Assembly: GCA_002503705.1 (NCBI GenBank)
Contig: DASH01000042.1
Location: 25,950 to 89,949, forward strand
Source: Candidatus Woesearchaeota archaeon UBA153
GTDB taxonomy: Archaea; Nanobdellota; Nanobdellia; Woesearchaeales; UBA525
Length of the DNA: 64,000 nucleotides
Direction of reading: 5' to 3'
Position numbers and translations under genes: made by a program. The notes under the pieces were generated by a model that ran no database searches, was not told the DNA's origin, and worked only from the letters and a program-made list of their open reading frames with translations. Within the stretch, counting starts at the first letter, position 1; each line of letters opens with the position of its first letter. Of the stretch, positions 1 through 64,000 are shown piece by piece.

Positions 1-471
1 ATCAAGGCGGGCGAGCCAGTGCTGTTCGACTTCTTCGCGAAGAGCATGACGAGCGGGTACTGGTTCGACATGAGCCGCACGGTCGTCGTCGGCAAGCCGT
101 CGAATGAATACCGGCGGCTGTGGCGTGCGGTGAAAGAGGCGCAGGACGCCGCGTTGAGGAAAATTCGACCCGGCACGCGATGCGGCGCGCTCAACCAGGC
201 GATTGACGACGTCTTCAAGAAGCGCCGCTACGCGACGACGGACGAAGAAGGGTTTTTGCACAGCGCCGGCCACGGCCTCGGCCTGGAGATTCACGAAGCG
301 CCCACCGTCGGGAACGGGAGCAAGGACGTCCTGAAGGCGGGCATGGTCATCACGATCGAACCCGGCTTGTATTACAAAAAAATCGGAGGTGCACGGCTCG
401 AGAACACACTCTTCGTGACGAAGAACGGCTATAGGGACTTGACGCGATACCCGCGGAGGATGACGCCATGA
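1..471 (+). CDS. M24-family metallopeptidase (Xaa-Pro/methionine aminopeptidase-like), C-terminal part; 5' end lies outside window
   Basis: Frame open from nt 1; HSAGHGLGLEIHEAP M24 metal-binding signature; G.MVITIEPG motif. Confidence 0.6.
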   Translation: MKAGEPVLFDFFAKSMTSGYWFDMSRTVVVGKPSNEYRRLWRAVKEAQDAALRKIRPGTRCGALNQAIDDVFKKRRYATTDEEGFLHSAGHGLGLEIHEAPTVGNGSKDVLKAGMVITIEPGLYYKKIGGARLENTLFVTKNGYRDLTRYPRRMTP

Positions 472-827
472 ACCCGGAGACCATCGAGCTTCTTTGGGAG
501 ACGATCGAGCAGGAACAGGACCTCTTGACCATCGTCGAGGGGAAGAACGACAAGCGCGCGCTCGAACGCCTCGGCTTCCGCAACATCAGAACCCTCGACC
601 GTCCGCTCTACCGGATCATCGAGGAGATTGACGGCGACGAGGTCGCGATTCTCACCGACCTGGACTCGCACGGCCAAGGGCTGTACAAGTATTTCTACCA
701 TGAATGCGCGCGCCGCGGCATCAAGGTGAACAACCGCGTGCGGCAACTCCTGCACTTCACCGACCTGCGCCAGATCGAAGGGCTGGCGAACTACCTGGAA
801 CGGCTCACGCCGATACAGACGCAGTAG
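468..827 (+). CDS. small Toprim-domain protein
   Basis: EGKNDKRAL ... ILTDLDSHG acidic Toprim motifs; 4-bp overlap with upstream gene. Confidence 0.5.
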   Translation: MNPETIELLWETIEQEQDLLTIVEGKNDKRALERLGFRNIRTLDRPLYRIIEEIDGDEVAILTDLDSHGQGLYKYFYHECARRGIKVNNRVRQLLHFTDLRQIEGLANYLERLTPIQTQ

Positions 828-896
828 TCATCGTCCACATTTCCCGCGGACATACGCTGCTCCAGAGCACGCTGTCGACCTTGCACGGCAGATTTC

Positions 897-3116
897 TCAG
901 AACGCCTTCTTCAGCTCCTCGAGGCGGCGCAGCGCCTCGTCGGCGGCGTAGCCGCCATTGCCGTACAATCGCGTCAGCTCGAGGAGCGCCAAGAATTTCG
1001 TGTTGCGCAAGAGGATGACGCGGACGGGGAAGGGGAGGCGCGCGTGCTTGATCGCGGTGACGAGCGCGTCGAACTCGAAACTCGCGGAGAGGCCGAACAT
1101 CGCCGCGTAGAGCGAGCGCAGCTTCCCTCGGGTCGCGTCGCGCAACGCCTCTTCCGGCACGCGTCCTCGCAACGAGCCGATCTCGTACTGCGCTTGCTTG
1201 ACGAGGTCGCCGTACTCTTCGTGACGGTGGACGCGGAAGTGCTTCGCGAACGAGTTCCACCCGAGGAGGAGCGAGTACGTGAGCGAGTCCTCATAGAAGA
1301 AGTGGATGGTCTTGCCGTGCGTGACGAGGAAGACGAGCCGCGACGCGTACACGGCGCGCGCCAAGTAGCCCGCGAAGAGCAAGACGAGGAGGAGCAGCGC
1401 GATGACGACCCCTTTGATGACGCCTGGCTTGTAGTCGCTCCACGCGCACGGCCTGCACGGTCCGTCGCAATCCACGAGCCGTTCCCCCTGGTTTTTCACG
1501 TTGTCGTTGCAGGTTGGGCATGCGTCGCAGGGTCCGCCGCAGTCTGTTTTCTCTTCTCCTTGGTTCTGTTCGCCGTCGTTGCAGGTTGGGCACGCGTCGC
1601 AGGGTCCGCCGCAGTCGACGCCGGTCTCTTTTCCGTTCTTCACGCCGTCCTCGCACGTCACGCCGACGCAGATGCCGCGGAGACACACGGCGCTCTCGCA
1701 CTCGCCGTTGTTCCGGCACCGCATCCCGTCGCCGCACGCCTCGCACACGCCGCCGCAATCGAGATCGCTCTCGTCCTGGTTCTTGACGCCGTCGTTGCAG
1801 GTTGGGCATGCGTCGCAGGGTCCGCCGCAGTCTGTTTTCTCTTCTCCTTGGTTCTGTTCGCCGTCGTTGCAGGTTGGGCACGCGTCGCAGGGTCCGCCGC
1901 AGTCGACGCCGGTCTCTTTTCCGTTCTTCACGCCGTCCTCGCACGTCGCGTCCGGCTCGCACGCCTGCATCGTCGCCGGCTTCTCCGTCTCGTTCGCGCA
2001 CGGAGTCAACGGTATGCAGACGCGTTCCTGATACCCGGGGAAGATGCACTCGCCCCAATCGGTGCAATCCCAACGCGGGACGCACGCTGGTTCGTCGCAC
2101 GCGCCGCAGTCCTTCGGGCAGGAAGCGCACTCTTCCGGCGCGATGCAGATCATGTCGCCGCAATAGTTGTTGCGGACGCCGACAACCGTCTCGTTCAGGA
2201 CCGTGTACTTGACGTTCCGGCTCGTGACGGTCGCGCCGCTCGAATCGGTCGCGGTGTACGCGTGATAGACGACGCCGGGCTCGCCCGCCTTCAGCGTGAA
2301 CAACTCTCCCTCGATGCTCGGCGTGACCGTTGCCCGAGTCATCTTCGTTTCCGGCCTCGGTCCCGTCTCCTCGAGCGTGAACGTCAAGACGCCACGGTCA
2401 GGGTCGAAGAAGTACAGGCTGAGGTTGAGCGTGAACGTCCCGCCGCGCGGCAGGGTGACGTCGATGAACTCCGTCACTTGGACTGGCGCCCGGTTGACAT
2501 TCGCGACGCTCACGTTCCACACGCGCACCGTCGTCAATCCTTCCCGGCTCGTCGCTCGCAGTTCGAGCGTGTGCAGGCCCCCCGCGTTGAAATCTGGATA
2601 ATACAGGTATGACTCGTTCTCCTTGGCGACGTCAACGCCGTCGAGGCGCCACGTGATTGTCGCGTTCTCTGTTTTCGCGGTGAAGAGGAACGGCCTCCCT
2701 TCTCGCGCGGTGACGACGCCGGGCGCGGGCGTCGTCGTCACAATCGGCGGGTGGCGGATCGCGTACTCCGCGACGCTCGTCGCGACGCACCCTCGCGGGG
2801 TGACCGCGTAGAAGAGGATTCTCGCGGTCGACGTCGTCGTTCCCGTCGGGGTGAACGTGAACGCTCCCGTCGTCTCGTCGAACGCGAAGCCCGGCACGCT
2901 GTCGCCGATGAACGTGGCGCCGAGCGTCGCGTCGCTCGTCGTCGTGAACGTGCCGTTCAGCGTGTGGTCGAGCCCGATAACGCTCGTCGCGGGTTCGAGC
3001 GCGATTTTCGGCGCGTCCGCCGGGCCGCAGTACGCGGTCGTCACGGTCGCGACGAGAAGTGTGACGAGGAGACTGAGAATCAGGACGTTGACACTCTTCC
3101 GCACGCGCACGCTCAC
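897..3116 (-). CDS. large type-I membrane surface protein: signal peptide, Ig-like region, about 6 cysteine-rich 28-aa repeats (C.DG..N..E...DCGGPC.AC), TM helix, cytoplasmic tail
   Basis: 739-aa ORF; N-terminal hydrophobic signal; repeated DCGGPCDACPTCNDG units; hydrophobic segment VVIALLLLVLLFAGYLA. Confidence 0.65.
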   Translation of the reverse strand: MSVRVRKSVNVLILSLLVTLLVATVTTAYCGPADAPKIALEPATSVIGLDHTLNGTFTTTSDATLGATFIGDSVPGFAFDETTGAFTFTPTGTTTSTARILFYAVTPRGCVATSVAEYAIRHPPIVTTTPAPGVVTAREGRPFLFTAKTENATITWRLDGVDVAKENESYLYYPDFNAGGLHTLELRATSREGLTTVRVWNVSVANVNRAPVQVTEFIDVTLPRGGTFTLNLSLYFFDPDRGVLTFTLEETGPRPETKMTRATVTPSIEGELFTLKAGEPGVVYHAYTATDSSGATVTSRNVKYTVLNETVVGVRNNYCGDMICIAPEECASCPKDCGACDEPACVPRWDCTDWGECIFPGYQERVCIPLTPCANETEKPATMQACEPDATCEDGVKNGKETGVDCGGPCDACPTCNDGEQNQGEEKTDCGGPCDACPTCNDGVKNQDESDLDCGGVCEACGDGMRCRNNGECESAVCLRGICVGVTCEDGVKNGKETGVDCGGPCDACPTCNDGEQNQGEEKTDCGGPCDACPTCNDNVKNQGERLVDCDGPCRPCAWSDYKPGVIKGVVIALLLLVLLFAGYLARAVYASRLVFLVTHGKTIHFFYEDSLTYSLLLGWNSFAKHFRVHRHEEYGDLVKQAQYEIGSLRGRVPEEALRDATRGKLRSLYAAMFGLSASFEFDALVTAIKHARLPFPVRVILLRNTKFLALLELTRLYGNGGYAADEALRRLEELKKAF
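1501..2090. repeat. near-identical tandem duplication (about 288-bp unit x2, with 84-bp sub-repeats) inside the cysteine-rich repeat gene
   Basis: ORF-track frames 1514-1786 and 1802-2212 begin with the identical 50 aa; frame 1501-2031 shows SLQVGHASQGPPQS repeated four times. Confidence 0.7.
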
Positions 3117-3220
3117 CTCACTAGCCCTCTCTGGAGCAGTCGTTATAAAAATGTGACGAACGGCTCCTCATCGTCGCAGCATTTCGTTCCCGTTTTTGTC
3201 TGGACGCAGTCCAGTCCCGT

Positions 3221-3305
3221 GCTGGCGCGGCAAAAGTCATAGTTGTTCTCAGTCGTACGGACGTACTCGCGAGAACTTTAACGAGAAAAACCGGGCCGCG
3301 CCAGC
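3221..3305. repeat. 85-bp intergenic palindromic element, copy A (GCTGGCGCGGC ... GCCGCGCCAGC), preceded by CTGGACGCAGTCCAG hairpin at 3200-3214
   Basis: Perfect 11-bp terminal inverted repeats; internal AAAAGTCATAGTT and ACGTACTCG motifs shared with copies at 7738, 57546, 61648. Confidence 0.6.
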
Positions 3306-3376
3306 CGAAACCCGCCGTGGCGGGCGTTCATCGTGCAAAGCATCAGTCGCGACCATCTCACCGATGCTCTTCGGCT

Positions 3377-3584
3377 CTTAGGCAAATCGCTTTCGCGTGG
3401 TCGCCAGCAGTTCGCGTCATCGCTTGTTGGACGGCGAGGGCTGCGTTCCCGTGGTCACGGCGACGGAACGTCGCCGGGAAGTTGGGGATGGTTCCCTCCC
3501 CAACTGGAGCGACCCCTCGCAACGCCCTCGCTTGCGGCTCTGCTGACGCTCGCCTGACGCTGGCGACCATCCATTTGCCTAAGA
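3377..3584. ncRNA. candidate structured RNA: nested 11-bp inverted repeats CTTAGGCAAAT/ATTTGCCTAAG and TGGTCGCCAGC/GCTGGCGACCA enclosing about 185 nt with internal hairpins
   Basis: Lies in 520-bp divergent intergenic region; only short, poorly coding-like ORFs overlap it. Confidence 0.2.
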
Positions 3585-3634
3585 GCCATGCTCTTCGCAA
3601 CCTATTTAAACCGTGAAGGCGGTGGGGGAGACGC

Positions 3635-4438
3635 ATGGTCGGCTTCGTCTACCATTTACGGCGTTACTTCTTCCTCGCGAAGGAAGAGTGGCTCGGCGTC
3701 CTCATCACCGCGCTGTTCGCGGGCTTCGCGCTCAGCTTCCGCAACTGGGGCGGCGAGACGTTCGACCTCCTCCTCGGCTTGAAGAATTACGGCATCGAGG
3801 TCGTCGCGTTCTTCCTCCTCTTCCTCCTCCACCTCTCCGCGCAGAAGGCGGTCGGCGTCTACTACGGCATCAAAGTCGTGTATGATAAGTACTTGCTCGG
3901 CCTCATGATCGGGTTGTTCGTCACCTTCCTCAGCTTCGGCTATTGGCCGTTGTTCGTGACCGGGACTCTCGCCTTCACCGCAATCCCGAACCTGCGCGTC
4001 GGCAAGTTCCGCGCGACGCTGCCGAAGAAATGGGAGATCGCCCTCATCGCCGCCGCCGGGCCGTTGGCCTCGTTGCTCGCCATGGTGCCGTTGAACGCGT
4101 TGCACATCGGGACTGGCTTGCCGTTCTTCCACCACTTAATCGGCGTCTGCGCGCTCATCGCGATCTACTCGATGCTGCCCATTCCCGTCTTGCCGACGGC
4201 GAACCCGTACGCCGTCTACATGAGCAGGATTGAGGTGTTGGAAGGCAACCTGCCCGGGTTCGACGTCTTCTACCACTCCGCCGGCATCTACTGCTTGCTC
4301 GTCGGGTTCCTCATCGTCTTCTCCGCGATCGCGTGGTTCTTCAGCCCGAGCACGTGGGCGTTGCTCATCGCGATCATTCTCGGCTGGTGGGCGATGCACT
4401 TGTACGCGAAGACGATCGCGGAACACCGGAACTGGTAG
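3635..4438 (+). CDS. polytopic integral membrane protein, function unknown
   Basis: 267 aa with about 7 hydrophobic helices. Confidence 0.5.
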   Translation: MVGFVYHLRRYFFLAKEEWLGVLITALFAGFALSFRNWGGETFDLLLGLKNYGIEVVAFFLLFLLHLSAQKAVGVYYGIKVVYDKYLLGLMIGLFVTFLSFGYWPLFVTGTLAFTAIPNLRVGKFRATLPKKWEIALIAAAGPLASLLAMVPLNALHIGTGLPFFHHLIGVCALIAIYSMLPIPVLPTANPYAVYMSRIEVLEGNLPGFDVFYHSAGIYCLLVGFLIVFSAIAWFFSPSTWALLIAIILGWWAMHLYAKTIAEHRNW

Positions 4439-4561
4439 TGTTGTGTCTTGAACGCTCTGCATTGTCGCCGTGTTCCCGCCCTTCAGTCTCACTCGTCGAG
4501 CCTTTCCCACGACACGTCGAGCGGCCGGTGACCGCGCGAAAGCGAATTCTCACAAAGCCCT

Positions 4562-4837
4562 TCAGACCAGGCTGTAGAGTCCTTTGAGTATGAGGTAGAC
4601 GCCGAGTATCACGCTCAAGAAGGTGATGTTCCAGAGGAGGGTGAGACACAGGTACCCCGCGATCAAGACGTCGAACTTGGAGACTGGGTCGCTGAGGAAG
4701 AGGAGCCCTTTCATGCCGAGGAAGAGCGCGACGAAGAGGACGATTTTCTGGGGCGCGAGGTGGAGGTTCGCCGTGAGTAAGAGTAACGCCGCGGTGAGGT
4801 CGACGAGGCCGAGGAGTTTGACGAGGAGGCTCACCAT
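4562..4837 (-). CDS. small membrane protein (about 3 TM)
   Basis: 91-aa hydrophobic ORF; AT-rich promoter region downstream (4840-4900). Confidence 0.35.
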   Translation of the reverse strand: MVSLLVKLLGLVDLTAALLLLTANLHLAPQKIVLFVALFLGMKGLLFLSDPVSKFDVLIAGYLCLTLLWNITFLSVILGVYLILKGLYSLV

Positions 4838-4933
4838 GCGCGGCAGTCGGACTTCTTATTTATTGGTTTGGCAAATATAATATTTACCATATGGAATTTA
4901 TTTCTTTTTCAGTTTCTCGTCGGTCACTCGTCG

Positions 4934-4949
4934 AAACATTTATAATTCC
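4934..4949 (+). promoter_or_regulatory. TATA-like box (GAAACATTTATAATTC)
   Basis: AT-rich box about 55 nt upstream of ATG at 5005. Confidence 0.35.
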
Positions 4950-5004
4950 CTATCGTCGGAGAGTGGTCTAACGCGTGGGGTGTCACGCTTCGAGGTGGAT
5001 TGAC

Positions 5005-5229
5005 ATGGCAGAGAAGGTTGCGAAAGTCGGCGTGAAACGCCAACCGGGCTTCCTGTATTTCATCGACAAAGAAGGCGACGTCAGCCGAGCCCCCATGGCT
5101 CGCGGCGGCGTCAAACGCGGCAAGGCCGAGAAGGTCGCGAAGGCCGGCGTCCGGAAGGAGAAGGGCTACCTCTACTTCCTCGACAAGCAAGGCGACGTCT
5201 CGCGCGCCAAGATGGCCCGCGGCCGCTAA
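5005..5229 (+). CDS. small protein made of two about 36-aa repeats (EKVAK.GV....G.LYF.DK.GDVSRA.MARG)
   Basis: Internal direct repeat visible in translation; start chosen at MAEKVAK. Confidence 0.4.
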   Translation: MAEKVAKVGVKRQPGFLYFIDKEGDVSRAPMARGGVKRGKAEKVAKAGVRKEKGYLYFLDKQGDVSRAKMARGR

Positions 5230-5426
5230 AGCTGCACGACAGTAAACGATTTTTGATTCTTCTTATTCTTCCTTCAATTATGTGACTCTCTCATGTGACT
5301 CTCTCATGGCTTGAGTCCGGGGAGGTTCATCGGCACGTACCGTTATAACCATCCTCTGAAAAGGACCAACGTTCAAGCAAAGAAATAAGCGCGTCCGACT
5401 GGGCGCGTTCCACTGGACATCCTCGG

Positions 5427-5441
5427 AAAACCATTATAAAC
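5427..5441 (+). promoter_or_regulatory. BRE/TATA (AAAACCATTATAAAC) for hef; near-leaderless
   Basis: About 22 nt upstream of ATG at 5463. Confidence 0.45.
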
Positions 5442-5462
5442 GTCCCGACCCTCGCAGTACTT

Positions 5463-7673
5463 ATGCTTCGTCCGTCTGTCGAGCCGCGGTTGTACCAGGA
5501 GACGATCTTCGCCACGGCCTCTTTGAAGAACACGTTGGTCGTCTTGCCGACGGGGATGGGGAAGACGTTGATTGCCGAACTGCTCACCGTCCACCGTCTC
5601 GAACACTACACGGGCAGTAAAGTCCTCATCCTCGCGCCGACACGACCATTAGTGCAGCAGCACAAGACGACGTTCAGGAAAGACCTCGCGCTCTCGGAAG
5701 AGGAGGCGGTCATGTTCACGGGGAACGTCTCGCCGGCGAAGCGCGCCGCGTTGTGGAAGAACGCGAAGATCATCTTCAGCACGCCGCAAGGCCTGGAGAA
5801 CGACCTCGTCGGCAGCAAGATCTCGCTGAAAGACGTCTCCTTGCTCGTCTTCGACGAAGCCCACCGGGCGACTGGCGATTACAGTTACGTCTTCATCGCG
5901 GACAGATACAAGAAGGAAGCGACGCACGAGCGTATCCTCGCGCTCACCGCGAGTCCGGGGAGCGACAAGGAGAGCATCGAGCAGGTCTGCAAAGTTCTCC
6001 ACATCGAGGAGATCGAGTCGCGTTCCGCGGAAAGTTCGGACGTCAAGCCGTACATCCAGGACATCGACGTCGAGTACCTCACCGTGCCGATGCCGGCTGA
6101 GTTCAAGGGGGCGCACGCCGCGTTCCAACGCTGCCTGAAGCGAAGATTGGACGATGTCGTCGAGCTCGGCGTCGTCAATCGGCAAGCGCTGCACAACAAG
6201 ACGTTGCTGCTGAAAGCGCAAGCCGGCTTGTACGCGCGCAGCGCGAAGGGCGAGAAGAGCTACGAGGCCTTGAAGACGATGTCGCTGCTCGCGGAGGCGT
6301 TGAAGCTCCAGCATGGCATCGAACTGTTGGAGACGCAAGGCGTCGCTTCGCTCGAGAAGTACTTGGGCAAGCTGCGCGCGGAGGCGACGGCGAAGCAGAG
6401 CAAGGCGGTGCAGAACCTCGTCGCTGACGTCGACTTCAAGGCGGGCGCGGCGCTCGTCGCGTCCTTGAAGGAGGCGAACGTCGAGCACCCGAAGCTGAAG
6501 GCGTTGCAGAAGGCGGTGCTCAGAACGCTGTACGCCGACAAGAATGCCAAGATCATCATCTTCAACCAGTACCGTGACCAGGCGGTGCGCATCAAGCAAG
6601 CGTTGGATGAAATTAATGTCTCTGCGAACATCTTCGTCGGCCAATTGAAGAAAGGCGAGACCGGGATGACCCAGCTGGAGCAGCACCGCATCCTCGAATC
6701 GTTCCGCGCGGGCGAGTTCAGCTGCCTCATCGCGACGAGCGTCGCGGAAGAAGGCCTGGACATCCCGAAGGTGGACGTCGTCCTCTTCTACGAGCCGGTG
6801 CCGAGCGCCATCAGGACGGTGCAGCGTCGGGGACGCACTGGCCGTTTGGAGAAAGGCAAGATCATCATGCTCATCACGGAAGGGACGCGCGACGTCGCGC
6901 ACAAGTGGGCCGCGCACCACAAGGAGAAACGCATGTACCGGGTCTTGAGCGAGGTGAAAGGCACGCTCTCCGGCGAGGGCGAGGAAGTTGAGGCGCAGAC
7001 GACGTTAAACGAAAATAACGAGGAGAACGCCGACGTCATCATCGCCGACCATCGCGAGAAGACGAGCGGCGTCCTCAAGGAGCTCATCGACATGAACGTG
7101 AAGATCGACTTGCGGCAGTTGGACGTCGGCGACTACCGGCTGAGCGACCGCGTCGTCGTCGAGTACAAACGAGTCCCGGACTTCGTCAACAGCATCGTCG
7201 ACGGCCGGTTGCTGCAGCAGTTGCGCGGCCTGCGCAGCTACCCGCGACCGTTGATCATCATCGAGGGGGACGAGGACATCTACAGCGTGCGCAACGTGCA
7301 CCAGAACGCGATCCTCGGCATGCTCGCCGCGATCACCGTCAGCTACAACATCCCGGTCTTGTTCACAAAGACGCCGAAAGAGACTGCGTCGTTGCTCGCG
7401 CTCATCGCGCGGAAGGAGCGCGAGCGCGGGAGCGCGGAGCCGAGCGCGCACACGCAGAAGCCGCTCACCGAGACGGAGCGCCAGGAGTTCATCATTTCCA
7501 GTCTGCCCGGCGTCGGCCCGAGCCTCGCGAAAGCCTTGTTGAAGGAGTTCGGCAGCGTCAAGGGGGTCGTGGACGCGAGCCCGGAGTCGTTGCAGCGCGT
7601 CGACAAGGTCGGCGAGAAGAAAGCCAAAGCGATCCACGACGCGGTGCGCAAGAAGTACGAGCCGAACGCGTAG
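5463..7673 (+). CDS. hef: Hef: SF2 helicase fused to ERCC4/XPF nuclease and HhH2
   Basis: PTGMGKT Walker A, DEAHR box, helicase C motifs QRRGRTGR; C-terminal ERCC4 (DVGDY...IIEGDE) and HhH LPGVGPSLAKALL. Confidence 0.85.
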   Translation: MLRPSVEPRLYQETIFATASLKNTLVVLPTGMGKTLIAELLTVHRLEHYTGSKVLILAPTRPLVQQHKTTFRKDLALSEEEAVMFTGNVSPAKRAALWKNAKIIFSTPQGLENDLVGSKISLKDVSLLVFDEAHRATGDYSYVFIADRYKKEATHERILALTASPGSDKESIEQVCKVLHIEEIESRSAESSDVKPYIQDIDVEYLTVPMPAEFKGAHAAFQRCLKRRLDDVVELGVVNRQALHNKTLLLKAQAGLYARSAKGEKSYEALKTMSLLAEALKLQHGIELLETQGVASLEKYLGKLRAEATAKQSKAVQNLVADVDFKAGAALVASLKEANVEHPKLKALQKAVLRTLYADKNAKIIIFNQYRDQAVRIKQALDEINVSANIFVGQLKKGETGMTQLEQHRILESFRAGEFSCLIATSVAEEGLDIPKVDVVLFYEPVPSAIRTVQRRGRTGRLEKGKIIMLITEGTRDVAHKWAAHHKEKRMYRVLSEVKGTLSGEGEEVEAQTTLNENNEENADVIIADHREKTSGVLKELIDMNVKIDLRQLDVGDYRLSDRVVVEYKRVPDFVNSIVDGRLLQQLRGLRSYPRPLIIIEGDEDIYSVRNVHQNAILGMLAAITVSYNIPVLFTKTPKETASLLALIARKERERGSAEPSAHTQKPLTETERQEFIISSLPGVGPSLAKALLKEFGSVKGVVDASPESLQRVDKVGEKKAKAIHDAVRKKYEPNA

Positions 7674-7737
7674 GGTTGCGCGTTGATGTTTGCTCGTCGT
7701 CAGACGAACGCGAGGCCGCTGCGTCAGCGGGTACGTC

Positions 7738-7822
7738 GCTGGCGCGGCAAAAGTTGTTGTCGTCGTGCGAAAACGTCGAGTACGGAGACGCGCGAAAACG
7801 AGTACTTCCGTGCCGCGCCAGC
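7738..7822. repeat. 85-bp intergenic palindromic element, copy D
   Basis: GCTGGCGCGGCAAAAGTT ... GTGCCGCGCCAGC between hef and primase. Confidence 0.6.
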
Positions 7823-7922
7823 ACGTTCGAGCACTGCTCGACTGGGCAATTGCGGAATCGACTGGACGGCGTCCAGCAGTATCGGCACAACACATAAAAG
7901 CTCTTCGGGGGTTCCTGGGAGG

Positions 7923-9539
7923 ATGGCGAAGCTCGCGATGGATGATCCGTTCTTCTTCGCGAAAGCGCTGCAGTGGTACAAGCGGCGCGACGTCGAAGAA
8001 GCAATCCTCGTGGCGTGCGAGTCGCGTGAGGTTTCGCCGCGGTACGGGCAGGGGTTCGGCAAGCGCCCCGACGCGTTGTTCTATCCCGCGGACGTGCTGA
8101 GCTTCGCGAAGCGGAAGGCGACGAGCTTCCACTGCAGCGAGGAGCGCTGGAGCGACCCGCTCAAGTTGAAGACTGGCGGTTCGCGGAAAGAGCTCGACGA
8201 CCTCCGCGCCGGCTGGGACTTGGTCCTCGACGTGGACTGCCCGTACTGGCTGTTCGCGAAGCTCACCGCGCACTTGTTCGTGCGCGCGTTGGAAGACCAC
8301 GGCATCAAGAGCGTGAGCGTCAAGTTCAGCGGCAGCAAGGGGTTCCACGTCGGCGTGCCGTGGGAAGCGTTCCCGGAACTGCACGGTGACGTCGAGACGC
8401 GGACGTTGTTTCCGGAAGCGCCGCGCGCCATCGCGAAGTACCTCGTCGACTACATCGCCTCGAACCTGATTACGGTGACGGCGAACACGATCGTCTTCGA
8501 CAAGACGCACAAGGTGAGTTATGAGAAATTGAAGGAGGTCACCGGCAAGGACTCGACCGGCCTCTTGAGCGAGTTCTGCAAGCGGTGCAAGACGCGCCAC
8601 GAGCGAGAAGAGCGCTCGAACCTCGCGGTCTTCCTGTGTGGGAGCTGCGGCCACTCGCGCAAGGCCGAACAGGCCGACTACCTCAAGTGCGAGCGGTGCA
8701 ACGGCGTCATGGAACCGCAACCCATCGTCGAATCAGGTCGGTGCGAGCGCTGCGGGAGCACCGAGTTCGAAAGCAAGTTCAACGTGCAGGCCCTCATCGA
8801 GGTCGACACGATCCTCCTCGCCTCGCGTCACTTGTTCCGCACCCCGTATTCGTTGCACGAAAAGAGCGGCCTCGTCAGCGTCGTCATCCCGACAACGAGC
8901 GTCATGACGTTCGAGAAGGAGGACGCGAAGCCGGAAAAAATCACGAGCTTCCCGCGATTCCTGGACGGCACGAAAGCGTCGCGAGCGGAAGGCGCGAAGC
9001 TCCTCGCCGCGGCGATGAGCCAGGCGGCGCTCGCCGAGCAGAAAGCGGAAGGCAAGCGCGAGTTCGCCGTGCCGGAAGAGGCGGTGCCGGAGGATTTGTT
9101 CCCGCCGTGCATGCAGGAGATGCTCACCGGGCTCACCGATGGGAAGAAGCGCGCGTTGTTCGCGCTCACCAACTTCTTCCGCACGTGCGGCTGGGGTCAT
9201 GAGCAGATGTCCGCGCGCCTCGAAGAGTGGAACAAGAAGAATCCGGAGCCGTTGCGCGAAGTCATCCTGAAAGGCCACCTGCGCTACCAGAAGACGCGCA
9301 AAGAGATCGTCCCGCCGCCGAACTGCAAGCGGTTCTACCAAGACTTCGGCGTCTGCCACCCCGACCAGTTCTGCGGCCGCATCAAGAACCCGGCGCAGTA
9401 CGCCAAGTTCAAGGCGGAACTCTTGAGCGCGGAGAAACCCATCGACAAACCGCGCGTGACGCTCACCGACGAGCAGAAAGCGATGCGGAAGGCGTACCGG
9501 GAGAAGAAGAAGCAGGAGAAAGAACCGTCGAATCCTTAA
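7923..9539 (+). CDS. priSL: compact DNA primase fusing PriS catalytic (AEP) domain and PriL Fe-S C-terminal domain
   Basis: GGAGG then ATG at 7923; LVLDVDC and FSGSKGFHV AEP motifs; Cys-rich zinc region; C-terminal FPPCMQ and additional Cys (PriL-CTD Fe-S hallmark). Confidence 0.7.
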   Translation: MAKLAMDDPFFFAKALQWYKRRDVEEAILVACESREVSPRYGQGFGKRPDALFYPADVLSFAKRKATSFHCSEERWSDPLKLKTGGSRKELDDLRAGWDLVLDVDCPYWLFAKLTAHLFVRALEDHGIKSVSVKFSGSKGFHVGVPWEAFPELHGDVETRTLFPEAPRAIAKYLVDYIASNLITVTANTIVFDKTHKVSYEKLKEVTGKDSTGLLSEFCKRCKTRHEREERSNLAVFLCGSCGHSRKAEQADYLKCERCNGVMEPQPIVESGRCERCGSTEFESKFNVQALIEVDTILLASRHLFRTPYSLHEKSGLVSVVIPTTSVMTFEKEDAKPEKITSFPRFLDGTKASRAEGAKLLAAAMSQAALAEQKAEGKREFAVPEEAVPEDLFPPCMQEMLTGLTDGKKRALFALTNFFRTCGWGHEQMSARLEEWNKKNPEPLREVILKGHLRYQKTRKEIVPPPNCKRFYQDFGVCHPDQFCGRIKNPAQYAKFKAELLSAEKPIDKPRVTLTDEQKAMRKAYREKKKQEKEPSNP

Positions 9540-9597
9540 TTTTCTCGTCGAGGAATGCAAAATTTATATAGTGGTGGTCGACGCTCGTTCTCGTTGA

Positions 9598-10155
9598 AGA
9601 CTCGCTCCGGTGTGCCGCGAGCTGCAGCACCAGAAGCAAGTCATCTTGGAGACTTCGGCTGCGGTGTTGAAAGAAAAGAAAGCCTCGGTCGCGTTCACCG
9701 TCGGCACGATGATCGAAGTGCCCCGCGCGGCGCTCACCGCCGACGAGATCGCCGCGGAGGCGGCGTTTTTCAGCTTCGGGACAAATGATTTGACGCAGAT
9801 GACGATGGGATTGTCGCGCGACGACGCCGGCAAGTTCATCCCGAGCTACCTGAAAGAAGGCCTGTTCGAGTACGACCCGTTCCAGCACCTCGACGCGACT
9901 GGCGTCGGCCAGCTCGTCACGATGGCCGTGCAGAAAGGTCGCAGCGTCAAGAAAGACCTGAAAGTCGGCATCTGCGGCGACCCGGCAAGCATCACGTTCT
10001 GCCACGCCGCCGGCCTGGACTACGTCTCGTGCAGCCCGTACCGCGTGCCGATCGCGCGCTTGGCGGCTGCGCACGCGGCAATCAACGCGAGAGTGAAGAA
10101 GTCACATTTTTTATCGTTTTTTCCGGAATCATTTTCCGATATGTCGGATGATTAA
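9598..10155 (+). pseudogene. C-terminal 185-aa remnant of pyruvate phosphate dikinase / PEP-utilising enzyme
   Basis: [10 protein letters not shown] and ICGDPAS motifs of PPDK C-terminal TIM barrel; frame opens immediately after a stop at 9595; missing the about 700-aa N-terminus; overlaps next gene by 74 bp. Confidence 0.5.
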
Positions 10156-10897
10156 GAATGAGGGCCCAACCAATCTTTCTGATTTCTTTTTCTGTTGGAA
10201 AATTCTTGTGGAATGTGAGATCTCTATTGAGTGTGCGGCCCGCGTTGTTTATGAGGTACTCTGCATAAGGTGTTTCTTGCATATACTGGAGGATATTATC
10301 CAGGAATGAGTAGTTGGGGTTGTTACTGTAGATGAGCTCTGTCGCCCTGACGAAATATTCTTCCTCCATATCGCTTTTGGCGATGACACCGAGTGCCGCC
10401 TCTTTCTTTCGAAAGAATAAGTGCCCGTATTCGTGGATGAGCCGGTCTGTCACGATGCTGTCGATGGATGTCGGAACTATCGGGCTTGAAGCGTATCGAG
10501 CGAACTCGGCTTCGTTCGTTCCCGGTGTTTGCACAGCTCTTCGAATGAGCGCGCGCATACGTTCGACTTCAGGTTGATAGACGACAATGATGTCGTGTTC
10601 TGCATAGGCGATGCCGTCGGCCTGTATGTGCCGAAACATCAATTCTAGTCTTTTGTCAGATTTTTTGATGACATATGCCGTTCCCACCACGCGCTCTCCG
10701 AAAAGCTCACACTCTTTACTCATTGGCGCATAATTTTTCGTCGTGATATCGAAGATTTGCTGAAAAGAATCGATTCTCCCATCTTGGTTCGCGGTCACAA
10801 CGACCGCTCCCCGAGGAGAACTTGTTTGCTGGGCGAAGCTCTCTCCAGTTGTTGTCAGTAAGCTTGTGATTGCGATGATGGTACAGAGGCGGTTCAT
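10082..10897 (-). CDS. secreted zinc metallopeptidase-like protein (HExxH...E), low GC
   Basis: N-terminal signal peptide [22 protein letters not shown]; HEYGH with downstream Glu; GC clearly below flanks. Confidence 0.55.
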
Positions 10898-11301
10898 CTC
10901 AACAACCTTGAAAACTTTTCAAAAAATCCGTATTCTTTCCGGTTTTTTTCGGGGAAGCTTCTTTAACACGAACGTCTCTACCCATCCTATGGCTCTTGAG
11001 CGTTCGCTTCGGACTCTCGCACTCACGGTTGCGCTCCTCACTCCGTCCGGCCCGGTTCAGGAATCAGTTCCAAGTAATAACCTTGTCGTTTATTCTTCGC
11101 GTTCGAACTACTGCGTTAGTTATGTCGTCGATGAACGTCTTATCGGGCGTCCAGTCGCGCCACTCCACCCTCTCCAACACACTTCATGGACCGATCCTTT
11201 CGAAGCCTCCACGTCCGCTTTTAGAGAGGAAATCGACACGTACCGCCTCCAGTAGCATTTCTTTTCCCTATTGTCGTCGGAGACTGGCTGTTGCCGGACG
11301 C

Positions 11302-11316
11302 AAAGCTTTATAAAAG
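11302..11316 (+). promoter_or_regulatory. BRE/TATA (AAAGCTTTATAAAAG) about 230 nt upstream of rpl3
   Basis: Canonical archaeal promoter-like box; implies long leader or separate transcript. Confidence 0.5.
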
Positions 11317-11544
11317 ACCTCTTATTCTCGCGAGTTCCCGAACTGCAGGGAAGCACTGCTGGTTGGCTCCACCGGGGCGGCCAGCGCGAAGGCCTGGAAA
11401 GGAATGACGCTTTTCAGTACCGACTCAGACACGGTATTCTGCAAGCGCCACTCCCTCCTGAAAACGGCTTTCCTCATACATTCCTGAGAGCAAGGGAGAC
11501 CAAGCGAGTACGGAAGAAGAGCACGAAACCACGAGTAACGAACG

Positions 11545-12522
11545 ATGGGTAAGCGCGAATCACCTCGGCACGGCAGCATGGGCGTCTGGCCCCGCAAGCG
11601 GGCGAAGAAGCAGACTGCGCGCGTCCGTTCTTGGAACGTGAAAGAGCAAGGCCTCTTGGCGTTCCCCGCGTACAAGGCGCGCATGACGCGCGTCATCGCC
11701 ACCGACACCGGTAAGAACAGCCAGACGAAGGGCGAGACGATTGTCATCCCCGCGACTGTCCTTGAGTGCCCGCCGGTCAAGATCTATAGTGTCCGCGGCT
11801 ACACGAAGGACGCGTACGGCGAGAAGGCCGCCGCGGAAGTCGTCGTCGGCAAGGACAAGCACCTGTGGCGCGCCCTCGTCACGAAGAAGACGGACGAGGA
11901 AGCGTTGAAACAATTCGACCCGAAGAAATTCTCGAGAATCACCGTTGTTCTGCTCACGCAACCGTCCAAGACCGGCATCGGCCAGAAGAAGCCGCAGATT
12001 TTCGAAGCTGGCGTCGGCGGCTCGAACGAGCAAGCGTTGGCGTGGATCAACGACCACGTCGGCAAGGAGATCGCGGTCACCGACGTCTTCAAAGAGGGAG
12101 ACTACGCGGACGCGCACGGCATCACGACCGGTCGCGGATTTCAAGGCCCGGTCAAGCGTTTCGGCATCAGTCTCAAGCCGCACAAGAGCGAGAAAGGCAG
12201 ACGCGCCCCGGCCACCCTCGGCGGTTGGAGCGGTCAGCAACATTTCATGTACCGCGTCGCGCACGCCGGTCAGATGGGGTATCACCGGCGCGTCCAGTTC
12301 AACAACTTCATCCTCAAGATCGGCGACGACCCCGCGTTGGTCAACCCCGCCGGCGGTATCCCGTACTACGGCCTCGTCAAGAACCAGTATGTCGTCGTCA
12401 AGGGCAGTATTCAGGGACCGAAGAAGCGCATGATCACGCTCACGAAGCCGGTCAAGCTGTACGTCAAGGCCTCGTTGCCGACGATCGAGAAGATCAGCGT
12501 TGACTCGCTCCAAAGACGTTAG
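11545..12522 (+). CDS. rpl3: ribosomal protein uL3
   Basis: Archaeal L3 family sequence; first gene of conserved operon. Confidence 0.9.
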   Translation: MGKRESPRHGSMGVWPRKRAKKQTARVRSWNVKEQGLLAFPAYKARMTRVIATDTGKNSQTKGETIVIPATVLECPPVKIYSVRGYTKDAYGEKAAAEVVVGKDKHLWRALVTKKTDEEALKQFDPKKFSRITVVLLTQPSKTGIGQKKPQIFEAGVGGSNEQALAWINDHVGKEIAVTDVFKEGDYADAHGITTGRGFQGPVKRFGISLKPHKSEKGRRAPATLGGWSGQQHFMYRVAHAGQMGYHRRVQFNNFILKIGDDPALVNPAGGIPYYGLVKNQYVVVKGSIQGPKKRMITLTKPVKLYVKASLPTIEKISVDSLQRR

Positions 12523-12546
12523 AAACAACCCTCAGGTGTCCTGTTC

Positions 12547-13524
12547 ATGAAACTCGCGGTGTTCGATGCGAAGAAGGCGCGTACCGGTGACGTCGACCTC
12601 CCGGTCCAGTTCAGCGAGCCGGTCAGGAGCGACTTGATCAAGCGCGCCGTCCACGCCCTTCAAGCGGGCCAGCGCCAGCCGTACGGGAGCGACCCGCGCG
12701 CGGGCAAGCGTTCAAGCTCGAAGGTCTCGCGTCGCCGCCGCAACTACCGCGGCAGTTACGGTCAAGGCATCAGCCGCGTCCCGCGCAAAGTCCTCAACCG
12801 TCGCGGCACGCGCATGTACTTCGTCGGCGCGTTCGCCCCCGGCACGGTCGGCGGCCGTCGCGCGCACCCTCCGAAGGCCGAGAAGGTCTGGGAGGAGAAG
12901 ATCAACGACCGCGAGCGGCGGAAAGCCATCCGGAGCGCGCTCGCGGCCACCGTCGCGAGAGAGCTCGTCACGAAGCGCGGCCACCTCGTCCCGGAAGCGT
13001 ACCCGTTCGCGCTCGACGACTCGTTCGAGCGGCTCGCGAAGACGAAGGAGGTGAAGGCGGCGCTTCGCGCCCTCGGCTTCGAGCAGGAGATGGCGCGCGC
13101 GTCTGTCGTCAACATCAAGGCGGGCAAGGCGTCGATGCGCGGTCGCAAGCGCAAGAAGCCCGTCAGCCTCCTCCTCGTGACCTCGTCGCGTGACGCGAAG
13201 CTCGCGCTCGCCGCGGCGAACCTGCCTGGTTTGACGATCGTTCCTGTCGACGTGCTCAACGCGGAACTCTTGGCGCCGGGCACGCATGCGGGTCGCGCGA
13301 CGCTCTTCACGAATGGCGCGCTCGCGAGAATCGCGAACGAAGGGCTGTATACGGATCATGTCGTCTCGCCCGTCGCGGCGACGGCGAAAGCGACGCCGGT
13401 CAAGGCGGAGAAGAAGAGCGCGGCGAACGCGACGAAAGAGCGCGCGGCGAAAGCCGTTCCCGCGGTGAAGTTGAAAGCGGCTTCCGCTCCGAAACCGAAG
13501 ACGGTGAAGGGTGAGTCGCAATGA
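12547..13524 (+). CDS. rpl4: ribosomal protein uL4 with about 70-aa Lys/Ala-rich C-terminal extension
   Basis: Operon position; L4 family; tail AKATPVKAEKKSAANATKERAAKA. Confidence 0.85.
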   Translation: MKLAVFDAKKARTGDVDLPVQFSEPVRSDLIKRAVHALQAGQRQPYGSDPRAGKRSSSKVSRRRRNYRGSYGQGISRVPRKVLNRRGTRMYFVGAFAPGTVGGRRAHPPKAEKVWEEKINDRERRKAIRSALAATVARELVTKRGHLVPEAYPFALDDSFERLAKTKEVKAALRALGFEQEMARASVVNIKAGKASMRGRKRKKPVSLLLVTSSRDAKLALAAANLPGLTIVPVDVLNAELLAPGTHAGRATLFTNGALARIANEGLYTDHVVSPVAATAKATPVKAEKKSAANATKERAAKAVPAVKLKAASAPKPKTVKGESQ

Positions 13525-13781
13525 ACGACGGCGCGATCATCAAGCACCCGATCAGCTCGGAAAAGACGATTAAGATCATCGAGACGGAGAACTCGCTCGT
13601 CTTCGCCGTCGCGCGCGACGCGACAAAAGCGGCCATCAAGGCCGAGGTGGAGAAATTGTTCGGCGCGAAGGTCGTGAAGGTCCGGACATTGATCCTCCCG
13701 AGCGCGACGAAGCGCGCGGTCGTCCAGTTCAGTCCGGAGACGCCGGCGATCGACGTCGCGACGAAGCTCGGTTTGATGTAA
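13521..13781 (+). CDS. rpl23: ribosomal protein uL23
   Basis: 86 aa; operon position; overlaps rpl4 stop. Confidence 0.85.
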   Translation: MNDGAIIKHPISSEKTIKIIETENSLVFAVARDATKAAIKAEVEKLFGAKVVKVRTLILPSATKRAVVQFSPETPAIDVATKLGLM

Positions 13782-13803
13782 CTATCACAGTCACGGTGCA
13801 ACC

Positions 13804-14505
13804 ATGGGTAAAAATTTAATTCAACAGCGGCGCGGCAAAGGTTCGGTCACGTACCGGCGTCACACGCTCTCCGCGCCCGGCATGGCGCGCGTCGAGAACA
13901 GAGGCGGCGCCACCATCCTCGCGCTCCTCCACTCGCGGTTCCACACCGCGCCGTTGGCGCGCGTCGAGTACGAGGACGGCGCTCCCGGACTCATCATCGC
14001 GCCGGAAGGCGTGCGCGTCGGCCAGCGCGTCCTCATCAGCAGCGACGCCCCCCTCGCGACCGGCAACACGCTCCCCTTGAAGAGCCTCCCGGAAGGGAGC
14101 CTCGTCTATAATATCGAAGCCCAGCCGGGCGACGGCGGCACGTTCGTCCGCGCCTCAGGCGGCGTCGGTCGCATCGTCGGCAAGACGGGCGAGGGCGTCA
14201 TCATCCAGCTCCCGAGCAAGAAGCGCCGCTTGTTCAATCCTGAGTGCAAGGCGACGCTCGGCATCGTCGCGGGCGGCGGCCGCCCGGAGAAACCGTTCCT
14301 CAAGGCGGGCATCAAGTTCCACCGCGTCAAGGCGCGGCACAAGTACTGGCCGATCGTTTCGGGCGCCGCGATGAACGCGGTCGACCACCCGTTCGGCGGC
14401 AAGCGCACCAGCAGGAAAGGCCGGCCGACGATTGCGCCGAAGAACGCGCCGCCGGGCCGCAAGGTCGGCATGATCAGGCCGCGCCACACGGGCCGGAACA
14501 AGTAG
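13804..14505 (+). CDS. rpl2: ribosomal protein uL2
   Basis: GKNLIQQRRGKGS start and HPFGGK motif. Confidence 0.9.
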   Translation: MGKNLIQQRRGKGSVTYRRHTLSAPGMARVENRGGATILALLHSRFHTAPLARVEYEDGAPGLIIAPEGVRVGQRVLISSDAPLATGNTLPLKSLPEGSLVYNIEAQPGDGGTFVRASGGVGRIVGKTGEGVIIQLPSKKRRLFNPECKATLGIVAGGGRPEKPFLKAGIKFHRVKARHKYWPIVSGAAMNAVDHPFGGKRTSRKGRPTIAPKNAPPGRKVGMIRPRHTGRNK

Positions 14506-14569
14506 GGTTCACTGTCGGCGTCAATGTAGGCTTCAAGGTTCAATGCAGGGTTCAACGGAGTGATGATCA

Positions 14570-15019
14570 ATGGCACGCAAAGAGTTCACCTATCGGGGAC
14601 GGACGGCTGACGAGCTGAAGGCGATGAGCCTCGACGAGTTCGCCCTCCTCATGCCGAGCCGCGAACGGCGCAAGGTGAAGCGCGGCTTCACGACTGCGGA
14701 GAAGAGCTTGCTGAAGAAGCTCGCCAAGCGCGACCGCGTCAAGACGCACGCGCGCGAGATGATCGTGCTTCCCAGCATGTTCGGCAAGACCATCCTCGTG
14801 CACAACGGGAAAGAGTACGCCCCTGTCCTGATCAACCCTGAGATGGTCTCGCACCGCCTCGGGATGTTCGCGCTCACGCGCAAGCTCGTCCGCCACTCCG
14901 CGGCCGGCGTCTCGTCGGCGAAAGCGGGCAGCGGCGGCGACTCTGGCAAGTCCGCTTCCGCGGCCAAGCCCGCGGCCGGAGGGGCAGCGCCCGCGAAGGG
15001 CGCCGAGAAGAAGAAGTAA
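14570..15019 (+). CDS. rps19: ribosomal protein uS19 with Ala/Gly/Lys-rich C-terminal tail
   Basis: FTYRGRT...HNGKEY S19 family; operon position. Confidence 0.85.
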   Translation: MARKEFTYRGRTADELKAMSLDEFALLMPSRERRKVKRGFTTAEKSLLKKLAKRDRVKTHAREMIVLPSMFGKTILVHNGKEYAPVLINPEMVSHRLGMFALTRKLVRHSAAGVSSAKAGSGGDSGKSASAAKPAAGGAAPAKGAEKKK

Positions 15020-15047
15020 GTGAGCTGAAAAAAGCACCATCAAAAAC

Positions 15048-15758
15048 GTGAACACTGTGGCCGGATACGCATTCACCAAGTACGACAGCGCCACCATGGC
15101 ACGCGCCGCCGCGCGCGACGCTCCGATCAGCGTCAAGACGAGCGTGGAGATCGCGAAGTGGCTCCGCGGCGCGATGAGCGACAAGGCTGAGCGTTCACTC
15201 AAAGAGGTCATCGCGCTCCGCCGCGCGGTCCCGTTCACGAGAGCGTGCGACCACGTCGGTCACCGTCGCGGCCACCTCGGCCCTGGCAAATATCCCGTCA
15301 AGGCCGCCAGCGTGTTCCTCGCGCTCCTCACGCAGTGCGTGGCGAACGCGGAGAGTAAAGGCCTCGGCACGCCCCTGAAGATCGTTCACCTCGCTGCCCA
15401 GCAAGCGGCGACGCCCGCGCACTATGGGCGCCAGCGCGGCCTCGTGATGAAGCGCGCGCACGTCGAACTCGTCCTCGCCGAGACTGAGGAGAGCAAGCGT
15501 CGCGAGAAGCGCGAGAAGCGCGTGAAGAAAGAGGGAAAGAAGGATTCGGAGAAGAAGGATGCGAAACCGGTCGTCGAGGAGAAACCGCCGGTGAAGGCCG
15601 ACGTGAACGTCAAGGAGACGACGATGCCGAACGAGGAGAAGACTCCGGTCGCGTCGCAACCCGTTGCGGCGAAGCCCGTCACGGCCAAGCCCGCGACTCC
15701 GAAACCGAAAGCCGAATCATTGAAGAAAGCAGAGAAGAAGCCGGAGCCGAAACAATAA
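15048..15758 (+). CDS. rpl22: ribosomal protein uL22 with about 90-aa Lys/Glu/Pro-rich C-terminal extension
   Basis: L22 core plus low-complexity tail KREKREKRVKKEGKKDSEKKDAKP. Confidence 0.8.
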   Translation: MNTVAGYAFTKYDSATMARAAARDAPISVKTSVEIAKWLRGAMSDKAERSLKEVIALRRAVPFTRACDHVGHRRGHLGPGKYPVKAASVFLALLTQCVANAESKGLGTPLKIVHLAAQQAATPAHYGRQRGLVMKRAHVELVLAETEESKRREKREKRVKKEGKKDSEKKDAKPVVEEKPPVKADVNVKETTMPNEEKTPVASQPVAAKPVTAKPATPKPKAESLKKAEKKPEPKQ

Positions 15759-15790
15759 CGGCGCTGAAACAATAAGGATGTGACTGCAGC

Positions 15791-16831
15791 ATGGCGATTG
15801 AGCGGAAATTCGTGGCCCAGAACGTCAAGGAGTTCCGAATCAAACAGTACGTTGGTGAACAGCTCAGCAGGGTCGGCTTGAGCAGCATCAAGCTGCAGCG
15901 AACGCCGCTCGGCGACAAGATCCTCATCCGCGCCTCCCGGCCCGGCCTCGTCGTCGGCCGCGCGGGCAGCAATATCCAGAAGCTCACTGAGGCGTTGAAG
16001 ACCGAGTTCAACCTCGAGAACCCTCAGATTGAAATCGAGGAAGTGCAGAACTTCGCGCTCGACGCGAACATCATCGCGGAGATGATCGCCAACTCGCTCG
16101 AGCGCTTCGGCAGCGCGCGCTTCAAGGGCGTCGGCCACAAGGCCTTGCAGGACGTCATGAACGCGGGCGCGATGGGCGTCGAGATACTCCTGAGCGGCAA
16201 GATTCCCAGCCAGCGCGCGAAGACGTGGCGCTTCTATCAGGGCTACCTGAAGAAGTGCGGTGATGTCGCCGTCGTCTGGGTGGATGTCGCGTACAAGACC
16301 GCGGTCCTCAAGACCGGTGTCGTCGGCATCAAGGTGTCGATCATGCCGCCGGACACGAAACTCCCCGACACGATCCTCGTCAAGCAGCCCGACCCCGCCA
16401 CGCTTGAAGAGGTGACGGGTGCGGAAGCGGCGCTCCTCGAGACTGGGGTGCAAGAAGGCCTCGATGGCCTCGAAGGCGTGGATGGCGTGGAAGGTTCGGC
16501 AGAGACTGGCGCCGGAGAGGCGAAAGGGAAGGCCCGCCGTAAGCAAGGCGGCGCTGACTCGGATGAGAAGAAGTCGCGCGCTCCGCGCAAGAAGAGAGAG
16601 GCGAAGACGGGCGAAAAGAAAGACGAGAAGAAAGATGACCTGAAGAAAGATGACGCGAAGAAAGCTGAAAACAAGGGCGAGAAACAGGAAGTGAGCGACG
16701 AGGTCGCTGAGGATGTTGCTGCCGCCGCTGGTGCCTCGGTGCCGAGCGCGCCGACGGGCGACGCCGAACCTGACGCTCAAGAACCTGACGCTCAAGAACC
16801 TGAACTCAGCGTTCAGAAAACCGAGAACTGA
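15791..16831 (+). CDS. rps3: ribosomal protein uS3 with about 130-aa acidic/basic low-complexity C-terminal extension
   Basis: KH domain and S3-C region; tail with EPDAQEPDAQEPE repeats. Confidence 0.85.
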   Translation: MAIERKFVAQNVKEFRIKQYVGEQLSRVGLSSIKLQRTPLGDKILIRASRPGLVVGRAGSNIQKLTEALKTEFNLENPQIEIEEVQNFALDANIIAEMIANSLERFGSARFKGVGHKALQDVMNAGAMGVEILLSGKIPSQRAKTWRFYQGYLKKCGDVAVVWVDVAYKTAVLKTGVVGIKVSIMPPDTKLPDTILVKQPDPATLEEVTGAEAALLETGVQEGLDGLEGVDGVEGSAETGAGEAKGKARRKQGGADSDEKKSRAPRKKREAKTGEKKDEKKDDLKKDDAKKAENKGEKQEVSDEVAEDVAAAAGASVPSAPTGDAEPDAQEPDAQEPELSVQKTEN

Positions 16832-16836
16832 TACTC

Positions 16837-17040
16837 ATGGTTTCCCAGCGATACGTCGAGCTGAAGAAGAAGACCTCGAGCGAACTCGAGAAGGAGCTCG
16901 CCACGACCAAGCTCGAGCTCATCAAGATTTCCGCGCAGCTCTCGACCGGAGCGGCCGCCAAAGAGGCGGGCAAGTTGCGCACGTTGAAGAAGAAGGTCGC
17001 GCGGATTAAGACGCTCCAGACCGCGCAAGAACGGAAGTAA
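16837..17040 (+). CDS. rpl29: ribosomal protein uL29
   Basis: 67 aa, coiled-coil; operon position. Confidence 0.8.
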   Translation: MVSQRYVELKKKTSSELEKELATTKLELIKISAQLSTGAAAKEAGKLRTLKKKVARIKTLQTAQERK

Positions 17041-17089
17041 AACGAGAACAAACGAGAACAAGTGTGACACTCGGAGGATACTGCTGAAG

Positions 17090-17437
17090 ATGACGACGGT
17101 GTGCACCACGTGCGGGCTCCCGAAGGACCTCTGCGTCTGCGACCAGATCGCGCGCGAGAGCCAACGGATTACCGTCATGATCGAGCGGAAGAAGTTCGGC
17201 AAGGCGTACACCACGGTCACCGGCATCAATGAACACGAAGTCGATATGGGCGAGTTGGCGAAGAAGCTGAAGAACAAGCTCGCGTGCGGCGGGACTGGGA
17301 AAGACGGCGTGATCGCCCTGCAAGGGGACCACCTGCGCTCGGTCAAGGACGCGCTTGTCGAGCTCGGTTTCAGCGCCGACACGATTGATGTGCAGCAGGA
17401 CCGGCGGCAAGGGCCGCGTCCTTACGGCCGTCGATGA
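17090..17437 (+). CDS. sui1: translation initiation factor SUI1/eIF1 homolog with N-terminal zinc ribbon
   Basis: CTTCGLPKDLCVC plus SUI1 fold motifs (KFGKAYTTVTGI, LACGGTGKDG). Confidence 0.8.
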   Translation: MTTVCTTCGLPKDLCVCDQIARESQRITVMIERKKFGKAYTTVTGINEHEVDMGELAKKLKNKLACGGTGKDGVIALQGDHLRSVKDALVELGFSADTIDVQQDRRQGPRPYGRR

Positions 17438-17498
17438 AAGGATGACAGGACGAAAGAACGATCACCGGATGAACACGAACAAACGGACGATGTGATGC

Positions 17499-17855
17499 AT
17501 GATGGCAGCCAAGAAAGCAAGTGAAACGCGCGCGAAAACCGCGACAGCGAGCGCGCAGACCGGGACTGCGCCCCGCGCTCCGAACGTTGCGGGCGCTCGG
17601 TACACGACGCACGGGCGCACGTTCACTGGTACGGTGACGAGCGACCGGATGTACCGGACGGTGACGGTCGCGTGGGAGCGCCGCCACTTCGTCCCGAAGT
17701 ACCAGCGGTACGAGCGCCGGTACAGCAAGGTGAAAGCGCACAATCCTGTCGAGATTGACGCGAAGGTCGGCGACCTCGTCACCATCAAGGAGACGCGGCC
17801 GATCAGCAAGACGAAGAACTTCATCGTCATCAAGAAGCATGAGCGCGCGCAATGA
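17499..17855 (+). CDS. rps17: ribosomal protein uS17
   Basis: S17 family; operon position. Confidence 0.85.
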   Translation: MMAAKKASETRAKTATASAQTGTAPRAPNVAGARYTTHGRTFTGTVTSDRMYRTVTVAWERRHFVPKYQRYERRYSKVKAHNPVEIDAKVGDLVTIKETRPISKTKNFIVIKKHERAQ

Positions 17856-17902
17856 TGTCAGCGTAGGGCAGTGTAGACGCAAAATTCCCTGTGTGAAACA
17901 AG

Positions 17903-18304
17903 ATGAAAGCGATTAAAGCGAACATGACGCGGGCGATCCCAGTCGGATCCTATCTTCCGACGTGCGACAACTCCGGCGCGAAGCTCATCAAGATCTTCAC
18001 TGTCGTCGGCATGAAGACGCGCAAAGGGCGCTACCCTGCCGCGGGCATCGGCGACCTCGTCATGGCGAGCGTGAAGAAAGGGCGGCCGGAGATGCGCAAG
18101 CAGGTCGTCTTCGCCGTCATCGTCCGTCAACGCCAACCGTTCCAACGCCCGGACGGTACGCGCGTCAAATTCGAAGACAACGCCGCGGTCGTCCTGAAAG
18201 ACGACAAGGGCAACCCGAAAGGGACGATTTTCAAAGGGCCGATTGCGAAGGAAGCGTGCATCCGCTGGCCGGGCGTCGCGAAGATCGCCGGCGTCGTCCT
18301 GTAG
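17903..18304 (+). CDS. rpl14: ribosomal protein uL14
   Basis: L14 family; 133 aa. Confidence 0.9.
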   Translation: MKAIKANMTRAIPVGSYLPTCDNSGAKLIKIFTVVGMKTRKGRYPAAGIGDLVMASVKKGRPEMRKQVVFAVIVRQRQPFQRPDGTRVKFEDNAAVVLKDDKGNPKGTIFKGPIAKEACIRWPGVAKIAGVVL

Positions 18305-18330
18305 GAAGAAAGATGGTGATGTGAACACTC

Positions 18331-18717
18331 ATGAAATCAAAGTTCAGCACGGCGTGGAAGTCGAGCATCAGGCCTCGCAAGCAGCGCAAGTACGTCTACA
18401 ACGCGCCGCTCCACCTCCGCGCCGGCCAACTCCACGTCCACTTGTCGAAAGAGTTGCGGCAGAAGTACGGCGTCCGCGCCCTGCGCGTCAGGGTCGGCGA
18501 CACCGTCAAAGTCTCGCGCGGCACGCACAAGGGCAAGGAAGGCAAGGTTGAGCGTATCGAGATGAAGCGGTGCCGCGTCATCGTCGACAAGGTCGAAGTG
18601 AAGAAGCTGCAAGGCGGCGTCGCCAAGTACCCGTTGCAACCGTCAAACCTGCTCCTCACGGGCCTCGCGCACGACAAGCGACGGTTCCCCGTCAAGAAAG
18701 AAGAGAAGAAGCAATGA
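18331..18717 (+). CDS. rpl24: ribosomal protein uL24 (KOW)
   Basis: KOW motif VRVGDTVKVSRGTHKGKEGKV. Confidence 0.85.
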   Translation: MKSKFSTAWKSSIRPRKQRKYVYNAPLHLRAGQLHVHLSKELRQKYGVRALRVRVGDTVKVSRGTHKGKEGKVERIEMKRCRVIVDKVEVKKLQGGVAKYPLQPSNLLLTGLAHDKRRFPVKKEEKKQ

Positions 18718-18732
18718 GGCATTGATGTTCCC

Positions 18733-19437
18733 ATGGTCAAGCGTCACTTGAAACGGATCAACGCGCCCCGCACGTGGAGCCTCGCGCGAAAGGAGCGTAC
18801 GTTCACCATCCGCCCGCATCCGGGCGCGCAGCCCTTGGCCGCGACGTTGCCCCTGAGCCTCTTCCTCAACATGGTCGGCGCGAGCGCGTCGATGCGCAGC
18901 ACGAAATACGTGCTCAACCACCAGGACGTCCTCGTGAACGGTCGTCGCGAACGGCGTCCGGAAGCCGCCGTGGGGCTGTTCGACGTCGTCAGCTTCCCCC
19001 TCACGAAGAGCACGTTCCGCCTCACGATTAACACGCGTGACACGCTCGTCGCGATTCCCGTGACCGGCAAGGACGCGACGACGATTCCCTCCAAGATCCT
19101 CAGCAAGACGGTCTTGTCGGGCGGCAAGCTCCAAGTCGGCTGTCACAACGGCCGTACCCTCCTCACGACGGAGACGTACGCTGTCGGCGACACGCTCCTC
19201 CTCGGGCTTGACAACAACGTCTTGGGGCACGAGCCGCTCGCGCCGGGAGCGACAGTCTTCCTGACGGGCGGCAAGCACGTCGGCACGACCGGCGTCCTCG
19301 TCGGCATCCAGGACGGCAAGGCCACCGTGACGGTGAGCGGCGCTCAGAACGCCGCCGGCGGCACGGTGGAGACTGCGCAGCGCCACGTCTTCGTCCTCGG
19401 TAAGGAGAAGGCCGCGGTCAAGGTGGCGGCGGAATAA
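18733..19437 (+). CDS. rps4e: ribosomal protein eS4
   Basis: MVKRHLKRINAPRTW start typical of S4e. Confidence 0.9.
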   Translation: MVKRHLKRINAPRTWSLARKERTFTIRPHPGAQPLAATLPLSLFLNMVGASASMRSTKYVLNHQDVLVNGRRERRPEAAVGLFDVVSFPLTKSTFRLTINTRDTLVAIPVTGKDATTIPSKILSKTVLSGGKLQVGCHNGRTLLTTETYAVGDTLLLGLDNNVLGHEPLAPGATVFLTGGKHVGTTGVLVGIQDGKATVTVSGAQNAAGGTVETAQRHVFVLGKEKAAVKVAAE

Positions 19438-19481
19438 AGTACCCAGCAGAGCATGGAGAGCAGAATCACAGAAAACAACGG

Positions 19482-20003
19482 TTGATCCTCATGAATCCGA
19501 TGCGTACCATCCGAGTCGAGAAGCTCACCCTGAACATCGGGGCTGGCAAGGACCAGGCGAAGCTCGACAAGGGCGAGAAGCTGATCAAGTTCATCACTGG
19601 CGTCGCGCCGGTCAAGACGAAGACGCAAGAGCGCATCCCCGGTTGGGGCTTGCGTCCCGGACTCCCGATCGGCGTCAAGCTCACCTTGCGTGGCAGCGAC
19701 GTCCTCAAGCTCATCCCGCGGCTCCTCGCCGCGAAAGGCAACAAGTTGCAGCCGAGCAACATCGACGAGGCGGGCAACGTGAGCTTCGGCATTCCCGAGT
19801 ATATCGACATCGACGGCATCCAGTACAATCCGGAGATCGGCATCCTCGGCTTGCAGGCGTGCCTCACGCTCGAACGCCCCGGCTACCGGGTCAAGCGCCG
19901 CCGTTGCAAGAACGTCAAACCGGGCAAGCGTCACCGGCTCACTCGCGAGGAAGCGATGGAGTTCATGACGAGCACGTTCAAGACGAAGTTTGAAGAGGAG
20001 TGA
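19482..20003 (+). CDS. rpl5: ribosomal protein uL5
   Basis: L5 family; operon position. Confidence 0.9.
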
Positions 20004-20023
20004 GAGGAGTACGAGGAGTCCGC

Positions 20024-20254
20024 ATGACAACGTCCCAACACACCAAGGTCCTCAAGCAGATCGGCAAGAAGCCGGGAACGCACGCCAAGTACCTCAAGCA
20101 CAACGTCCCGAAAGCTCGGGCGTTCGGCGCGCAGACGCACCGGTGCAAATTGTGCGGGAACATGCGCGGCCACATCGGCCGGTATGGTTTGCACTTGTGC
20201 CGCCGTTGCTTCCGGCAGTATGCGACCCAGCTCGGGTTCAAGAAGTACAGTTGA
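20024..20254 (+). CDS. rps14: ribosomal protein uS14 (zinc-binding type Z) with short N-terminal extension
   Basis: [24 protein letters not shown] zinc motif; start chosen at MTTSQ. Confidence 0.75.
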
Positions 20255-20309
20255 AGACGCACAACGCACACGCAGTGCATGATGAGAAACTGAAACGAGG
20301 AGATGCACG

Positions 20310-20702
20310 ATGTCCATGAACGATCCTTTGGCGAACGTCCTCAGCGCAATCATGAACGCGGAGCGCCGCGGCGGCCGTGAAGTCGTCACGAAGCACAACT
20401 CCACGCTCCTGCGCAAGGTGCTCGACCTGCTCGTCGCGGAAGGTTACCTCGCCGGGTACAGCGTCGCGCCAGCGTCGAGCGGCGACACGCTCACGATCAA
20501 GCTCGTCGGGAAGATCAACAAGGTCGGCGTGGTCAAGCCGCGCTATCAGATCGGCAAGTCGGAGTACGTCCGCTTCGAGAAGCGGTTCCTGCCCGCGCGC
20601 GGGTTCGGCGTCCTCCTCATCAGCACGAATAAGGGGTTGCTGACGCACGAGCAGGCGAAGGCGCTCGGCGTGGGCGGCACGCTCATCAGCTACTGTTACT
20701 GA
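20310..20702 (+). CDS. rps8: ribosomal protein uS8
   Basis: MNDPLANVLSAIMNAERRG start typical of S8. Confidence 0.9.
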   Translation: MSMNDPLANVLSAIMNAERRGGREVVTKHNSTLLRKVLDLLVAEGYLAGYSVAPASSGDTLTIKLVGKINKVGVVKPRYQIGKSEYVRFEKRFLPARGFGVLLISTNKGLLTHEQAKALGVGGTLISYCY

Positions 20703-20781
20703 GCGCGAGGATTGCACAAGAATCGCACGAGGAACGTCCACACGAGGAACGTACACGGTTCGTACCAGGATTGATGTTCAC

Positions 20782-21336
20782 ATGGAAGCCAAAAATTTCG
20801 ACGAACGCATCGAGCTCCCCGCGGGAGTCGTCGCAACGTATGATGAAAAGACGGGCGTCTTGGCCGTGACGGGCCCGAAGGGCTGCGTCTCCAAGGTCAT
20901 CGCCGACCCTCGCGTCGCGATGGGCGTCACCGACGGCGCCGTCACGTTCCTGACGAAGAAGGCGACGATGCGCGAGAAGAAGCTCTTGTACGCGTTCGTC
21001 GCGCACGCGAAGAACTTGGTGCGCGGCGCGACGCAAGGGTACACGTACACGCTGAAGATTTGCAGCGGCCACTTTCCCATGGCGGTGAGCGTCAAGGGCG
21101 ACGTGTTCGAGATCAAGAATTTCATCGGTGAGAAAGTGCCGCGGACGCTGAAGCTCAAGCAGGGCGCGACCGTCAAGGTCGACGGCGAGCGCGTCGTCGT
21201 GACGGGAACGGACAAGGAGATCGTCGGCCAGACTGCCGCGGATATCGAGCAGTTGAGCCGCCGCCCCGGTTTCGACACGCGTATCTTCCAAGACGGCATT
21301 TTCATCATCGACAAGGACGGCAAGAAGGTCGTCTGA
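20782..21336 (+). CDS. rpl6: ribosomal protein uL6
   Basis: L6 family; operon position. Confidence 0.9.
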   Translation: MEAKNFDERIELPAGVVATYDEKTGVLAVTGPKGCVSKVIADPRVAMGVTDGAVTFLTKKATMREKKLLYAFVAHAKNLVRGATQGYTYTLKICSGHFPMAVSVKGDVFEIKNFIGEKVPRTLKLKQGATVKVDGERVVVTGTDKEIVGQTAADIEQLSRRPGFDTRIFQDGIFIIDKDGKKVV

Positions 21337-21378
21337 ACAACACAGCATGTGCAGGACAAGAACAAACCGTGATGTACC

Positions 21379-22017
21379 ATGGCGTTGAATGATTCCCTCG
21401 CGATCCGACGGCGGATGAAGGGCCGCAAGCCCGCGTTCCTCCGACAGGACGCGCACAAGAAAGTCAAGCTGACCCCATCGTGGCGCAAGCCGAAAGGTTC
21501 GGACAGCAAGATGCGCGTCCGCAAGCGCGGCTACAACACGCCCGTCTCGCGCGGCTACGGTGCGCCTCTCGAGGCGCGCGGCCTTCACGCGAGCGGCTTG
21601 CAGCCAGTGCTCGTCGCGACAGTCGCCGAGCTCGACCGCTTGGACGTGAAGCGCGACGGCGCAGTCCTCAAGCGCACAATCGGCGGCAAGCTTCGCGAGA
21701 CGCTTCTCGCGCACGCCGCGACGAAGAAGATCACTGTTTTGAACGTGAAGACGGACGCCGCCGCGGTCGCGGCGAAGTTCGCCGAGCGGAAGGCGCTGAA
21801 GGCGAAGCGGCACGACGCGAAGGCCACCAAGGCCGCCGAGCGCGAGAAGAAGGAGAAGAAGACGCTCGAAGAGAAGACGACGACTCCGGGCGCGGCGCGC
21901 GCGTCGTCGTCAGAGTCCGAGCCGGACGTTCAGAGCACGGTGCAGACGACGGAAGAGACTGCGCACGAGAAGGAAGAGAGAGAAGAGAAGCAGAAAGTCC
22001 TGACGAAACGGACGTAA
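21379..22017 (+). CDS. rpl32e: ribosomal protein eL32 with about 90-aa Lys/Ala/Glu-rich C-terminal extension
   Basis: L32e core (KPAFLRQDAHKK...WRKPKG) plus tail. Confidence 0.8.
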   Translation: MALNDSLAIRRRMKGRKPAFLRQDAHKKVKLTPSWRKPKGSDSKMRVRKRGYNTPVSRGYGAPLEARGLHASGLQPVLVATVAELDRLDVKRDGAVLKRTIGGKLRETLLAHAATKKITVLNVKTDAAAVAAKFAERKALKAKRHDAKATKAAEREKKEKKTLEEKTTTPGAARASSSESEPDVQSTVQTTEETAHEKEEREEKQKVLTKRT

Positions 22018-22052
22018 CAACAGCGAATCATTGACTTGCAAGGTGCACTCGG

Positions 22053-22517
22053 ATGAAACTCGACACGCAACGGCGCATCGCGGCCTCGCTCCTCAAATGC
22101 GGCTCTGACAGGGTCGTCTTCGATCCCGCACGGGCGAACGACATCAAGGAAGCGATCACCAAGTCGGACATGCGCCTCCTCATCAGCGACGGCATCGTCC
22201 GCGCGCGTCCCGTTGCGGGCGTGAGCAAGGCGCGCGCGCGCAAGATCAAGGCGCAGAAGCGGAAAGGCCTCCGTCGCGGTCACGGCAGCAAGAAAGGGAC
22301 GCCGAACGCGTCGCTCGACGGCAAGACGCGCTGGGTCGCCGCGGTGCGCAGCCAGCGCGCGTTCATCCAGGAGTTGCGCGAGAAAGGCCTCTTGTCGCCT
22401 TCGACGTTCCGCGACGTCTACCGGAAGAGCAAGGGCGGTTTTTTCAGGAGTCAACGCCACATCAAGCTCTACCTCGACGATCGTCGCTTGTGGCAGGCGC
22501 CGGCGAAGAAACTATGA
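22053..22517 (+). CDS. rpl19e: ribosomal protein eL19
   Basis: MKLDTQRRIAASLLKCG start typical of L19e. Confidence 0.85.
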   Translation: MKLDTQRRIAASLLKCGSDRVVFDPARANDIKEAITKSDMRLLISDGIVRARPVAGVSKARARKIKAQKRKGLRRGHGSKKGTPNASLDGKTRWVAAVRSQRAFIQELREKGLLSPSTFRDVYRKSKGGFFRSQRHIKLYLDDRRLWQAPAKKL

Positions 22518-22595
22518 GTGAAGAAGAAGTGAAGACGCGACAGACACGTCCACCCGCAGACACGAAAAGACACGCATGAACAGAGTTGATGATCC

Positions 22596-23234
22596 ATGAC
22601 TGGCACACGACACGTCCTCCCCTACCATCGGAAACGCGAAGGGAAGACGAACTATAAGAAACGGCTCGCGCTCCTCAAATCCGGAGTCCCCCGGCTCGTC
22701 ATTCGCCGGAGCAACAAGCACCTCCTCCTCCAGCTCGTCATGTACCAGCCTGACGGGGACAAGGTCCTCGCGACGCTCTCGAGCAAGACGCTCGCCAAGC
22801 ACGGCTGGACGCACAGCACCAAGTCCATCCCGGCAGCGTACCTTGCCGGTCGCTTGTTCGCGAAACAGCTCGTCGAGCAACGCCGCACGAACGCAATCCT
22901 CGACCTCGGGTTCCAGAAGCACCGTCCGGGCACGAGAATCTGCGCGGCGCTCCAAGGCGTCGTCGACGGCGGTGTCGCCATTCCCGTCGGCGCGGAAATC
23001 TTCCCGCCCGGCGACCGGATCAACGGCGCGCACTTGACGACGGCGAAACCCGGTGAGGTCGCCGAGGTCGCGAAGAAGCTCGGCGTCACGTTACCCGCGG
23101 CGACTCCCGCCCCGAAGAAAGAGGCGAAGCACGACGCCGCGCCCGCGAAGGGCAAGGACGGCAAGCCCGCGCCCGCGGCGCAGAAACCGAAAGGCGAGAA
23201 GAAAGCCGACGGTAAAAAACCCGTCGATTCGTGA
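22596..23234 (+). CDS. rpl18: ribosomal protein uL18 with Lys/Ala/Pro-rich C-terminal tail
   Basis: L18 family; tail PAPKKEAKHDAAPAKGKDGKPAPAAQKPKGEKK. Confidence 0.8.
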   Translation: MTGTRHVLPYHRKREGKTNYKKRLALLKSGVPRLVIRRSNKHLLLQLVMYQPDGDKVLATLSSKTLAKHGWTHSTKSIPAAYLAGRLFAKQLVEQRRTNAILDLGFQKHRPGTRICAALQGVVDGGVAIPVGAEIFPPGDRINGAHLTTAKPGEVAEVAKKLGVTLPAATPAPKKEAKHDAAPAKGKDGKPAPAAQKPKGEKKADGKKPVDS

Positions 23235-23257
23235 AAATCAGTGAAGGTTGATACTCC

Positions 23258-24124
23258 ATGGCACGCAGAGAAGCACGGAAGGAGAGCGTCGTGAGCGCGA
23301 ACCTCGACAACTGGCACCCGAAGACCGAGCTTGGGCGCCAAGTCAAGGCGAAGGAGATCCTCGACATCGACGAAATCCTTGATAGTGGTCGCACCATCCT
23401 CGAGCCGGAAATCATCGACATACTCCTCCCGAACTTGGAAGCCGACCTCTTGTTGATCGGCCAAGCGAAGGGCAAGTTCGGCGGCGGCCAGCGTCGCACG
23501 TTCCGCCAGACGCAGAAGAAGACGATGGAGGGGAACAAACCGAAGTTCTCCTGTCTCGTCGTCATCGGCGACAAGAACGGCCACGTCGGTTTCGGCCTCG
23601 GTAAGGCGAAAGAGACGATGCCGGCGCGCGAGAAAGCCGTCCGGAAAGCCAAGCTCAACCTGTTCAAGATCCGTCGCGGCACGGGCTCGTGGGAAGACGC
23701 GAGCAGCGAACCGCACTCCATCCCGTTCAGCGTGACCGGCAAGACGGGCAGCGTCCTCATCAAGCTCATCCCCGCGCCGAAAGGCAAGGGGCTCGTCGTC
23801 GAGAAAGAGGCGGCGAAAGCCTTAGTCTTGGCCGGCATCAAGAACGTCTGGAGCAAGACGTACGGCCAGACGAAGAACAAAGTCAATTTCATCCGAGCGC
23901 TCGAGCTCGCGTTGCGCAACTTGAGCACGACGAAAGTGCCGGACAAAATGGTGGAGAAGCTCGCCATCGCGGACGGCAGCGTCAAGAAGAGCGAGGACGC
24001 GAGCGTTGACTCGTCCGAAGAGGCCGCGGCCGCCTCCTCCGCGAGCGAACCGAAGCGCGCTGAACGCCGCCCTGTCCGCCGCGTTCGCGGTCCGAAGAAG
24101 GAGACGAAAGAGAAGAAAGAGTGA
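23258..24124 (+). CDS. rps5: ribosomal protein uS5 with about 60-aa acidic/basic C-terminal extension
   Basis: S5 dsRBD and C-terminal domain; tail. Confidence 0.85.
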   Translation: MARREARKESVVSANLDNWHPKTELGRQVKAKEILDIDEILDSGRTILEPEIIDILLPNLEADLLLIGQAKGKFGGGQRRTFRQTQKKTMEGNKPKFSCLVVIGDKNGHVGFGLGKAKETMPAREKAVRKAKLNLFKIRRGTGSWEDASSEPHSIPFSVTGKTGSVLIKLIPAPKGKGLVVEKEAAKALVLAGIKNVWSKTYGQTKNKVNFIRALELALRNLSTTKVPDKMVEKLAIADGSVKKSEDASVDSSEEAAAASSASEPKRAERRPVRRVRGPKKETKEKKE

Positions 24125-24135
24125 GTTGATTCCTG

Positions 24136-24669
24136 ATGCCTGAAGCGAAAACGAGTACGAAGTCGACGGTGAAATCCACCGTGACGGCGAGCAGAACGCA
24201 GGGCGGCGCGACAGTTGCGCGCAGCGCTCCGAAAGCTGCTGCCAAACCGAGCGTTCCACGAACTGTTGTCGCGCCTCAAGCCCCCAGCGCCGAGAATGCC
24301 GGTCTCATCGCGGCGGTCCGCGTCCGCGGCGAAGAGGGCATCAAGACGGAGATCCGACTCGCGCTCCAATGCCTGCGCCTCCAACGCTCGAACGTCTGCG
24401 TCCTCATCCCTGACACGAAGCTCTGGCGTGGGCAACTGCGCAAGTGCAAAGACTACATCACGTACGGCTTGATCACGAACGAGACGAAACAATTGCTTGA
24501 AGAGAAGCGCGGCGTCAAGAAAGCCGACGGCACGCTCAAGCCGTTCTACCGTCTCAACCCGCCCCGTCACGGCTTCGGCCGGAAAGGCGTGAAGAAGGCG
24601 TTCACCGAAGGTGGCGCGCTCGGTGAGCGCGGCGCGAAGATGGACGACCTCATCCGGCGGATGGTCTGA
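24136..24669 (+). CDS. rpl30: ribosomal protein uL30
   Basis: IAAVRVRGEEGIKTEIRLALQCLRLQRSNVCVL L30 ferredoxin-like signature. Confidence 0.8.
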   Translation: MPEAKTSTKSTVKSTVTASRTQGGATVARSAPKAAAKPSVPRTVVAPQAPSAENAGLIAAVRVRGEEGIKTEIRLALQCLRLQRSNVCVLIPDTKLWRGQLRKCKDYITYGLITNETKQLLEEKRGVKKADGTLKPFYRLNPPRHGFGRKGVKKAFTEGGALGERGAKMDDLIRRMV

Positions 24670-24685
24670 ACATGAGGGATGCTCA

Positions 24686-25180
24686 ATGAGTCTCAAACGA
24701 CGCAAGAAGAACACCCGCCAGCGCGGCAGCACGTCGCACGGTTGGGGCGCGATGAAGAAGCACCGCGGCGCCGGCCACCGAGGCGGCCGCGGCAACGCGG
24801 GCTCCGGAAAGAGAGGCGACGCGAAGAAGCCTTCCTATTGGAAGATTAAGAACTTCTCCGGCAAGCACGGGTTCACGTCGAAACGGCCCGCGGTCGGCTT
24901 CGTCATGAACGCGGGGCACTTGTCGAGCATGATCGACACGCTCGTCACGCAAGGCCTCGCCGAGAAGAGCGGGAAGGGGTACGCGGTCGACCTCGAGAAA
25001 TTGCGCATCGAGCGGTTGCTCGGCGGCGGCATCGTCAACGTCGCGATGGACGTGACGGTCGAACGCGCGTCGCCCTCAGCGATCGAGAAGATCGAGAAGG
25101 CGGGCGGCAAAGTCACCGTGACGGCGGAACCGGAAGCGGAAAGCGACGACGCAGAAGCGCCCGTGGCTGACGAAGCGTAA
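24686..25180 (+). CDS. rpl15: ribosomal protein uL15
   Basis: Gly/Arg-rich N-terminus KHRGAGHRGGRGNAG typical of L15; start chosen at MSLKRRKK. Confidence 0.8.
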   Translation: MSLKRRKKNTRQRGSTSHGWGAMKKHRGAGHRGGRGNAGSGKRGDAKKPSYWKIKNFSGKHGFTSKRPAVGFVMNAGHLSSMIDTLVTQGLAEKSGKGYAVDLEKLRIERLLGGGIVNVAMDVTVERASPSAIEKIEKAGGKVTVTAEPEAESDDAEAPVADEA

Positions 25181-25210
25181 AACCCTCTTTTCTTCTCTCA
25201 ATCACCTATC

Positions 25211-25225
25211 AAAGCTTTTATAAAT
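25211..25225 (+). promoter_or_regulatory. BRE/TATA (AAAGCTTTTATAAAT) upstream of secY
   Basis: Canonical box 30 nt after rpl15 stop. Confidence 0.5.
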
Positions 25226-25395
25226 CGTTGGTGTGCTCTCTCGCTGCTGGGCGCGTGTTGAGCATCTTCGAAACGCTCGATGCGAGTGTCGCAGGTCCTG
25301 CGTCCCCGGAGGGGGCGTCCCCCCGCGACGGACTCGTCGTCGTTTCCGAGGGCGTTTCGACTTGAGGATGCTCAACACGGAGTCGGGGTTAGGGT

Positions 25396-26736
25396 ATGGC
25401 GTTCATCGATAGCATCCTGAACAACCTTCCGGAAGTCAAGGCGCCGACGGAGAAGCGTCTCGGCTTCAAGGAGAAGTTGAAGTGGACGCTCATCGTCCTC
25501 GTCCTCTACTTCGTTCTCGGCTTGATTCCGCTCTTCGGCCTCGGCCCGAGCGCGCTGCAGCAGTTCGAATTCCTCGAGATGGTGCTCGGCGCGTCGTTCG
25601 GCAGCATCATCACCCTCGGTATCGGTCCCATCGTGACCGCCAGTATCGTCTTGCAGTTGTTGAACGGCTCGGGCATCGTCAAGTTCGACTTGACTAGCCA
25701 TGAGGGGAAGGCGCGCTTTCAAGGCATCCAGAAGCTCTTGAGCGTCGGCTTCGTCATCTTGGAAGGCATCATCTACGTCATCACGGGAGGCTTGTCGCCG
25801 ATGGCGGGCATCCCCGCGTGGTTCCTCGTCTTCCAATTGTTCCTCGGCGGCGTCCTCATCATGCTCATGGACGAGGTCGTCACCAAGTGGGGCTTCGGCT
25901 CCGGCATCTCCTTGTTCATCGCCGCGGGCGTCTCGAAGGGGATTTTCGTCACCCTCTTCAGTCCGTTCAAAGAGCAGGTCGCGGGCGCGTCGACGAGCGA
26001 GTACAGCGTCGGCCGCTTCTTCCAGCTCTTCCAATCGTTGAGCGCGAGCGACATGACGACGTTCATGGTCGCCGCGTCCATCATCCTCGCGACGATCGTC
26101 GTCTTCCTCGTCGTCGTGTACACGCAAGCGATGAAGGTCGAGATTCCCTTGAGCTTCGGCCGGATCCGCGGGCAAGGCATGCGGTGGCCGTTGAACTTCT
26201 TCTACACGAGCAACATCCCCGTCATCCTCGTCGCCGCGTTGTTGGCGAACATCCAATTGCTGGGGCGGCTCATCCCGAAGCTGTCGTGGATCACGCCGCT
26301 CGTCAACCAGCCGAACATCGTCCAGAAGATCATCACGAGCAGTTTCGGCTGGACTGATTTCTTCACCGCGCTCCTGTACATCCTCATCTTCATGACGGGC
26401 AGCCTCATCTTCGGCCTCTTCTGGGTCCAGACGGCAGGCCTCGACCCGCGTTCGCAAGCGCGCAACATCATGAGGTCCGGGCTGCAAATCCCCGGCTTCC
26501 GGAAGGACGAGCGCGTCCTGGAGCGGATGCTCTCCCGGTACATCTGGCCCTTGAGCGTCGTCGGCAGCCTCGCCGTCGGCCTCCTCGCCGCCGTCGCGGA
26601 CTTGACGGGTGCGCTCGGCACTGGTACCGGTATCTTGCTGACCGTCATGATCGTCTACCACTTGTACCAGACGATCGCGCAACAGCACATGATGGACATG
26701 AACCCGATGATGCGCAAGTTCATGGGTGAGCGGTGA
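25396..26736 (+). CDS. secY: protein translocase SecY
   Basis: 446 aa, 10 TM; SecY family motifs. Confidence 0.9.
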   Translation: MAFIDSILNNLPEVKAPTEKRLGFKEKLKWTLIVLVLYFVLGLIPLFGLGPSALQQFEFLEMVLGASFGSIITLGIGPIVTASIVLQLLNGSGIVKFDLTSHEGKARFQGIQKLLSVGFVILEGIIYVITGGLSPMAGIPAWFLVFQLFLGGVLIMLMDEVVTKWGFGSGISLFIAAGVSKGIFVTLFSPFKEQVAGASTSEYSVGRFFQLFQSLSASDMTTFMVAASIILATIVVFLVVVYTQAMKVEIPLSFGRIRGQGMRWPLNFFYTSNIPVILVAALLANIQLLGRLIPKLSWITPLVNQPNIVQKIITSSFGWTDFFTALLYILIFMTGSLIFGLFWVQTAGLDPRSQARNIMRSGLQIPGFRKDERVLERMLSRYIWPLSVVGSLAVGLLAAVADLTGALGTGTGILLTVMIVYHLYQTIAQQHMMDMNPMMRKFMGER

Positions 26737-26742
26737 ACGGCT

Positions 26743-27501
26743 ATGCTCTTCGGCTTCTTGTTCACGTGGCCGCCGTTCTGGGCGATCCTCCTCGTCTCGT
26801 TCGTCATCACGCTCTCGACGACGTTGTTGTATAAATATACGACGAACCAGGCGCGGATGCGTGAGCTGAAGAAGACGGTGAAGGAGTACCAGGAGAAGAT
26901 CAAGAAGTCTCGCGACAAGCCGGAGAAGATGATGAAGCTCCAGCAGGAGGCGATGCAGTACAACCTCGAGTTGATGAAGCACAGCTTCAAGCCGACCTTG
27001 TACACGATGATCCCGTTGCTGTTGCTCTTCGTCTGGCTGAACGCGCACATGGCGTACCAGCCGTTGCTGCCCGATCAAGAGTTCACGCTCACGGCGACGT
27101 ACGCCGACGGCGTCACCGGAACGACAAACCTCTCTCTCCTCCCGGAAGGCTTGACGTTGCTTTCGAACGCGACCGCGCTCGTCACGATTCCTCCCGGCGA
27201 GAAAGGAGGGGTGGTGGAGTGGACGTTGCGCGGGAGCGCTGGCGCGTACAAGGCCATCGTCACGTTCGCGGGTTCGCACGTCGAGAAAGAGTTCGAGATC
27301 ACCTCCGAGCCTGGTCATTACGACGCGCCGTTGCAGACATACAAAGGCGGCGTGAAGTCCATCCTCGTCGGCAACAAGCCCACCCGCCCGTTCGGCGAGT
27401 CGTTCAACCTCTTCGGCTGGCACCCTGGCTGGATCGCCGCGTACATCCTCACGAGCATCGCGTTGAGCATGCTCTTCCGGAAAGCGTTCAACGTCGTGTG
27501 A
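26743..27501 (+). CDS. DUF106 (EMC3/TMCO1-like) membrane protein
   Basis: 3 TM with coiled-coil linker; conserved position after secY in archaea. Confidence 0.7.
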   Translation: MLFGFLFTWPPFWAILLVSFVITLSTTLLYKYTTNQARMRELKKTVKEYQEKIKKSRDKPEKMMKLQQEAMQYNLELMKHSFKPTLYTMIPLLLLFVWLNAHMAYQPLLPDQEFTLTATYADGVTGTTNLSLLPEGLTLLSNATALVTIPPGEKGGVVEWTLRGSAGAYKAIVTFAGSHVEKEFEITSEPGHYDAPLQTYKGGVKSILVGNKPTRPFGESFNLFGWHPGWIAAYILTSIALSMLFRKAFNVV

Positions 27502-27666
27502 AAAGAAGCGGTTTTTGTTTTCTCAATGAACGCCGTTACCGTCCTTAAGGGCGAACACCTACGACGTTTTATGCAAGGCGACAAGGGGGACGCCCCACCC
27601 GGGGAATGTCGCCCTACGGACGAAGAAGCGGGTGTGAGCAGGACGGTAACGGCGCAGAATAGTTCT

Positions 27667-28044
27667 TCAGAGATAACCGTCTTGCTTGAGCGACTCGACC
27701 ACTTGTTTCGTGACGTCAGAAAGAGGATATGCTCTCGTCTTCTCATACGTCGCATAGGCGGCGTCCGAGATTTCCGCTTGCGGCTTTCCTAGGTTCTGCA
27801 GTTCAGCGAAATAGACGTCGACGTTGATGCCGTCGCCGGCGAAGGGAGCGATGCCTTGGAATGCCTTGTAGAACCGACAGTTGGTGACTTTTCCTTCTTC
27901 GATCTCTTCCGAGACCTCTCGGACGAGACAACCAAGGTCGGACTCTTCCGGTTTCCCGCCCGGGAGAATCCAGACGGTCTTCTTCTGGACGAGAAGGAGC
28001 TCTTTCTTATCGTTGATGATTGCCGCACTGACGACTAGTCGCAT
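27667..28044 (-). CDS. NUDIX hydrolase (low GC); ORF extends to 28185 but likely start is MRLVVSA
   Basis: Nudix box GGKPEESDLGCLVREVSEEIEEG. Confidence 0.65.
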   Translation of the reverse strand: MRLVVSAAIINDKKELLLVQKKTVWILPGGKPEESDLGCLVREVSEEIEEGKVTNCRFYKAFQGIAPFAGDGINVDVYFAELQNLGKPQAEISDAAYATYEKTRAYPLSDVTKQVVESLKQDGYL

Positions 28045-28184
28045 GATGCTCGGGAGTGTGTTCTTCAGATATAAACACATAATATTGCCCATATAGAAAA
28101 TAATATCTTTTCCTTTCCAGTTATCTTTATAAACACCTCGTCGTTCTCGGACGTCACGCTTGGCAGCGGAGAACGTGAAGTACA

Positions 28185-28451
28185 ATGGTTCGTGGAATGT
28201 TCAAGAGCGGACGGTTCAGTCGCGTCCACGTGAAAGTCCCGGGCGGCAGGACAGTCCTCCGCTTCAAGGAGAAGACGCCGAAACAACCGCATTGCGGCGA
28301 GTGCGGCAAGCCTTTGCCGGGCATCCCGCGCATGTCGCGCGTCGAAGCAACGCACGCGTCCAAGTCGAGCAAGCGGCCGCAACGTCCGTTCGGCGGCGTG
28401 CTCTGCAGTGCGTGCACGCGGAAGCGGCTCGTCGCGAAAGCGCGAGTCTAA
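28185..28451 (+). CDS. rpl34e: ribosomal protein eL34
   Basis: VPGGRTVLRFKEKTPKQPHCGECGKPLPGIPR and C..C pair matches L34e zinc-ribbon pattern. Confidence 0.8.
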   Translation: MVRGMFKSGRFSRVHVKVPGGRTVLRFKEKTPKQPHCGECGKPLPGIPRMSRVEATHASKSSKRPQRPFGGVLCSACTRKRLVAKARV

Positions 28452-28539
28452 AATTTTTTCACAATCCAAAACAGCAGGCCTCTCGCGGGTTGCGGCGACG
28501 CGCCCGAATTCTCGAGAGGGAAACGCGAGGAGATGAACC

Positions 28540-28980
28540 ATGGCATTGTTTGAAGTCGGAAGAGTCTGTGTCAAGATCGCCGGCCGCGACGCGGGCGAGC
28601 GCTGCGTCATCGTCGAAGTCCTCGACGCGCACACCGTGCTCGTTGACGGCGCGACGCGCCGGCGCAAGTGCAACGTCAAGCACTTAGAGCCGTTGGCGGA
28701 GACGCTCGACGTGAAGAAAGGAGCGACGCACGACGCGGTCGCGAAGGCGTTCACGGCGCTCGGCGTCGACGTGAAAGAGTCCAAGCCGCGGAAGGCGACG
28801 ACGAAGCCGCGCCACGCGCACAAAGCGAAAGCAGACGCCGGTGAACAGAGCGCGGTCGGTCAGCCCGTCAAGGCGAAAGCGCCGAAGGCGGAGAAGCCGA
28901 AAGCCGAACCTGCCAAAGCGCCGAAGGCTGAGAAGGCGGACGCTCCCAAGAAGAAAGTCGCGGCGAAGAAGACGGAGTGA
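28540..28980 (+). CDS. rpl14e: ribosomal protein eL14 (KOW) with Lys/Ala-rich C-terminal extension
   Basis: EVGRVCVKIAGRDAGERCVIVEV KOW motif; tail KAKAPKAEKPKAEPAKAPKAEK. Confidence 0.8.
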   Translation: MALFEVGRVCVKIAGRDAGERCVIVEVLDAHTVLVDGATRRRKCNVKHLEPLAETLDVKKGATHDAVAKAFTALGVDVKESKPRKATTKPRHAHKAKADAGEQSAVGQPVKAKAPKAEKPKAEPAKAPKAEKADAPKKKVAAKKTE

Positions 28981-29064
28981 GTTCGAGAAATAAAAGTATT
29001 TTTTAGAAATATTTTTTCTTATAGTTATGCGTTATTTCTTTTTTTCAAGAAATTCAATGACGCT
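28981..29064. terminator. AT-rich convergent intergenic region with oligo-T tracts
   Basis: Several T5-T7 runs on both strands between rpl14e (+) and pheT (-). Confidence 0.4.
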
Positions 29065-30726
29065 CTACGCTTTCTTCCGCAGCACGTCGTACAGAACAGT
29101 CAGGTTCAGCTCGAACACCGCGGTCGGCATGCCGAGTTTGTTCGCGTCGAGGACTTTCGGGTCGAGCTCGCCGCAATACGCGACGTCGACGCCGGCGACG
29201 CTGACGCGCGCGACGCGGCCCGGGATGAACGAGGCGTGCTCGGTCTCCTTGTACGTCGGCGTCACGCCGAAACTGGCGAAGAGCGAGTCGAGCAGTTGCC
29301 GGATGCGCGTATAGTCCGCTTCCTCGCCAGACACTGCCGCAGCAATCCTGAACATCTCGTTCACGCCGGTTTCCGTCTTCTCTCGTGACTTCGTGAAGAC
29401 CTTGCCAATCTCGAAGATCGTCTGCGGGTACTCGTGACGCTTGTTGCGGCCGAGCGTGTCGACGAGCGAGGGCGTGAGCCACGCGCGCAACGAGTCGTAG
29501 CCCTCGCTCACGCTGCTCTTGAGCGTGATGACGTCGAGTTCGAGGTTCATGCGTTTCGTCTGCAACTCCTTGCTGATGAGATGGTAGTTCTTCACTTCGA
29601 GGAGTCCGTGCCCGACGAGGCGCTCGCGCACTTTCGCCGCGAAAATTTCGAACGGCGCTTCGCGCGCTATCGTCGCGACGTTCGGCAGGATTTCCGGGAT
29701 GTGCTCGAAGCCGTACGCGATCGCGATGTCCTCGGCGAAGTCCGCTTGGTGCAAGATATCGGTGCGGTACGCGGGAATAGAGACGACTCCTTTCTCGTAC
29801 CCGTAACCCATCTTCTCGAAGAGAGTCTTCACCGTCTTTTCGTTCAAGTCGAGGCCGAGGAGCGTGTTGATATATTTCACGTCCGCTTTCATCTTCCGCG
29901 GCTCGAGCACCGGAGAGGTTACCTTCTTGGTCGGGTACTCGAGTTCGACGCTGGAGATCTCGCCGCCCATGTCTGCGAACGCCGTGACGATCATGGCGAG
30001 GCACTCTTCCAGGATGCGCTCGTCGAAGCCGGAACACTCGATGAAGACCTCCGTCGTCTTCTCCGTGATTTTGCCCGTCAACTCGCTGTTGATGATCGGC
30101 GTGAACGACATGATGTTGCCCTTCGCGTCGAGGAAGCACGCGTAGCGAGACAATCCCGCGACGAGGCTCGCGTAGTCCTTCCCTTTCGGGTGCGCTTCCA
30201 GTATTTCTTGCGCCGTCATCGCCTTTTTCGCTTCTAACGGTTGGAACTTCACGTCGGCAGGCTTCAACCCTTTGAACGTGATGGGGAACGCGATGTGCTC
30301 CATCGGGTAGATGCCAATGGCTGCTCGTTTCCGGTTTCGGCCGAACGTGACGTGCAGTTTCTCTTGGATTTGGATGATCTCTTTCAGCTTCTCGTCGTTG
30401 ATTTTCAGCTTCGTGACGATGGCGCATCGCGTGTGCGGCCTGCACTCCTCGACGCTCTTGTCCACGATGACCTTCTTGCCGCTCTTCTTGACTTTGTACT
30501 CTTGCAGTCCGGGTTTCGCGCCGATGAAGCTGGCGAGCGCGCGGCTGAACCCTTGCTGGCTGAGCAGGTCCGGTCGGTTCGGGAAGATCTCGACGTGGAT
30601 GTCGTCATTCTCGATGCCTTCGAGCGCGGTGCCGAGCATGCCGATACGGTCTTTCAGCTGGTCGTCCGAGAGTCTCTTCCCGAGCGTCTTCAGCAGCTCT
30701 TTCTTACTGATGCTGATGGTCGGCAT
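29065..30726 (-). CDS. pheT: phenylalanine--tRNA ligase beta subunit (archaeal type)
   Basis: 553 aa; adjacent and co-directional with pheS; B3/4 and B5 domain-like regions. Confidence 0.85.
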   Translation of the reverse strand: MPTISISKKELLKTLGKRLSDDQLKDRIGMLGTALEGIENDDIHVEIFPNRPDLLSQQGFSRALASFIGAKPGLQEYKVKKSGKKVIVDKSVEECRPHTRCAIVTKLKINDEKLKEIIQIQEKLHVTFGRNRKRAAIGIYPMEHIAFPITFKGLKPADVKFQPLEAKKAMTAQEILEAHPKGKDYASLVAGLSRYACFLDAKGNIMSFTPIINSELTGKITEKTTEVFIECSGFDERILEECLAMIVTAFADMGGEISSVELEYPTKKVTSPVLEPRKMKADVKYINTLLGLDLNEKTVKTLFEKMGYGYEKGVVSIPAYRTDILHQADFAEDIAIAYGFEHIPEILPNVATIAREAPFEIFAAKVRERLVGHGLLEVKNYHLISKELQTKRMNLELDVITLKSSVSEGYDSLRAWLTPSLVDTLGRNKRHEYPQTIFEIGKVFTKSREKTETGVNEMFRIAAAVSGEEADYTRIRQLLDSLFASFGVTPTYKETEHASFIPGRVARVSVAGVDVAYCGELDPKVLDANKLGMPTAVFELNLTVLYDVLRKKA

Positions 30727-32286
30727 TTATCTCATCCACGTCTTCATGTTCTTCAACTGTTCCAAATCGTTATTGTACAACACGCGAATATCATCCAATT
30801 GGTAGTGGCGCATGATGGTGCGCTCCATGCCGATCCCCCACGCGAGCACGGGGATTTCCTTGCCGATGAGCGTCTTCGTGACTTCTGGCCTGAAGATCCC
30901 GGCGCCGCCGAGCTCGACCCAGCAGTTGCGCGCGTCGTCCCAGACGTCCACTTCCGCGCTCGGCTCAGTGTACGGGAAGTGCGCCGGTCGGATTCTCACG
31001 TCAGAGAAGCCCATCTTGCCGAAGAACGCGCGCAAGTAACCCTTCAAGTGTTGGAAGTTCGCGCTCTCATCGACGACGATGCCTTCGACTTGGTGGAGCT
31101 CGAACAAGTGCTTCCAGTCCAACGCTTCGTTCCGGTAGATCGTGCTGACGCTGAAATACTTGCCGGGCATCTTGGCCTTGCCTTGCCGGATCGCGTCGAG
31201 CGTGTGCGCGCTCAGCACGGTCGTGTGCGTGCGCAGGAGGAGTTTCGCGCTCTCTTCGTCGTTGAACGGCGCGCGCCAGCCGAGACTGCCCGTCGTGCCG
31301 CCGTGCTCGTGCGCCGCTTTGACTGCGGGAAGCACCTCTTTCGGCAGCACTCCTTTCTCGGGATTCGCTAAGTAGAACGTGTCTTGCATCTCGCGCGCGG
31401 GGTGGTCTTGCGGGACGAACAACGCGTCCAAGTCCCAAAAAGCCGTCTGGACGTGGTCGCCTTCCATCTCCTCGAACCCCATGTCGAGCCAGACCCGCTT
31501 GATGTCCGCGATCGCGTCGTTCACGAAGTGCGCCTTGCCGCCCGTCTTCTTCGGCACGTTGATCGCGACGTTGTACGGGCGGAACTTCTTCTTTCTCCAC
31601 GAGCCGTCGCTCAACATCTGTGGCGTCAATCGTTCTTCGTACGCGGTCGTCGCTTCCTTCGTCTTCGTCACGTCTTTGCCGAGCGGCGTGAGAACGTATT
31701 TCTTGTCGCGGCGCTTCAGCAAGGCCGCGTACCCTTGGCGTTTCAGCAAGTCTTGCACGCCGAGCTTCGTTCGCTCGTCGAGCTTCGCGAGGCGCAGCTT
31801 CCACTCAGTCTTTCCCGCCGCGGCCAACGCCCGCTTCGCGAGCGGCTCGTCCAAGACGAGGCCGTCCACCCACGTGAACTTCGGCTTGCCGTCTTTCGTG
31901 GTGCCGAACGGGACGTGCAACCGTTTGAGCGCGCCGATGACCGCGCCGGTCGCGTCCTTGTCGTACGCGGGGAGGATGTTCTTCAGGTCATCAACGAGGA
32001 CTTCTTTCTGGCGTTGCAAGGCCCACAACGCGTGCTCTTCCGGCAACCCGTTCAGGAAGGCTTGTTTGCCTTTCTCCGTCACCGCGAGCACGTCCTCTTC
32101 GACGCTCTCCAGCTTGACGCACGCCTTGCCTTCCAGCCATTGCAGCGCTCGCGTCGCCTCGACGTCTTGTAGTTTGGACTCGATGGCGAGGTCTGACAAC
32201 AATCCTGAGTCTTTCAGGTGCGGGAGGACTTTCCGCTCGAGCGGGTGCAAGCCCATCGCGATCTTCCGCGCTTCGTCAGACGCCAT
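30727..32286 (-). CDS. pheS: phenylalanine--tRNA ligase alpha subunit (archaeal type, N-terminal winged-helix repeats)
   Basis: Class II aaRS motifs (FRPE, GAGIFRPEV-like, GIGMER). Confidence 0.9.
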   Translation of the reverse strand: MASDEARKIAMGLHPLERKVLPHLKDSGLLSDLAIESKLQDVEATRALQWLEGKACVKLESVEEDVLAVTEKGKQAFLNGLPEEHALWALQRQKEVLVDDLKNILPAYDKDATGAVIGALKRLHVPFGTTKDGKPKFTWVDGLVLDEPLAKRALAAAGKTEWKLRLAKLDERTKLGVQDLLKRQGYAALLKRRDKKYVLTPLGKDVTKTKEATTAYEERLTPQMLSDGSWRKKKFRPYNVAINVPKKTGGKAHFVNDAIADIKRVWLDMGFEEMEGDHVQTAFWDLDALFVPQDHPAREMQDTFYLANPEKGVLPKEVLPAVKAAHEHGGTTGSLGWRAPFNDEESAKLLLRTHTTVLSAHTLDAIRQGKAKMPGKYFSVSTIYRNEALDWKHLFELHQVEGIVVDESANFQHLKGYLRAFFGKMGFSDVRIRPAHFPYTEPSAEVDVWDDARNCWVELGGAGIFRPEVTKTLIGKEIPVLAWGIGMERTIMRHYQLDDIRVLYNNDLEQLKNMKTWMR

Positions 32287-32594
32287 GTCGGTCTCGTCGC
32301 CGAGACGCTTTTATATTATTTCTGGTTTACGAGTCCTTTGCGAGGTTTTTGCTTCACGACTCGAACTCATGAGAACAACGAATTATTTACAATATGGTCA
32401 TTATATTGCTTTAATTCTCACGAGAACCACACGTCAGCATCGAGAAAAACTCCACACCTCGCGCAGAGCAACTCTCAGGTACTATCGCATAACGGCAACA
32501 CAACCAGAATATTTTTAAAGTAGTCACCGCTTATCGAAACTAAAAAGGGGTGATTTCCCGGACAGCGGGATCCCTGTGAGGGGGTTGAAGGACA

Positions 32595-33401
32595 ATGATA
32601 GTCAGAGACGAATTTCTGAGCAAGCTCAGAAGGTATTTCGGACTGAACCTCTATGAGGTCAAGATCTGGACCGCGCTCCTCAGCCGGGGCGTCAGCACCG
32701 CCGGCGAGCTCAGCGACATCGCAAACGTGCCGCGCTCGCGCTCGTACGACGTTCTCGAAAGCCTCGAGAAGAAGGGCTTCATCGTGATGAAGATCGGCAA
32801 GCCGATCAAGTACATCGCCGTGCCGCCCGAAGAGGTCGTGGAACGCGTGAAGAAGAACGTCCACAACGACGCGAAGGAACGCGTCACGCGCCTGGACGAC
32901 CTGAAGAAGACGGACGTCATCAATGAGTTGCGCAACCTGCACACGCAAGGCGTCGAGCTCGTCGAGCCGACCGACCTGACGGGAGCGCTCAAGGGCAGGC
33001 ACAACCTCTACAACCACTTGGAGCTCACGATCCGTGGCGCGGAGAAGACCGTCACGATCATCACGACTTCCGGCGGCATGCTCCGCAAGGTCGAGGGCTT
33101 GAAGCCGGTCTTCGAGGAGGTCGCGAAGCGCGGCGTCAAGGTTCGCATCGCCGCTCCCCTCTCGAAAGAGACGAAAGAGGCGGAGAAGGAGCTCAAGGGC
33201 GTCGCGGAAGTGCGCGACTGCAAGACGAAGGCGCGCTTCGTCGTCGTCGACGGCAAGGAGGTCGTCTTCATGCTGATGGACGACGCGGACGTCCACCCGA
33301 CGTACGACATCGGCATCTGGATCAACACGCCCTTCTTCGCCGCCGCGCTCGAAGAGCTCTTCGAGCTCGCGTGGAAAGAGATGAAGAAGATTAAAGCGTA
33401 A
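32595..33401 (+). CDS. TrmB-family transcriptional regulator
   Basis: N-terminal wHTH LYEVKIWTALLSRGVSTAGELSDIANVPRSRSYDVLESLEKKGFI; TrmB C-terminal domain. Confidence 0.75.
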   Translation: MIVRDEFLSKLRRYFGLNLYEVKIWTALLSRGVSTAGELSDIANVPRSRSYDVLESLEKKGFIVMKIGKPIKYIAVPPEEVVERVKKNVHNDAKERVTRLDDLKKTDVINELRNLHTQGVELVEPTDLTGALKGRHNLYNHLELTIRGAEKTVTIITTSGGMLRKVEGLKPVFEEVAKRGVKVRIAAPLSKETKEAEKELKGVAEVRDCKTKARFVVVDGKEVVFMLMDDADVHPTYDIGIWINTPFFAAALEELFELAWKEMKKIKA

Positions 33402-33443
33402 GGAACTTCAGAAAACTTTTTTCTAACAATTCTTTTTTCTCGT

Positions 33444-34943
33444 TTATCGCTTCTCAACCCAGAATCTGATGTACGTTCCCATCGCTGAGCCGCCTTGGTG
33501 GACGGAACGGTCCTCTCGAAGGATGTGGAAACCCGTTCGTTCGAGGAGACTTCGCGCGTCCTCCGCGGTGTAGTGATGGAAGTAGAGCGTCACGCCCTCG
33601 CGCTCGGCGAGCTCTCCACCGTCGCCCTCCTTGAGCGTGAGGAATGCGATACCGCTCGATTTCAGGACGCGTTGCCACTCTTGTAAAGCCCGTTCCGCTT
33701 CCGTCGGTCGCGAGTGGACGAGGACTGCGCACGCCCAGAGCCCATCGAACTCATTCTCGGGGAACGGCAAAGAATCTATGGTCGCGATAACAATCCTTCC
33801 GTCGGGAACTCTCCGCTTCGCCTCGACGACGAATTTCTTCTCCCGGTCGACGCCGGCGACATCGTATCCTCGCTTCGCGAAACTGGCGAGGTCGCGGCCG
33901 TTCCCGCAACCGACGTCGAGAATCTTGCCTCGAGGAACGTAATGGCGGAAATAGTCTATTTCCGCTTCCATCGTGTACGTGTCGTACTTCTTGATGAGTC
34001 GTTCCGCGTTGCGGGAATAAAACTTCTCGACGATCTCAGACGGTTTTTTCAGAACGACGTAAAACTCCTCATCACCGATGGCGAACTTCTCGAACGCCCA
34101 AGCTTTTCGTCTCACGAGCTTCTCGAACCACGCGCGGCGCTCGTGCTTGATCGTCTTGCCGCCGCCGAGGCTCTTCGTCGGGAACGAGACGACGAGCCAC
34201 TTCGCGGGGATGGAATCGAGGACTTTCCCGCTGATGTTCCGTTTCGCCTCCTCGAGCGTGTCGAGGAGCTTGAAGAGGAAGGCGACGTCCGCGAGGTCCT
34301 TGTTCGAGATGACGGGCAACGTGTCGTGGTGCTTCACCAAGTCGAGCGGGAAGACCTCGCCATCGATGCCTTCAATCTGGAAGAATCGTTTCACGTCGTC
34401 GAGCTGCGTGCTCGGCAAATCGGAAGCGAGATAGAGTGGTTTGCATCCCAGGAATGCGTAGCTGTACGGGTTCGCGCCGCACCCGAGATCGAGAACGACG
34501 CGAGGAACGCCCGTTATACTAAATATCTTCGCGTAGATTTCCTTGTAATATGAAATTCGTTCTTTCGAGCTCTGGTGGAGTAGGAGGAGCTTTTTGATGA
34601 GTTCCGCGTCATGCGGTCTCTTCTCGAGCTCGTCAAGGAGTTTTCCGCGCCCTTTCTTCTCGTCCAGGTCGAAGACGCCGTAGACGCTCCGCAACTCGGC
34701 GCGGACGAGCTTCTTGAGCTCTTCAAATTCCGAACTCCGCGAGAACTCCTTGAACGACTTAGAGTTTTTTACTTTTTCTTTTAACTTCTTGTTCTGTTGC
34801 AGAATTTTTTCTATTTTTTCCTGGACGAACTTGTCGTCGAGCGTCGACAGTTCTCGTTTCGCTTTAATCCCCGCGACGATGTTTGGGATCATGTGTACAC
34901 CATTGCAACCATCATGGCCGCGAAGCGATTGGACGCCCGCCAC
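33444..34943 (-). CDS. two-domain methyltransferase: N-terminal FmrO/RmtB/ArmA-family 16S rRNA (guanine1405-N7) methyltransferase-like domain fused to C-terminal class I SAM methyltransferase
   Basis: VLDLGCGANPYS and VVSFPTKSLGGG motifs as in aminoglycoside-resistance 16S MTases; second domain ILDVGCGNGRDLASFAKRGYDVAGVD; N-terminal half lower GC. Confidence 0.6.
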   Translation of the reverse strand: MAGVQSLRGHDGCNGVHMIPNIVAGIKAKRELSTLDDKFVQEKIEKILQQNKKLKEKVKNSKSFKEFSRSSEFEELKKLVRAELRSVYGVFDLDEKKGRGKLLDELEKRPHDAELIKKLLLLHQSSKERISYYKEIYAKIFSITGVPRVVLDLGCGANPYSYAFLGCKPLYLASDLPSTQLDDVKRFFQIEGIDGEVFPLDLVKHHDTLPVISNKDLADVAFLFKLLDTLEEAKRNISGKVLDSIPAKWLVVSFPTKSLGGGKTIKHERRAWFEKLVRRKAWAFEKFAIGDEEFYVVLKKPSEIVEKFYSRNAERLIKKYDTYTMEAEIDYFRHYVPRGKILDVGCGNGRDLASFAKRGYDVAGVDREKKFVVEAKRRVPDGRIVIATIDSLPFPENEFDGLWACAVLVHSRPTEAERALQEWQRVLKSSGIAFLTLKEGDGGELAEREGVTLYFHHYTAEDARSLLERTGFHILREDRSVHQGGSAMGTYIRFWVEKR

Positions 34944-35064
34944 CGGCGGGTTCTCGCTGGCGCGGCACGGATTTCCTCGTCCGTGTGCGTCGCGTTCTCG
35001 TGCGACTTCGCACTTTGACTATGACTCTTTGCCGCGCCAGCACGGGACTGCGCTACGCGCGCAG

Positions 35065-36108
35065 CTACCATCGTTTCACGGCGACGACGCCGCCGAAGTG
35101 CTCAATCTTGGACGCCGCTTCGCTCGCGGAGAGCACGTGGACTTCGCCACGGACGCTCTCGCACTGGCGCAGCAGCGCTTCGAGCTTCGCGGACGCTTCC
35201 GGACTCTCGGTTCGCGACCGGCCGATGGCCGCCTCCGTGACGAGCAGGAACGCCACGTTCGCGCTCGCGATGGCTTCGCTGATGTCGAGCGGCCCGTACG
35301 CGAGCAACCCTTTTGACAACGCCGCCACCGCTTGTTCGACGAGGCTCATCTCGCGCAGCGTGGAGTTCTCCTTGATGACGCGCTCGACCTCCGGACGGTT
35401 CAACAGTTCGCGGATCGCGGTCTTCTCGACCGCGCTGATCGACGTCAGGATGGTCTTCTTCTTCAACGCGGGCGGCAACTCCTTGTCCACGTACTCTTTC
35501 CAGAACGCGGGCGCGCCCGCGATGATGCTCGTGAACTTGATGCGCTCGTCCCGCGCGGAGATCTCGGTGACGATCTCCTTGAAGAACGCGGCGCTCTTCT
35601 TCTCATCCACTGCCTTCTTCGGCACGTCGCCTTTCAAGCGGGCGACCTCTTCGATGCCGCGTTTCGTGACCGTGTAGAGTTTCGCCTCCTCGCGGTCGAA
35701 CAACACGACGAGGATGGCTGGCTCGTTCTTCGTGGACTCTTCAAGCTTCGCGATGAGATACGACGGCCACGACGCCTTCCGCAACGTCACTTCCTCGCCA
35801 GGCTCGAGACCGAACGAGTGGTGCTCGCCGCGCGGGATGTCTTCAGGACCGTCGATGATAGTGCCGAGGACTCGTAACGACGAGCCGTCCGGCGCGTACT
35901 CAGTCTTCTCCACCTTGATGGCGAGCCGGATTCTGCGTTTCGAAACTGATCCTTTCTCATCTGTCTTGCCGACCTTCACCTTCCGCTCGGTGCTCCCTTC
36001 CAGCTCGTCGCCCGGCGCGATGATGGAGCGCAAGGTCCAGACGTCGTCCGCAGTCTCCACTCTCAGACGCACTTCGCCGTCCCGCCAATCCTTCTTGAAT
36101 AAACGCAT
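35065..36108 (-). CDS. pelA: Pelota/Dom34 (mRNA surveillance)
   Basis: MRLFKKDWRDGEVRLRVETADDVW start typical of aPelota; eRF1-like domains. Confidence 0.85.
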   Translation of the reverse strand: MRLFKKDWRDGEVRLRVETADDVWTLRSIIAPGDELEGSTERKVKVGKTDEKGSVSKRRIRLAIKVEKTEYAPDGSSLRVLGTIIDGPEDIPRGEHHSFGLEPGEEVTLRKASWPSYLIAKLEESTKNEPAILVVLFDREEAKLYTVTKRGIEEVARLKGDVPKKAVDEKKSAAFFKEIVTEISARDERIKFTSIIAGAPAFWKEYVDKELPPALKKKTILTSISAVEKTAIRELLNRPEVERVIKENSTLREMSLVEQAVAALSKGLLAYGPLDISEAIASANVAFLLVTEAAIGRSRTESPEASAKLEALLRQCESVRGEVHVLSASEAASKIEHFGGVVAVKRW

Positions 36109-36390
36109 GATATTTTCCTCGTCAACCTATTTCTCGTTCTGCGCCGGTACCGGCTTCGCGCCCGCACCGTCCTGCTCGCTCTCCGTTGAGAACGTGGTGT
36201 GCGGTTCCCCCCGGACGGGGCGTGGTCGGGCACACCCCTCCCAGGTCGCTCCGAGGCGTCGCGACCGTCCCCCACCGCAACCGCTTCTTGTACCGCTTCC
36301 GTCGCTCGCCCTTAAGGACGGTGCCGGCGCTCAAGCAGTTGTTTTCAGGTTCTCTACCGTCGAAGACTCTCTCGAGGGAAAAGAGAAACC

Positions 36391-36402
36391 TTTATATATA
36401 AA
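36391..36402 (+). promoter_or_regulatory. TATA box (TTTATATATAAA) for surface-protein gene cluster
   Basis: About 20 nt upstream of ATG 36422. Confidence 0.5.
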
Positions 36403-36421
36403 TCTTTGTGGGGTGAGAGGT

Positions 36422-37621
36422 ATGCGGCGTCGTGGTCAAGAGTTCCGGATGAGTTCTCCGCTCGTCGTCCTCCTCATCGCCGTCGTCATCATCCTCTACA
36501 TCCTCTTCCTCCCTCCCGCGGAGCGGGAAGCGCTCCTGACCGGCACGACCACGCCTGGCGGCGGTTCTTCAGGGGGCGGCGTTCTGACTCCTGGCGGCGC
36601 CGGCGTCGTCGTCATGGATAAGTACCTCGGCACGCTCTTGCCGCAGTCGAGCGGCAGCGTCGAGCACGCCATCCCGACGACCACAGTCTTCACGAGCACG
36701 AACACGGAAGAGGTCAAGTTCGTCGACAGCATGGGCGTCTCGCGCAGCGCGTTCTCGCGCCAAGACGCCACGCTCACGTTCAACGTCGAACTCGGCGTGG
36801 CGAAGAACCACTTGTTGACGTTCAACGTGGACGAGTACGGCGGCCCCCTCACCATCTCGCTGAACGACCAACCAATCTTCAGCAGGGAGATCACGACGCG
36901 TTCGCCCGCGCCAATCACGCTCCCGCAAGAACTCCTCAAACCGCAGAACACGCTCACGTTCACCGCCGGCACGCCCGGCTGGGCGTTCTGGAAGTCGAAC
37001 ACGTACTCGTTGCGCAACGTCCTCGTCAGCGCAGACGTGACGCGGTACGACAACGCCGCGGCGGAACAACACTTCACGATCACGCCCGCCGAGCACGAGA
37101 AGCTCGAGACCGCGAAGCTCGAGTTCGTCCCCGAGTGCGACGCGAAGAAGACGGGACGGCTCAGCATCACGCTGAACGGCAACCTCCTCTACGCGGGCTA
37201 TATGGACTGCGGCATCCTCACCCGGCAAGAGGTCGCGAAAGAGTCCCTCGTCATCGGCGACAACCGCATCGGGTTCACGAGTGGCTCGGGCGGCTACACC
37301 ATCGACCGGATCAAGCTCGTCTCGACGCTCAAAGAGCAAGACTACCCCGTCTTGTACTTCAACCTGCCGCCCGACCTGTTCCAGCAGGCGAACGTCTTCG
37401 CCGGCCGCGTCGTCCTCACGCTCCGCTTCAGCGAAGGAAACACGCTCAAGACGGGCAGCATCGTCGTGAACGGCTTCCAAGACAGCTTCCAGACGGACAG
37501 CTACTACTACCAAGCGACCCTCGACCCGAACATCCTCGTCCCGAACGCGAACTCGATCCAAGTCATCCCGGTCGGCGGCGCGCTGCACATCCCCGAAGTC
37601 CGCATCGAGATGCTCGGGTGA
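36422..37621 (+). CDS. membrane-anchored secreted protein (N-terminal TM/signal, Gly/Thr linker, about 330-aa ectodomain)
   Basis: In-frame ATG after TATA; hydrophobic LVVLLIAVVIILYILFL; the 36406-36621 track ORF is out of frame. Confidence 0.6.
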   Translation: MRRRGQEFRMSSPLVVLLIAVVIILYILFLPPAEREALLTGTTTPGGGSSGGGVLTPGGAGVVVMDKYLGTLLPQSSGSVEHAIPTTTVFTSTNTEEVKFVDSMGVSRSAFSRQDATLTFNVELGVAKNHLLTFNVDEYGGPLTISLNDQPIFSREITTRSPAPITLPQELLKPQNTLTFTAGTPGWAFWKSNTYSLRNVLVSADVTRYDNAAAEQHFTITPAEHEKLETAKLEFVPECDAKKTGRLSITLNGNLLYAGYMDCGILTRQEVAKESLVIGDNRIGFTSGSGGYTIDRIKLVSTLKEQDYPVLYFNLPPDLFQQANVFAGRVVLTLRFSEGNTLKTGSIVVNGFQDSFQTDSYYYQATLDPNILVPNANSIQVIPVGGALHIPEVRIEMLG

Positions 37622-37687
37622 GACGAGTGGGCGGCAGCGAAGAGTCGCACCGCCGTCCACGGAGCGAGAAGAGAGTGAGAGTTCTCC

Positions 37688-39619
37688 ATGGCTGACGACT
37701 TCAAAGACAAACTCCGCGGTCTGCACGAAGAGTTGCGTGTCATCGAGCTCGAGATTGAATCCCGCAAGGTCGCGGGCGAACCGTTCGACGACCTCTCCCG
37801 TCTTGAAGCCGAGAAACGGAAAGAGATTGCGGCCCATGTGAAGAGCGGCCGGAGCAGCAAGAAGTACAAAGACGGTTTCAAAGACTATTCAAAACTGAAA
37901 GAAGAAGTCCTCGCCGCCGTCGTCCCGGAAGCGGCGGTCGCCTTGGCGGCGAAAGAACGCCTCGGCCTCGGCGGTGGCGATGACGGCAGGGACGCGGGCG
38001 ATGGCGATGGTGGTGAAGAGTCCGGTCCGGGCGCCTTGCAGAAGTTCAAGGATGGCTACCGGAGAGCCGACCAGGGCTTCCGTCAAGCGCAGCGGAACGT
38101 CGCAATCGGCGTGAAGAAAAGCGTCGACTTCATGGACCATCACGCGCACGCGTGGATCTTCGCGCTCGTCTGCCTCCTCGTTCACGCGTACGACGCGAGC
38201 ACCGGGTTCAATCGAGGCGGCAGCAACCTGCTCCTCATGATCACCGCGTACACGTTCATCGCCCTGTACGCGGCCTTGTTCTATTACAACACCGGCTTCA
38301 CGACGGCGAGCGGACGGTTCTTCGTTCTGAGTCTCATCGCCGTCTGCCTGCCGCTCCTCAGGCTCCTCCCGTACTTCAACAAGCTCGATTTCCTCATCTT
38401 TATCCTTACCTTCCTTCCTGTCTGGTTCCTCTACGTCAGCTTCCACGCAGAGAAGAACAAATGGCTCCAATGGACTGGCAAGATCATCGTCTTCGTGCTC
38501 ATCATCATCGCGTTCATCCTCCTCCTCGGTTCGATGAGCATGCCGGACATCTTCACGAGCGGCGACACGGGCGCGATGATGGGCGTCTCGCTCCGCCACT
38601 CGTTCGAGGATATCGGCGCAGCGTGGAGCCGTATCAAGGAGCGTTTCGTCGAAGGCGGCGTCTTCTGCTGGAGCTGCTGGCGTCAGCGTCTCAACTCGAC
38701 GTTCAACCCGTACGCGCAGTTCTACACTGGCGAGGTTGAGCAGAATAAGGAGGCGCCGCTCGGCGTTTACATCACCAAGCTCGAACCGCTCTACCCGACC
38801 GTGTACCTCAGCACTGGCGTCAATCCTGTCACGATGGGTCGCATCGAGGCGAAGACGTTCGTGCCGGGCGGCGTGATCGTCAACCCGAGTTGTCGTCTCG
38901 AGAAGCCGGGCAAGCCCGCCATCCTGGGCAGGGCGGACCCGGAAGGTCCGATGCAGGTCAACTACAATCTCGTCAGCGATGTCATCTGCACGTACGACCT
39001 CCCTGACGACGCGTTGACCGGCCAGTATGACGCGACGCTCGGCCTCTCGTTCGACTTCCAAACGTGGGCGTACATCACGAACACGTTCGTCGCGCAAAGC
39101 CTCATCCAGAACTATCTCATCCAAGACCGGGACGTGAACCGTGAGCTCGCGATTGACAAGACGACGAGCGCGGTCTACACGAGCGGTCCGGTCGCGTTGG
39201 GCATCAGCGCGGACTCACAGCCGATCGCGATTAACCCCGACGCGAAAGACGAGAACTACATCCAGCAACGCTTCGGGTTCACGCTCACGAACCGTTGGAG
39301 CCAAGGGGAGATCCAGGAGGTACGGGAGGCGAAAGTCATCGTGCCAGCGCCGTTCTTGCTGAAGGACTGCCTGCCGACCAAACCCGCCGTGAAGCAGATT
39401 CCTGAGAACAAGACGACGATCTACACGTTCTCTCGCGACGGGCTGCAGTTCGACAGCCAGTACGATTACCGCACCGTGACGTGCAAGCTCGCCCTCGACA
39501 GCAAAGAGGCGGCCGAAGAAGTCCTCGCGTTCGGCGAGAAGACGCCCGTCACGTTCGTCGTCCTCACGACGTACACCTACCAGTTGGAGAAGAAGACGCG
39601 GTTCCGCGTCGAGAAGTGA
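37688..39619 (+). CDS. polytopic membrane protein: cytoplasmic coiled-coil N-terminus, about 5 TM, about 340-aa extracellular beta-rich domain
   Basis: 643 aa; 66-bp gap from upstream gene; C-terminal segment resembles C-termini of the next three genes. Confidence 0.6.
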   Translation: MADDFKDKLRGLHEELRVIELEIESRKVAGEPFDDLSRLEAEKRKEIAAHVKSGRSSKKYKDGFKDYSKLKEEVLAAVVPEAAVALAAKERLGLGGGDDGRDAGDGDGGEESGPGALQKFKDGYRRADQGFRQAQRNVAIGVKKSVDFMDHHAHAWIFALVCLLVHAYDASTGFNRGGSNLLLMITAYTFIALYAALFYYNTGFTTASGRFFVLSLIAVCLPLLRLLPYFNKLDFLIFILTFLPVWFLYVSFHAEKNKWLQWTGKIIVFVLIIIAFILLLGSMSMPDIFTSGDTGAMMGVSLRHSFEDIGAAWSRIKERFVEGGVFCWSCWRQRLNSTFNPYAQFYTGEVEQNKEAPLGVYITKLEPLYPTVYLSTGVNPVTMGRIEAKTFVPGGVIVNPSCRLEKPGKPAILGRADPEGPMQVNYNLVSDVICTYDLPDDALTGQYDATLGLSFDFQTWAYITNTFVAQSLIQNYLIQDRDVNRELAIDKTTSAVYTSGPVALGISADSQPIAINPDAKDENYIQQRFGFTLTNRWSQGEIQEVREAKVIVPAPFLLKDCLPTKPAVKQIPENKTTIYTFSRDGLQFDSQYDYRTVTCKLALDSKEAAEEVLAFGEKTPVTFVVLTTYTYQLEKKTRFRVEK

Positions 39620-39625
39620 CTACTC

Positions 39626-40900
39626 ATGACCCGCAACACCACTCGCTCGAAAACCACTAGTTTCGTCTTCCTCCTCGTCCTCTGCGCCGCGCTCTTCCTG
39701 CTCGTCGCGTGCAACAACAACCCGTACTCTGTCAACTACCACACGGGCGACGACGGTCTCACGCTCGCGTTCACGTACGACACGCCGCCGAAGATGGTGT
39801 ATGAAGGCTCGGACGTCGCCCTCGCCGTCGAACTCTTCAATCGCGGCGCCGCGGACGTCGACTATCGCGACATCATCTTCACGCTCACCGGCGACCCGTT
39901 CTACGTGCTGACGACGATGGACTCGTCGTGGCAGACCGGTCCGCCGGCTCCTGAAGAGCTGAACAAAGACCTCCTGCACGGGAAGAGTCCTGGCTACCCG
40001 GAAGGCGAGTCGCTCGTCCTCGAGCCGACGATGACGGTCAAGCGCATCCAAGGCTTGCGCGAACAGCCGACGACGCAGCTCTACGCGAGCGTCTGCTACC
40101 CGTACGAGAGCACGCTCGGCACGAGCGTCTGCGTCGACTCGAACTCGTTCAGCGCGAACCGGCAACGCCAAGTCTGCAGCGCTGAGACGATGACGTTCCG
40201 CAGCCAAGGCGGCCCGGTCGCGATCACGAGCGTCGAGAACTTGCCCACGCCAATCCGCGTCCCCGCGGAAGGAGGTCGCGGCTTTTACGACATCGTCCAG
40301 CCGCGCTTCATCCTCCACGTGGAGAACGTCGGCACCGGCACCGTCTTGATGCCGCCGCCCACGACGCGTGAGGAGCAGGTCGCGGCGTGCGCGCTCCGCG
40401 TGCCGAAAGAGAAGCTCGGCATGGTTTTCGTGAACGCAACCTTGAGCAACCTCTCCCTCGAGTGCTCGCCGAACCCGTTGCTTCTCCGAGACGACAAGGG
40501 ATATACGAGTTGCACGCTTCCGAAAGAGCAGGTGGGCGCGGTCGCGACGGCGAACTACCTCTCCACGTTCACCGCGACGGTCGGGTACCTCTACCGCGAC
40601 GGCATCGCCGCCGACATCGTGATCGAACGCCTTCCCGAAACGTTGCGTTCTGAAGACGCGACGTACGCGGAACGAGACCAGACGCCCGGGTATGTGAACG
40701 GCATCCCTCGGTGCGAGTACTGCAGCGGCGGAAACCGCAACGATCCCGCGTGCGCGGGCTGGCCGGCCGACGTGAACCAGACCGCGCTCTTCTCGTGCAC
40801 GTGCGGCGAGAAGGAGTGCTTGAAGAAGAGCAAGGACGGGAAGTGCGTCTTCGGCGGCTCCTGGTGCCCCGGCACGAACTACTGCTGCGTCGCCGGTTGA
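39626..40900 (+). CDS. lipoprotein-type secreted protein with two CARDB-like beta-sandwich domains and C-terminal 10-Cys knot
   Basis: Signal plus LLVAC lipobox-like; V.L.N.G motifs; VC.D...NR..VC block shared with 41018 and 42394 genes. Confidence 0.65.
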   Translation: MTRNTTRSKTTSFVFLLVLCAALFLLVACNNNPYSVNYHTGDDGLTLAFTYDTPPKMVYEGSDVALAVELFNRGAADVDYRDIIFTLTGDPFYVLTTMDSSWQTGPPAPEELNKDLLHGKSPGYPEGESLVLEPTMTVKRIQGLREQPTTQLYASVCYPYESTLGTSVCVDSNSFSANRQRQVCSAETMTFRSQGGPVAITSVENLPTPIRVPAEGGRGFYDIVQPRFILHVENVGTGTVLMPPPTTREEQVAACALRVPKEKLGMVFVNATLSNLSLECSPNPLLLRDDKGYTSCTLPKEQVGAVATANYLSTFTATVGYLYRDGIAADIVIERLPETLRSEDATYAERDQTPGYVNGIPRCEYCSGGNRNDPACAGWPADVNQTALFSCTCGEKECLKKSKDGKCVFGGSWCPGTNYCCVAG

Positions 40901-41017
40901 GTTGGTTGCGCTCGCAGCGTTCGCATTCCCGCTCATTCCCTGAGAACTCCAGAGGGGTTTCTCAGAGGAGTTCACCGTCAAAAAGTTTAAAAACCACGAG
41001 GTTGGAGGAGACCATAT

Positions 41018-42286
41018 ATGAGACGACCGTCTGCGCGAGTCCTGGCTTTGTTGGCGCTCCTCGCGCTCGTCACGCTCTTCCTCGCGGGCTGCGGCGGTTT
41101 CAGAGGGAACGAGAACCAGTACTACAATGCTGAACGGGCCAAGTATTACCAAGGGTATGACGGCGTGAACGCGCGGTTCGACCAAGTCCCGCAGAAACTC
41201 TTCTACTACGGGAACGCCGAGGCGAGCGCGGCGAACGACTTCCCTCTCAGCGTCGCGGTGTTGAACAAAGGCGCGAGCTACACGCGCGGCGCCGTCTTCC
41301 TCAGCGGGTACGACCCGAACCTCATCCAGTTCGATGAAGTCCCGATCGCGTTGAGCTATCCGGGAGCGTGCTCCTTGCGCATCGGCGACTGGAGCCTCAA
41401 CAAGTTCGGCATGATGGTCCAGTGCGGCGACTCGTTCTCGTGGCGCGGCCACGAGGGTAACTGGCTGGAGAGTATCAGCGTGCACGGCAAGACGTGGTTC
41501 AAAGGAACTCCGTTGGAGAACCTCCTCGTGGACTTCACGAGCAACAACCGCGGCGACTCCATCACGTTCAACTGGGACGCTTGGACATTCGAGGCTCGCG
41601 AGCACGGCATCGCGCTCATCGCCATCCTCGCCGGCCTCAGCTTCCGCGCCTTCCTCGGCCAAGAATACCTGCTCGCGGGCGACACGTACGACTATCCCGG
41701 CGGCGAGATGGACTATATCGAGTATCACGGCCACATCGCGAACTGGCCGCAAGGAACGGACGACATCCAACAGACGTTCCTGCTGACGAACTGCTACATG
41801 TACACGACGTTCGCCGCGCCCTTAGTCTGCATCGACCCGCAACCGTACAGCGAGAACCGGAAAGTCTGCACTCCCTCCGTCGCGACGTGGAAGTCCGGCC
41901 AAGGAGCGCCCGTCTCCATCAGCAGGATCACGCAGGAGAACACGCCGCGCACCGCGGTCTTCCACATTGAAGTGACGAACAGCGGCGGCGGCACGGTCTT
42001 CGACGCCGGCTCGCTCGAGAAGTGCAGTCCGTACTATCCCGGCGGCGCGAAGTCGAACGACTTGAACGCCATCTGGATTGGCGAAGTGCGCATCGGCGAC
42101 CGCCTCCTCCAGTGCACGCCGGAGAACTACATCCGCCTACAAGGGAACAGGGCGAGCTTCACCTGCGTCTACCCGATCGAGTACGCGGAGCTGAACAGCG
42201 CGTACCAGACCCCGCTCGTCATCGAGCTCTGGTACGGCTACTCGACGACGACGCAACGGAACGTCCTCGTCAAGCGCGTCTCGTGA
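41018..42286 (+). CDS. lipoprotein-type secreted protein, paralog of 39626 and 42394 genes
   Basis: Signal plus LAGC lipobox; shared motifs LQGNR, VTNSGGGTV, VCIDPQPYSENRKVC. Confidence 0.65.
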   Translation: MRRPSARVLALLALLALVTLFLAGCGGFRGNENQYYNAERAKYYQGYDGVNARFDQVPQKLFYYGNAEASAANDFPLSVAVLNKGASYTRGAVFLSGYDPNLIQFDEVPIALSYPGACSLRIGDWSLNKFGMMVQCGDSFSWRGHEGNWLESISVHGKTWFKGTPLENLLVDFTSNNRGDSITFNWDAWTFEAREHGIALIAILAGLSFRAFLGQEYLLAGDTYDYPGGEMDYIEYHGHIANWPQGTDDIQQTFLLTNCYMYTTFAAPLVCIDPQPYSENRKVCTPSVATWKSGQGAPVSISRITQENTPRTAVFHIEVTNSGGGTVFDAGSLEKCSPYYPGGAKSNDLNAIWIGEVRIGDRLLQCTPENYIRLQGNRASFTCVYPIEYAELNSAYQTPLVIELWYGYSTTTQRNVLVKRVS

Positions 42287-42297
42287 GCCGCGAAACG

Positions 42298-42313
42298 CCC
42301 GCTCGCGAGCGGG
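42298..42313 (+). terminator. perfect GC hairpin CCCGCTCGCGAGCGGG followed by A-rich tract
   Basis: 11 nt after stop of 41018-42286 gene. Confidence 0.4.
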
Positions 42314-42393
42314 AAAAACGAAACGCTTGAAACTTGAAAAACACTTGAAAACTTGAACGTCCGTCACAGGACGATCCCGGAGGTCGACAAACC

Positions 42394-43377
42394 ATGAACC
42401 AGCGCAACACCATCATCGTCTTCATCGCCATCACGGCCTTGCTCGTCGCCGCGTGCGGCGGCCCTCAAGCGCGGAACGACCGCACCGTCTCGTTCATCGG
42501 CGGGAACGGCGGCGTGAACATCGGCCTTATCAACGGCGTCCCGCCGGCAGCGGTCTATGATGGCGGCAGGATGGACTTCGGCGTCGGCGTCGTCCTCGAG
42601 AACGTCGGCGAGTCCGACCTCGGCCCGACGACGGACAATCCGTTCGCGCGCGTCAGCCTGGAAGGGTTCCTTCCCGCAGCGTTCGGCATGACGCCCGCGC
42701 AGATGTCGCAAGACCTCGACCGGCCCCTGCTCGGCGCGCACAAGAACTTCGACGGCAGCATCCTGCCCGGGCAGATGCACAACCTCGTCTTCTCCCCGCT
42801 CAACTATCGGGAGCGCTTGCAAGGGAACAGGGTCTACACGTTCCTCATCAAGTTCTGCTACGACTACGAGAGCATCGCCACCGTCCCGATCTGCTTCAAG
42901 AACAGCATGATCGAGAACGTGCAGGACGCGCAGATCTGCACGCTCACCGGCGAGAAGTACCCGCAGAATAGCGGCGCGCCGTTGCACGTGACAAGCGTCG
43001 TCCAGAACCCGCTCGCCCCGTACAAGGTCATGGTGAACTTCGTCATCGAGCACGCGGGCACGGGAGAGTTCTACGGCCGCACCGCCGGCGAGACGTGCGA
43101 CCCGACGATCACCAACTCGAACAAGTACCGGGTGGACGTCGCAGTGTCGAGCGAAGACCCGGGGTTGAACATCCAGTGCAGCACGCTCGGCGGCGACGCG
43201 GCTGGCACGATCACGATGTTCCAAGGCGCCCCGCAGACGGTGACGTGCACGCTCACCGGGGACGCGGCGAGCGCGTCGCGCATCTACACTGACTTGTTGA
43301 CGGTCAACCTGCAGTACCGCTACGGCGAGTCGATCGCCCAGCCGATCGTCATCAACGCCGTGGGCAGCGCGGATTAG
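42394..43377 (+). CDS. lipoprotein-type secreted protein, paralog of 39626 and 41018 genes
   Basis: Signal plus VAAC lipobox; LQGNRVYTF, VIEHAGTGEF, QICT...NSGAPL motifs. Confidence 0.65.
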   Translation: MNQRNTIIVFIAITALLVAACGGPQARNDRTVSFIGGNGGVNIGLINGVPPAAVYDGGRMDFGVGVVLENVGESDLGPTTDNPFARVSLEGFLPAAFGMTPAQMSQDLDRPLLGAHKNFDGSILPGQMHNLVFSPLNYRERLQGNRVYTFLIKFCYDYESIATVPICFKNSMIENVQDAQICTLTGEKYPQNSGAPLHVTSVVQNPLAPYKVMVNFVIEHAGTGEFYGRTAGETCDPTITNSNKYRVDVAVSSEDPGLNIQCSTLGGDAAGTITMFQGAPQTVTCTLTGDAASASRIYTDLLTVNLQYRYGESIAQPIVINAVGSAD

Positions 43378-43454
43378 AGCTTCGAAAAACGTTTTTCAAG
43401 AACTCTTTTTTCTTCTCATTCCTTCGAGAAGCGTTCAAGACTGCTTGTTCGCGT

Positions 43455-44078
43455 TTATTTGTCGGCGAGGAAAAGCGGTTCGATCGTCGCGTCCCGGCGT
43501 ATGAGCCGTTCCACGTTGGCGGGCGCGAGCAGCGTCTTGTTTCCTCGTGCGTCCTTGTATTCGATGCCTTTGTTGCGCAAGCTCTCGCTGATCTTCGCCA
43601 CGAGGAAAGCGCGTTCCTTAGTCAATCGCTCGACTTCTTCCCGGTTGAGCAGTTCGTCGACGAGGCCTGGCTGGCACGACTCGATGACTGGCTCCAGCGC
43701 GTTGAAGAACCCTTTGATGCATCGCGTGTAGTCTTCTTCTGTCGCGAGCGGGAGCGTCATCCACAGTTCGCCGACCTTGTGCTCTGGCGCGGGACCGTGG
43801 ATGTGCACCTGGACGTGCGGGCCGCCGTGCCGCTCGTCATGGTGATGCTCGATGAGGAACTCCCGCTGGAACACCTGCTCTGCCAGGTGCCGTTTGTGCT
43901 CGAACTTGAGCGTGAAGCGGACGGTGTGGTTCTCGTTCAGGCTCTGCTGGCCGCGCATCGCCAACGACGCCGTGTAGTCTTCATCCTTGACCGTGACGCT
44001 GCCCGCCGTCCCGGTCGAGACCAGGTTCTCTTGGTTGAAGAACGGCAGGAACTCCTGGATGTTGAGGAATGGCTTCAT
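43455..44078 (-). CDS. hypothetical protein with His-rich segment (HHHDERHGGPHVQVHIHGP)
   Basis: 207-aa ORF, 4-bp overlap with upstream gene. Confidence 0.45.
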   Translation of the reverse strand: MKPFLNIQEFLPFFNQENLVSTGTAGSVTVKDEDYTASLAMRGQQSLNENHTVRFTLKFEHKRHLAEQVFQREFLIEHHHDERHGGPHVQVHIHGPAPEHKVGELWMTLPLATEEDYTRCIKGFFNALEPVIESCQPGLVDELLNREEVERLTKERAFLVAKISESLRNKGIEYKDARGNKTLLAPANVERLIRRDATIEPLFLADK

Positions 44079-44626
44079 GGGTGGATGCCGAGCTTGATGA
44101 GCTCGAACTCGACGTCGTGTTCGTACGCGCGGTCGAGGCCGAGATTATGAAGTTTCCGCTTCCACCACCCGAGATCCAAGACGTGTTTCTCTTGGATCCT
44201 GAAGAGCGGGTCGACGTGTGCCCTGATGATGTCCGCGAGGATGTTGAGGTACTCTTTCGCCATCGTCTTCGCGTCAGCGTACTTCTCCGTCAGCTTCCGC
44301 TCGCCGCCTTTGTAGATGACTTTCGTGTACGCGATGCGGAATTGGAACTCCATCGGAATCTGTGATGGCGGCACGGCGTATACGTACTCAATCTTGCTGT
44401 CGCCGAACACGGAGACTGACGCTCTCTTCTTCTCATCGCTGATGGTGAGTCTGTTCTCCGTTGCCACTTCACGATATTGTCGGGCCAGCGTGACGAGCTT
44501 CTTGATGATGTCGTCGTACGTGTCTTTCCTTTCACCGAATTCGTCCAGTAAGTCTTTCGTCCCTTTCTTGATCCACAGCGTCGTGGGCTGCATCTGGAGT
44601 TCTACGGCGTCTTTCATGACGATCAC
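44075..44626 (-). CDS. hypothetical protein
   Basis: 183-aa ORF co-directional, AT-rich promoter region at 44630-44725. Confidence 0.45.
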   Translation of the reverse strand: MIVMKDAVELQMQPTTLWIKKGTKDLLDEFGERKDTYDDIIKKLVTLARQYREVATENRLTISDEKKRASVSVFGDSKIEYVYAVPPSQIPMEFQFRIAYTKVIYKGGERKLTEKYADAKTMAKEYLNILADIIRAHVDPLFRIQEKHVLDLGWWKRKLHNLGLDRAYEHDVEFELIKLGIHP

Positions 44627-44727
44627 CTTCGTTTCTATAGATACTATAGAGGCAATAGTTTTAAAAGTTTTCCCTTGATATAGATTTTTTCCATACAGAA
44701 AAGATTATCGAAAGAGAGAAGTCCTCG

Positions 44728-45375
44728 GTGCGCCGTCTCGCGGCTGGCGTCGGTTTTCTCGGCTTCCGGATGTTCCCGCGCCACCGTCTCCTGCACCGGA
44801 AGAACCTGCGTCGCTTCGAAAAACGATTGTGGACGTTCAGAGAACGATACGAACAGGGAGATCTCGAGCGCGAGAAAATCGTCGAGTCGTTCGAGGGCTG
44901 GCTTTCGTACGCGGCGAACGCTGACACATACAAGTACCGTCGCCACGCGACGCGGCTCTTCAACACCTCGTTCCCCGCTCGGCCGAACGTGACCGTCTCG
45001 AATCCGCGGAAGCGCGAGAACTTCCTCAAGAAGATGGCTGCCGCGTCCATGCCGTTCAGCAGGCTCAAGACGCGGCAGCTCTTCCTGCGGGGAATGAGCA
45101 TCGAGGAAATCGCGCGTCGTCGCGGCTTCACGGAAGGCACGATATGGAATCATCTCTGTTTGCTCATTGAGCATCGTCAGCTCCCACTTTGGCGTGTGCT
45201 GCCAAAAGAGAAGATTGACGCGATACTGCCGCACGTCGCATCACCGGACGACCAGCTCGCCGATATAAGAACACGTCTTCGAGACGACCGACGCGAGCAT
45301 ATAACGTTCGATGAAATCTCCCGCGTCCTCGCTCACCTTCGGAGCCGGCCGAAGGAGCGGCGCACTCTTCAATGA
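44728..45375 (+). CDS. DGR-type reverse-transcriptase thumb-region homolog (no fingers/palm) fused to sigma-70 region-4-like HTH
   Basis: GFLGFRMFPRHRLLHRKNLRRFEKRL and SFEGWLSYAANADTYKYRR resemble the FLGYRI.P.H.LLRK / SW.GHA..ADT block after YxDD in DGR RTs; HTH RGMSIEEIARRRGFTEGTIWNHL. Confidence 0.45.
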   Translation: MRRLAAGVGFLGFRMFPRHRLLHRKNLRRFEKRLWTFRERYEQGDLEREKIVESFEGWLSYAANADTYKYRRHATRLFNTSFPARPNVTVSNPRKRENFLKKMAAASMPFSRLKTRQLFLRGMSIEEIARRRGFTEGTIWNHLCLLIEHRQLPLWRVLPKEKIDAILPHVASPDDQLADIRTRLRDDRREHITFDEISRVLAHLRSRPKERRTLQ

Positions 45376-45444
45376 GCGAGCGCTTCGGTATCCGGGCCGG
45401 CGTTCGCTGACGCGGCAGCCAGAATCTTTCGAGCCAAGACGAAT

Positions 45445-45786
45445 TCACTGCTTCTCTTTCAAGATGATCGGCTTGTTCGGGCTCGTCGCGAGGTCGAAGA
45501 GGAGGATGGCGAAGATGGCGATGGTCGTCAAGATCGTGTTGAGCCTGCTCTCGAGCATCGTGATGAGCAGCGTGTTCAGGATCGCGGCGAGGACGATGAG
45601 CGAGCCGTTCAGGTAGTCTTGGCGTCGCGTGAAGACCCATCCGGCGTACCCGGCGAGGACGACGGTGACGACGAGGAGCGCGCTCTCGGGAAGGATGTGT
45701 GGGATGAGCGCGTAGTACGCCCACAGGCAGACGAGGAGGAAGAACCGGAACGGCATCCAGCCCGAATAATCCTTGTGACGCGTCAT
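45445..45786 (-). CDS. small membrane protein (3 TM)
   Basis: 113-aa hydrophobic ORF. Confidence 0.4.
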   Translation of the reverse strand: MTRHKDYSGWMPFRFFLLVCLWAYYALIPHILPESALLVVTVVLAGYAGWVFTRRQDYLNGSLIVLAAILNTLLITMLESRLNTILTTIAIFAILLFDLATSPNKPIILKEKQ

Positions 45787-45899
45787 AACGCCCTGAGAAC
45801 TGCACCACGGGTTAATAAACGTTTTTCTTCACACGAGTCGGGCAGTCTGAAGCGAGCGTCGTCGCAACCATTAAAAATAGCCTTCTCTCAACGAGTCGT

Positions 45900-46982
45900 A
45901 TGAGGCTCCAGCCAATCGACCGAGAGGTACTCCTCAAGCTCGTCAAGGAGCGCAGTCCAGTCCTGCCTCTCGATTTGAAACGCGCCCTCAATCAAGGCGA
46001 CAGCCTCCTCTTGGGCGCGATGTTGAGCGAACTGGTGGCGCGCAAGCTCGTGAAGATTACGCACGTCAAGCTCGGGGGGAGCCCCTACTACTACGACCCG
46101 GAGAAGCCGGAGTCCATCGAGAAGGCCGCCTCGAATTTGAACGAGAAGGACTACCGGACGTACAACCTGCTCAAGGAGTCGAAGGTCCTCCGGGATGATG
46201 AGCATGACGCGTTGACGAGAGTGTCGTTGCGCAACATCAAGGATTATGCTATCAATGTTCCCTTCACGACGCCTGACGGCGTCCAGCTCTCCTTTTGGCG
46301 GTACTACCTCGTCACGGAAGCCGAAGCCGTACCGCTCATCCGGCAACGGCTCGGGATTGATGGCGCGGCGACGCCACCACCGGCCGCGACTCTCGTGACG
46401 CCGCAACCCCTCACGAGCGCGACATCGTCGCCAATTCCTTCAACAGCAAGTCCGCCTCCAACGTCGTTAACCCCCTCTGCAACGTCAGTAACTCCTCCTT
46501 CGCCGCCGTCGCCGAGCGTGGCGGTTGCTGACGTCACAACAGCTCCCGCTCCCGCGAAGCCGAAACGGCAATCACGGAAGAAGAGCGTCGCGGCGACCGC
46601 GGGCGCTCCCGTGACGGGAACCGCGGCCATCCTCGGCGTCCAGCAGACATTACCGTCCGCCGAGCCGGTCGAGGATAACTTCTACGGCCACGTCAAGCGC
46701 GTCCTCGAAGAGAGAGGCGCGAGAGTCCTTGAAGGGAAGGTCGTCAAGAAAGAGGCCGAGCTCGACCTGCTCATCGAATTACAGACGCCGTTCGGCCCCA
46801 CGGCGTATTATTGCAAGGCGAAGTCGAAGAAGAAGAGCTCTGAAGCCGACGTGATCGCGGCGAAGCTGGAAGGGAACACGCGCCACCTGCCCGTCCTCTA
46901 TCTGTCGAACGGTGAGGTCGCGAAGAAAGCGCTCGACCTGCTCTCGACGACGTGTAAAGGCATGCTTATCGGGAAGGTCTAG
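45900..46982 (+). CDS. wHTH domain / Pro-Thr-Ser-rich linker / PD-(D/E)xK (Hjc-like) nuclease-fold domain protein
   Basis: N-terminal winged helix; about 90-aa PTS-rich low complexity; C-terminal E...ELDLLIEL...YYCKAK pattern. Confidence 0.5.
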   Translation: MRLQPIDREVLLKLVKERSPVLPLDLKRALNQGDSLLLGAMLSELVARKLVKITHVKLGGSPYYYDPEKPESIEKAASNLNEKDYRTYNLLKESKVLRDDEHDALTRVSLRNIKDYAINVPFTTPDGVQLSFWRYYLVTEAEAVPLIRQRLGIDGAATPPPAATLVTPQPLTSATSSPIPSTASPPPTSLTPSATSVTPPSPPSPSVAVADVTTAPAPAKPKRQSRKKSVAATAGAPVTGTAAILGVQQTLPSAEPVEDNFYGHVKRVLEERGARVLEGKVVKKEAELDLLIELQTPFGPTAYYCKAKSKKKSSEADVIAAKLEGNTRHLPVLYLSNGEVAKKALDLLSTTCKGMLIGKV

Positions 46983-47754
46983 AACTGAACGGGAGGACGG
47001 GACATTTTTTGTTCTGTCCGGTGGCGAGGGACTCGCGGTATTCCGGAAAGGTGACGATGTCGCCCAAGCCTTTCTTCTCTTCCGAGGCCGCTCCCGGCCA
47101 GATTTTCATGCGTACGTAGTCGAAGCCGATCTGGATGACGTTCTGGAATGGAAAGAGCGCTCGGAAGATCGCGGGCGCTTCTTTGTCGATGCAGTTCCTC
47201 TCCACTGGAAGGAACGCGTACGCTCCTCGTTGTTCTTTCACGAACATGGCGAGGTAGTCGTGCCATCGCGTTCCTTTCCGTCGGATCTCCTCGCAGGTGA
47301 CGTGCGCGCTGCCGAGCTCGCGCGCGAGCGCGGTGCCGTCTTCGTGCGTCCACTCGAAAGAGAACTTGCTCTTGAGATGTTCTTCCAGCCATGGTTCGAG
47401 CAGTCCGTGATCGAGGAGGAGGCTGTACTGTTGGCCGACGTACGCGTGCAGGTCGTATGTCGTGTTGCGGCGTAACGCGATCCCTCCCTCGACGCTGTAG
47501 AAGAGGATGTCCGCGACAGTCTCTTCGAGATCTTTGTTCGTCGGGAGTTCTCGGGCTTCGCCACCGTGCTTCGCTGCTGGTTCGATGATGCGCGCGTTCT
47601 GGCCGAAACCGTGGATGACGAGACGTCGGACGTTTTCGCGACCGAAGTGTTCGCGTATGGCGCGATACCAGGTGATCGCTTCGGGCGAGAGGTCGGCGTG
47701 GTAGAGGAGGTTGACGCGTGGCGGGTTCTCTTCTCCAGAGACGACAGTGCCCAT
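46966..47754 (-). CDS. hypothetical protein
   Basis: 262-aa ORF with coding-like composition; no recognised motif. Confidence 0.4.
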   Translation of the reverse strand: MGTVVSGEENPPRVNLLYHADLSPEAITWYRAIREHFGRENVRRLVIHGFGQNARIIEPAAKHGGEARELPTNKDLEETVADILFYSVEGGIALRRNTTYDLHAYVGQQYSLLLDHGLLEPWLEEHLKSKFSFEWTHEDGTALARELGSAHVTCEEIRRKGTRWHDYLAMFVKEQRGAYAFLPVERNCIDKEAPAIFRALFPFQNVIQIGFDYVRMKIWPGAASEEKKGLGDIVTFPEYRESLATGQNKKCPVLPFSSRPSR

Positions 47755-47844
47755 GTTACCACTTGTGAATGAGTATTGATTTATATCTCTTTCGTCTCCC
47801 GACTTCCCGCAACCCTTTTAAGTGTTGCGCTCTCCTCGCAGAGG

Positions 47845-48879
47845 ATGGGCGTCGCGATCACCGAACTCCTCGAAGGCAAGGAGATATCCATCGAAGACTT
47901 GCGCGGCAAGATCCTCGCCGTCGACGCGTTCAACATGCTCTACCAGTTCCTCACGACGATCAGGATGCAGGACGGCACGCCGTTGCGCGACAGCAAGGGC
48001 AACGTGACGAGCCACCTCATCGGCCTCTTCTCGAGGACGACGGCGTTGATGGCGGACGGCGTCAAGCTCGCCTTCGTCTTCGACGGGGAGCCGCCAGCGT
48101 TGAAGAAAAAAGAACGGGAACGCCGCGCCGCCGTAAAAGCAGAAGCCCTCCTGCATCTGAAGAGCGCGGAAGCGCGCGAAGACGTCGCGGAGATGAAGAA
48201 ATACGCCGGACGCACCGCCACCCTCTCCCCCGAGATGGTCGACGAGGCGAAACAACTCCTGCGCGCGCTCGGCATCCCCGTCCTCCAGGCGCCGAGCGAA
48301 GGAGAAGCGCAAGCGGCGCACGTCTGCGCGAGAGGCGACGCGTACGCCGTCGTTTCGCAGGACGCGGACAGCTTCCTCTTCGGCGCGCCGCGCGTCGTGA
48401 AGAACCTCAACCTTTCGGGCAAGCGGAAGAAGACGAGCGCGCTCGCGTACGAGACCATCCATCCAGAACTCCTGAGCCTCGACGACAGCCTGAAAGCGCT
48501 CAACCTGACGCGCGACCAGCTCATCGTCCTCGCGCTCCTCGTCGGCACCGACTACAATCGGGAAGGCATCCGCGGCATCGGGCCGAAGAAAGCCCTCAAG
48601 CTCTTGGAAGCGCACGGCGCTGACTTTGCCGCGCTCTTCGACGCGGTCTCGTGGAGCGAACACTACCCGGACTTGCCGTGGAAGGTCCTGGTCGAAACAT
48701 TCAAAAAGATGCCGGTCACGGACGAGTACGCGCTCTCCTGGGCGAAACCGGACGCGGCCGCGTTGCGCGAACTCCTCGTCGTCCAGCACGACTTCAGCGA
48801 GGAACGAGTCGCCGCCGCGCTCGCCAAGCTCGGCGCGAGCGCCGCGGCGCAACAGCGAGGTCTCGGAGAGTTCCTGTAA
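47845..48879 (+). CDS. fen: flap endonuclease FEN-1
   Basis: MGV start, XPG-N (LAVDAFNMLYQF) and XPG-I (GEAQAA) plus H3TH motifs. Confidence 0.85.
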   Translation: MGVAITELLEGKEISIEDLRGKILAVDAFNMLYQFLTTIRMQDGTPLRDSKGNVTSHLIGLFSRTTALMADGVKLAFVFDGEPPALKKKERERRAAVKAEALLHLKSAEAREDVAEMKKYAGRTATLSPEMVDEAKQLLRALGIPVLQAPSEGEAQAAHVCARGDAYAVVSQDADSFLFGAPRVVKNLNLSGKRKKTSALAYETIHPELLSLDDSLKALNLTRDQLIVLALLVGTDYNREGIRGIGPKKALKLLEAHGADFAALFDAVSWSEHYPDLPWKVLVETFKKMPVTDEYALSWAKPDAAALRELLVVQHDFSEERVAAALAKLGASAAAQQRGLGEFL

Positions 48880-48896
48880 GAACGGTGTCGTACGAA

Positions 48897-49793
48897 ATGC
48901 ACTCGTGGATCGTCTTCAGCATCATCTCGGCGCTCCTCGTCGCCGCCACCTCGATTCTCGAGAAGCAGATGCTGCTGGAGAAGCACGCGATGCAGTTCTC
49001 CGCCTCCCTCGCCGTCGTCAACGCGCTCCTCACCGCGCCCTTCCTCTTCTTCGTCGAGTGGGAGCGCATCACGCCCTCCCTCTTCGCCTTCCTCTTCATC
49101 CTCGCGGTCATCCTCGCGACCGGCTTCTTCTTCACCGCGCGCGGCGTCCGGCACTCGCCCCTCTCCATCTCCGCCCCGCTCATCTCCCTCAAACCAGCGG
49201 TCACGGCGATCATCGCGTTCCTCCTCCTCGGCGAGTCGCTCTCCCTCCTTGCCGTCCTCGGCCTCCTCCTCATCGTCGTCGGCGTCGCGGTGCTCGAACA
49301 CCATCACGGCGTCACCTTCCTCCGCGACCTGCGCGAGATTGCCAGCGCAGTCCACGTCCGCTACCTCGTCGGCGCGCTCCTCCTCTTCGGCGCGTGCATG
49401 GTGGGCGAGCGCTACCTCTTCGCGCCCCTCGCGTCCGGCGGCCTCGCGTTCCCCGTCCTCCACTACCTCGCCATCGTCAACGTCCTGGCCGCGATCATCT
49501 CAATGCTCTACCTCGCCTTCTTCCACCACGCGTGGCGCGACCTGAAATCCTGCCTCTCCTCCTCCTGGCTGCCCATCGTCATCATCGGACTCTTGACGGT
49601 CGCGATGCGGCTGAGCCACGGGTTCGCCCTCTCGTTCCCGAACGGCAAGGCGGGCCTCGTCTCGAGCATCAAGTACACGGCGGCGATCTTCATCACGTTC
49701 GTCGGCGGCGAGCTCTTCCACGAAGAGCACGTCTGGCGGCGGCTCGCCGCCTCGGCGTTCATCGTCGTCGGCGTCGTCCTCATCATCCTCTGA
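48897..49793 (+). CDS. EamA/DMT-family transporter
   Basis: 10 TM, duplicated EamA halves; start chosen at MHSWIVF. Confidence 0.65.
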   Translation: MHSWIVFSIISALLVAATSILEKQMLLEKHAMQFSASLAVVNALLTAPFLFFVEWERITPSLFAFLFILAVILATGFFFTARGVRHSPLSISAPLISLKPAVTAIIAFLLLGESLSLLAVLGLLLIVVGVAVLEHHHGVTFLRDLREIASAVHVRYLVGALLLFGACMVGERYLFAPLASGGLAFPVLHYLAIVNVLAAIISMLYLAFFHHAWRDLKSCLSSSWLPIVIIGLLTVAMRLSHGFALSFPNGKAGLVSSIKYTAAIFITFVGGELFHEEHVWRRLAASAFIVVGVVLIIL

Positions 49794-49838
49794 GACGACA
49801 GGCAACTTTTTAACTTCCGTCATTTCCCTCTCGTCGTC

Positions 49839-50861
49839 ATGGTCCTGTGCGCGAAAGCGAAACTCTCGGATGCGCAACGCGTGAAGCGCGAGCTCGTCGA
49901 GCACCACGCCGGCTTGGATGGTTGGCGCTCCGTGAAGGACGCGACGCACATCTACTATCCTGTCGCGAAGAAGTTCCCGACGGCACACGCGACGTTCGTC
50001 GAGCATGACGCGCGTGCGGTCCCGAACAAAGGCGACTTGAAAGAGCGGTTGCGCGGCGCGTTGACCGACGAGGAGCTTTCACGGCTCGCGAAGAGCTACG
50101 ACCTCGTCGGCACGATCGCCATCATCGAGATTGACCCGTCGCTCGAGGCGAAAGAGCGCGTCATCGCGGCAGCAGTCCTCGAGAAGAACCCTGCCGTGAC
50201 GACGGTGGTGAAGAAAGGCGGCGGCCACGAGGGCGAACTGCGCTTGCAGCGCACCGTCTTCCTCGCGGGCGAGGAGACGCGCGAGACGATCGTGACGGAG
50301 AACGGCGTCAGGCTGCGGGTCAACGTCGACGAGGTGTACTATTCCGTCCGGACCGCGTCGGAACGGTTGCGCGTCGCCGAGCAGGTGCGCGCGGGCGAGC
50401 GCGTCCTCGTCATGTTCTCGGGCGTCGCGCCGTACTGCGTCGTCATCGCGAAGCGGACGAAGGCCGCCGAGGTCGTCGGCATCGAGTTGAATGAAAAAGG
50501 CCACGCGCTCGGCGTCGAGAACGTCCGGCTGAACAAGCTGAAGAACGTCGTGCTCATCAACGATGACGTCCGGCACGCCGCGCCCGTCCTCGCGGAACGA
50601 GGAATTTCATTCGACAGGATTGTCATGCCCTTGCCGCACACCGGCAGCGACTTCCTCGATGAGGCGTTCGCCGTGTCGCATCCCGGGACGATGATTCATT
50701 TGTACGACTTCGAGAAGGAAGGCGAGTTCGACCAGGCGGCCGCGAAGGCCGAGGCCGGCGCCCAGCGGAACAAACGTCAGATTAAAATCTTGCGCGTCGT
50801 CGCGTGCGGCCAGCACTCCCCGCGGCTCTACCGCGTCTGCGCGGACTTCGAAGTCCTGTGA
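49839..50861 (+). CDS. trm5: Trm5/Taw2-like (Met-10+) SAM-dependent tRNA methyltransferase
   Basis: VLVMFSGVAPY and NDDVR class I MTase motifs in Trm5 arrangement. Confidence 0.7.
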   Translation: MVLCAKAKLSDAQRVKRELVEHHAGLDGWRSVKDATHIYYPVAKKFPTAHATFVEHDARAVPNKGDLKERLRGALTDEELSRLAKSYDLVGTIAIIEIDPSLEAKERVIAAAVLEKNPAVTTVVKKGGGHEGELRLQRTVFLAGEETRETIVTENGVRLRVNVDEVYYSVRTASERLRVAEQVRAGERVLVMFSGVAPYCVVIAKRTKAAEVVGIELNEKGHALGVENVRLNKLKNVVLINDDVRHAAPVLAERGISFDRIVMPLPHTGSDFLDEAFAVSHPGTMIHLYDFEKEGEFDQAAAKAEAGAQRNKRQIKILRVVACGQHSPRLYRVCADFEVL

Positions 50862-51547
50862 GAGTTCTCTTCGCCCTCGTCCTCGCGTTGCCACCGCGAG
50901 AGCTCCTTCTTCGCCGCCTCAATGTCTCTCTTCGAGTACTTGCCGCTCTTCACGAACGCGTCGTACTCTTCCCGAGAGACCTTGCCGTCCTTGAGCATCT
51001 TGCGTAGCTCGCGCTTCGCCTCGTCGGAGATCTGCAGCGACTCGACCTTCCCCGTACGGACTTCGCGGAGGTACTTCTCAATCTTCCGCTGCAAGAAATC
51101 AAGATTCGCTTCGTCCAGGTGGCCTTTTGCGTACTCCTGTTCGAGTTTCTTCTGCAGCAAGAGAAGTTTCGCTTCGCTCTTCGACGGCGCGTCGTCGTAC
51201 TCGGCGTGCGCGTCGTTAATCTCCTTCAAGTACCCGCCGACCTTGTTGCGTCGGCGATGGTTGAGCCACCAGCCGACTACGGCGCCGAGGATTGCGATGA
51301 TGCCGATAATCGCGCCAACCATGTCCCAATTCGTGTCGCTCGACGTCCCTCCCGATCCCGTGTTGTTGATGACGATCGGCGTCACGCCGATCGGCGTCGG
51401 AAAAGTTTCCGTTCCGGCGTTCGTCTCCGGCTTCTCTTTTCCCGGTGGCGTCGTCGGCTTCGCCGCGAGCGTGAACGCGAGGACGAGAAGCATGATGGCG
51501 AGAAGAGCGAGGAGTGTGACGATACGGCGGACTGTTTTGCGCGTCAT
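50828..51547 (-). CDS. bitopic membrane protein with Thr/Gly-rich ectodomain and cytoplasmic SHOCT-like coiled-coil C-terminus
   Basis: GGAGG-ATG at 51547; two TM; KVSREEYDAFVKSG SHOCT-like motif. Confidence 0.5.
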   Translation of the reverse strand: MTRKTVRRIVTLLALLAIMLLVLAFTLAAKPTTPPGKEKPETNAGTETFPTPIGVTPIVINNTGSGGTSSDTNWDMVGAIIGIIAILGAVVGWWLNHRRRNKVGGYLKEINDAHAEYDDAPSKSEAKLLLLQKKLEQEYAKGHLDEANLDFLQRKIEKYLREVRTGKVESLQISDEAKRELRKMLKDGKVSREEYDAFVKSGKYSKRDIEAAKKELSRWQREDEGEENSHRTSKSAQTR

Positions 51548-51589
51548 GCCTCCCTTCAAGAATTCGCGATTTAAAATTGTTCTGGAAAA

Positions 51590-51740
51590 GGCGACGTTCC
51601 GGGGCCGAACCCCGCATCCCGCGGACTGAACGCTCGCGCTCTGAACCCCGTCGTGGCCGTTCCCCGCGTTCTGTATCCTGTTCGTTCCGCTCCCCGCGTT
51701 CCGAACCCAGTAGGTAAGTCGCCCCGCTCGGCAGTTACTC
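51590..51740. repeat. four degenerate about 30-bp direct repeats (minus-strand reading GGGTTCRGAACGCGGGGA-like)
   Basis: Visible as GF(G/R)TRG peptide repeats in ORF 51571-51753. Confidence 0.45.
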
Positions 51741-51813
51741 CACCAGCCATCATCCCCGAAGGGCGTGGCTCGGGTGTTCACCTCCTCATCGCGGGGCGAA
51801 GTTGCGGAACGCG

Positions 51814-51829
51814 AAAGCCTATAAAAAAC
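51814..51829 (+). promoter_or_regulatory. TATA-like box (GAAAGCCTATAAAAAAC)
   Basis: Second promoter-like box 180 nt upstream of pan. Confidence 0.35.
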
Positions 51830-51870
51830 TACTTGCCCCTCTGCGGCGTCACTCTCGGTGAGCCGCTCTC

Positions 51871-51935
51871 CGTTTTTCCTCTTCGCTCCTCGTTTTTCCT
51901 CACTCCCTTGTTTTTCCTCGCCACCCCCTTTTTCC
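51871..51935. repeat. three copies of CGTTTTTCCTC in tandem degenerate 19-bp units
   Basis: Direct reading. Confidence 0.5.
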
Positions 51936-51949
51936 CGTCGTTTTCGACT

Positions 51950-51964
51950 AAAGATTTATATACC
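51950..51964 (+). promoter_or_regulatory. BRE/TATA (AAAGATTTATATACC) for pan
   Basis: About 35 nt upstream of ATG 51997. Confidence 0.5.
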
Positions 51965-51996
51965 TCCGGTCCGTTTCTCTGGCCTCTTCCGAGGGT

Positions 51997-53154
51997 ATGA
52001 TGGTGAAAGAGGAGCTCGATAAGGCGGTCTATTCCTACAGTTCGACAAGCGAGAGCAACGAGCTGGAGGAGGAGAACAAGCTCTTGCGCGAGACCGTCGA
52101 CCAGTTGCGCAACGAGGTCGAGAAGTTCAAACGGCCCGCCTTGCTCGTCGCGGAGGTCGGCGACGTCGTCTGGAAGCACGAGCGCCGTTACATCGTCATC
52201 AAGGTGCCGAACGGGAACATGTTCTACGTCGAAGTCGCGGATGGCATCGGCGACTTGGTGCCGGGCGAGAGCGTCCTCGTCGAGCAGAAGAACCTGACGG
52301 TCGTCGAGAAAGTCTCGAGCACGAAGCGCTTCCCCGTCGAGCAGTTCGTCATCCTCGAGAAACCGACGGTCACGTGGCAGGAAGTCGGCGGCTTGCAGCA
52401 GCAGATCGAGGAGTTGAAAGAGGTCATCGAGTTGCCGCTCAAGAGTCCTGAGTTGTTCAAGAAGGTCGGCATCACGCCGCCGAAAGGGATCTTGCTGTAC
52501 GGCCCTCCCGGTACGGGGAAGACGCTGCTCGCGAAAGCGGTCGCGCACAGCACGAACAGCACGTTCATCGAAGTCGTCGGCTCGGAGTTGGTGCAGAAGT
52601 TCATCGGCGAGGGCGCGAAGCTCGTCAAGGAGATCTTCCAGCTCGCGCGCGACAAGGCGCCGTCCATCATCTTCATCGACGAGCTCGACGCGCTCGCGTC
52701 GAAACGCGTCGACATGGGCACTTCGGGAGAGCGCGAGGTGCAGCGCACGTTCATGCAGTTGCTCGCGGAGATTGACGGCTTCAAGAGTCTCGGCAACGTC
52801 AAGCTCATCGGGTGTACCAATCGTCGGGACATTCTCGACGAGGCGGTCATCCGTCCGGGACGCTTGGACCGTCTGATTGAGGTGCCGCACCCGTCGAAGG
52901 AGGGCTTGCGGGAGATCTTCAAGATCCACACGCGTACCATGAAATTGGAGCGGAAGGCGGACACGGAGAAGATTCTCGACAAGATGGTGAACTTCAGCGG
53001 CGCGGAGGTCAAGGCGGCGGTGACTGAAGCCGGTTATTTCGCCATCCGCGCGAACCGCACCATCGTCAAAGAGTCGGATTTCTTCAAGGCGATCGTCAAG
53101 GTGCGTCGTTCGGAAGAGAATGAAGGCAAGGACTACATCGGGATGTTCGGGTAG
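51997..53154 (+). CDS. pan: proteasome-activating nucleotidase PAN (AAA+ ATPase)
   Basis: N-terminal coiled coil, GPPGTGKT Walker A, DELD Walker B, SRS region. Confidence 0.9.
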   Translation: MMVKEELDKAVYSYSSTSESNELEEENKLLRETVDQLRNEVEKFKRPALLVAEVGDVVWKHERRYIVIKVPNGNMFYVEVADGIGDLVPGESVLVEQKNLTVVEKVSSTKRFPVEQFVILEKPTVTWQEVGGLQQQIEELKEVIELPLKSPELFKKVGITPPKGILLYGPPGTGKTLLAKAVAHSTNSTFIEVVGSELVQKFIGEGAKLVKEIFQLARDKAPSIIFIDELDALASKRVDMGTSGEREVQRTFMQLLAEIDGFKSLGNVKLIGCTNRRDILDEAVIRPGRLDRLIEVPHPSKEGLREIFKIHTRTMKLERKADTEKILDKMVNFSGAEVKAAVTEAGYFAIRANRTIVKESDFFKAIVKVRRSEENEGKDYIGMFG

Positions 53155-53241
53155 AACGCTCTTTCTCTCGTCTTCGGAACGAAAAGATTTAAATATCCGG
53201 CCTGCGTCGGCTCCGTTATCAAAATCGCGTGGTGATTCATC

Positions 53242-53505
53242 ATGGGTGAAGAGGAGAAGAAGCTCTCGCGTCAAATCATCGGGAAGACCGTCGTGAGCAA
53301 GACGGGCAAGCGCTTCGGCGAGGTCGGCGATGTCATCTTCGAGACGAGCAGCGGCGAGTTGATCCACATCGTCTTGCGCAACCCGACGCCGTACACGGAG
53401 AAGCTCGACCTGGAACGCTCCAAGGACGGCGAGCAGTTGATCCCGTTCTCGGCTGTCATGGCGATGGGCGACTTCCTCGTCGTGGCTGAAGAGGATATCG
53501 TGTAA
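53242..53505 (+). CDS. PRC-barrel domain protein
   Basis: 87 aa, IGKTVVSKTGKRFGEVGDVIFE PRC-barrel pattern. Confidence 0.6.
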   Translation: MGEEEKKLSRQIIGKTVVSKTGKRFGEVGDVIFETSSGELIHIVLRNPTPYTEKLDLERSKDGEQLIPFSAVMAMGDFLVVAEEDIV

Positions 53506-53625
53506 AAGTTCTTTTTTTTGGAAATAATATTTTCTATATAGAACATATTTCTCTTCGACGGAAACGAAAGCTTTAAATATGATATAATCACTACCCGGTA
53601 ATAACATAATTGCGGGGTACTCCTC

Positions 53626-53994
53626 ATGAAGAAATTCCTCCTGTGCGCAATGCTCGTGCTCGCCGCGCTCATCGCGCTCCCGAGCGTCCTCTCGTACGGC
53701 TACTACGGCTACGCCTACCCGAACCAGCAATACTGGAACGCCGAGACGCGCATGGGCGCGTACGGCAGCTCGTTCGGCTACGCGCAAGGCATGTACGACT
53801 ACGTCAGTCCCCCGATCGCGCTCACCGGCCTCGGCCACCAATACTCCGTGAGCAATGTCCGCGACGCGGTCTACCCGCAATACCCGGTCACGCACTTCTC
53901 GAACGCCTACCGGCCGTATTACGGCTACCCGTACCGCAGCTACGGCAACCCCGCGTGGGAAGCCTACCGCTGGGGCACGTGGAACGCGCGCTGA
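53626..53994 (+). CDS. small secreted Tyr/Gly-rich protein
   Basis: Signal peptide MKKFLLCAMLVLAALIALPSVLS; 20 Tyr in 100 mature residues; strong AT-rich promoter upstream. Confidence 0.5.
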   Translation: MKKFLLCAMLVLAALIALPSVLSYGYYGYAYPNQQYWNAETRMGAYGSSFGYAQGMYDYVSPPIALTGLGHQYSVSNVRDAVYPQYPVTHFSNAYRPYYGYPYRSYGNPAWEAYRWGTWNAR

Positions 53995-54059
53995 GACGTG
54001 AACGAAAATTTTTTCTTTACTCTCCTCTTCACTCTCCTTCAACCCGACAGTGAAAGCTC

Positions 54060-54551
54060 ATGAACGACCACCCAGCAACGGAATCGCCGATTCGATGGTA
54101 TGACGTGAACGGGTTTGTCAAGACCGGTATCTTCTCTGCATCCGGGCTCTCCGTCATCCAACTCTACCTCGACCCGAAAGGAACAGCGCGGCCGTTCCTC
54201 GGCATCGGGATGGGCGCGTTGAAGAACGGCTTCCTGCTTGAGCAGATGCTCAACGACCCCTTCCTCAACCCAGCACGGCAACGTCCCGAGATGCTCCGCT
54301 TTCGTGACGGCCACACGCACCCGAGTCGTTTCGGCTCGTGGTACTACGCGCCCGGCATGGGCACGATAACGATTCTCGGCGAGAAGATACAGAAAATACT
54401 CTTGAACGGTGAGAGTCTCGACTACGCGGCTGGCATCGACGCCCAACACCTCGAGAAGCTCTCCTGCTTCTTACCGGGGTACGAGGTCAGTCGTCCTCGA
54501 GACACGCTGACGCTCTTCCTCGTCCCGAAACCGCGCGCTCTCGAGCGATGA
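54060..54551 (+). CDS. hypothetical protein
   Basis: 163-aa ORF, coding-like composition. Confidence 0.4.
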   Translation: MNDHPATESPIRWYDVNGFVKTGIFSASGLSVIQLYLDPKGTARPFLGIGMGALKNGFLLEQMLNDPFLNPARQRPEMLRFRDGHTHPSRFGSWYYAPGMGTITILGEKIQKILLNGESLDYAAGIDAQHLEKLSCFLPGYEVSRPRDTLTLFLVPKPRALER

Positions 54552-54631
54552 TCGTTCGTGACCTCTTCAGGCGAAGCGCGGCCAGCGTTTCCACGCGCTT
54601 GGTCCTCGCGCGACAGCGTCTTCAGAATTGC

Positions 54632-55597
54632 TCATCGTTGCAACGTCAGCGTGAAGCTCGCGAGCAACGCTTCCAGTTGGAGGTACTCGTCAGCGCCTTC
54701 CACCATGCGGAACTCCGCTTCGCCGCACGACTTCACCAGTTCGAGCTTCTTGCGGTCGTCGACGCCGGACAATTGCCAGCACGCGGCTTGCAACTGCTTG
54801 ATGATGTCCGTGCCGCTCAAGCCGTACTCGAGCATGACGGTGAGCAGGATTTTCTTCGCGCCGGGGAAGTCTCCCTGCTTCGCGTGCTCCAAGAGCTGCG
54901 CGACCTCTTTCGGCTTCGCGTAGCTCGCGATGGAGTAGACGACGTCTTCCGTGATCTTCTTCTCTAAAGCTGCGCACGCTTGCAGCAGGTTCTCGACGCG
55001 GCGCACGTCGCCGTTGCTGACGAGGAATAACGCTTCTTCCGCTTTCGCGTCCACGTGGAGGCCTTCGTCTTTCGCGATCTTCTCGATGATGTGCGCGATC
55101 TCCTCGCGCGCCAACGGCTTGAACCGGAAGACGGTGCATCTGCTCTGGATCGGGTCGATGATCTTGCTGCTGTAGTTGCAGCTGAGGATGAAACGACAGG
55201 TTTGCGTGTAGTTCTCCATCGTGCGGCGCAACGCTTGCTGCGCCTCTTTCGTTAAGGCGTCGCACTCGTCGAGGTAGATGATCTTGAACGGCACGTCGCC
55301 GATCGCTCTCGTGCGCGCGAAGTCCTTGACTTTGTTCCTGACGACGTCGATGCCGCGCTCGTCGCTCGCGTTCAGCTCTAAGAAGTTGCCGCGCCACTCG
55401 TCGCCGTACATCTGCCGCGCGATGACGAGGCTCAACGTTGTCTTGCCGATGCCCGCCGGGCCCGCGAACAAGAGGTGGGGCATGTTGCCTTGCTTGACGA
55501 ACGCCTCGACCTTCGAGACGACGTCCTTCTGCCCTTTGACCTCCTTGAACGTCTTCGGCCGGTACTTCTCAGTCCAGATGCTGCTCTCCCCGATCAT
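54632..55597 (-). CDS. rfcS: replication factor C small subunit
   Basis: EKYRPK, GPAGIGKTT Walker A, DECD, SRC motif region. Confidence 0.9.
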   Translation of the reverse strand: MIGESSIWTEKYRPKTFKEVKGQKDVVSKVEAFVKQGNMPHLLFAGPAGIGKTTLSLVIARQMYGDEWRGNFLELNASDERGIDVVRNKVKDFARTRAIGDVPFKIIYLDECDALTKEAQQALRRTMENYTQTCRFILSCNYSSKIIDPIQSRCTVFRFKPLAREEIAHIIEKIAKDEGLHVDAKAEEALFLVSNGDVRRVENLLQACAALEKKITEDVVYSIASYAKPKEVAQLLEHAKQGDFPGAKKILLTVMLEYGLSGTDIIKQLQAACWQLSGVDDRKKLELVKSCGEAEFRMVEGADEYLQLEALLASFTLTLQR

Positions 55598-55688
55598 GGT
55601 TTCCCGGAATCGGCGAGAGGTTTAAAAAATGGATGGTGGACGTCCATCACATTCACGAGTCTCATTCGTGAGTTTCGCATCGCGTGGT

Positions 55689-56771
55689 TCATACGGTAAC
55701 GGTCGTCTCCGTTCGGGTTTTTCCACCACTTTGCAAATACTGTTGAATGAGTTGTAGGAATTCTTTGGAATCCGCAAAGTAATTCAGGTACGCTTTTCTC
55801 AGTTCTTCCACCGATTTCGCGCCGACGAGCACAACATCCTTGTTCGGATTACGGTTCTGCAATCTTTCAGCTTCTACGTAGTGTTCTGTGGCAATCGGTT
55901 CCTGTTCGAGCGGGTAACCTCGAATGCTGAGTTTTTCATTCCCTTCCGTCACATCGAGCTCGAGGAGGAAGAACTGGAGCTCTTTGATTTTCGGCTCTAT
56001 CGCTTTCAGAGCATCCGACCAGCCCGTCATCTTTGAGATTATCTTCAGATGACTCACTTTCTCCTTGACTCTTTCGTAAAGTTCGACGTCATCGGTCGGC
56101 GTATCGGGAACTGGTGGTTGCCCTTCCATTCTCGCGAATACCGAACTAATTAACTTGAAGAAATCTTTCCATTCTTGCTCTCCTTCGTTGGACTTGATGG
56201 CCTGGTCAGTGAATAAGTCGACGATTTCGATGGAGGTGGCCCACGCGTGCTGTATCTTCGACCTTATTTGCAACTCGACCTGTAGGCCATCGTAGGTTGT
56301 GATTTTGTCGCTTTTGTATTTGTACACTAAATGTATGCCGCGATACCCGTCATTTTTCGGTTCTTTGATATAGTCTTTTTCTCGTACGCGTTTGTGTTTG
56401 AGACCTCTGCTTTTCTTATAGACGTTGCTCAGAGCATACGCTTTTGCTACGTCCTGCATGACTGCCCTGCATCCCGCGATATCTTGCATCTGCGACAGGC
56501 TCATGGATTTTGTCTGCGTCCTCTGTAGCTTTTTCAGTATGGATGGCACTCTCTTGAGTCGTTGGACGACGAGTGCAGAACTATCGATTTTTTTTGATTC
56601 TCTTCTGAGTCTGACTTGAAAGGTATTCATGGGATAGCTATGGGACGACCGCCAATTACTGAGAATGTTCAGCGCGTTATCCGTCTGTTCTTCGGTAGAT
56701 TGCGGATCAGTTAAAATGTGCCCCGCTTTATCTACTTGTGATCTCCCGTACTCGGGTTTTGTCCAGGTCAT
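55689..56771 (-). CDS. RelA/SpoT nucleotidyltransferase-domain protein (small alarmone synthetase / toxSAS-like) with about 170-aa C-terminal domain of unknown function; low GC
   Basis: DIAGCRAV, YRGIHLV and ELQIRSKIQHAWA synthetase motifs; GC about 45% vs about 62% flanks. Confidence 0.65.
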   Translation of the reverse strand: MTWTKPEYGRSQVDKAGHILTDPQSTEEQTDNALNILSNWRSSHSYPMNTFQVRLRRESKKIDSSALVVQRLKRVPSILKKLQRTQTKSMSLSQMQDIAGCRAVMQDVAKAYALSNVYKKSRGLKHKRVREKDYIKEPKNDGYRGIHLVYKYKSDKITTYDGLQVELQIRSKIQHAWATSIEIVDLFTDQAIKSNEGEQEWKDFFKLISSVFARMEGQPPVPDTPTDDVELYERVKEKVSHLKIISKMTGWSDALKAIEPKIKELQFFLLELDVTEGNEKLSIRGYPLEQEPIATEHYVEAERLQNRNPNKDVVLVGAKSVEELRKAYLNYFADSKEFLQLIQQYLQSGGKTRTETTVTV

Positions 56772-56805
56772 GGATGAACGATGACATCAAGGCTTTATAT
56801 ATTTT

Positions 56806-56917
56806 TGCATGCGAAAGTGTTTTACGCATGCAAAGATGCACTATTTATGCATGCGTATATGGATTAGCATGCGGACTCAATCCGCATGCGATAATAATTT
56901 TCGCATGCAGGCCCTCG
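56806..56917. promoter_or_regulatory. array of six GCATGC cores (mostly CGCATGCG palindromes) spaced 17-29 bp, just upstream of RelA/SpoT-domain gene TATA (about 56790-56803)
   Basis: GCATGC at 56806, 56825, 56848, 56866, 56883, 56912. Confidence 0.5.
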
Positions 56918-57082
56918 AGATTAACTCGTTCAAAGTTTGTTCCGATGGCGGCATTCTCTCAGCAAACCCTTCTGAGGAACGCATATGATTTCGTATGAGT
57001 TTTTATTCCTTTCGGGTGATAAGGAATCTTTTTAAGGGGGACTTACCGGGTTTTCTTTCTTCGCAGTGATGGTCGGTCCATA

Positions 57083-57544
57083 GTGTCACAGTTACCTCGT
57101 CCGGACCCGCAGCCGTATGAAGGCGTTCTGCACATTCACCGACCTTCTCCTCGAGCGCCCACTCGCGACTCCCCGCTCCTCGCCGAGCCGGAACCGCTCG
57201 TCCTCTCATTCCAGGCCTCGTTCGGGTATCGCGGCGTCTCCTACTCAGTCAAGTATGGCGATGACATGGCGCGGCCGTACGTCACGGTGGCCACGCGCGG
57301 CTGCGCGGACATGGTCGATTACTTCTCCGTCGTGAAACAGCTGGAACTGCTCGGCAAAGGTTACGAGGACAACCTGGCGCGCACCGACACGCAAGACGGC
57401 ATCCGCGGCGTCATCCGGTTCCACGACGCGCTCTCGCAGAGCGGAATCGAGTCGTTCTTAGGCGAGACTCGGGGCTTGGAGAAACTGAGAAAAGAAGTGA
57501 AGTATTTCGGCAACCTGTACGCGTTCCCGGAAGTGCGCGGTTAA
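57083..57544 (+). CDS. hypothetical protein (start uncertain)
   Basis: 153-aa ORF divergent from the RelA/SpoT islet. Confidence 0.35.
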   Translation: MSQLPRPDPQPYEGVLHIHRPSPRAPTRDSPLLAEPEPLVLSFQASFGYRGVSYSVKYGDDMARPYVTVATRGCADMVDYFSVVKQLELLGKGYEDNLARTDTQDGIRGVIRFHDALSQSGIESFLGETRGLEKLRKEVKYFGNLYAFPEVRG

Positions 57545-57545
57545 G

Positions 57546-57633
57546 GCTGGCGCGGCCAAAGTTATAGTTTTCGTTCTTCAGTGCACGAACGTACTCGCAT
57601 GCACTTGTACGAGGAGATCCGTGCCGCGTCAGC
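57546..57633. repeat. 88-bp intergenic palindromic element, copy B
   Basis: GCTGGCGCGGCCAAAGTTATAGTT ... GTGCCGCGTCAGC starting 2 nt after stop codon. Confidence 0.55.
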
Positions 57634-57663
57634 ACGAGACGAGCCATGCTCGGCGAAGAACTC

Positions 57664-58275
57664 TTACGGTCGTTCCCACGAAACTTGGTAGTACGTCACG
57701 TCGCCTTCCTCGTCGACGATGCCGAGGAGCAGGTGCTTCTTCGTGCTGTGCGCGACCCTGTTCTTTGCGGAGAAGTCGTGCCACGTCAACGATTGGCTCT
57801 CGTGGATCGGGTAGAGAATCCACTTCGCGTGGTCCTCGCCGGGCTTGACGCCGCGCTCGTACACTCGGAAATCCGCGCCGAACTTCAACGCGGTCTTGAC
57901 GATATAGCCGCGGTTGCGCATGTCCCGGAAGACCAAGTATTTCGTCCAGAAGCTCTTCTGCGCCTGCTTGGCTTTTCGGATGAAGGTTTGGATGGGAACT
58001 TCCTTGTTGCGCGGCGTGACGATCTTGAGCTTCTCCTTCTCTGCGAGGTAGAGCGCTTCGTAGAGGCTCAACTGGATTCGGCCGCTGCCGTCGGGTTCGC
58101 CGAGCCTGCTCTGACTGTAGAAGTCTCTCGCGCCGTCGCTGTTCTCCGTCAAGACCTGATCGTGGCCGAGGACTGCAAGGACGACGTCTTTGCGCTTCGG
58201 CTCGTTCGCCGGAGTCGCCGTCACGCTTCCCGTCGTGGTCGTCACGGTCGCTTTCTTCACGCTCTTCTTCGCCAT
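57664..58275 (-). CDS. endA: tRNA-splicing endonuclease subunit (EndA) with Lys/Thr-rich N-terminal extension
   Basis: Catalytic C-terminal domain GADFRVYERG...HAKWIL...HSTKKHLLLGIV. Confidence 0.75.
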   Translation of the reverse strand: MAKKSVKKATVTTTTGSVTATPANEPKRKDVVLAVLGHDQVLTENSDGARDFYSQSRLGEPDGSGRIQLSLYEALYLAEKEKLKIVTPRNKEVPIQTFIRKAKQAQKSFWTKYLVFRDMRNRGYIVKTALKFGADFRVYERGVKPGEDHAKWILYPIHESQSLTWHDFSAKNRVAHSTKKHLLLGIVDEEGDVTYYQVSWERP

Positions 58276-58378
58276 CCGCTTTCGGGTCGCGGCGAGGTTT
58301 TTATAGTTACGGATGAATATTTATTTTCTATATGGTAATAAGTCGGTTTTAAATAACGCCGCGCGTTCCTCGGACGTC

Positions 58379-59290
58379 ATGACTCTCGAGATCACCTTCC
58401 TCGGTACCAGTTCGATGGTCCCGACGAAGGAGCGGAACGTGCAGGCCATCCTGCTCGACTACAACGGCGAACTCTTGCTCTTCGACTGCGGCGAAGGAAC
58501 TCAGAGGCAGATGAACATCGCCGGGTTCAGCAGAGCCAGAGTCAAGAAGGTCTTCCTCACACACTGGCATGGCGACCACGTGGGAGGGCTCATCAGCCTC
58601 ATCCAGACGATCTTCAACGGCGAGTACCACGACACGCTGCACGTCTACGGTCCGAAAGGGACGAAGCTCCGCCTCGAGCACTTGCGGAAGAGCGTCGACT
58701 TCGAGAACGAGATACGTCTTGAAGTGCACGAGCTCAACCCGGAACCGCGCGAGATTATCACCGCCTACGAAGGCGAGGAGTACCTAGTCGAGTGCACGCC
58801 GATGCGCCACGGCACGCCGACGATCGCGTACGCGTTCGTCGAGAAAGACAAGCGTCGCGTCGACATGGCCGCGGCGGCGAAGCACGGCTTGAAGACCGGT
58901 CCGCTCGTCGGCAAGCTGCAGCGCGGCGAGACCGTCGAGTTCAAGGGCAAGACGATTACCGCCGAAGAGGTCACGTACGTGCGCACGGGCAAGAAGGTCG
59001 CGCTCATCCCGGACACGACACTGAACGACGCCGCACCGCTCCTCGCGGAGAACGCGGACGTCATGATCTGCGAGTCGACGTACGGCGGCGAGCACGAGGA
59101 GAAGGCCGCCGAGTACAAGCACTTGACGGCAGCGCAAGCCGCGCTCATCGCCCAACAAGCCGGCGTGAAACGCCTCATCCTCACGCATTTCAGCCAGCGC
59201 TACACGAGCGTCAACCACCTCTTAGACGAAGCGAGAACCCACCACCCGAACGTCGAACTCGCGCACGACTTCTACCGGGTTACGGTCTGA
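58379..59290 (+). CDS. rnz: ribonuclease Z (tRNA 3' processing, metallo-beta-lactamase)
   Basis: LTHWHGDHVGG and tRNase Z exosite region; start chosen at MTLEITFLGT. Confidence 0.85.
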   Translation: MTLEITFLGTSSMVPTKERNVQAILLDYNGELLLFDCGEGTQRQMNIAGFSRARVKKVFLTHWHGDHVGGLISLIQTIFNGEYHDTLHVYGPKGTKLRLEHLRKSVDFENEIRLEVHELNPEPREIITAYEGEEYLVECTPMRHGTPTIAYAFVEKDKRRVDMAAAAKHGLKTGPLVGKLQRGETVEFKGKTITAEEVTYVRTGKKVALIPDTTLNDAAPLLAENADVMICESTYGGEHEEKAAEYKHLTAAQAALIAQQAGVKRLILTHFSQRYTSVNHLLDEARTHHPNVELAHDFYRVTV

Positions 59291-59294
59291 CGAT

Positions 59295-59960
59295 TCACTC
59301 GAGCGTTATCTTGCCTTCGAGCTCCGCTTGCCGGACGAAGTACGAGAACGCGAGCAGATGCGGGAGCGCTCGCGACGACCGGACGACTTTCGGGTCGTCG
59401 AAGAAGTCCAAGTAGAGACCGACGGCGAGGCACGCATCGTCCGCGAGCATCAGGACTCGCGACGCATCCGCTCCCCGCTGGCGTTCAAGCTCTCGCTCCG
59501 CGATCTCGCCAATCGTGCCGAGCGGGTACTCGGGTTTGAGGTACTTATCGACGACGCGCGCCGTCCGCACGGAGAGCTTCGGCTCCTGCGTGGCGAGCGC
59601 CACGTCCCGCAAGATGGCGACGTCACGACGGCTCGTCGCGACGTCTTCTGTGGAGTTCTCCGTGAGGAACGCGTACACCGCCTTGTTGCGGAACGTCCGG
59701 ATGAGGAGACGCGCCCTGCCGGCGAGGTCGCCGTCGCTCGCTTCGAGCGTCGGGTTGAGCTCGTTCGCGAGCGCGAGGAGGACGACGGTGTCGTTGAGGT
59801 ACGGTGCATACGCTTTTCCCGCCGCGGCGACCATGGTCGGCGGCACGCTCGCGAGCAGATTCTCGAACACGAGACGGTCCAAGCCGTCACGGTACTGTTT
59901 GTTGTATGCTGCAGCGATCTTCTCGACTGTCGGCGGTTGTCTCATGCGATGATTACCCAA
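59295..59960 (-). CDS. hypothetical protein
   Basis: 221-aa ORF. Confidence 0.35.
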   Translation of the reverse strand: MGNHRMRQPPTVEKIAAAYNKQYRDGLDRLVFENLLASVPPTMVAAAGKAYAPYLNDTVVLLALANELNPTLEASDGDLAGRARLLIRTFRNKAVYAFLTENSTEDVATSRRDVAILRDVALATQEPKLSVRTARVVDKYLKPEYPLGTIGEIAERELERQRGADASRVLMLADDACLAVGLYLDFFDDPKVVRSSRALPHLLAFSYFVRQAELEGKITLE

Positions 59961-59963
59961 GGT

Positions 59964-61553
59964 TCACGCTTGTCGTTCACGTTGTCTCGTCCGCAGCTCC
60001 GTGTACTCTTTCACGCCTTTGCCCGTCGGGTACTGGCCGTTCGTGCACGCCATGCACAACTTCTCCGCTGGTAAGCCGATCGCTTGGTACAGGCCGCGGT
60101 GCGAGATGTAGTTGACCGAGTCGGCGTAGACGTGCTGCGCGATCGCCGGCATGTTCGCGCCCAGCTTGTGCGCGATCAGCTCTTCGTACTGCGGCGTGTC
60201 AATCCCATAGGGGCACGGGAAGAGGATTGGCGGGAAGCCGATGAACGCGTGGATCTCGCGCGCTCCCAACTCGCGGAGCCGAGCGTTCACGTACCGCATC
60301 GTGTCCGCGCGGACGATGCTGTCGTCCACGACGGCGACGCGCCGACCGTCCACTTGGCTCTTGATGAACTCGTACTTCAACCGGAGCGCGGCCTGTCGTC
60401 TTTCCGGGCTGCGCTCTTGGAAGACCCTTTTGGAAAAATGCGGGTTCTTGATGACTCCCTCGCCGTGCGGGGTGATGAGGCCGTTCCGGGCCATCTCGAC
60501 GATTTCGCGGCCAGCAATGCTCGGACCGATGGCGGCGTACCGCAGGAAGTCGTCGAAGTTGAGTCCGGTCATCGCGTCAGCGAACCCTTTTGCGATGGGC
60601 CGCGGCGAGTCGGGGATGGGCATGACGAGATCAATCTTGCCCTGGAACTCAGGGTGCTCTTTCGCGAGCTGGTGACCAATCGCGATACGCGCGTCGTACA
60701 CGCTCACACCTTCCAGCTTGCTCGCGACGTTGGCGAAGTACGGGTACTCAAACGCGCAGTGCGCCTCGCCCTTCTTGTTGATCATGAGGTGGTGCTTGTT
60801 CAGCTCGAAGTCGATAAAGATCGCCTCTCCAGCGCTCACCGCGTGGCTGGGGCCGAAACCACCGATTGCGTGGAACGCGGTCGGTTCTGACGCGAACGCG
60901 TACGTCGAGCTTCCGTCTTCTTCCTTGCGTTCCGACCAGACGAGCGGCCTGATGCCGTACGGGTCGCGCACCGCCATGAGTCCTTGACCGTCGATGATTG
61001 TGAGGAACGAGTACGCGCCGTTCACGAAGAGCGGCGAGTCCTTGTCCATGAGCTCGTGGAGTGCCGGTCTGAGGCGGCGGTGGATGTACGCTTTCGTGTC
61101 CGTTGTCGTCGCCTCGTGCTGTCTGAGCCCTTGGCCGAGCGCGCCGAGCAAGAGTTCAACGTCGCACGTCGTGTTCAGGCTCCACTCGTGGCCGCGCAAG
61201 CTTTTCTCGAGCGTGACGAGGTTGGCGACTTGGCCGTTATGGCAGCCGACGATACCCGGTCTGGTGATGCGCAGGGGTTGGATGTCTCGGGTCACGTCGT
61301 CCCCGCTCGTCGCGTACCGGTTGTGGCCGATTGCGAGCGTGACTGGCGAGTCGCCGTACTTCCTGAAGAACTCTTCTGTGTATGTCTCGCTTGCGGGCTT
61401 GGCCTCGTTGATGAGCGGTACGAAGCGACGATGCTCGACACTATACCCCGCGATGCCCGTGGACTCTTTCCCCCGGTTCTCGAGCGCGAGCAAGCCTTGC
61501 ACGACCTTGTCTAAGACTGGCCGTCGGCTGATGACTCCGATAACCCCGCACAT
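59964..61553 (-). CDS. purF: amidophosphoribosyltransferase-like (class II glutamine amidotransferase + PRTase)
   Basis: MCGVIGV Ntn start; C-terminal PRPP motif VAVVDDSIVRADT. Confidence 0.7.
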   Translation of the reverse strand: MCGVIGVISRRPVLDKVVQGLLALENRGKESTGIAGYSVEHRRFVPLINEAKPASETYTEEFFRKYGDSPVTLAIGHNRYATSGDDVTRDIQPLRITRPGIVGCHNGQVANLVTLEKSLRGHEWSLNTTCDVELLLGALGQGLRQHEATTTDTKAYIHRRLRPALHELMDKDSPLFVNGAYSFLTIIDGQGLMAVRDPYGIRPLVWSERKEEDGSSTYAFASEPTAFHAIGGFGPSHAVSAGEAIFIDFELNKHHLMINKKGEAHCAFEYPYFANVASKLEGVSVYDARIAIGHQLAKEHPEFQGKIDLVMPIPDSPRPIAKGFADAMTGLNFDDFLRYAAIGPSIAGREIVEMARNGLITPHGEGVIKNPHFSKRVFQERSPERRQAALRLKYEFIKSQVDGRRVAVVDDSIVRADTMRYVNARLRELGAREIHAFIGFPPILFPCPYGIDTPQYEELIAHKLGANMPAIAQHVYADSVNYISHRGLYQAIGLPAEKLCMACTNGQYPTGKGVKEYTELRTRQRERQA

Positions 61554-61647
61554 GACGTCTGAGAATAAAGCGCCTCTTAAAAGTGTTTCTCTCCCGGAGT
61601 GCTCACTCTAGTTTGTCGAGCATGGCGCGGTCAGCGTGTCGTGTTCG

Positions 61648-61811
61648 CTGGACGCAGTCCAGTTAGTGTTGGCGCGTCCCGGATTGTCTCGTTCATCAGG
61701 AGTTTCTCGTTCTCGCGCGTTTCGCAGTTCTCGTCCGTCGTGTTTTTCTCGTCGAAAAACAGCGTCGTCCGTACGATTCGTGCCAAGACTATGAATTCCT
61801 GCCGCGCCAGC
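61648..61811. repeat. longer degenerate copy (C) of the intergenic palindromic element, beginning with CTGGACGCAGTCCAG hairpin
   Basis: TTGGCGCG left arm ... TGCCGCGCCAGC right arm; same hairpin as copy A. Confidence 0.45.
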
Positions 61812-61847
61812 CAGTACCCGTCTGACGACGGGCCGAAGTCTGCGGGC

Positions 61848-62066
61848 TTATTTCCCCGCGAGCTTGACGTCGTCCGCTTTGACGGTGCGTCGGCCAGCGT
61901 GCTGCATGAGCGTGACCGCTTTGACGGCGAGCGCGTCAGCGTGCGACTCCAAGATTTCCCGGAAGGCTTCCTGGGCGTCCTTGCCGACTCTCGGCGCGCC
62001 CGCGCGCTTCAACAACTTCTCCATGCCGAGAAGGGACAGGATTGGTTCTTTCGCCATGATGGTCAC
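61848..62066 (-). CDS. archaeal histone (HMf-like)
   Basis: 72 aa histone fold; KDAQEAFREILE...LMQHAGRRTVKADDVKLA. Confidence 0.8.
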   Translation of the reverse strand: MTIMAKEPILSLLGMEKLLKRAGAPRVGKDAQEAFREILESHADALAVKAVTLMQHAGRRTVKADDVKLAGK

Positions 62067-62190
62067 CTCGAACTACGAAAAAGGAATTATTACGAGTTTA
62101 TTAATTTTCACCCGTATTATAACTCTTTCTTAACCAGCCACTGGTCACGTTCGCCTAACGTTTAAATACCGCTTCGTCTTCGAGCAAGTC

Positions 62191-62574
62191 ATGAGCGCGA
62201 AATCCCGAGGCATCAGCGGCGAGCGAGACTTGATTCACAAGTTCTGGGCCGAAGGCTGGGCGAGCCTCCGCGTCGCCGGCTCGGGCAGCAGCCAGTATCC
62301 TTCTCCTGACGTTCTCGCGTCGAATAACGTGCGCAAGCTCGCCATCGAGGCGAAGATCACGACCGCGACGAGCAAGAACTTCCCGAAGGAAGAAATAGAA
62401 TCGTTGCGTTTCTTCGCGGAGAAGTTCGGCGCGGAGCCGTGGATCGCCATCCGGTTCTACCGCGAGCCGTGGAAGTTCTACACCCTCGAAGACCTGCACG
62501 CGACGCCGGGCGGCTTCAGCGTCCGTCAAGAAGACAAGGACAAGGGCTTATCGTTCGAAGAATTGATTGCGTAA
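62191..62574 (+). CDS. hjc: Holliday-junction resolvase Hjc
   Basis: GERDLIHKFWAEGW, SGSS, PDVLA, IEAK catalytic pattern. Confidence 0.8.
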   Translation: MSAKSRGISGERDLIHKFWAEGWASLRVAGSGSSQYPSPDVLASNNVRKLAIEAKITTATSKNFPKEEIESLRFFAEKFGAEPWIAIRFYREPWKFYTLEDLHATPGGFSVRQEDKDKGLSFEELIA

Positions 62575-62589
62575 GAGTTTCTGCAATCT

Positions 62590-63201
62590 TTATCGTACGA
62601 GCCGCGCCGTCTTCGGGTCGAAGAGGAACGCGTCTTTCTCGTCGAACCAGCCGCAGCGGAAGCTGTCGAGCGGCAAGTTCGTCCGTTGGCTGAGCATGAC
62701 GGCGTACGCGTAGACTTGGAGCGCCGCGTGCTTCTCTTTCGCCGCGTTCGGCTTGTAGTCCCACACCCATACCTTGCCGTCGTCGACGCGCAAGACGTCG
62801 ATGTGGCCGCTCAACGGCCCCGGCTCGTCGCAGTGCGTCATGAGCTCGTGCTCGTGCATGTCCAGCCACAACGGCACCTCGACGGCCAAGCTCTTCGTGT
62901 CGCGCTCGAGCATGTGCATCTCGACCGTGCTGTGGCGGCTCATCGTGCGCGGCGCGTGTGCGCGCTTCGCGAGCGAGCACACTTCATGGCCGCGCGCGTC
63001 CTTCACGTCCGCGATCAAGGGCACGCGCAGCTTGCTCGACCGCGGCCCGGTCAGGAATTTCTCGTCGGGACAGTTCGTGAAGACGTCGTCCAAGAACAGT
63101 TTCAACGGCGCCAAGCCGTTATCACAGAGTCGTTCACTCTTGTCTTCGTGCAGGCGATAGTGGTACCACCAGCCGTGACTGAACGATTTATGCTTGATCA
63201 A
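62590..63201 (-). CDS. PD-(D/E)xK nuclease of RecB/Cas4-like superfamily
   Basis: HIDVLRVDDGKVWVWDYKP and QVYAYAV motifs (motif II, III, QhxxY). Confidence 0.5.
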   Translation of the reverse strand: MIKHKSFSHGWWYHYRLHEDKSERLCDNGLAPLKLFLDDVFTNCPDEKFLTGPRSSKLRVPLIADVKDARGHEVCSLAKRAHAPRTMSRHSTVEMHMLERDTKSLAVEVPLWLDMHEHELMTHCDEPGPLSGHIDVLRVDDGKVWVWDYKPNAAKEKHAALQVYAYAVMLSQRTNLPLDSFRCGWFDEKDAFLFDPKTARLVR

Positions 63202-63253
63202 GATGCGAGAATGGGTAAAGGGATTCTTTAAATGGTTTTAGTTCTGAAAACGC

Positions 63254-63487
63254 CTATCTGCGCTTCAGCTTCCTCTCGATCTCGCGCTCTTCGCGTTCAA
63301 TCTTCCGCTCCTCGACGATAATCTTCTCGGCGAGCATCTCGATGTGCTTGTCGATGCGCGCGACGCGGCGCTCCATGATGACGAGGATGCGCAAGCTGTA
63401 GACGATCGCGGCGAGCGTGCCGATGATGACTGCCAGGATGACTGTGTCCAATGCCATGGGAAAAACCACCTCTCTTATCGAGTGCAA
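63254..63487 (-). CDS. small TM plus coiled-coil protein
   Basis: 77 aa: hydrophobic N-terminus, charged ERKIEREEREIERK tail. Confidence 0.4.
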   Translation of the reverse strand: MHSIREVVFPMALDTVILAVIIGTLAAIVYSLRILVIMERRVARIDKHIEMLAEKIIVEERKIEREEREIERKLKRR

Positions 63488-63502
63488 CGACGACGCGACT
63501 AT

Positions 63503-63937
63503 TTAAAGGTTTTCCCTCTTGGACGTCACGTGCATGAGCGTGCGGAGCGTTTGGACGCCGCGGTCTGCGAGCTGCCGGACGCGTTCCCGGCTCATCCCGC
63601 CGTACCGGTCGCCAATCTCCTCCAGCGTCAGCCCGAACTCGTTCGCGTAGTGGAGGGTGATAATCTCGCGGACGCGTTCATCCTTAATCCGAGGCACGAA
63701 CCGTCCGAAGACGCGTTCTGCGTCGAGCGTTCGATTCAAGTGCTGTTCGAGCTGGAGGGTCCTCGGGTCGGGAATCACGTCTGTGTACGTGTGTCTTTCC
63801 GGATGGTCGTACTTCCCGCCGACGACGTCGTCGAACGAGAGAATCTTCGGGTGGAGCATCTGCAGGATGTGTCTCTCGTGCTTCTCCTTCTTCGCCGTCG
63901 CGGCATCCTTCATCTCTCGCTTGCTCCGTTCATACAT
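63503..63937 (-). CDS. protein with C-terminal sigma-70 region-4-like HTH; N-terminus may extend beyond window end
   Basis: VREIITLHYANEFGLTLEEIGDRYGGMSRERVRQLADRGVQTLR. Confidence 0.45.
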   Translation of the reverse strand: MYERSKREMKDAATAKKEKHERHILQMLHPKILSFDDVVGGKYDHPERHTYTDVIPDPRTLQLEQHLNRTLDAERVFGRFVPRIKDERVREIITLHYANEFGLTLEEIGDRYGGMSRERVRQLADRGVQTLRTLMHVTSKRENL

Positions 63938-64000
63938 CTTGTCGTACGCATCTCGTGGGAGCGGGATGTACTTCGCCTCGTTCCGGACGGTGCGGTGGCA

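Follow-up and report, generated by a model that had tools for sequence, protein, structure and literature searches.

An archaeal open reading frame that very probably arose by truncation of a diversity-generating retroelement reverse transcriptase gene

A 215-codon open reading frame (ORF) in a Woesearchaeota-like genome raises the question of whether the reverse transcriptase (RT) gene of a diversity-generating retroelement (DGR) has been reduced there to its 3′ part, and whether what is left still serves the cell. The ORF lies in a 64-kb stretch of DNA (64,000 nucleotides, hereafter the window). The original prediction, drawn from the sequence of the window, regarded it as a stand-alone homolog of the DGR RT thumb region fused to a sigma-70 region 4-like helix-turn-helix (HTH), and offered either a decayed DGR or an RT-derived regulator as its explanation.

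The reading frame and its two domains

The ORF is real and is the counterpart of approximately residues 262–475 of the 560-aa protein P0004, that is, of the C-terminal part of a DPANN-type DGR RT. Its parts are as follows.

44728 to 45375, plus strand: the whole ORF, 215 codons, with a GTG start and a TGA stop
44737 to 44976, plus strand: RT motif 7 (GVGFLGF beta-hairpin) and thumb helices, aa 4–83, from the bRT, family profile, and PHROG matches
44977 to 45060, plus strand: linker, aa 84–111, including a helix at 93–107, from alignments and the AF2 model
45061 to 45318, plus strand: HTH_40 domain (PF14493), aa 112–197, containing the RGMSIEEIARRRGFTEGTIWNHL helix-turn-helix, from Pfam, Foldseek, and AF2

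The N-terminal sequence GVGFLGFRMFPRHRLLHRKNLRRFEKR...EGWLSYAANADTYKY aligns with residues 254–313 of the Bordetella phage RT (bRT), GINFLGYRIWPTHKLLRKSSVKRAKRK...ASWSGHAQWADTH. As a single sequence, residues 4–68 of the ORF match bRT (8ub7_A, residues 254–313) with an E-value of 3.4e-4, while the family profile matches the same structure with an E-value of 5.8e-7 (residues 254–314), and PHROG 1423 (“Reverse transcriptase”) matches ORF residues 6–83 with an E-value of 3.5e-11. The similarity to RT thumb regions is thus significant, and the predicted identity of the N-terminal part is borne out. The group II intron RT 7uim_D is a weaker match than bRT (E = 0.043 with the family profile).

A HMMER search of a library of 1.84 billion representative proteins returned 570 matches to the ORF at E ≤ 1e-3, and most among the matches listed align inside RT-length proteins or fragments, near their C-terminal ends. 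A profile search of 5.8 billion clusters provided 75 further matches, mostly annotated as RVT_1+HTH_40; few of these are named, and the named ones belong to metagenome-assembled genomes of Nanoarchaeota, Woesearchaeota, or Aenigmarchaeota. Every examined homolog that spans the whole ORF is an RT or a piece of an RT gene. In a family HMM built without the window ORF, the ORF scores 242 bits (E = 8e-76), which is within the range of the family members (305 ± 26 bits; P0004, 251 bits). Judged by these comparisons of sequence, the motif similarities of the ORF to DGR RTs are far above chance.

Close relatives of the ORF itself were sought in these and further collections. A word-indexed search with the single protein returned only itself, and none of the 5.8 billion clusters or 1.84 billion representatives contained a relative with more than 47% identity. 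A scan of GTDB genomes yielded one Aenigmatarchaeota RT that is 55% identical over the thumb only, and a scan of JGI metagenomes yielded one distant fragment. A specifically related protein with the same truncated architecture was absent from the databases searched (best non-self identity, 43–47%), which leaves the proposed RT-derived regulator without an established stand-alone family to which it could belong.

The AF2 model of the ORF has an overall pLDDT of 83.6 and places two strands at residues 8–10 and 13–15 and the three thumb helices at 24–42, 48–64, and 68–81. The pLDDT is approximately 72–92 in the thumb helices and low at residues 1–20, and a linker helix connects the thumb to a confidently modeled HTH_40 domain (91–97). 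Conservation of the linker is limited to the RT+HTH_40 clade described below, and the C-terminal end of the ORF agrees with the short-tailed members of that clade. The GC contents at the three codon positions (0.62/0.44/0.71) follow a coding-type pattern, with GC3 of 0.71 compared to 0.83 in host genes and a codon adaptation index (CAI) of 0.50 compared to 0.65 ± 0.11. PADLOC assigned nothing to the ORF or its neighbors.

The C-terminal domain is an HTH as predicted, but its assignment to sigma-70 region 4 was rejected, as the scores fall below the cut-offs and HTH_40 is significant instead. The Pfam HTH_40 profile matches over positions 2–85 of 89 with an E-value of 1.6e-15 (57.6 bits, cut-off 27), whereas Sigma70_r4_2 reaches 19.1 bits (cut-off 25.7) and the NCBIfam sigma70-ECF model TIGR02937 reaches 12.9 bits (cut-off 42.9). 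Domain searches found no sigma region 2 or 3 in the ORF. The best Foldseek match in the PDB is 3iuo, the C-terminal domain of Porphyromonas gingivalis RecQ (probability 0.99, target TM-score 0.53, 104 columns, yet E = 0.54), and the top BFVD match of the model is a DEAD/SNF2-like helicase. The weak matches to Sigma70_r4_2, and those to HTH_38 and HTH_23, which are likewise sub-threshold in Pfam, could be taken to indicate an ancient stand-alone family of thumb-like/HTH regulators that merely resembles RTs, or a sigma-related protein. This reading fails on the domain architecture seen in the homologs, all of which, among those examined with full coverage, are RTs or RT-gene fragments, and we regard it as very improbable.

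Relatives with a thumb–HTH_40 C-terminus

The original prediction treated the join of thumb and HTH as a fusion. The same join, however, occurs in a clade of DPANN DGR RTs of about 500–560 aa with the architecture RVT_1, thumb, and HTH_40. P0004 (560 aa; GCA_041305085.1) has RVT_1 at residues 75–280, followed by the ORF-like region (271–470) and then a Cys-rich tail; P0002, P0003, and P0009 are fragments with RVT_1 and HTH_40, and P0166, annotated as [quoted passage not shown], is another example. On the evidence of these domain orders, the thumb–HTH join is native to the C-terminus of the RTs in this DGR clade and is not an invention of the ORF.

The relatives carry the motif G-MPLGNLTSQ, and LGNLTSQ is what we take to be the hallmark of DGR RTs (motif 4). 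At L002, L007, and L009, TR/VR pairs adjoin the RT on its upstream side, with mismatches at TR adenines in 8 of 8, 15 of 16, and 6 of 6 cases, respectively, and the targets of these three DGRs form a loosely related family of approximately 280 aa. Full-length homologs are present in bona fide DGRs (P0004 at L002, L007–L010, and L015), and the RT is intact in a single frame at L002 (560 aa) and on the IMG/VR viral contig L015. The homologs of the ORF in its nearest relatives are therefore full-length RTs, some beside an adenine-specific TR/VR pair, in line with the predicted decay of a DGR. No Avd-family Pfam match was found among the called neighbor genes at L002, L007, and L009, and the architecture of the clade suggests that HTH_40 may take the place of Avd as a built-in nucleic-acid-binding accessory.

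Broken RT genes are frequent in this clade, by nonsense codons at L006 and L018/19 and by frameshifts at L004 and L007–L010. In its two-ORF RT genes, the pieces adjoin or overlap and are joined via a (GA)10 tract (L007), a G11 tract (L009), or a single nonsense codon. Seven short members were examined (P0005–P0008, P0172, P0179, and P0200). Three of them result from a nonsense codon or frameshifts (L006, L004, L018/19), and one lies on a contig that is too short for classification (L003). Two are separate truncations, namely L016, which begins at the same residue as the window ORF, and P0172, which is fused to an epimerase. A search for a common mobile-element end upstream of the window and L016 truncations found no similarity. 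The remaining short member, P0008, is a probable chimera. Its helicase–thumb–HTH_40 order was considered as proof of a modular thumb–HTH unit and rejected, because its C-terminal part is identical to that of the RT P0194 and its contig has 1.8x coverage and a frameshift.

The junction, the variable islet, and the missing cassette

The region immediately upstream of the GTG contains the following features.

44618 to 44727, no strand: divergent intergenic spacer with 34% GC by composition (other divergent spacers in the window, 47–50% GC)
44662 to 44664, plus strand: TAA stop closing the frame upstream, with further stops beyond it in the same frame, from frame reading
44665 to 44727, plus strand: relic of RT motif 6, in-frame and non-coding, KFSLDIDFFHTEKIIEREKSS against the consensus ..kInnFLkekLklelHPdKSk, from tblastn and HMM

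The ORF had been described as starting exactly at the FLG[FY]R block, although similarity continues in frame beyond the GTG toward the stop at 44662–44664. In tblastn it reaches 44716 with all queries (EKSS, the K-S of motif 6), and some queries carry it on to 44683 or 44665. Against a family HMM from which the window sequence was left out, the 21 upstream codons raise the score by 8.9 bits, a weak similarity that was reached in 7 of 500 amino-acid shuffles and in 0 of 500 nucleotide shuffles, and intact members gain 39.6 ± 2.6 bits from this segment. The motif 6 relic has 33% GC and a 3-codon deletion, and its conserved L, H, and P are gone. Similarity thus extends at least four codons (EKSS), and probably 21 codons, upstream of the GTG, although the upstream relic may be partly a chance similarity that is short and was recognized post hoc (p ~ 0.002–0.014).

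Conservation and composition both change at this junction. Block by block, the relic scores 27% of the family mean, compared to 58–100% for the blocks of the ORF. Among conserved positions, defined as those worth at least 2 bits, the ORF keeps 66 of 74 (89%; intact members, 90–100%), whereas the upstream 24 profile positions keep 5 of 12 (Fisher p = 6e-4, or p = 0.1 and not significant under a stricter threshold). The start codon is the exact point at which the GC content falls, from 59% in the ORF to 33% in the relic, and no 63-nt segment of the ORF is below 48%. No Shine-Dalgarno sequence precedes the GTG start, and the usual TATA interval (−33 to −24) contains no such box, whereas nearly all other examined genes start with ATG and many have a TATA-like box at −33 to −24. 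TATA-like runs are present within the spacer, TTTTAAAA at 44659–44666 and GATATAGATTTTTT at 44677–44690, and the spacer could hold promoters for either strand.

The ORF and the spacer are part of an islet with the following neighbors.

42394 to 43377, plus strand: 327-aa lipoprotein-like surface protein at the left islet border (55% identical ortholog at L013 19880–20914)
43455 to 44617, minus strand: two overlapping genes of 207 aa (43455–44078) and 180 aa (44075–44617), nothing significant in Pfam or PHROGs
45445 to 45786, minus strand: 113-aa membrane protein at the right islet border, convergent with the ORF (40% identical ortholog at L013 18669–19001)

The 180-aa gene likely starts at the ATG at 44617, which is preceded by GGTGA (the frame is listed as 44075–44626, minus strand), and it is divergent from the RT relic, consistent with the predicted opposite-strand gene upstream. 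The two minus-strand genes lie at the position expected for the RT core, TR, and target. They are absent from L013 (GCA_028279755.1, Woesearchaeota-like), in which the orthologs of the two flanking genes have just one gene between them, which is unrelated and encodes 169 aa. Because the flanks are conserved while the content differs in L013, the RT relic lies in a variable islet. In agreement with the DPANN setting of the original prediction, the host is a DPANN (Woesearchaeota-like) archaeon, as shown by the FEN1 gene at 47845–48879, which is closest to named Woesearchaeota and Nanoarchaeota proteins (57–72% identity), and the GC content of the host (~60%) is unusually high.

The fingers and palm were expected to be absent, and they are. 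Pfam found no RVT_1 in the ORF, and tblastn of four full-length or long RT relatives (P0004, P0054, P0063, and P0009) against the 64 kb matched only 44665–45354, leaving the window without an RT that has a catalytic palm (YxDD) and DGR motif 4 ([LIV]GxxxSQ). The window also contains no adenine-biased TR/VR pair, as judged by a repeat search and self-BLAST with a mismatch-bias screen; in a positive control, the same repeat search recovers the TR/VR pairs of L002, L007, and L009. Homologs of the targets at these three loci were absent from the window (tblastn E > 0.5), and no Pfam match to Avd or HRDC was found among the ten neighboring ORFs scanned. The predicted surface-protein array is indeed adjacent to the ORF, but as a set of DGR targets it was rejected, as it has no VR and no similarity to the related targets. 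The last gene of the array is a conserved chromosomal gene, the ortholog of which occurs in a relative without an RT there.

Two repeats in the window were considered and rejected. The 218-nt repeat at 1445–1950 is not a TR/VR pair, being an exact tandem duplication of ~160 nt in a Cys-rich ORF with no adenine bias. A four-copy element of ~90 nt, with up to 76% A/T-sided mismatches, is mainly an intergenic hairpin element and not TR-like; one copy lies just within a questionable TTG-start ORF.

These observations bear on two further explanations. One is that the ORF encodes the C-terminal subunit of a two-piece RT, the N-terminal part of which is located elsewhere in the genome; 64 kb of the genome are visible, and RT genes of the clade are often called as two ORFs. 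Yet the two-ORF cases in the clade are adjacent or overlapping and not dispersed, and the break here separates motif 6 from motif 7 within the palm, with the decayed piece of motif 6 still attached upstream and no N-terminal RT half in the window. A split enzyme is therefore very improbable. The other is a chimeric join that cut an intact RT gene during assembly, as some family members are on low-coverage chimeric or error-prone contigs (P0008 at L005, and L004). Since an independent ENA assembly matches the junction at 100% identity over 3,458 bp and the ORF protein has been recorded from at least three contigs (in the 2–5 kb, 20–50 kb, and 50–200 kb classes), the probability of such an artefact is negligible.

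Origin, possible retention, and comparison with known systems

Taken together, the sequence evidence makes it very probable that truncation of a DGR RT gene gave rise to the ORF. The ancestor would have been a DPANN-type DGR RT gene encoding RVT_1 fingers and palm, a thumb, and HTH_40. A deletion or replacement would then have removed motifs 1–5, most of motif 6, the TR, and the target gene, with the two-gene module now in place of the lost parts of the cassette, and left the 3′ 650–710 nt of the RT gene in the window. As the YxDD palm is missing, the product could have neither polymerization activity nor retroelement or diversifying activity, and without a TR/VR there would be nothing to diversify. 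If translated, it would be a non-catalytic polypeptide of two nucleic-acid-binding modules, the three-helix bundle of the thumb and HTH_40, and if such a product is made, it may have a binding or regulatory role. To annotate the ORF as a regulator, as sigma-like, or as an active DGR is unwarranted.

Whether the ORF is now functionless is a separate matter, to which we assign an even chance. The reading that we prefer overall, a truncated DGR RT relic that is inert or only fortuitously expressed, includes this absence of function and carries the same balanced confidence. In its favor are the frequency of broken RT genes in the clade, the failure to find an ortholog of this architecture, the atypical start, and a codon adaptation that is below average. 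Evidence against it includes the fully intact frame. With indels ignored, the probability that a frame of 215 codons stays open in the absence of selection is only ~0.07 to 0.004 at 0.15 to 0.4 substitutions per site, provided that the relic has decayed neutrally and dates from the truncation. If these assumptions hold, this low probability argues for continued constraint on the ORF. However, a true breakpoint close to 44716, like that of L016, would defeat the dating argument. Small DPANN genomes are also expected to purge dead DNA quickly, which counts against a functionless ORF.

The main alternative is exaptation, in which selection has retained the thumb–HTH_40 portion and the AT-rich spacer drives its expression as a small, free-standing protein that binds nucleic acids, such as a regulator or an RNA/DNA-binding factor. 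We consider this possible but less probable than loss of function. It is favored by the sharp break at the start codon, where both conservation and GC content change, the improbability of an open frame under the neutral divergence read from the relic, and the retained coding-type GC pattern, as well as by the two well-folded helical modules of the AF2 model and the TATA-like runs upstream. The independently derived ORF at L016 has the same start residue, which hints at a viable boundary, and the bRT thumb itself binds RNA (bioRxiv 10.1101/2023.10.23.563531). On the other hand, no conserved ortholog family was found, with nothing above 47% identity in the clusters, representatives, GTDB genomes, or JGI metagenomes apart from the thumb-only GTDB match. 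The GTG lacks a Shine-Dalgarno sequence and has non-canonical promoter spacing, the hairpin of motif 7 (aa 1–20) is predicted to be disordered without the palm, and a relic that is partly due to chance would remove the dating argument.

With a truncated relic as the preferred reading, the ORF documents that a high-GC Woesearchaeota-like lineage has lost a DGR at a variable islet between conserved genes. The difference between the well-kept ORF and its decayed upstream relic makes the locus a testable case of possible RT thumb exaptation, which, if true, would be a documented case for an RT thumb in an archaeon.

Among characterized RTs, the likeness of the ORF to BPP-1 bRT (PDB 8ub7) comprises motif 7 and the thumb (bRT 254–313), with the aligned blocks FLGYR..P.HKLLRK and SW.GHA..ADT against GW.SYA..ADT. 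The bRT thumb contacts the template:primer duplex, and a single-stranded “Thumb Ring” RNA encircles it; bRT is 328 aa in length, ends past the thumb with no extra DNA/RNA-binding domain, and requires a separate Avd pentamer (bioRxiv 10.1101/2023.10.23.563531). The DPANN RT+HTH_40 clade is the closer counterpart, as the ORF is co-linear with it over all 215 residues (motif 7, thumb, linker, and HTH_40) at 40–47% identity. Compared to the clade, the ORF lacks residues 1 to ~261 (NTE, fingers, palm, YVDD, and LGNLTSQ) and the Cys-rich tail of some members, the window lacks the TR and the VR-bearing target of ~280 aa, and the GC content of the ORF is 59% as opposed to 27–47% in relatives with measured loci.

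For the C-terminal domain, the profile match to HTH_40 (PF14493) is significant and the best match in structure is to the same domain, which RecQ-like and other helicases carry at the C-terminus; there it is attached to the helicase core, and in the ORF to an RT thumb. The likeness to sigma-70 region 4 and LuxR-type HTHs is that of a generic three-helix HTH with locally similar sequence (aa 117–144), whereas the ORF misses the sigma family cut-offs and lacks sigma regions 2 and 3. No paper that connects HTH_40 or PF14493 with RTs turned up in the literature library searched. Approximately 20% of the RTs from DGRs carry unassigned extensions at the C-terminus, up to ~150 aa long, in which no recognizable motif was found except MutS_I in three RTs (Wu et al., 2018; PMC5758913). 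These extensions correspond in position and size to the linker and HTH_40 of the ORF, and HTH_40, with its RecQ C-terminal-like fold, thus gives a name to a C-terminal extension that had been left unassigned in a clade of DGR RTs.

Simple-sequence tracts in split reverse transcriptase genes

Several diversity-generating retroelements (DGRs) that carry adenine-biased pairs of template and variable repeats, and whose reverse transcriptase (RT) belongs to the clade with a C-terminal HTH_40 domain, have the RT gene split into two overlapping ORFs.

Split RT genes in loci of relatives and the tract at each split
L007, 5400-6897: (GA)10 at 6007-6026; same tract in the duplicate locus L008
L009, 5427-7122: G11 at 5973-5983; same tract in the duplicate locus L010
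L004: (GA)5 at 74-83

In L004 and L007-L010, the break between the two ORFs coincides with a simple-sequence tract that lies between RT motif 3 and motif 4, immediately before G-MPLGNLTSQ. The addition of one GA unit or the removal of one G gives an unbroken RT of 499 or 564 aa. No repeat occurs at this position in the intact relatives L002, L015, L006, and L011. Tract length was the same in both available assemblies of each locus (L007/L008 and L009/L010), and a literature search found no report of slippage-controlled RT expression at such tracts. The placement of the tracts at the ORF split, together with their absence from the intact relatives, suggests that slippage controls RT expression in these DGRs, making it either phase-variable or frameshift-dependent.

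Other disrupted copies and C-terminal variants of the RT family

Further members of the family are interrupted in other ways.

Disrupted RT copies in loci of relatives
L016/L017, 1-746: ORF whose first residue corresponds to that of the RT remnant in the window (residue 262 of P0004, a full-length relative)
L018, 1-1725, and L019, 4041-5792: thumb region interrupted by a single in-frame TAA that replaces a Q codon
L006, 3-1415: nonsense codon within motif 4

Upstream of the L016/L017 ORF are 101 nt of unrelated sequence, and downstream of it is a gene resembling a DGR target. The thumb TAA of L018 and L019 was found in contigs from different samples. In the homolog P0172, the first ~25 residues of an epimerase-like protein are fused to the RT directly after YxDD. 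Phage-type integrase genes adjoin the RT in L004 and L018.

The C-terminus also varies within the clade. A conserved Cys-rich tail of ~90 aa (C-[YF]-R-K-C ... C ... I-C-V-L-P) is found in some of these proteins (P0003, P0004, P0005, P0166, and P0200), and the window ORF and other short-tailed members lack it; the tail, a possible zinc-binding segment, is not assigned to any Pfam family. Another protein, P0008 (L005, 306-1529), joins a ResIII/DEAD helicase N-terminus to a C-terminal part of ~160 aa identical to the corresponding part of the RT P0194. Given this identity, the contig coverage of 1.8x, and an additional frameshift, P0008 is probably an assembly chimera rather than a real helicase-thumb fusion.

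Synteny around the RT remnant

Window positions 45400-63500 were compared with L012 and L013, from related Woesearchaeota-like genomes. Synteny is kept from 45900 to ~55600 (323-aa gene, FEN1, EamA, Trm5, and AAA ATPases). Immediately upstream of this region, the relatives encode a block of tRNA-splicing endonuclease, metallo-beta-lactamase (Apyc1-like), histone, and Hjc, which in the window is inverted and located at ~57.6-63.4 kb, and the breakpoint lies close to the RT remnant. The N-terminus (TLWIKKGTKDLLDEFGERKDTYDDIIKKLV) of the neighboring 180-aa protein (44075-44617, -) looks by eye like a ribbon-helix-helix DNA-binding motif, for which there was no supporting library match.

Repeated elements and gene start signals in the window

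An element of ~90-110 nt occurs in four copies, mostly in intergenic locations.

Copies of the element
3212-3330, +
7738-7822, +
34930-35050, -
57546-57648, +

The copies share an invariant 11-bp closing stem (GCTGGCGCGGC...GCCGCGCCAGC) and conserved inner flanks (AAAGTYATAGT and ACGAGNANNTCCGTG) around a variable center, and a GC hairpin follows two of the four. The core pattern occurs four times against 0.5 expected, a count that includes a two-mismatch match at 61795-61811 and excludes the 34930 copy. A tRNA identity was ruled out, with no tRNA found anywhere in the window, and no Rfam family matched at the gathering score. Possible identities for the element are a small structured RNA and a MITE-like sequence.

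An exact tandem duplication of ~160 nt with 288-nt spacing (1445-1662 and 1733-1950) lies within a Cys-rich repeat ORF (897-3116, -), and the mismatches flanking its identical core show no adenine bias.

Upstream regions of ~30 window genes were also inspected for start signals, and GGTG or GGAGG motifs were present in a minority. In many of the genes, a TATA-like box lies roughly at -33 to -24 relative to the ATG and a Shine-Dalgarno motif is absent, a pattern that suggests leaderless mRNAs.

Follow-up and report, generated by a model that had tools for sequence, protein, structure and literature searches.

A horizontally acquired gene for a predicted CapRel-type fused toxin-antitoxin, with paired palindromic promoter sites, in a high-GC Woesearchaeota genome

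What is a RelA/SpoT-domain gene preceded by an array of GCATGC palindromes doing in a stretch of low-GC DNA within the high-GC genome of a member of the Woesearchaeota (DPANN), and how was it acquired? The locus was examined in a window of 64 kb (the whole stretch of DNA analysed), in which the following two features were delimited.

55630..57060, no strand: low-GC islet, GC 0.467 in the gene and 0.41-0.51 in the non-coding DNA on either side of it
56910..57060, no strand: AT-rich non-coding tail of the islet, GC 0.42

An earlier note on this DNA had described a low-GC islet here, and the dip is clear. The mean GC of the window is 0.602, and in 300-nt windows it falls to 0.43-0.49 from ~55550 to ~57050, with ~0.60 on both sides and a return to 0.62 at 57061. 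The gene in the islet, which encodes a CapRel-type protein, is the lowest-GC 1083-nt window (0.467, z = -3.8), and its GC3 is 0.55 compared with 0.75-0.91 in 10 neighbouring genes; uniformity of GC and codon usage with the flanks was checked for, and both GC and GC3 differ from them. The islet comprises a terminator, the gene, its promoter, an operator array and ~150 bp of AT-rich non-coding DNA. This tail is possibly a remnant of donor DNA, and it had no match in tblastx and blastn comparisons with the other loci analysed, in Rfam or in a tRNA scan. No remnant of a donor gene or transposase was detected in 56900-57270 by tblastx, blastn or tblastn, no Rfam family was credibly matched in 55000-58000, no tRNA gene, as a possible integration site or regulator, was found in the window, and the direct repeats flanking the islet that might mark insertion ends are only short pairs at chance level.

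The CapRel-type gene lies beside rfcS in none of 80 Woesearchaeota rfcS loci. As the closest rfcS relative (L004, 79% identical) has a different neighbourhood upstream, the exact insertion boundaries are not definable. Horizontal acquisition, also proposed in the earlier note, is borne out by the foreign GC3, the absence from these 80 loci and the occurrence of homologs in mobile and defence contexts (see below); the islet is a horizontally acquired, self-contained cassette.

The protein contains the motifs DIAGCRAV, YRGIHLV and ELQIRSKIQHAWA, and the gene is divided as follows.

55689..56771, minus strand: CapRel-type fused toxin-antitoxin gene, 360 aa (PADLOC, phmmer, Foldseek)
56202..56585, minus strand: toxSYNTH catalytic core, residues 63-190, with R71, R102 and G-loop Y143
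55731..56201, minus strand: C-terminal antitoxin/sensor region, residues 191-347, collinear with the C-terminus of CapRelSJ46
55779..55790, minus strand: YXXY autoinhibition motif Y328-L-N-Y331, aligned with Y352-P-N-Y355 of CapRelSJ46

The synthetase domain previously read from these motifs is significant by Pfam RelA_SpoT (E 6.2e-19, 68.8 bits against a cut-off of 27, residues 70-179), and the proposal of a toxSAS-like anti-phage effector gains from two full-length matches. These are to PADLOC PDC-S33 (E 7.4e-123, 408 bits, protein residues 1-347 on profile positions 1-343 of 349) and, by phmmer, to CapRelSJ46 (7ZTB/9ERV; E 1.9e-42, residues 7-346 on 14-370). An AF2 model (pLDDT 89.5) has 7ZTB as its top Foldseek match (E 5.6e-24, 356 columns, TM 0.68-0.71), so CapRelSJ46 is the best solved relative both by sequence and by fold, at an identity of only 28-29%; the PDB sequence search (E<=1) matched no FaRel2 chain. 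CapRelSJ46, from the Salmonella prophage SJ46, is a fused toxSAS that pyrophosphorylates tRNA and is activated by a phage capsid protein (PMC9712102). The two proteins share a single ORF of ~360-373 aa, the fold, the R/R/Y residues, the YXXY motif and relatives tied to mobile elements and defence islands; they differ in the motif itself (YPNY in SJ46, YLNY here), in the archaeal (DPANN) host and in the BRE/TATA promoter, predicted to be leaderless, that precedes the gene here. By the full-length HMM match the protein is a member of PDC-S33, a 'guilt-by-embedding' candidate for which a literature search found no paper and whose homology to CapRel is seen via the present member only; the candidate is now linked to a defined mechanism.

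The key residues are retained. R71, R102 and Y143 align with R79, R116 and Y155 of CapRelSJ46 (phmmer), and together with Y328 and Y331 they are invariant in 55 homologs, as are N330 and F332 next to the two tyrosines; the roles of the ATP-binding arginines, the G-loop tyrosine and the YXXY tyrosines have been described (PMC9712102, PMC11782079), and CapRelSJ46 with a mutated YXXY is constitutively toxic (PMC9712102). The earlier note had taken the C-terminal domain of about 170 aa to be unrelated, which does not hold, because this region is homologous to the CapRel antitoxin, YXXY included, and the predicted fold leads to 7ZTB. It consists of anchor helices and a pseudo-zinc-finger domain (about residues 255-318), modelled as helices (199-254), three strands, a helix, one more strand and C-terminal helices. 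Judged from the alignment, the whole protein is collinear with CapRelSJ46 and its C-terminal half is homologous to the CapRel antitoxin, which would make the gene a self-neutralised fused toxin-antitoxin needing no neighbouring antitoxin. The bicistronic modules CapRel/ATcapRel, PhRel/ATphRel and FaRel2/ATfaRel2 likewise combine a toxSYNTH toxin with a YXXY antitoxin that blocks the ATP site (PMC11782079), although here toxin and antitoxin are one polypeptide.

The adjacent ORF was considered as an antitoxin gene and rejected, as it has host composition and is absent at every homolog locus. Gene callers place it at 57266 (92 aa) and 57083-57265 lacks the codon-position GC signature of the host, thus its start is probably 57266 and not 57083; its GC3 of 0.82 is host-like, and it has no Pfam, PADLOC or NCBIfam match. 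No gene neighbour is common to the window and 10 homolog contexts, and a separate cognate antitoxin gene is absent from them.

Whether the enzyme could instead be an alarmone synthetase had been raised earlier; it would then be either a housekeeping (p)ppGpp SAS or a FaRel/Tas1-type (pp)pApp toxSAS, with nucleotide pools and not tRNA as its target. The catalytic core does match structures and models of RelQ, RelP and YjbM, and the sequence cannot give the substrate with certainty. The likeness to RelQ/RelP (YjbM/YwaC) is however confined to the core fold (TM to the target ~0.7 over ~180 residues), these being oligomeric (p)ppGpp synthetases without a C-terminal antitoxin domain. The NCBIfam GTP-diphosphokinase equivalogs score far under their cut-offs (68.5 bits vs 320), the extra 170-aa antitoxin region is not expected of a SAS (~200-230 aa), and only CapRelSJ46 aligns over the full length, including the antitoxin domain and YXXY. 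Furthermore, tested members of the CapRel subfamily block translation via pyrophosphorylation of the tRNA CCA end (10.1101/2021.04.30.441581; PMC11782079), homologs lie in defence islands, and the net charge of the toxSYNTH region (~+13) would be compatible with a nucleic-acid (tRNA) substrate. An alarmone synthetase is therefore improbable, and the product of the CapRel-type enzyme is likely to be pyrophosphorylated tRNA.

Upstream of the gene lie its promoter and the array of palindromes.

56794..56802, minus strand: TATA box ATATATAAA, at -31..-23 from the ATG
56806..56832, no strand: proximal dyad TGCATGCG-N11-CGCATGCA, cores at -41 and -60, its end bases entering the BRE
56848..56873, no strand: middle pair, a dyad of lesser symmetry (spacer 10 nt), cores at -83 and -101
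56883..56909, no strand: distal dyad CGCATGCG-N11-CGCATGCA, cores at -118 and -137

The position of the TATA box would imply a leaderless mRNA, with the transcription start predicted accordingly; seven homolog promoters have an equivalent A/T-rich box at this distance too, and a scan for bacterial sigma-70 promoters returned no sites, as expected for an archaeon. Six palindromes at a spacing of about two helical turns had been reported from this region. Six GCATGC cores are indeed present directly upstream of the TATA box (56807, 56826, 56849, 56867, 56884 and 56903), which by Poisson has P ~1e-13 (at least six cores within 102 nt), and only 13 further GCATGC occur in the other 64 kb. Only one of them (56883-56890) is the full CGCATGCG octamer, the others having T/A/C-GCATGC-G/A, and they form three inverted-repeat pairs and not six equivalent units. 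The spacings of 19, 23, 18, 17 and 19 nt correspond to 1.6-2.2 helical turns, hence the sites are not strictly in phase.

The same arrangement precedes close homologs. A dyad of the form TTGCATGC-N12-GCATGCAA, at a near-fixed distance from the ATG and abutting the BRE/TATA, was found in all seven independent close-homolog contexts, in genomes from 28% to 44% GC, where spacers differ and cores are invariant. The proximal dyad is at -40/-41 and -58/-60 in six of these (L219, L221, L223, L225, L227 and L228); in L229 it is shifted 7 nt upstream. Five of the promoters have a distal pair, located at -114/-96 except in L229 (-121/-103). Contigs with operator-bearing copies include CAZXHH010000001.1, CAZDXC010000001.1, JACPND010000036.1, JACPIN010000020.1 and the 104-kb source contig, which is present, for example, in sample SRR5037086. 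In relatives an extra site separates the TATA box from the start codon; it has been lost from the window copy, which carries three dyads. The paired motif was absent from 842 kb of Woesearchaeota rfcS loci, 525 kb of viral loci and 406 kb around distant homologs; this comparison of ~1.8 Mb covers ~10 kb per comparison genome and leaves room for a small host regulon. No array was seen upstream of distant homologs (<=55% identity) at 132 loci, and homologs at 56-63% identity lack the operator although the protein is conserved. As its position is conserved in seven contexts and it is absent elsewhere in this DNA, the array is a real operator specific to the cassette, as the earlier note had supposed, and its dyads are putative binding sites for a sequence-specific regulator. 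No such operator is reported for bacterial CapRel (PMC9712102, PMC11782079). Seven IMG/VR matches to TTGCATGC-N12-13-GCATGCAAA were considered as viral operators and rejected, as none is followed by a TATA box or a CapRel gene; these look like chance or unrelated repeats.

The likeliest regulator is a Woesearchaeota host factor that represses the gene. No linked regulator gene was found in any homolog context, and a literature search by titles and abstracts found nothing relevant on a GCATGC-binding archaeal factor. Repression is most favoured by the very site downstream of the TATA box that the window copy has lost, and a site just upstream of the BRE might as well serve activation, by recruiting TFB.

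In type II systems the antitoxin binds palindromes of its own promoter, and dyad repeats overlap the toxin-antitoxin promoter as the dyads do here. The CapRel protein might bind the GCATGC dyads in the same manner, and the cassette would then limit its own expression whatever the host. Three observations would fit such autoregulation: the operator accompanies the gene in seven unrelated contexts with no linked regulator, it is absent elsewhere in the DNA examined, and the topology of the antitoxin domain is zinc-finger-like (PMC9712102). However, unlike in type II systems, no DNA-binding domain is identifiable in the CapRel-type protein (none by Pfam search), and CapRelSJ46 is described as monomeric with no report of DNA binding or autoregulation (PMC9712102, PMC11782079). 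In addition, the pseudo-zinc-finger domain carries a net negative charge (-5.3) in the clade with the operator, this clade has no basic patch of its own that would set it apart from operator-less homologs, and the protein is conserved in the 56-63% identical homologs that lack the operator, which together make autoregulation doubtful. A broader version, in which the dyads are a portable cassette-specific switch bound either by CapRel or by an infection-responsive host or viral factor, is a possibility to which we give a minor share of belief. If true, a tRNA-inactivating suicide enzyme, the CapRel of a DPANN archaeon, would be controlled at two levels, transcriptionally and allosterically; it would be the first example of capsid-sensing toxSAS immunity that is regulated, and also the first from an archaeon, and the promoter-operator-gene unit would be spreading in a plug-and-play manner among Woesearchaeota with genomes of 28% to 60% GC.

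The array could alternatively serve mobility, as subterminal repeats bound by a transposase or as a hairpin-forming recombination site. Divergent transposase genes of two families begin 10-110 bp from the array in L219, L221, L223 and L228, a decayed transposase copy is left in L229, and each dyad can form a stable hairpin or cruciform (z -3.5 to -6). Nevertheless, the other end of the adjacent transposase genes is without the motif and the two flanking families are unrelated, so the candidate reading of the array as their terminal inverted repeat was rejected. The distance to the TATA box and ATG is also fixed without any transposase in L225, L227 and the window, and as the dyad stems never vary, there is no compensatory change and a constraint on structure alone is unsupported. 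A role in mobility is for these reasons quite unlikely, more so than the alarmone reading. Least probable of all is a reading in which a gene without function is decaying as a passenger and the array is a relic: the intermediate GC3 (0.55) suggests residence long enough for partial amelioration and the site downstream of the TATA box is lost, but the 360-codon ORF is intact with all catalytic and autoinhibitory residues conserved, the array has grown to three dyads and has not eroded, and an identical gene is present on additional, independently assembled contigs.

The gene had been thought rare in archaea, which is only partly right: close homologs are 67-73% identical, and there are dozens of 56-73% identical clusters from DPANN metagenome bins. 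The neighbours of homologs include DDE transposases, an MmeI-like R-M enzyme, an EcoRI-like methylase with GmrSD, and AbiJ/DpnI, while other homologs are solitary and lie within the exosome superoperon or between ribosomal-protein genes. On IMG/VR viral contigs there are 56 homologs, which also speaks for mobility of the gene; we know of no virus of this host. The defence-island and viral-contig settings lend contextual support to the proposed viral trigger and abortive-infection defence.

The islet is, in our judgement, probably an antiviral fused-CapRel cassette that was horizontally acquired with its own promoter and with dyads that serve as regulator sites. This is supported directly by the homology, the conserved residues, the foreign composition, the homolog contexts and the position and specificity of the operator; we infer that the substrate is tRNA and the trigger viral, where transcription starts, and which kind of regulator acts and with what sign. 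The N-terminal toxSYNTH would be a tRNA pyrophosphokinase kept inactive in cis by the C-terminal pseudo-zinc-finger antitoxin, whose YXXY motif would plug the ATP site. [quoted passage not shown] The gene would be transcribed from its own leaderless archaeal promoter, bracketed by the TTGCATGC-N12-GCATGCAA dyads, to which a sequence-specific regulator would bind, the proximal one abutting the BRE/TATA.

CapRel belongs to the small number of defence systems with a trigger understood at the atomic level, and to our knowledge work on it has been confined to bacteria and phages. A literature search gave no paper on an archaeal CapRel, and a 2026 survey of archaeal immunity leaves it unmentioned; the system itself is already known, and what is new is the archaeal DPANN host and the paired palindromic sites that travel with the gene. 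An archaeal clade with intact functional residues is predicted to extend tRNA-pyrophosphorylating abortive infection to DPANN, the viruses of which are almost unknown. The conserved operator also offers a 27-30 bp probe for fishing out the regulator, and a way into how a potentially lethal single-gene defence stays quiet after transfer between genomes.

Among close homologs, identity is 0.73 in the pseudo-zinc-finger domain and 0.76 in toxSYNTH, and since the former is not clearly the most variable region, the signature of an arms race is weak. At the other end of the gene is one further feature.

55624..55648, minus strand: terminator-like hairpin and T6 run, GATGGACGTCCACCATC then CATTTTTTAA

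This hairpin is 41 nt past the stop codon and overlaps the TATA box of rfcS.

The gene in the low-GC islet beside rfcS is, on each sequence-level criterion examined, a fused CapRel. Two features of the window are needed here:

55689-56771, minus strand: intact CapRel-type ORF of 360 codons
55624-55648, minus strand: terminator-like hairpin of the CapRel gene, its T-run overlapping the TATA box of rfcS

The RelA/SpoT synthetase motifs quoted in the earlier note are all present in the translation, and a Pfam search placed RelA_SpoT at residues 70-179 (E 6.2e-19). The C-terminal half, which that note took for an unrelated domain, is instead collinear with CapRelSJ46, the Salmonella prophage SJ46 toxin-antitoxin tRNA pyrophosphokinase, in both sequence and Foldseek matches. 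CapRelSJ46 (7ZTB, 9ERV) was the best match by far among all PDB sequences (E 1.9e-42), with query residues 7-346 aligning with 14-370 of the 373-residue chain, whereas RelQ, RelP and RelA matched the catalytic core only, at E 1e-11 or weaker. The PADLOC candidate defence profile PDC-S33 matched the full length of the protein (E 7.4e-123), and the NCBIfam GTP-diphosphokinase equivalogs scored far below their cut-off (68.5 bits vs 320). The ATP-coordinating arginines, G-loop tyrosine and YXXY autoinhibition motif of CapRelSJ46 align with R71, R102, Y143 and Y328-L-N-Y331, none of which varies in 55 homologues. The AlphaFold2 model derived from these 55 homologues (pLDDT 89.5, pTM 0.87) was searched against the PDB with Foldseek; three CapRel chains ranked top (E 5.6e-24 to 1.2e-22, 356-362 columns, TM 0.65-0.71), followed by housekeeping SAS enzymes at about 180 columns. 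The rmsd to the CapRel chains is large (about 10 A), which fits a predicted difference in how the two domains are placed relative to each other.

By analogy with the family mechanism (PMC9712102; PMC11782079; 10.1101/2021.04.30.441581), a viral protein binding the C-terminal pseudo-zinc-finger sensor domain (pseudo-ZFD) would open the autoinhibited enzyme, which would then pyrophosphorylate tRNA CCA ends, halting translation and aborting the infection. The surface of the catalytic domain (toxSYNTH) is basic, with a net charge of about +13, and is compatible with tRNA binding. Among close homologues, the variability of the sensor domain does not markedly exceed that of the catalytic domain, so the arms-race signal is weak. 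CapRel has been described in bacteria and their phages; the RSH surveys consulted report capRel in bacterial phyla only, and CapRel is missing from a 2026 survey of archaeal immunity, which makes the window gene a new archaeal CapRel. It also connects CapRel with PDC-S33, for which a literature search found no paper.

The GC dip described previously is evident, with 300-nt windows of 0.43-0.49 between roughly 55550 and 57050 and flanks of about 0.60. The GC of the CapRel gene (0.467, z = -3.8) is the minimum among all 1083-nt windows of the 64 kb, and its GC3 is 0.55, compared with 0.75-0.91 in ten neighbouring genes. The best 80 relatives of the flanking rfcS (66-79% identity) all come from Woesearchaeota/Nanoarchaeia metagenome bins, indicating that the host is an unusually GC-rich DPANN archaeon. 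None of these 80 loci has a CapRel gene near rfcS; in most of them a PRC-barrel gene fills the position upstream. In most Woesearchaeota (L005-L082) this gene immediately precedes rfcS and shares its strand; in the window (53242-55597 region) and in L004, the nearest relative, its place is downstream, on the other strand, suggesting that a local rearrangement predates or accompanies the CapRel insertion.

There are 1687 detectable relatives of the window protein. The roughly 60 best-matching clusters (56-73% identity) belong, wherever named, to Woesearchaeota, Micrarchaeota or Nanoarchaeota; CPR bacteria follow at about 50% identity, and IMG/VR viral contigs hold 56 further homologues. The close homologues occupy varied contexts:

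L219: adjoins a DDE_Tnp_1 transposase and an MmeI-like R-M enzyme
L221, L223, L228: block of transposase, CapRel, EcoRI-like methylase and GmrSD
L221 5064-7160, L223 5172-7244, L228 5070-7106: recurrent trio within this block
L227: alone within the exosome superoperon
L229: flanked by genes for a RecJ/Cdc45-like protein and ribosomal protein S3Ae; a decayed remnant of a transposase is also present
L229 3543-3873, minus strand: the remnant, internally deleted, with the N-terminal 69 aa and C-terminal 37 aa kept
L233: adjoins AbiJ-like and DpnI genes

The trio of CapRel homologue, EcoRI-like adenine methylase and type IV restriction enzyme (GmrSD/HNH) lies downstream of a transposase on three Woesearchaeota contigs and looks like a small mobile defence island. 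The L229 remnant comes from a transposase of Mutator/IS256-like type that weakly matches a SWIM zinc finger; intact copies stand beside the array in L223 and L228. The remnant shows that the transposase decays once the cassette has inserted. The GC3 of the homologues is 0.14-0.26, so the window copy, at 0.55, is foreign yet partly ameliorated. Horizontal acquisition of a mobile defence gene is thus well supported by the atypical GC3, the absence from 80 rfcS loci and the varied contexts of homologues.

The earlier note also reported six palindromes upstream of the gene. Six GCATGC cores do lie within 56807-56908, only one of them a full CGCATGCG; the rest of the window has 13, and by a Poisson estimate the chance of at least six in 102 nt is about 1e-13. 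In the direction of the gene they pair up as three inverted repeats, at -137/-118, -101/-83 and -60/-41 relative to the ATG; as inverted repeats, the dyads are able to form hairpins. On the gene side a TATA box, ATATATAAA, lies at -31..-23, which would put the start of transcription on the ATG or adjacent to it and give a leaderless mRNA; the end of the proximal core falls two bases inside the expected BRE.

For comparison, the promoters of seven close homologues, all independent (protein identity 67-73%, locus GC 28-44%), were anchored on the true start codon. All seven have the proximal dyad, TTGCATGC-N12-GCATGCAA, directly followed by an A-rich BRE and TATA box; six place it at -58..-60/-40..-41, and in L229 it lies 7 nt farther upstream. 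Five have a distal pair (four at -114/-96, L229 at -121/-103), and in most the stretch from TATA box to ATG holds a CATGC site, full or partial. Within-pair spacers are completely different and the cores invariant, which constitutes a phylogenetic footprint. At the nucleotide level, the window resembles the homologue loci from the gene through the proximal pair and no further. In close-homologue loci, GCATGC-N10-15-GCATGC is confined to the region upstream of CapRel, and three comparison sets contain no copy: Woesearchaeota rfcS loci (842 kb), viral loci (525 kb) and the surroundings of distant CapRel homologues (406 kb). The motif is also missing from homologues at 63%, 60% and 56% identity and from 132 that are more distant still. 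The footprint and this restriction together argue that the array is a real cis-element travelling with a CapRel sub-clade; as far as could be found, such a conserved operator is previously undescribed.

Gene callers over-extend two CapRel homologues upstream, giving products of 399 aa (L223) and 367 aa (L225), and the surplus N-terminal stretches fall in the GCATGC operator region:

L223 4001-4078
L225 4001-4042, where the called start ATG overlaps a core (ATGCATGC)

The 56% identical homologue L234 has, at about 3850-4000, two copies of AACCGCGCAAAA(G/T)AGT in place of GCATGC, each followed by a TATA-like box; these may be an analogous duplicated promoter/operator with another recognition sequence. 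Two related viral contigs (L237, L243) gave a hit in the operator scan through GCATGCAAT, repeated three times in tandem; this repeat has no relation to CapRel.

Archaeal repressors that block recruitment of TFB/TBP or RNA polymerase typically have sites at the BRE and between TATA and start. Because the proximal core enters the BRE and relatives carry a site between TATA and start, repression by a sequence-specific multimeric factor is the favoured reading. Activation through recruitment of TFB is possible, as the window copy, with its additional upstream pairs, no longer has the downstream site. No linked regulator gene is common to the contexts of the window and homologues. Binding by CapRel itself is also possible and would account for the portability of the array; against this, the operator-bearing clade has a net acidic pseudo-ZFD and no basic patch specific to it, and the CapRel papers (PMC9712102, PMC11782079) report no DNA binding. 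A role in transposase binding or recombination is unlikely, as the motif is absent at the far end of adjoining transposase genes, these belong to two unrelated families, and the array is also kept at loci without a transposase.

The neighbouring gene, previously started at 57083, most likely begins at 57266 (92 aa). About 200 bp of host-like GC (0.62) at 57061-57265 separate it from the islet; the host codon-position GC signature is absent there in every frame, so the 153-aa ORF from 57083 is probably over-extended, and the segment may represent a 5' UTR or the decayed remains of a host gene. The essential rfcS lies 91 bp downstream of the CapRel gene on the same strand, and read-through or interference between the two is possible. 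At the spot of second-lowest GC in the window (1-kb bin 0.487), 10082-10897 on the minus strand, lies a 271-aa ORF; its N-terminus resembles a signal peptide, and a Pfam search gave no significant match. This ORF may be another acquired gene.
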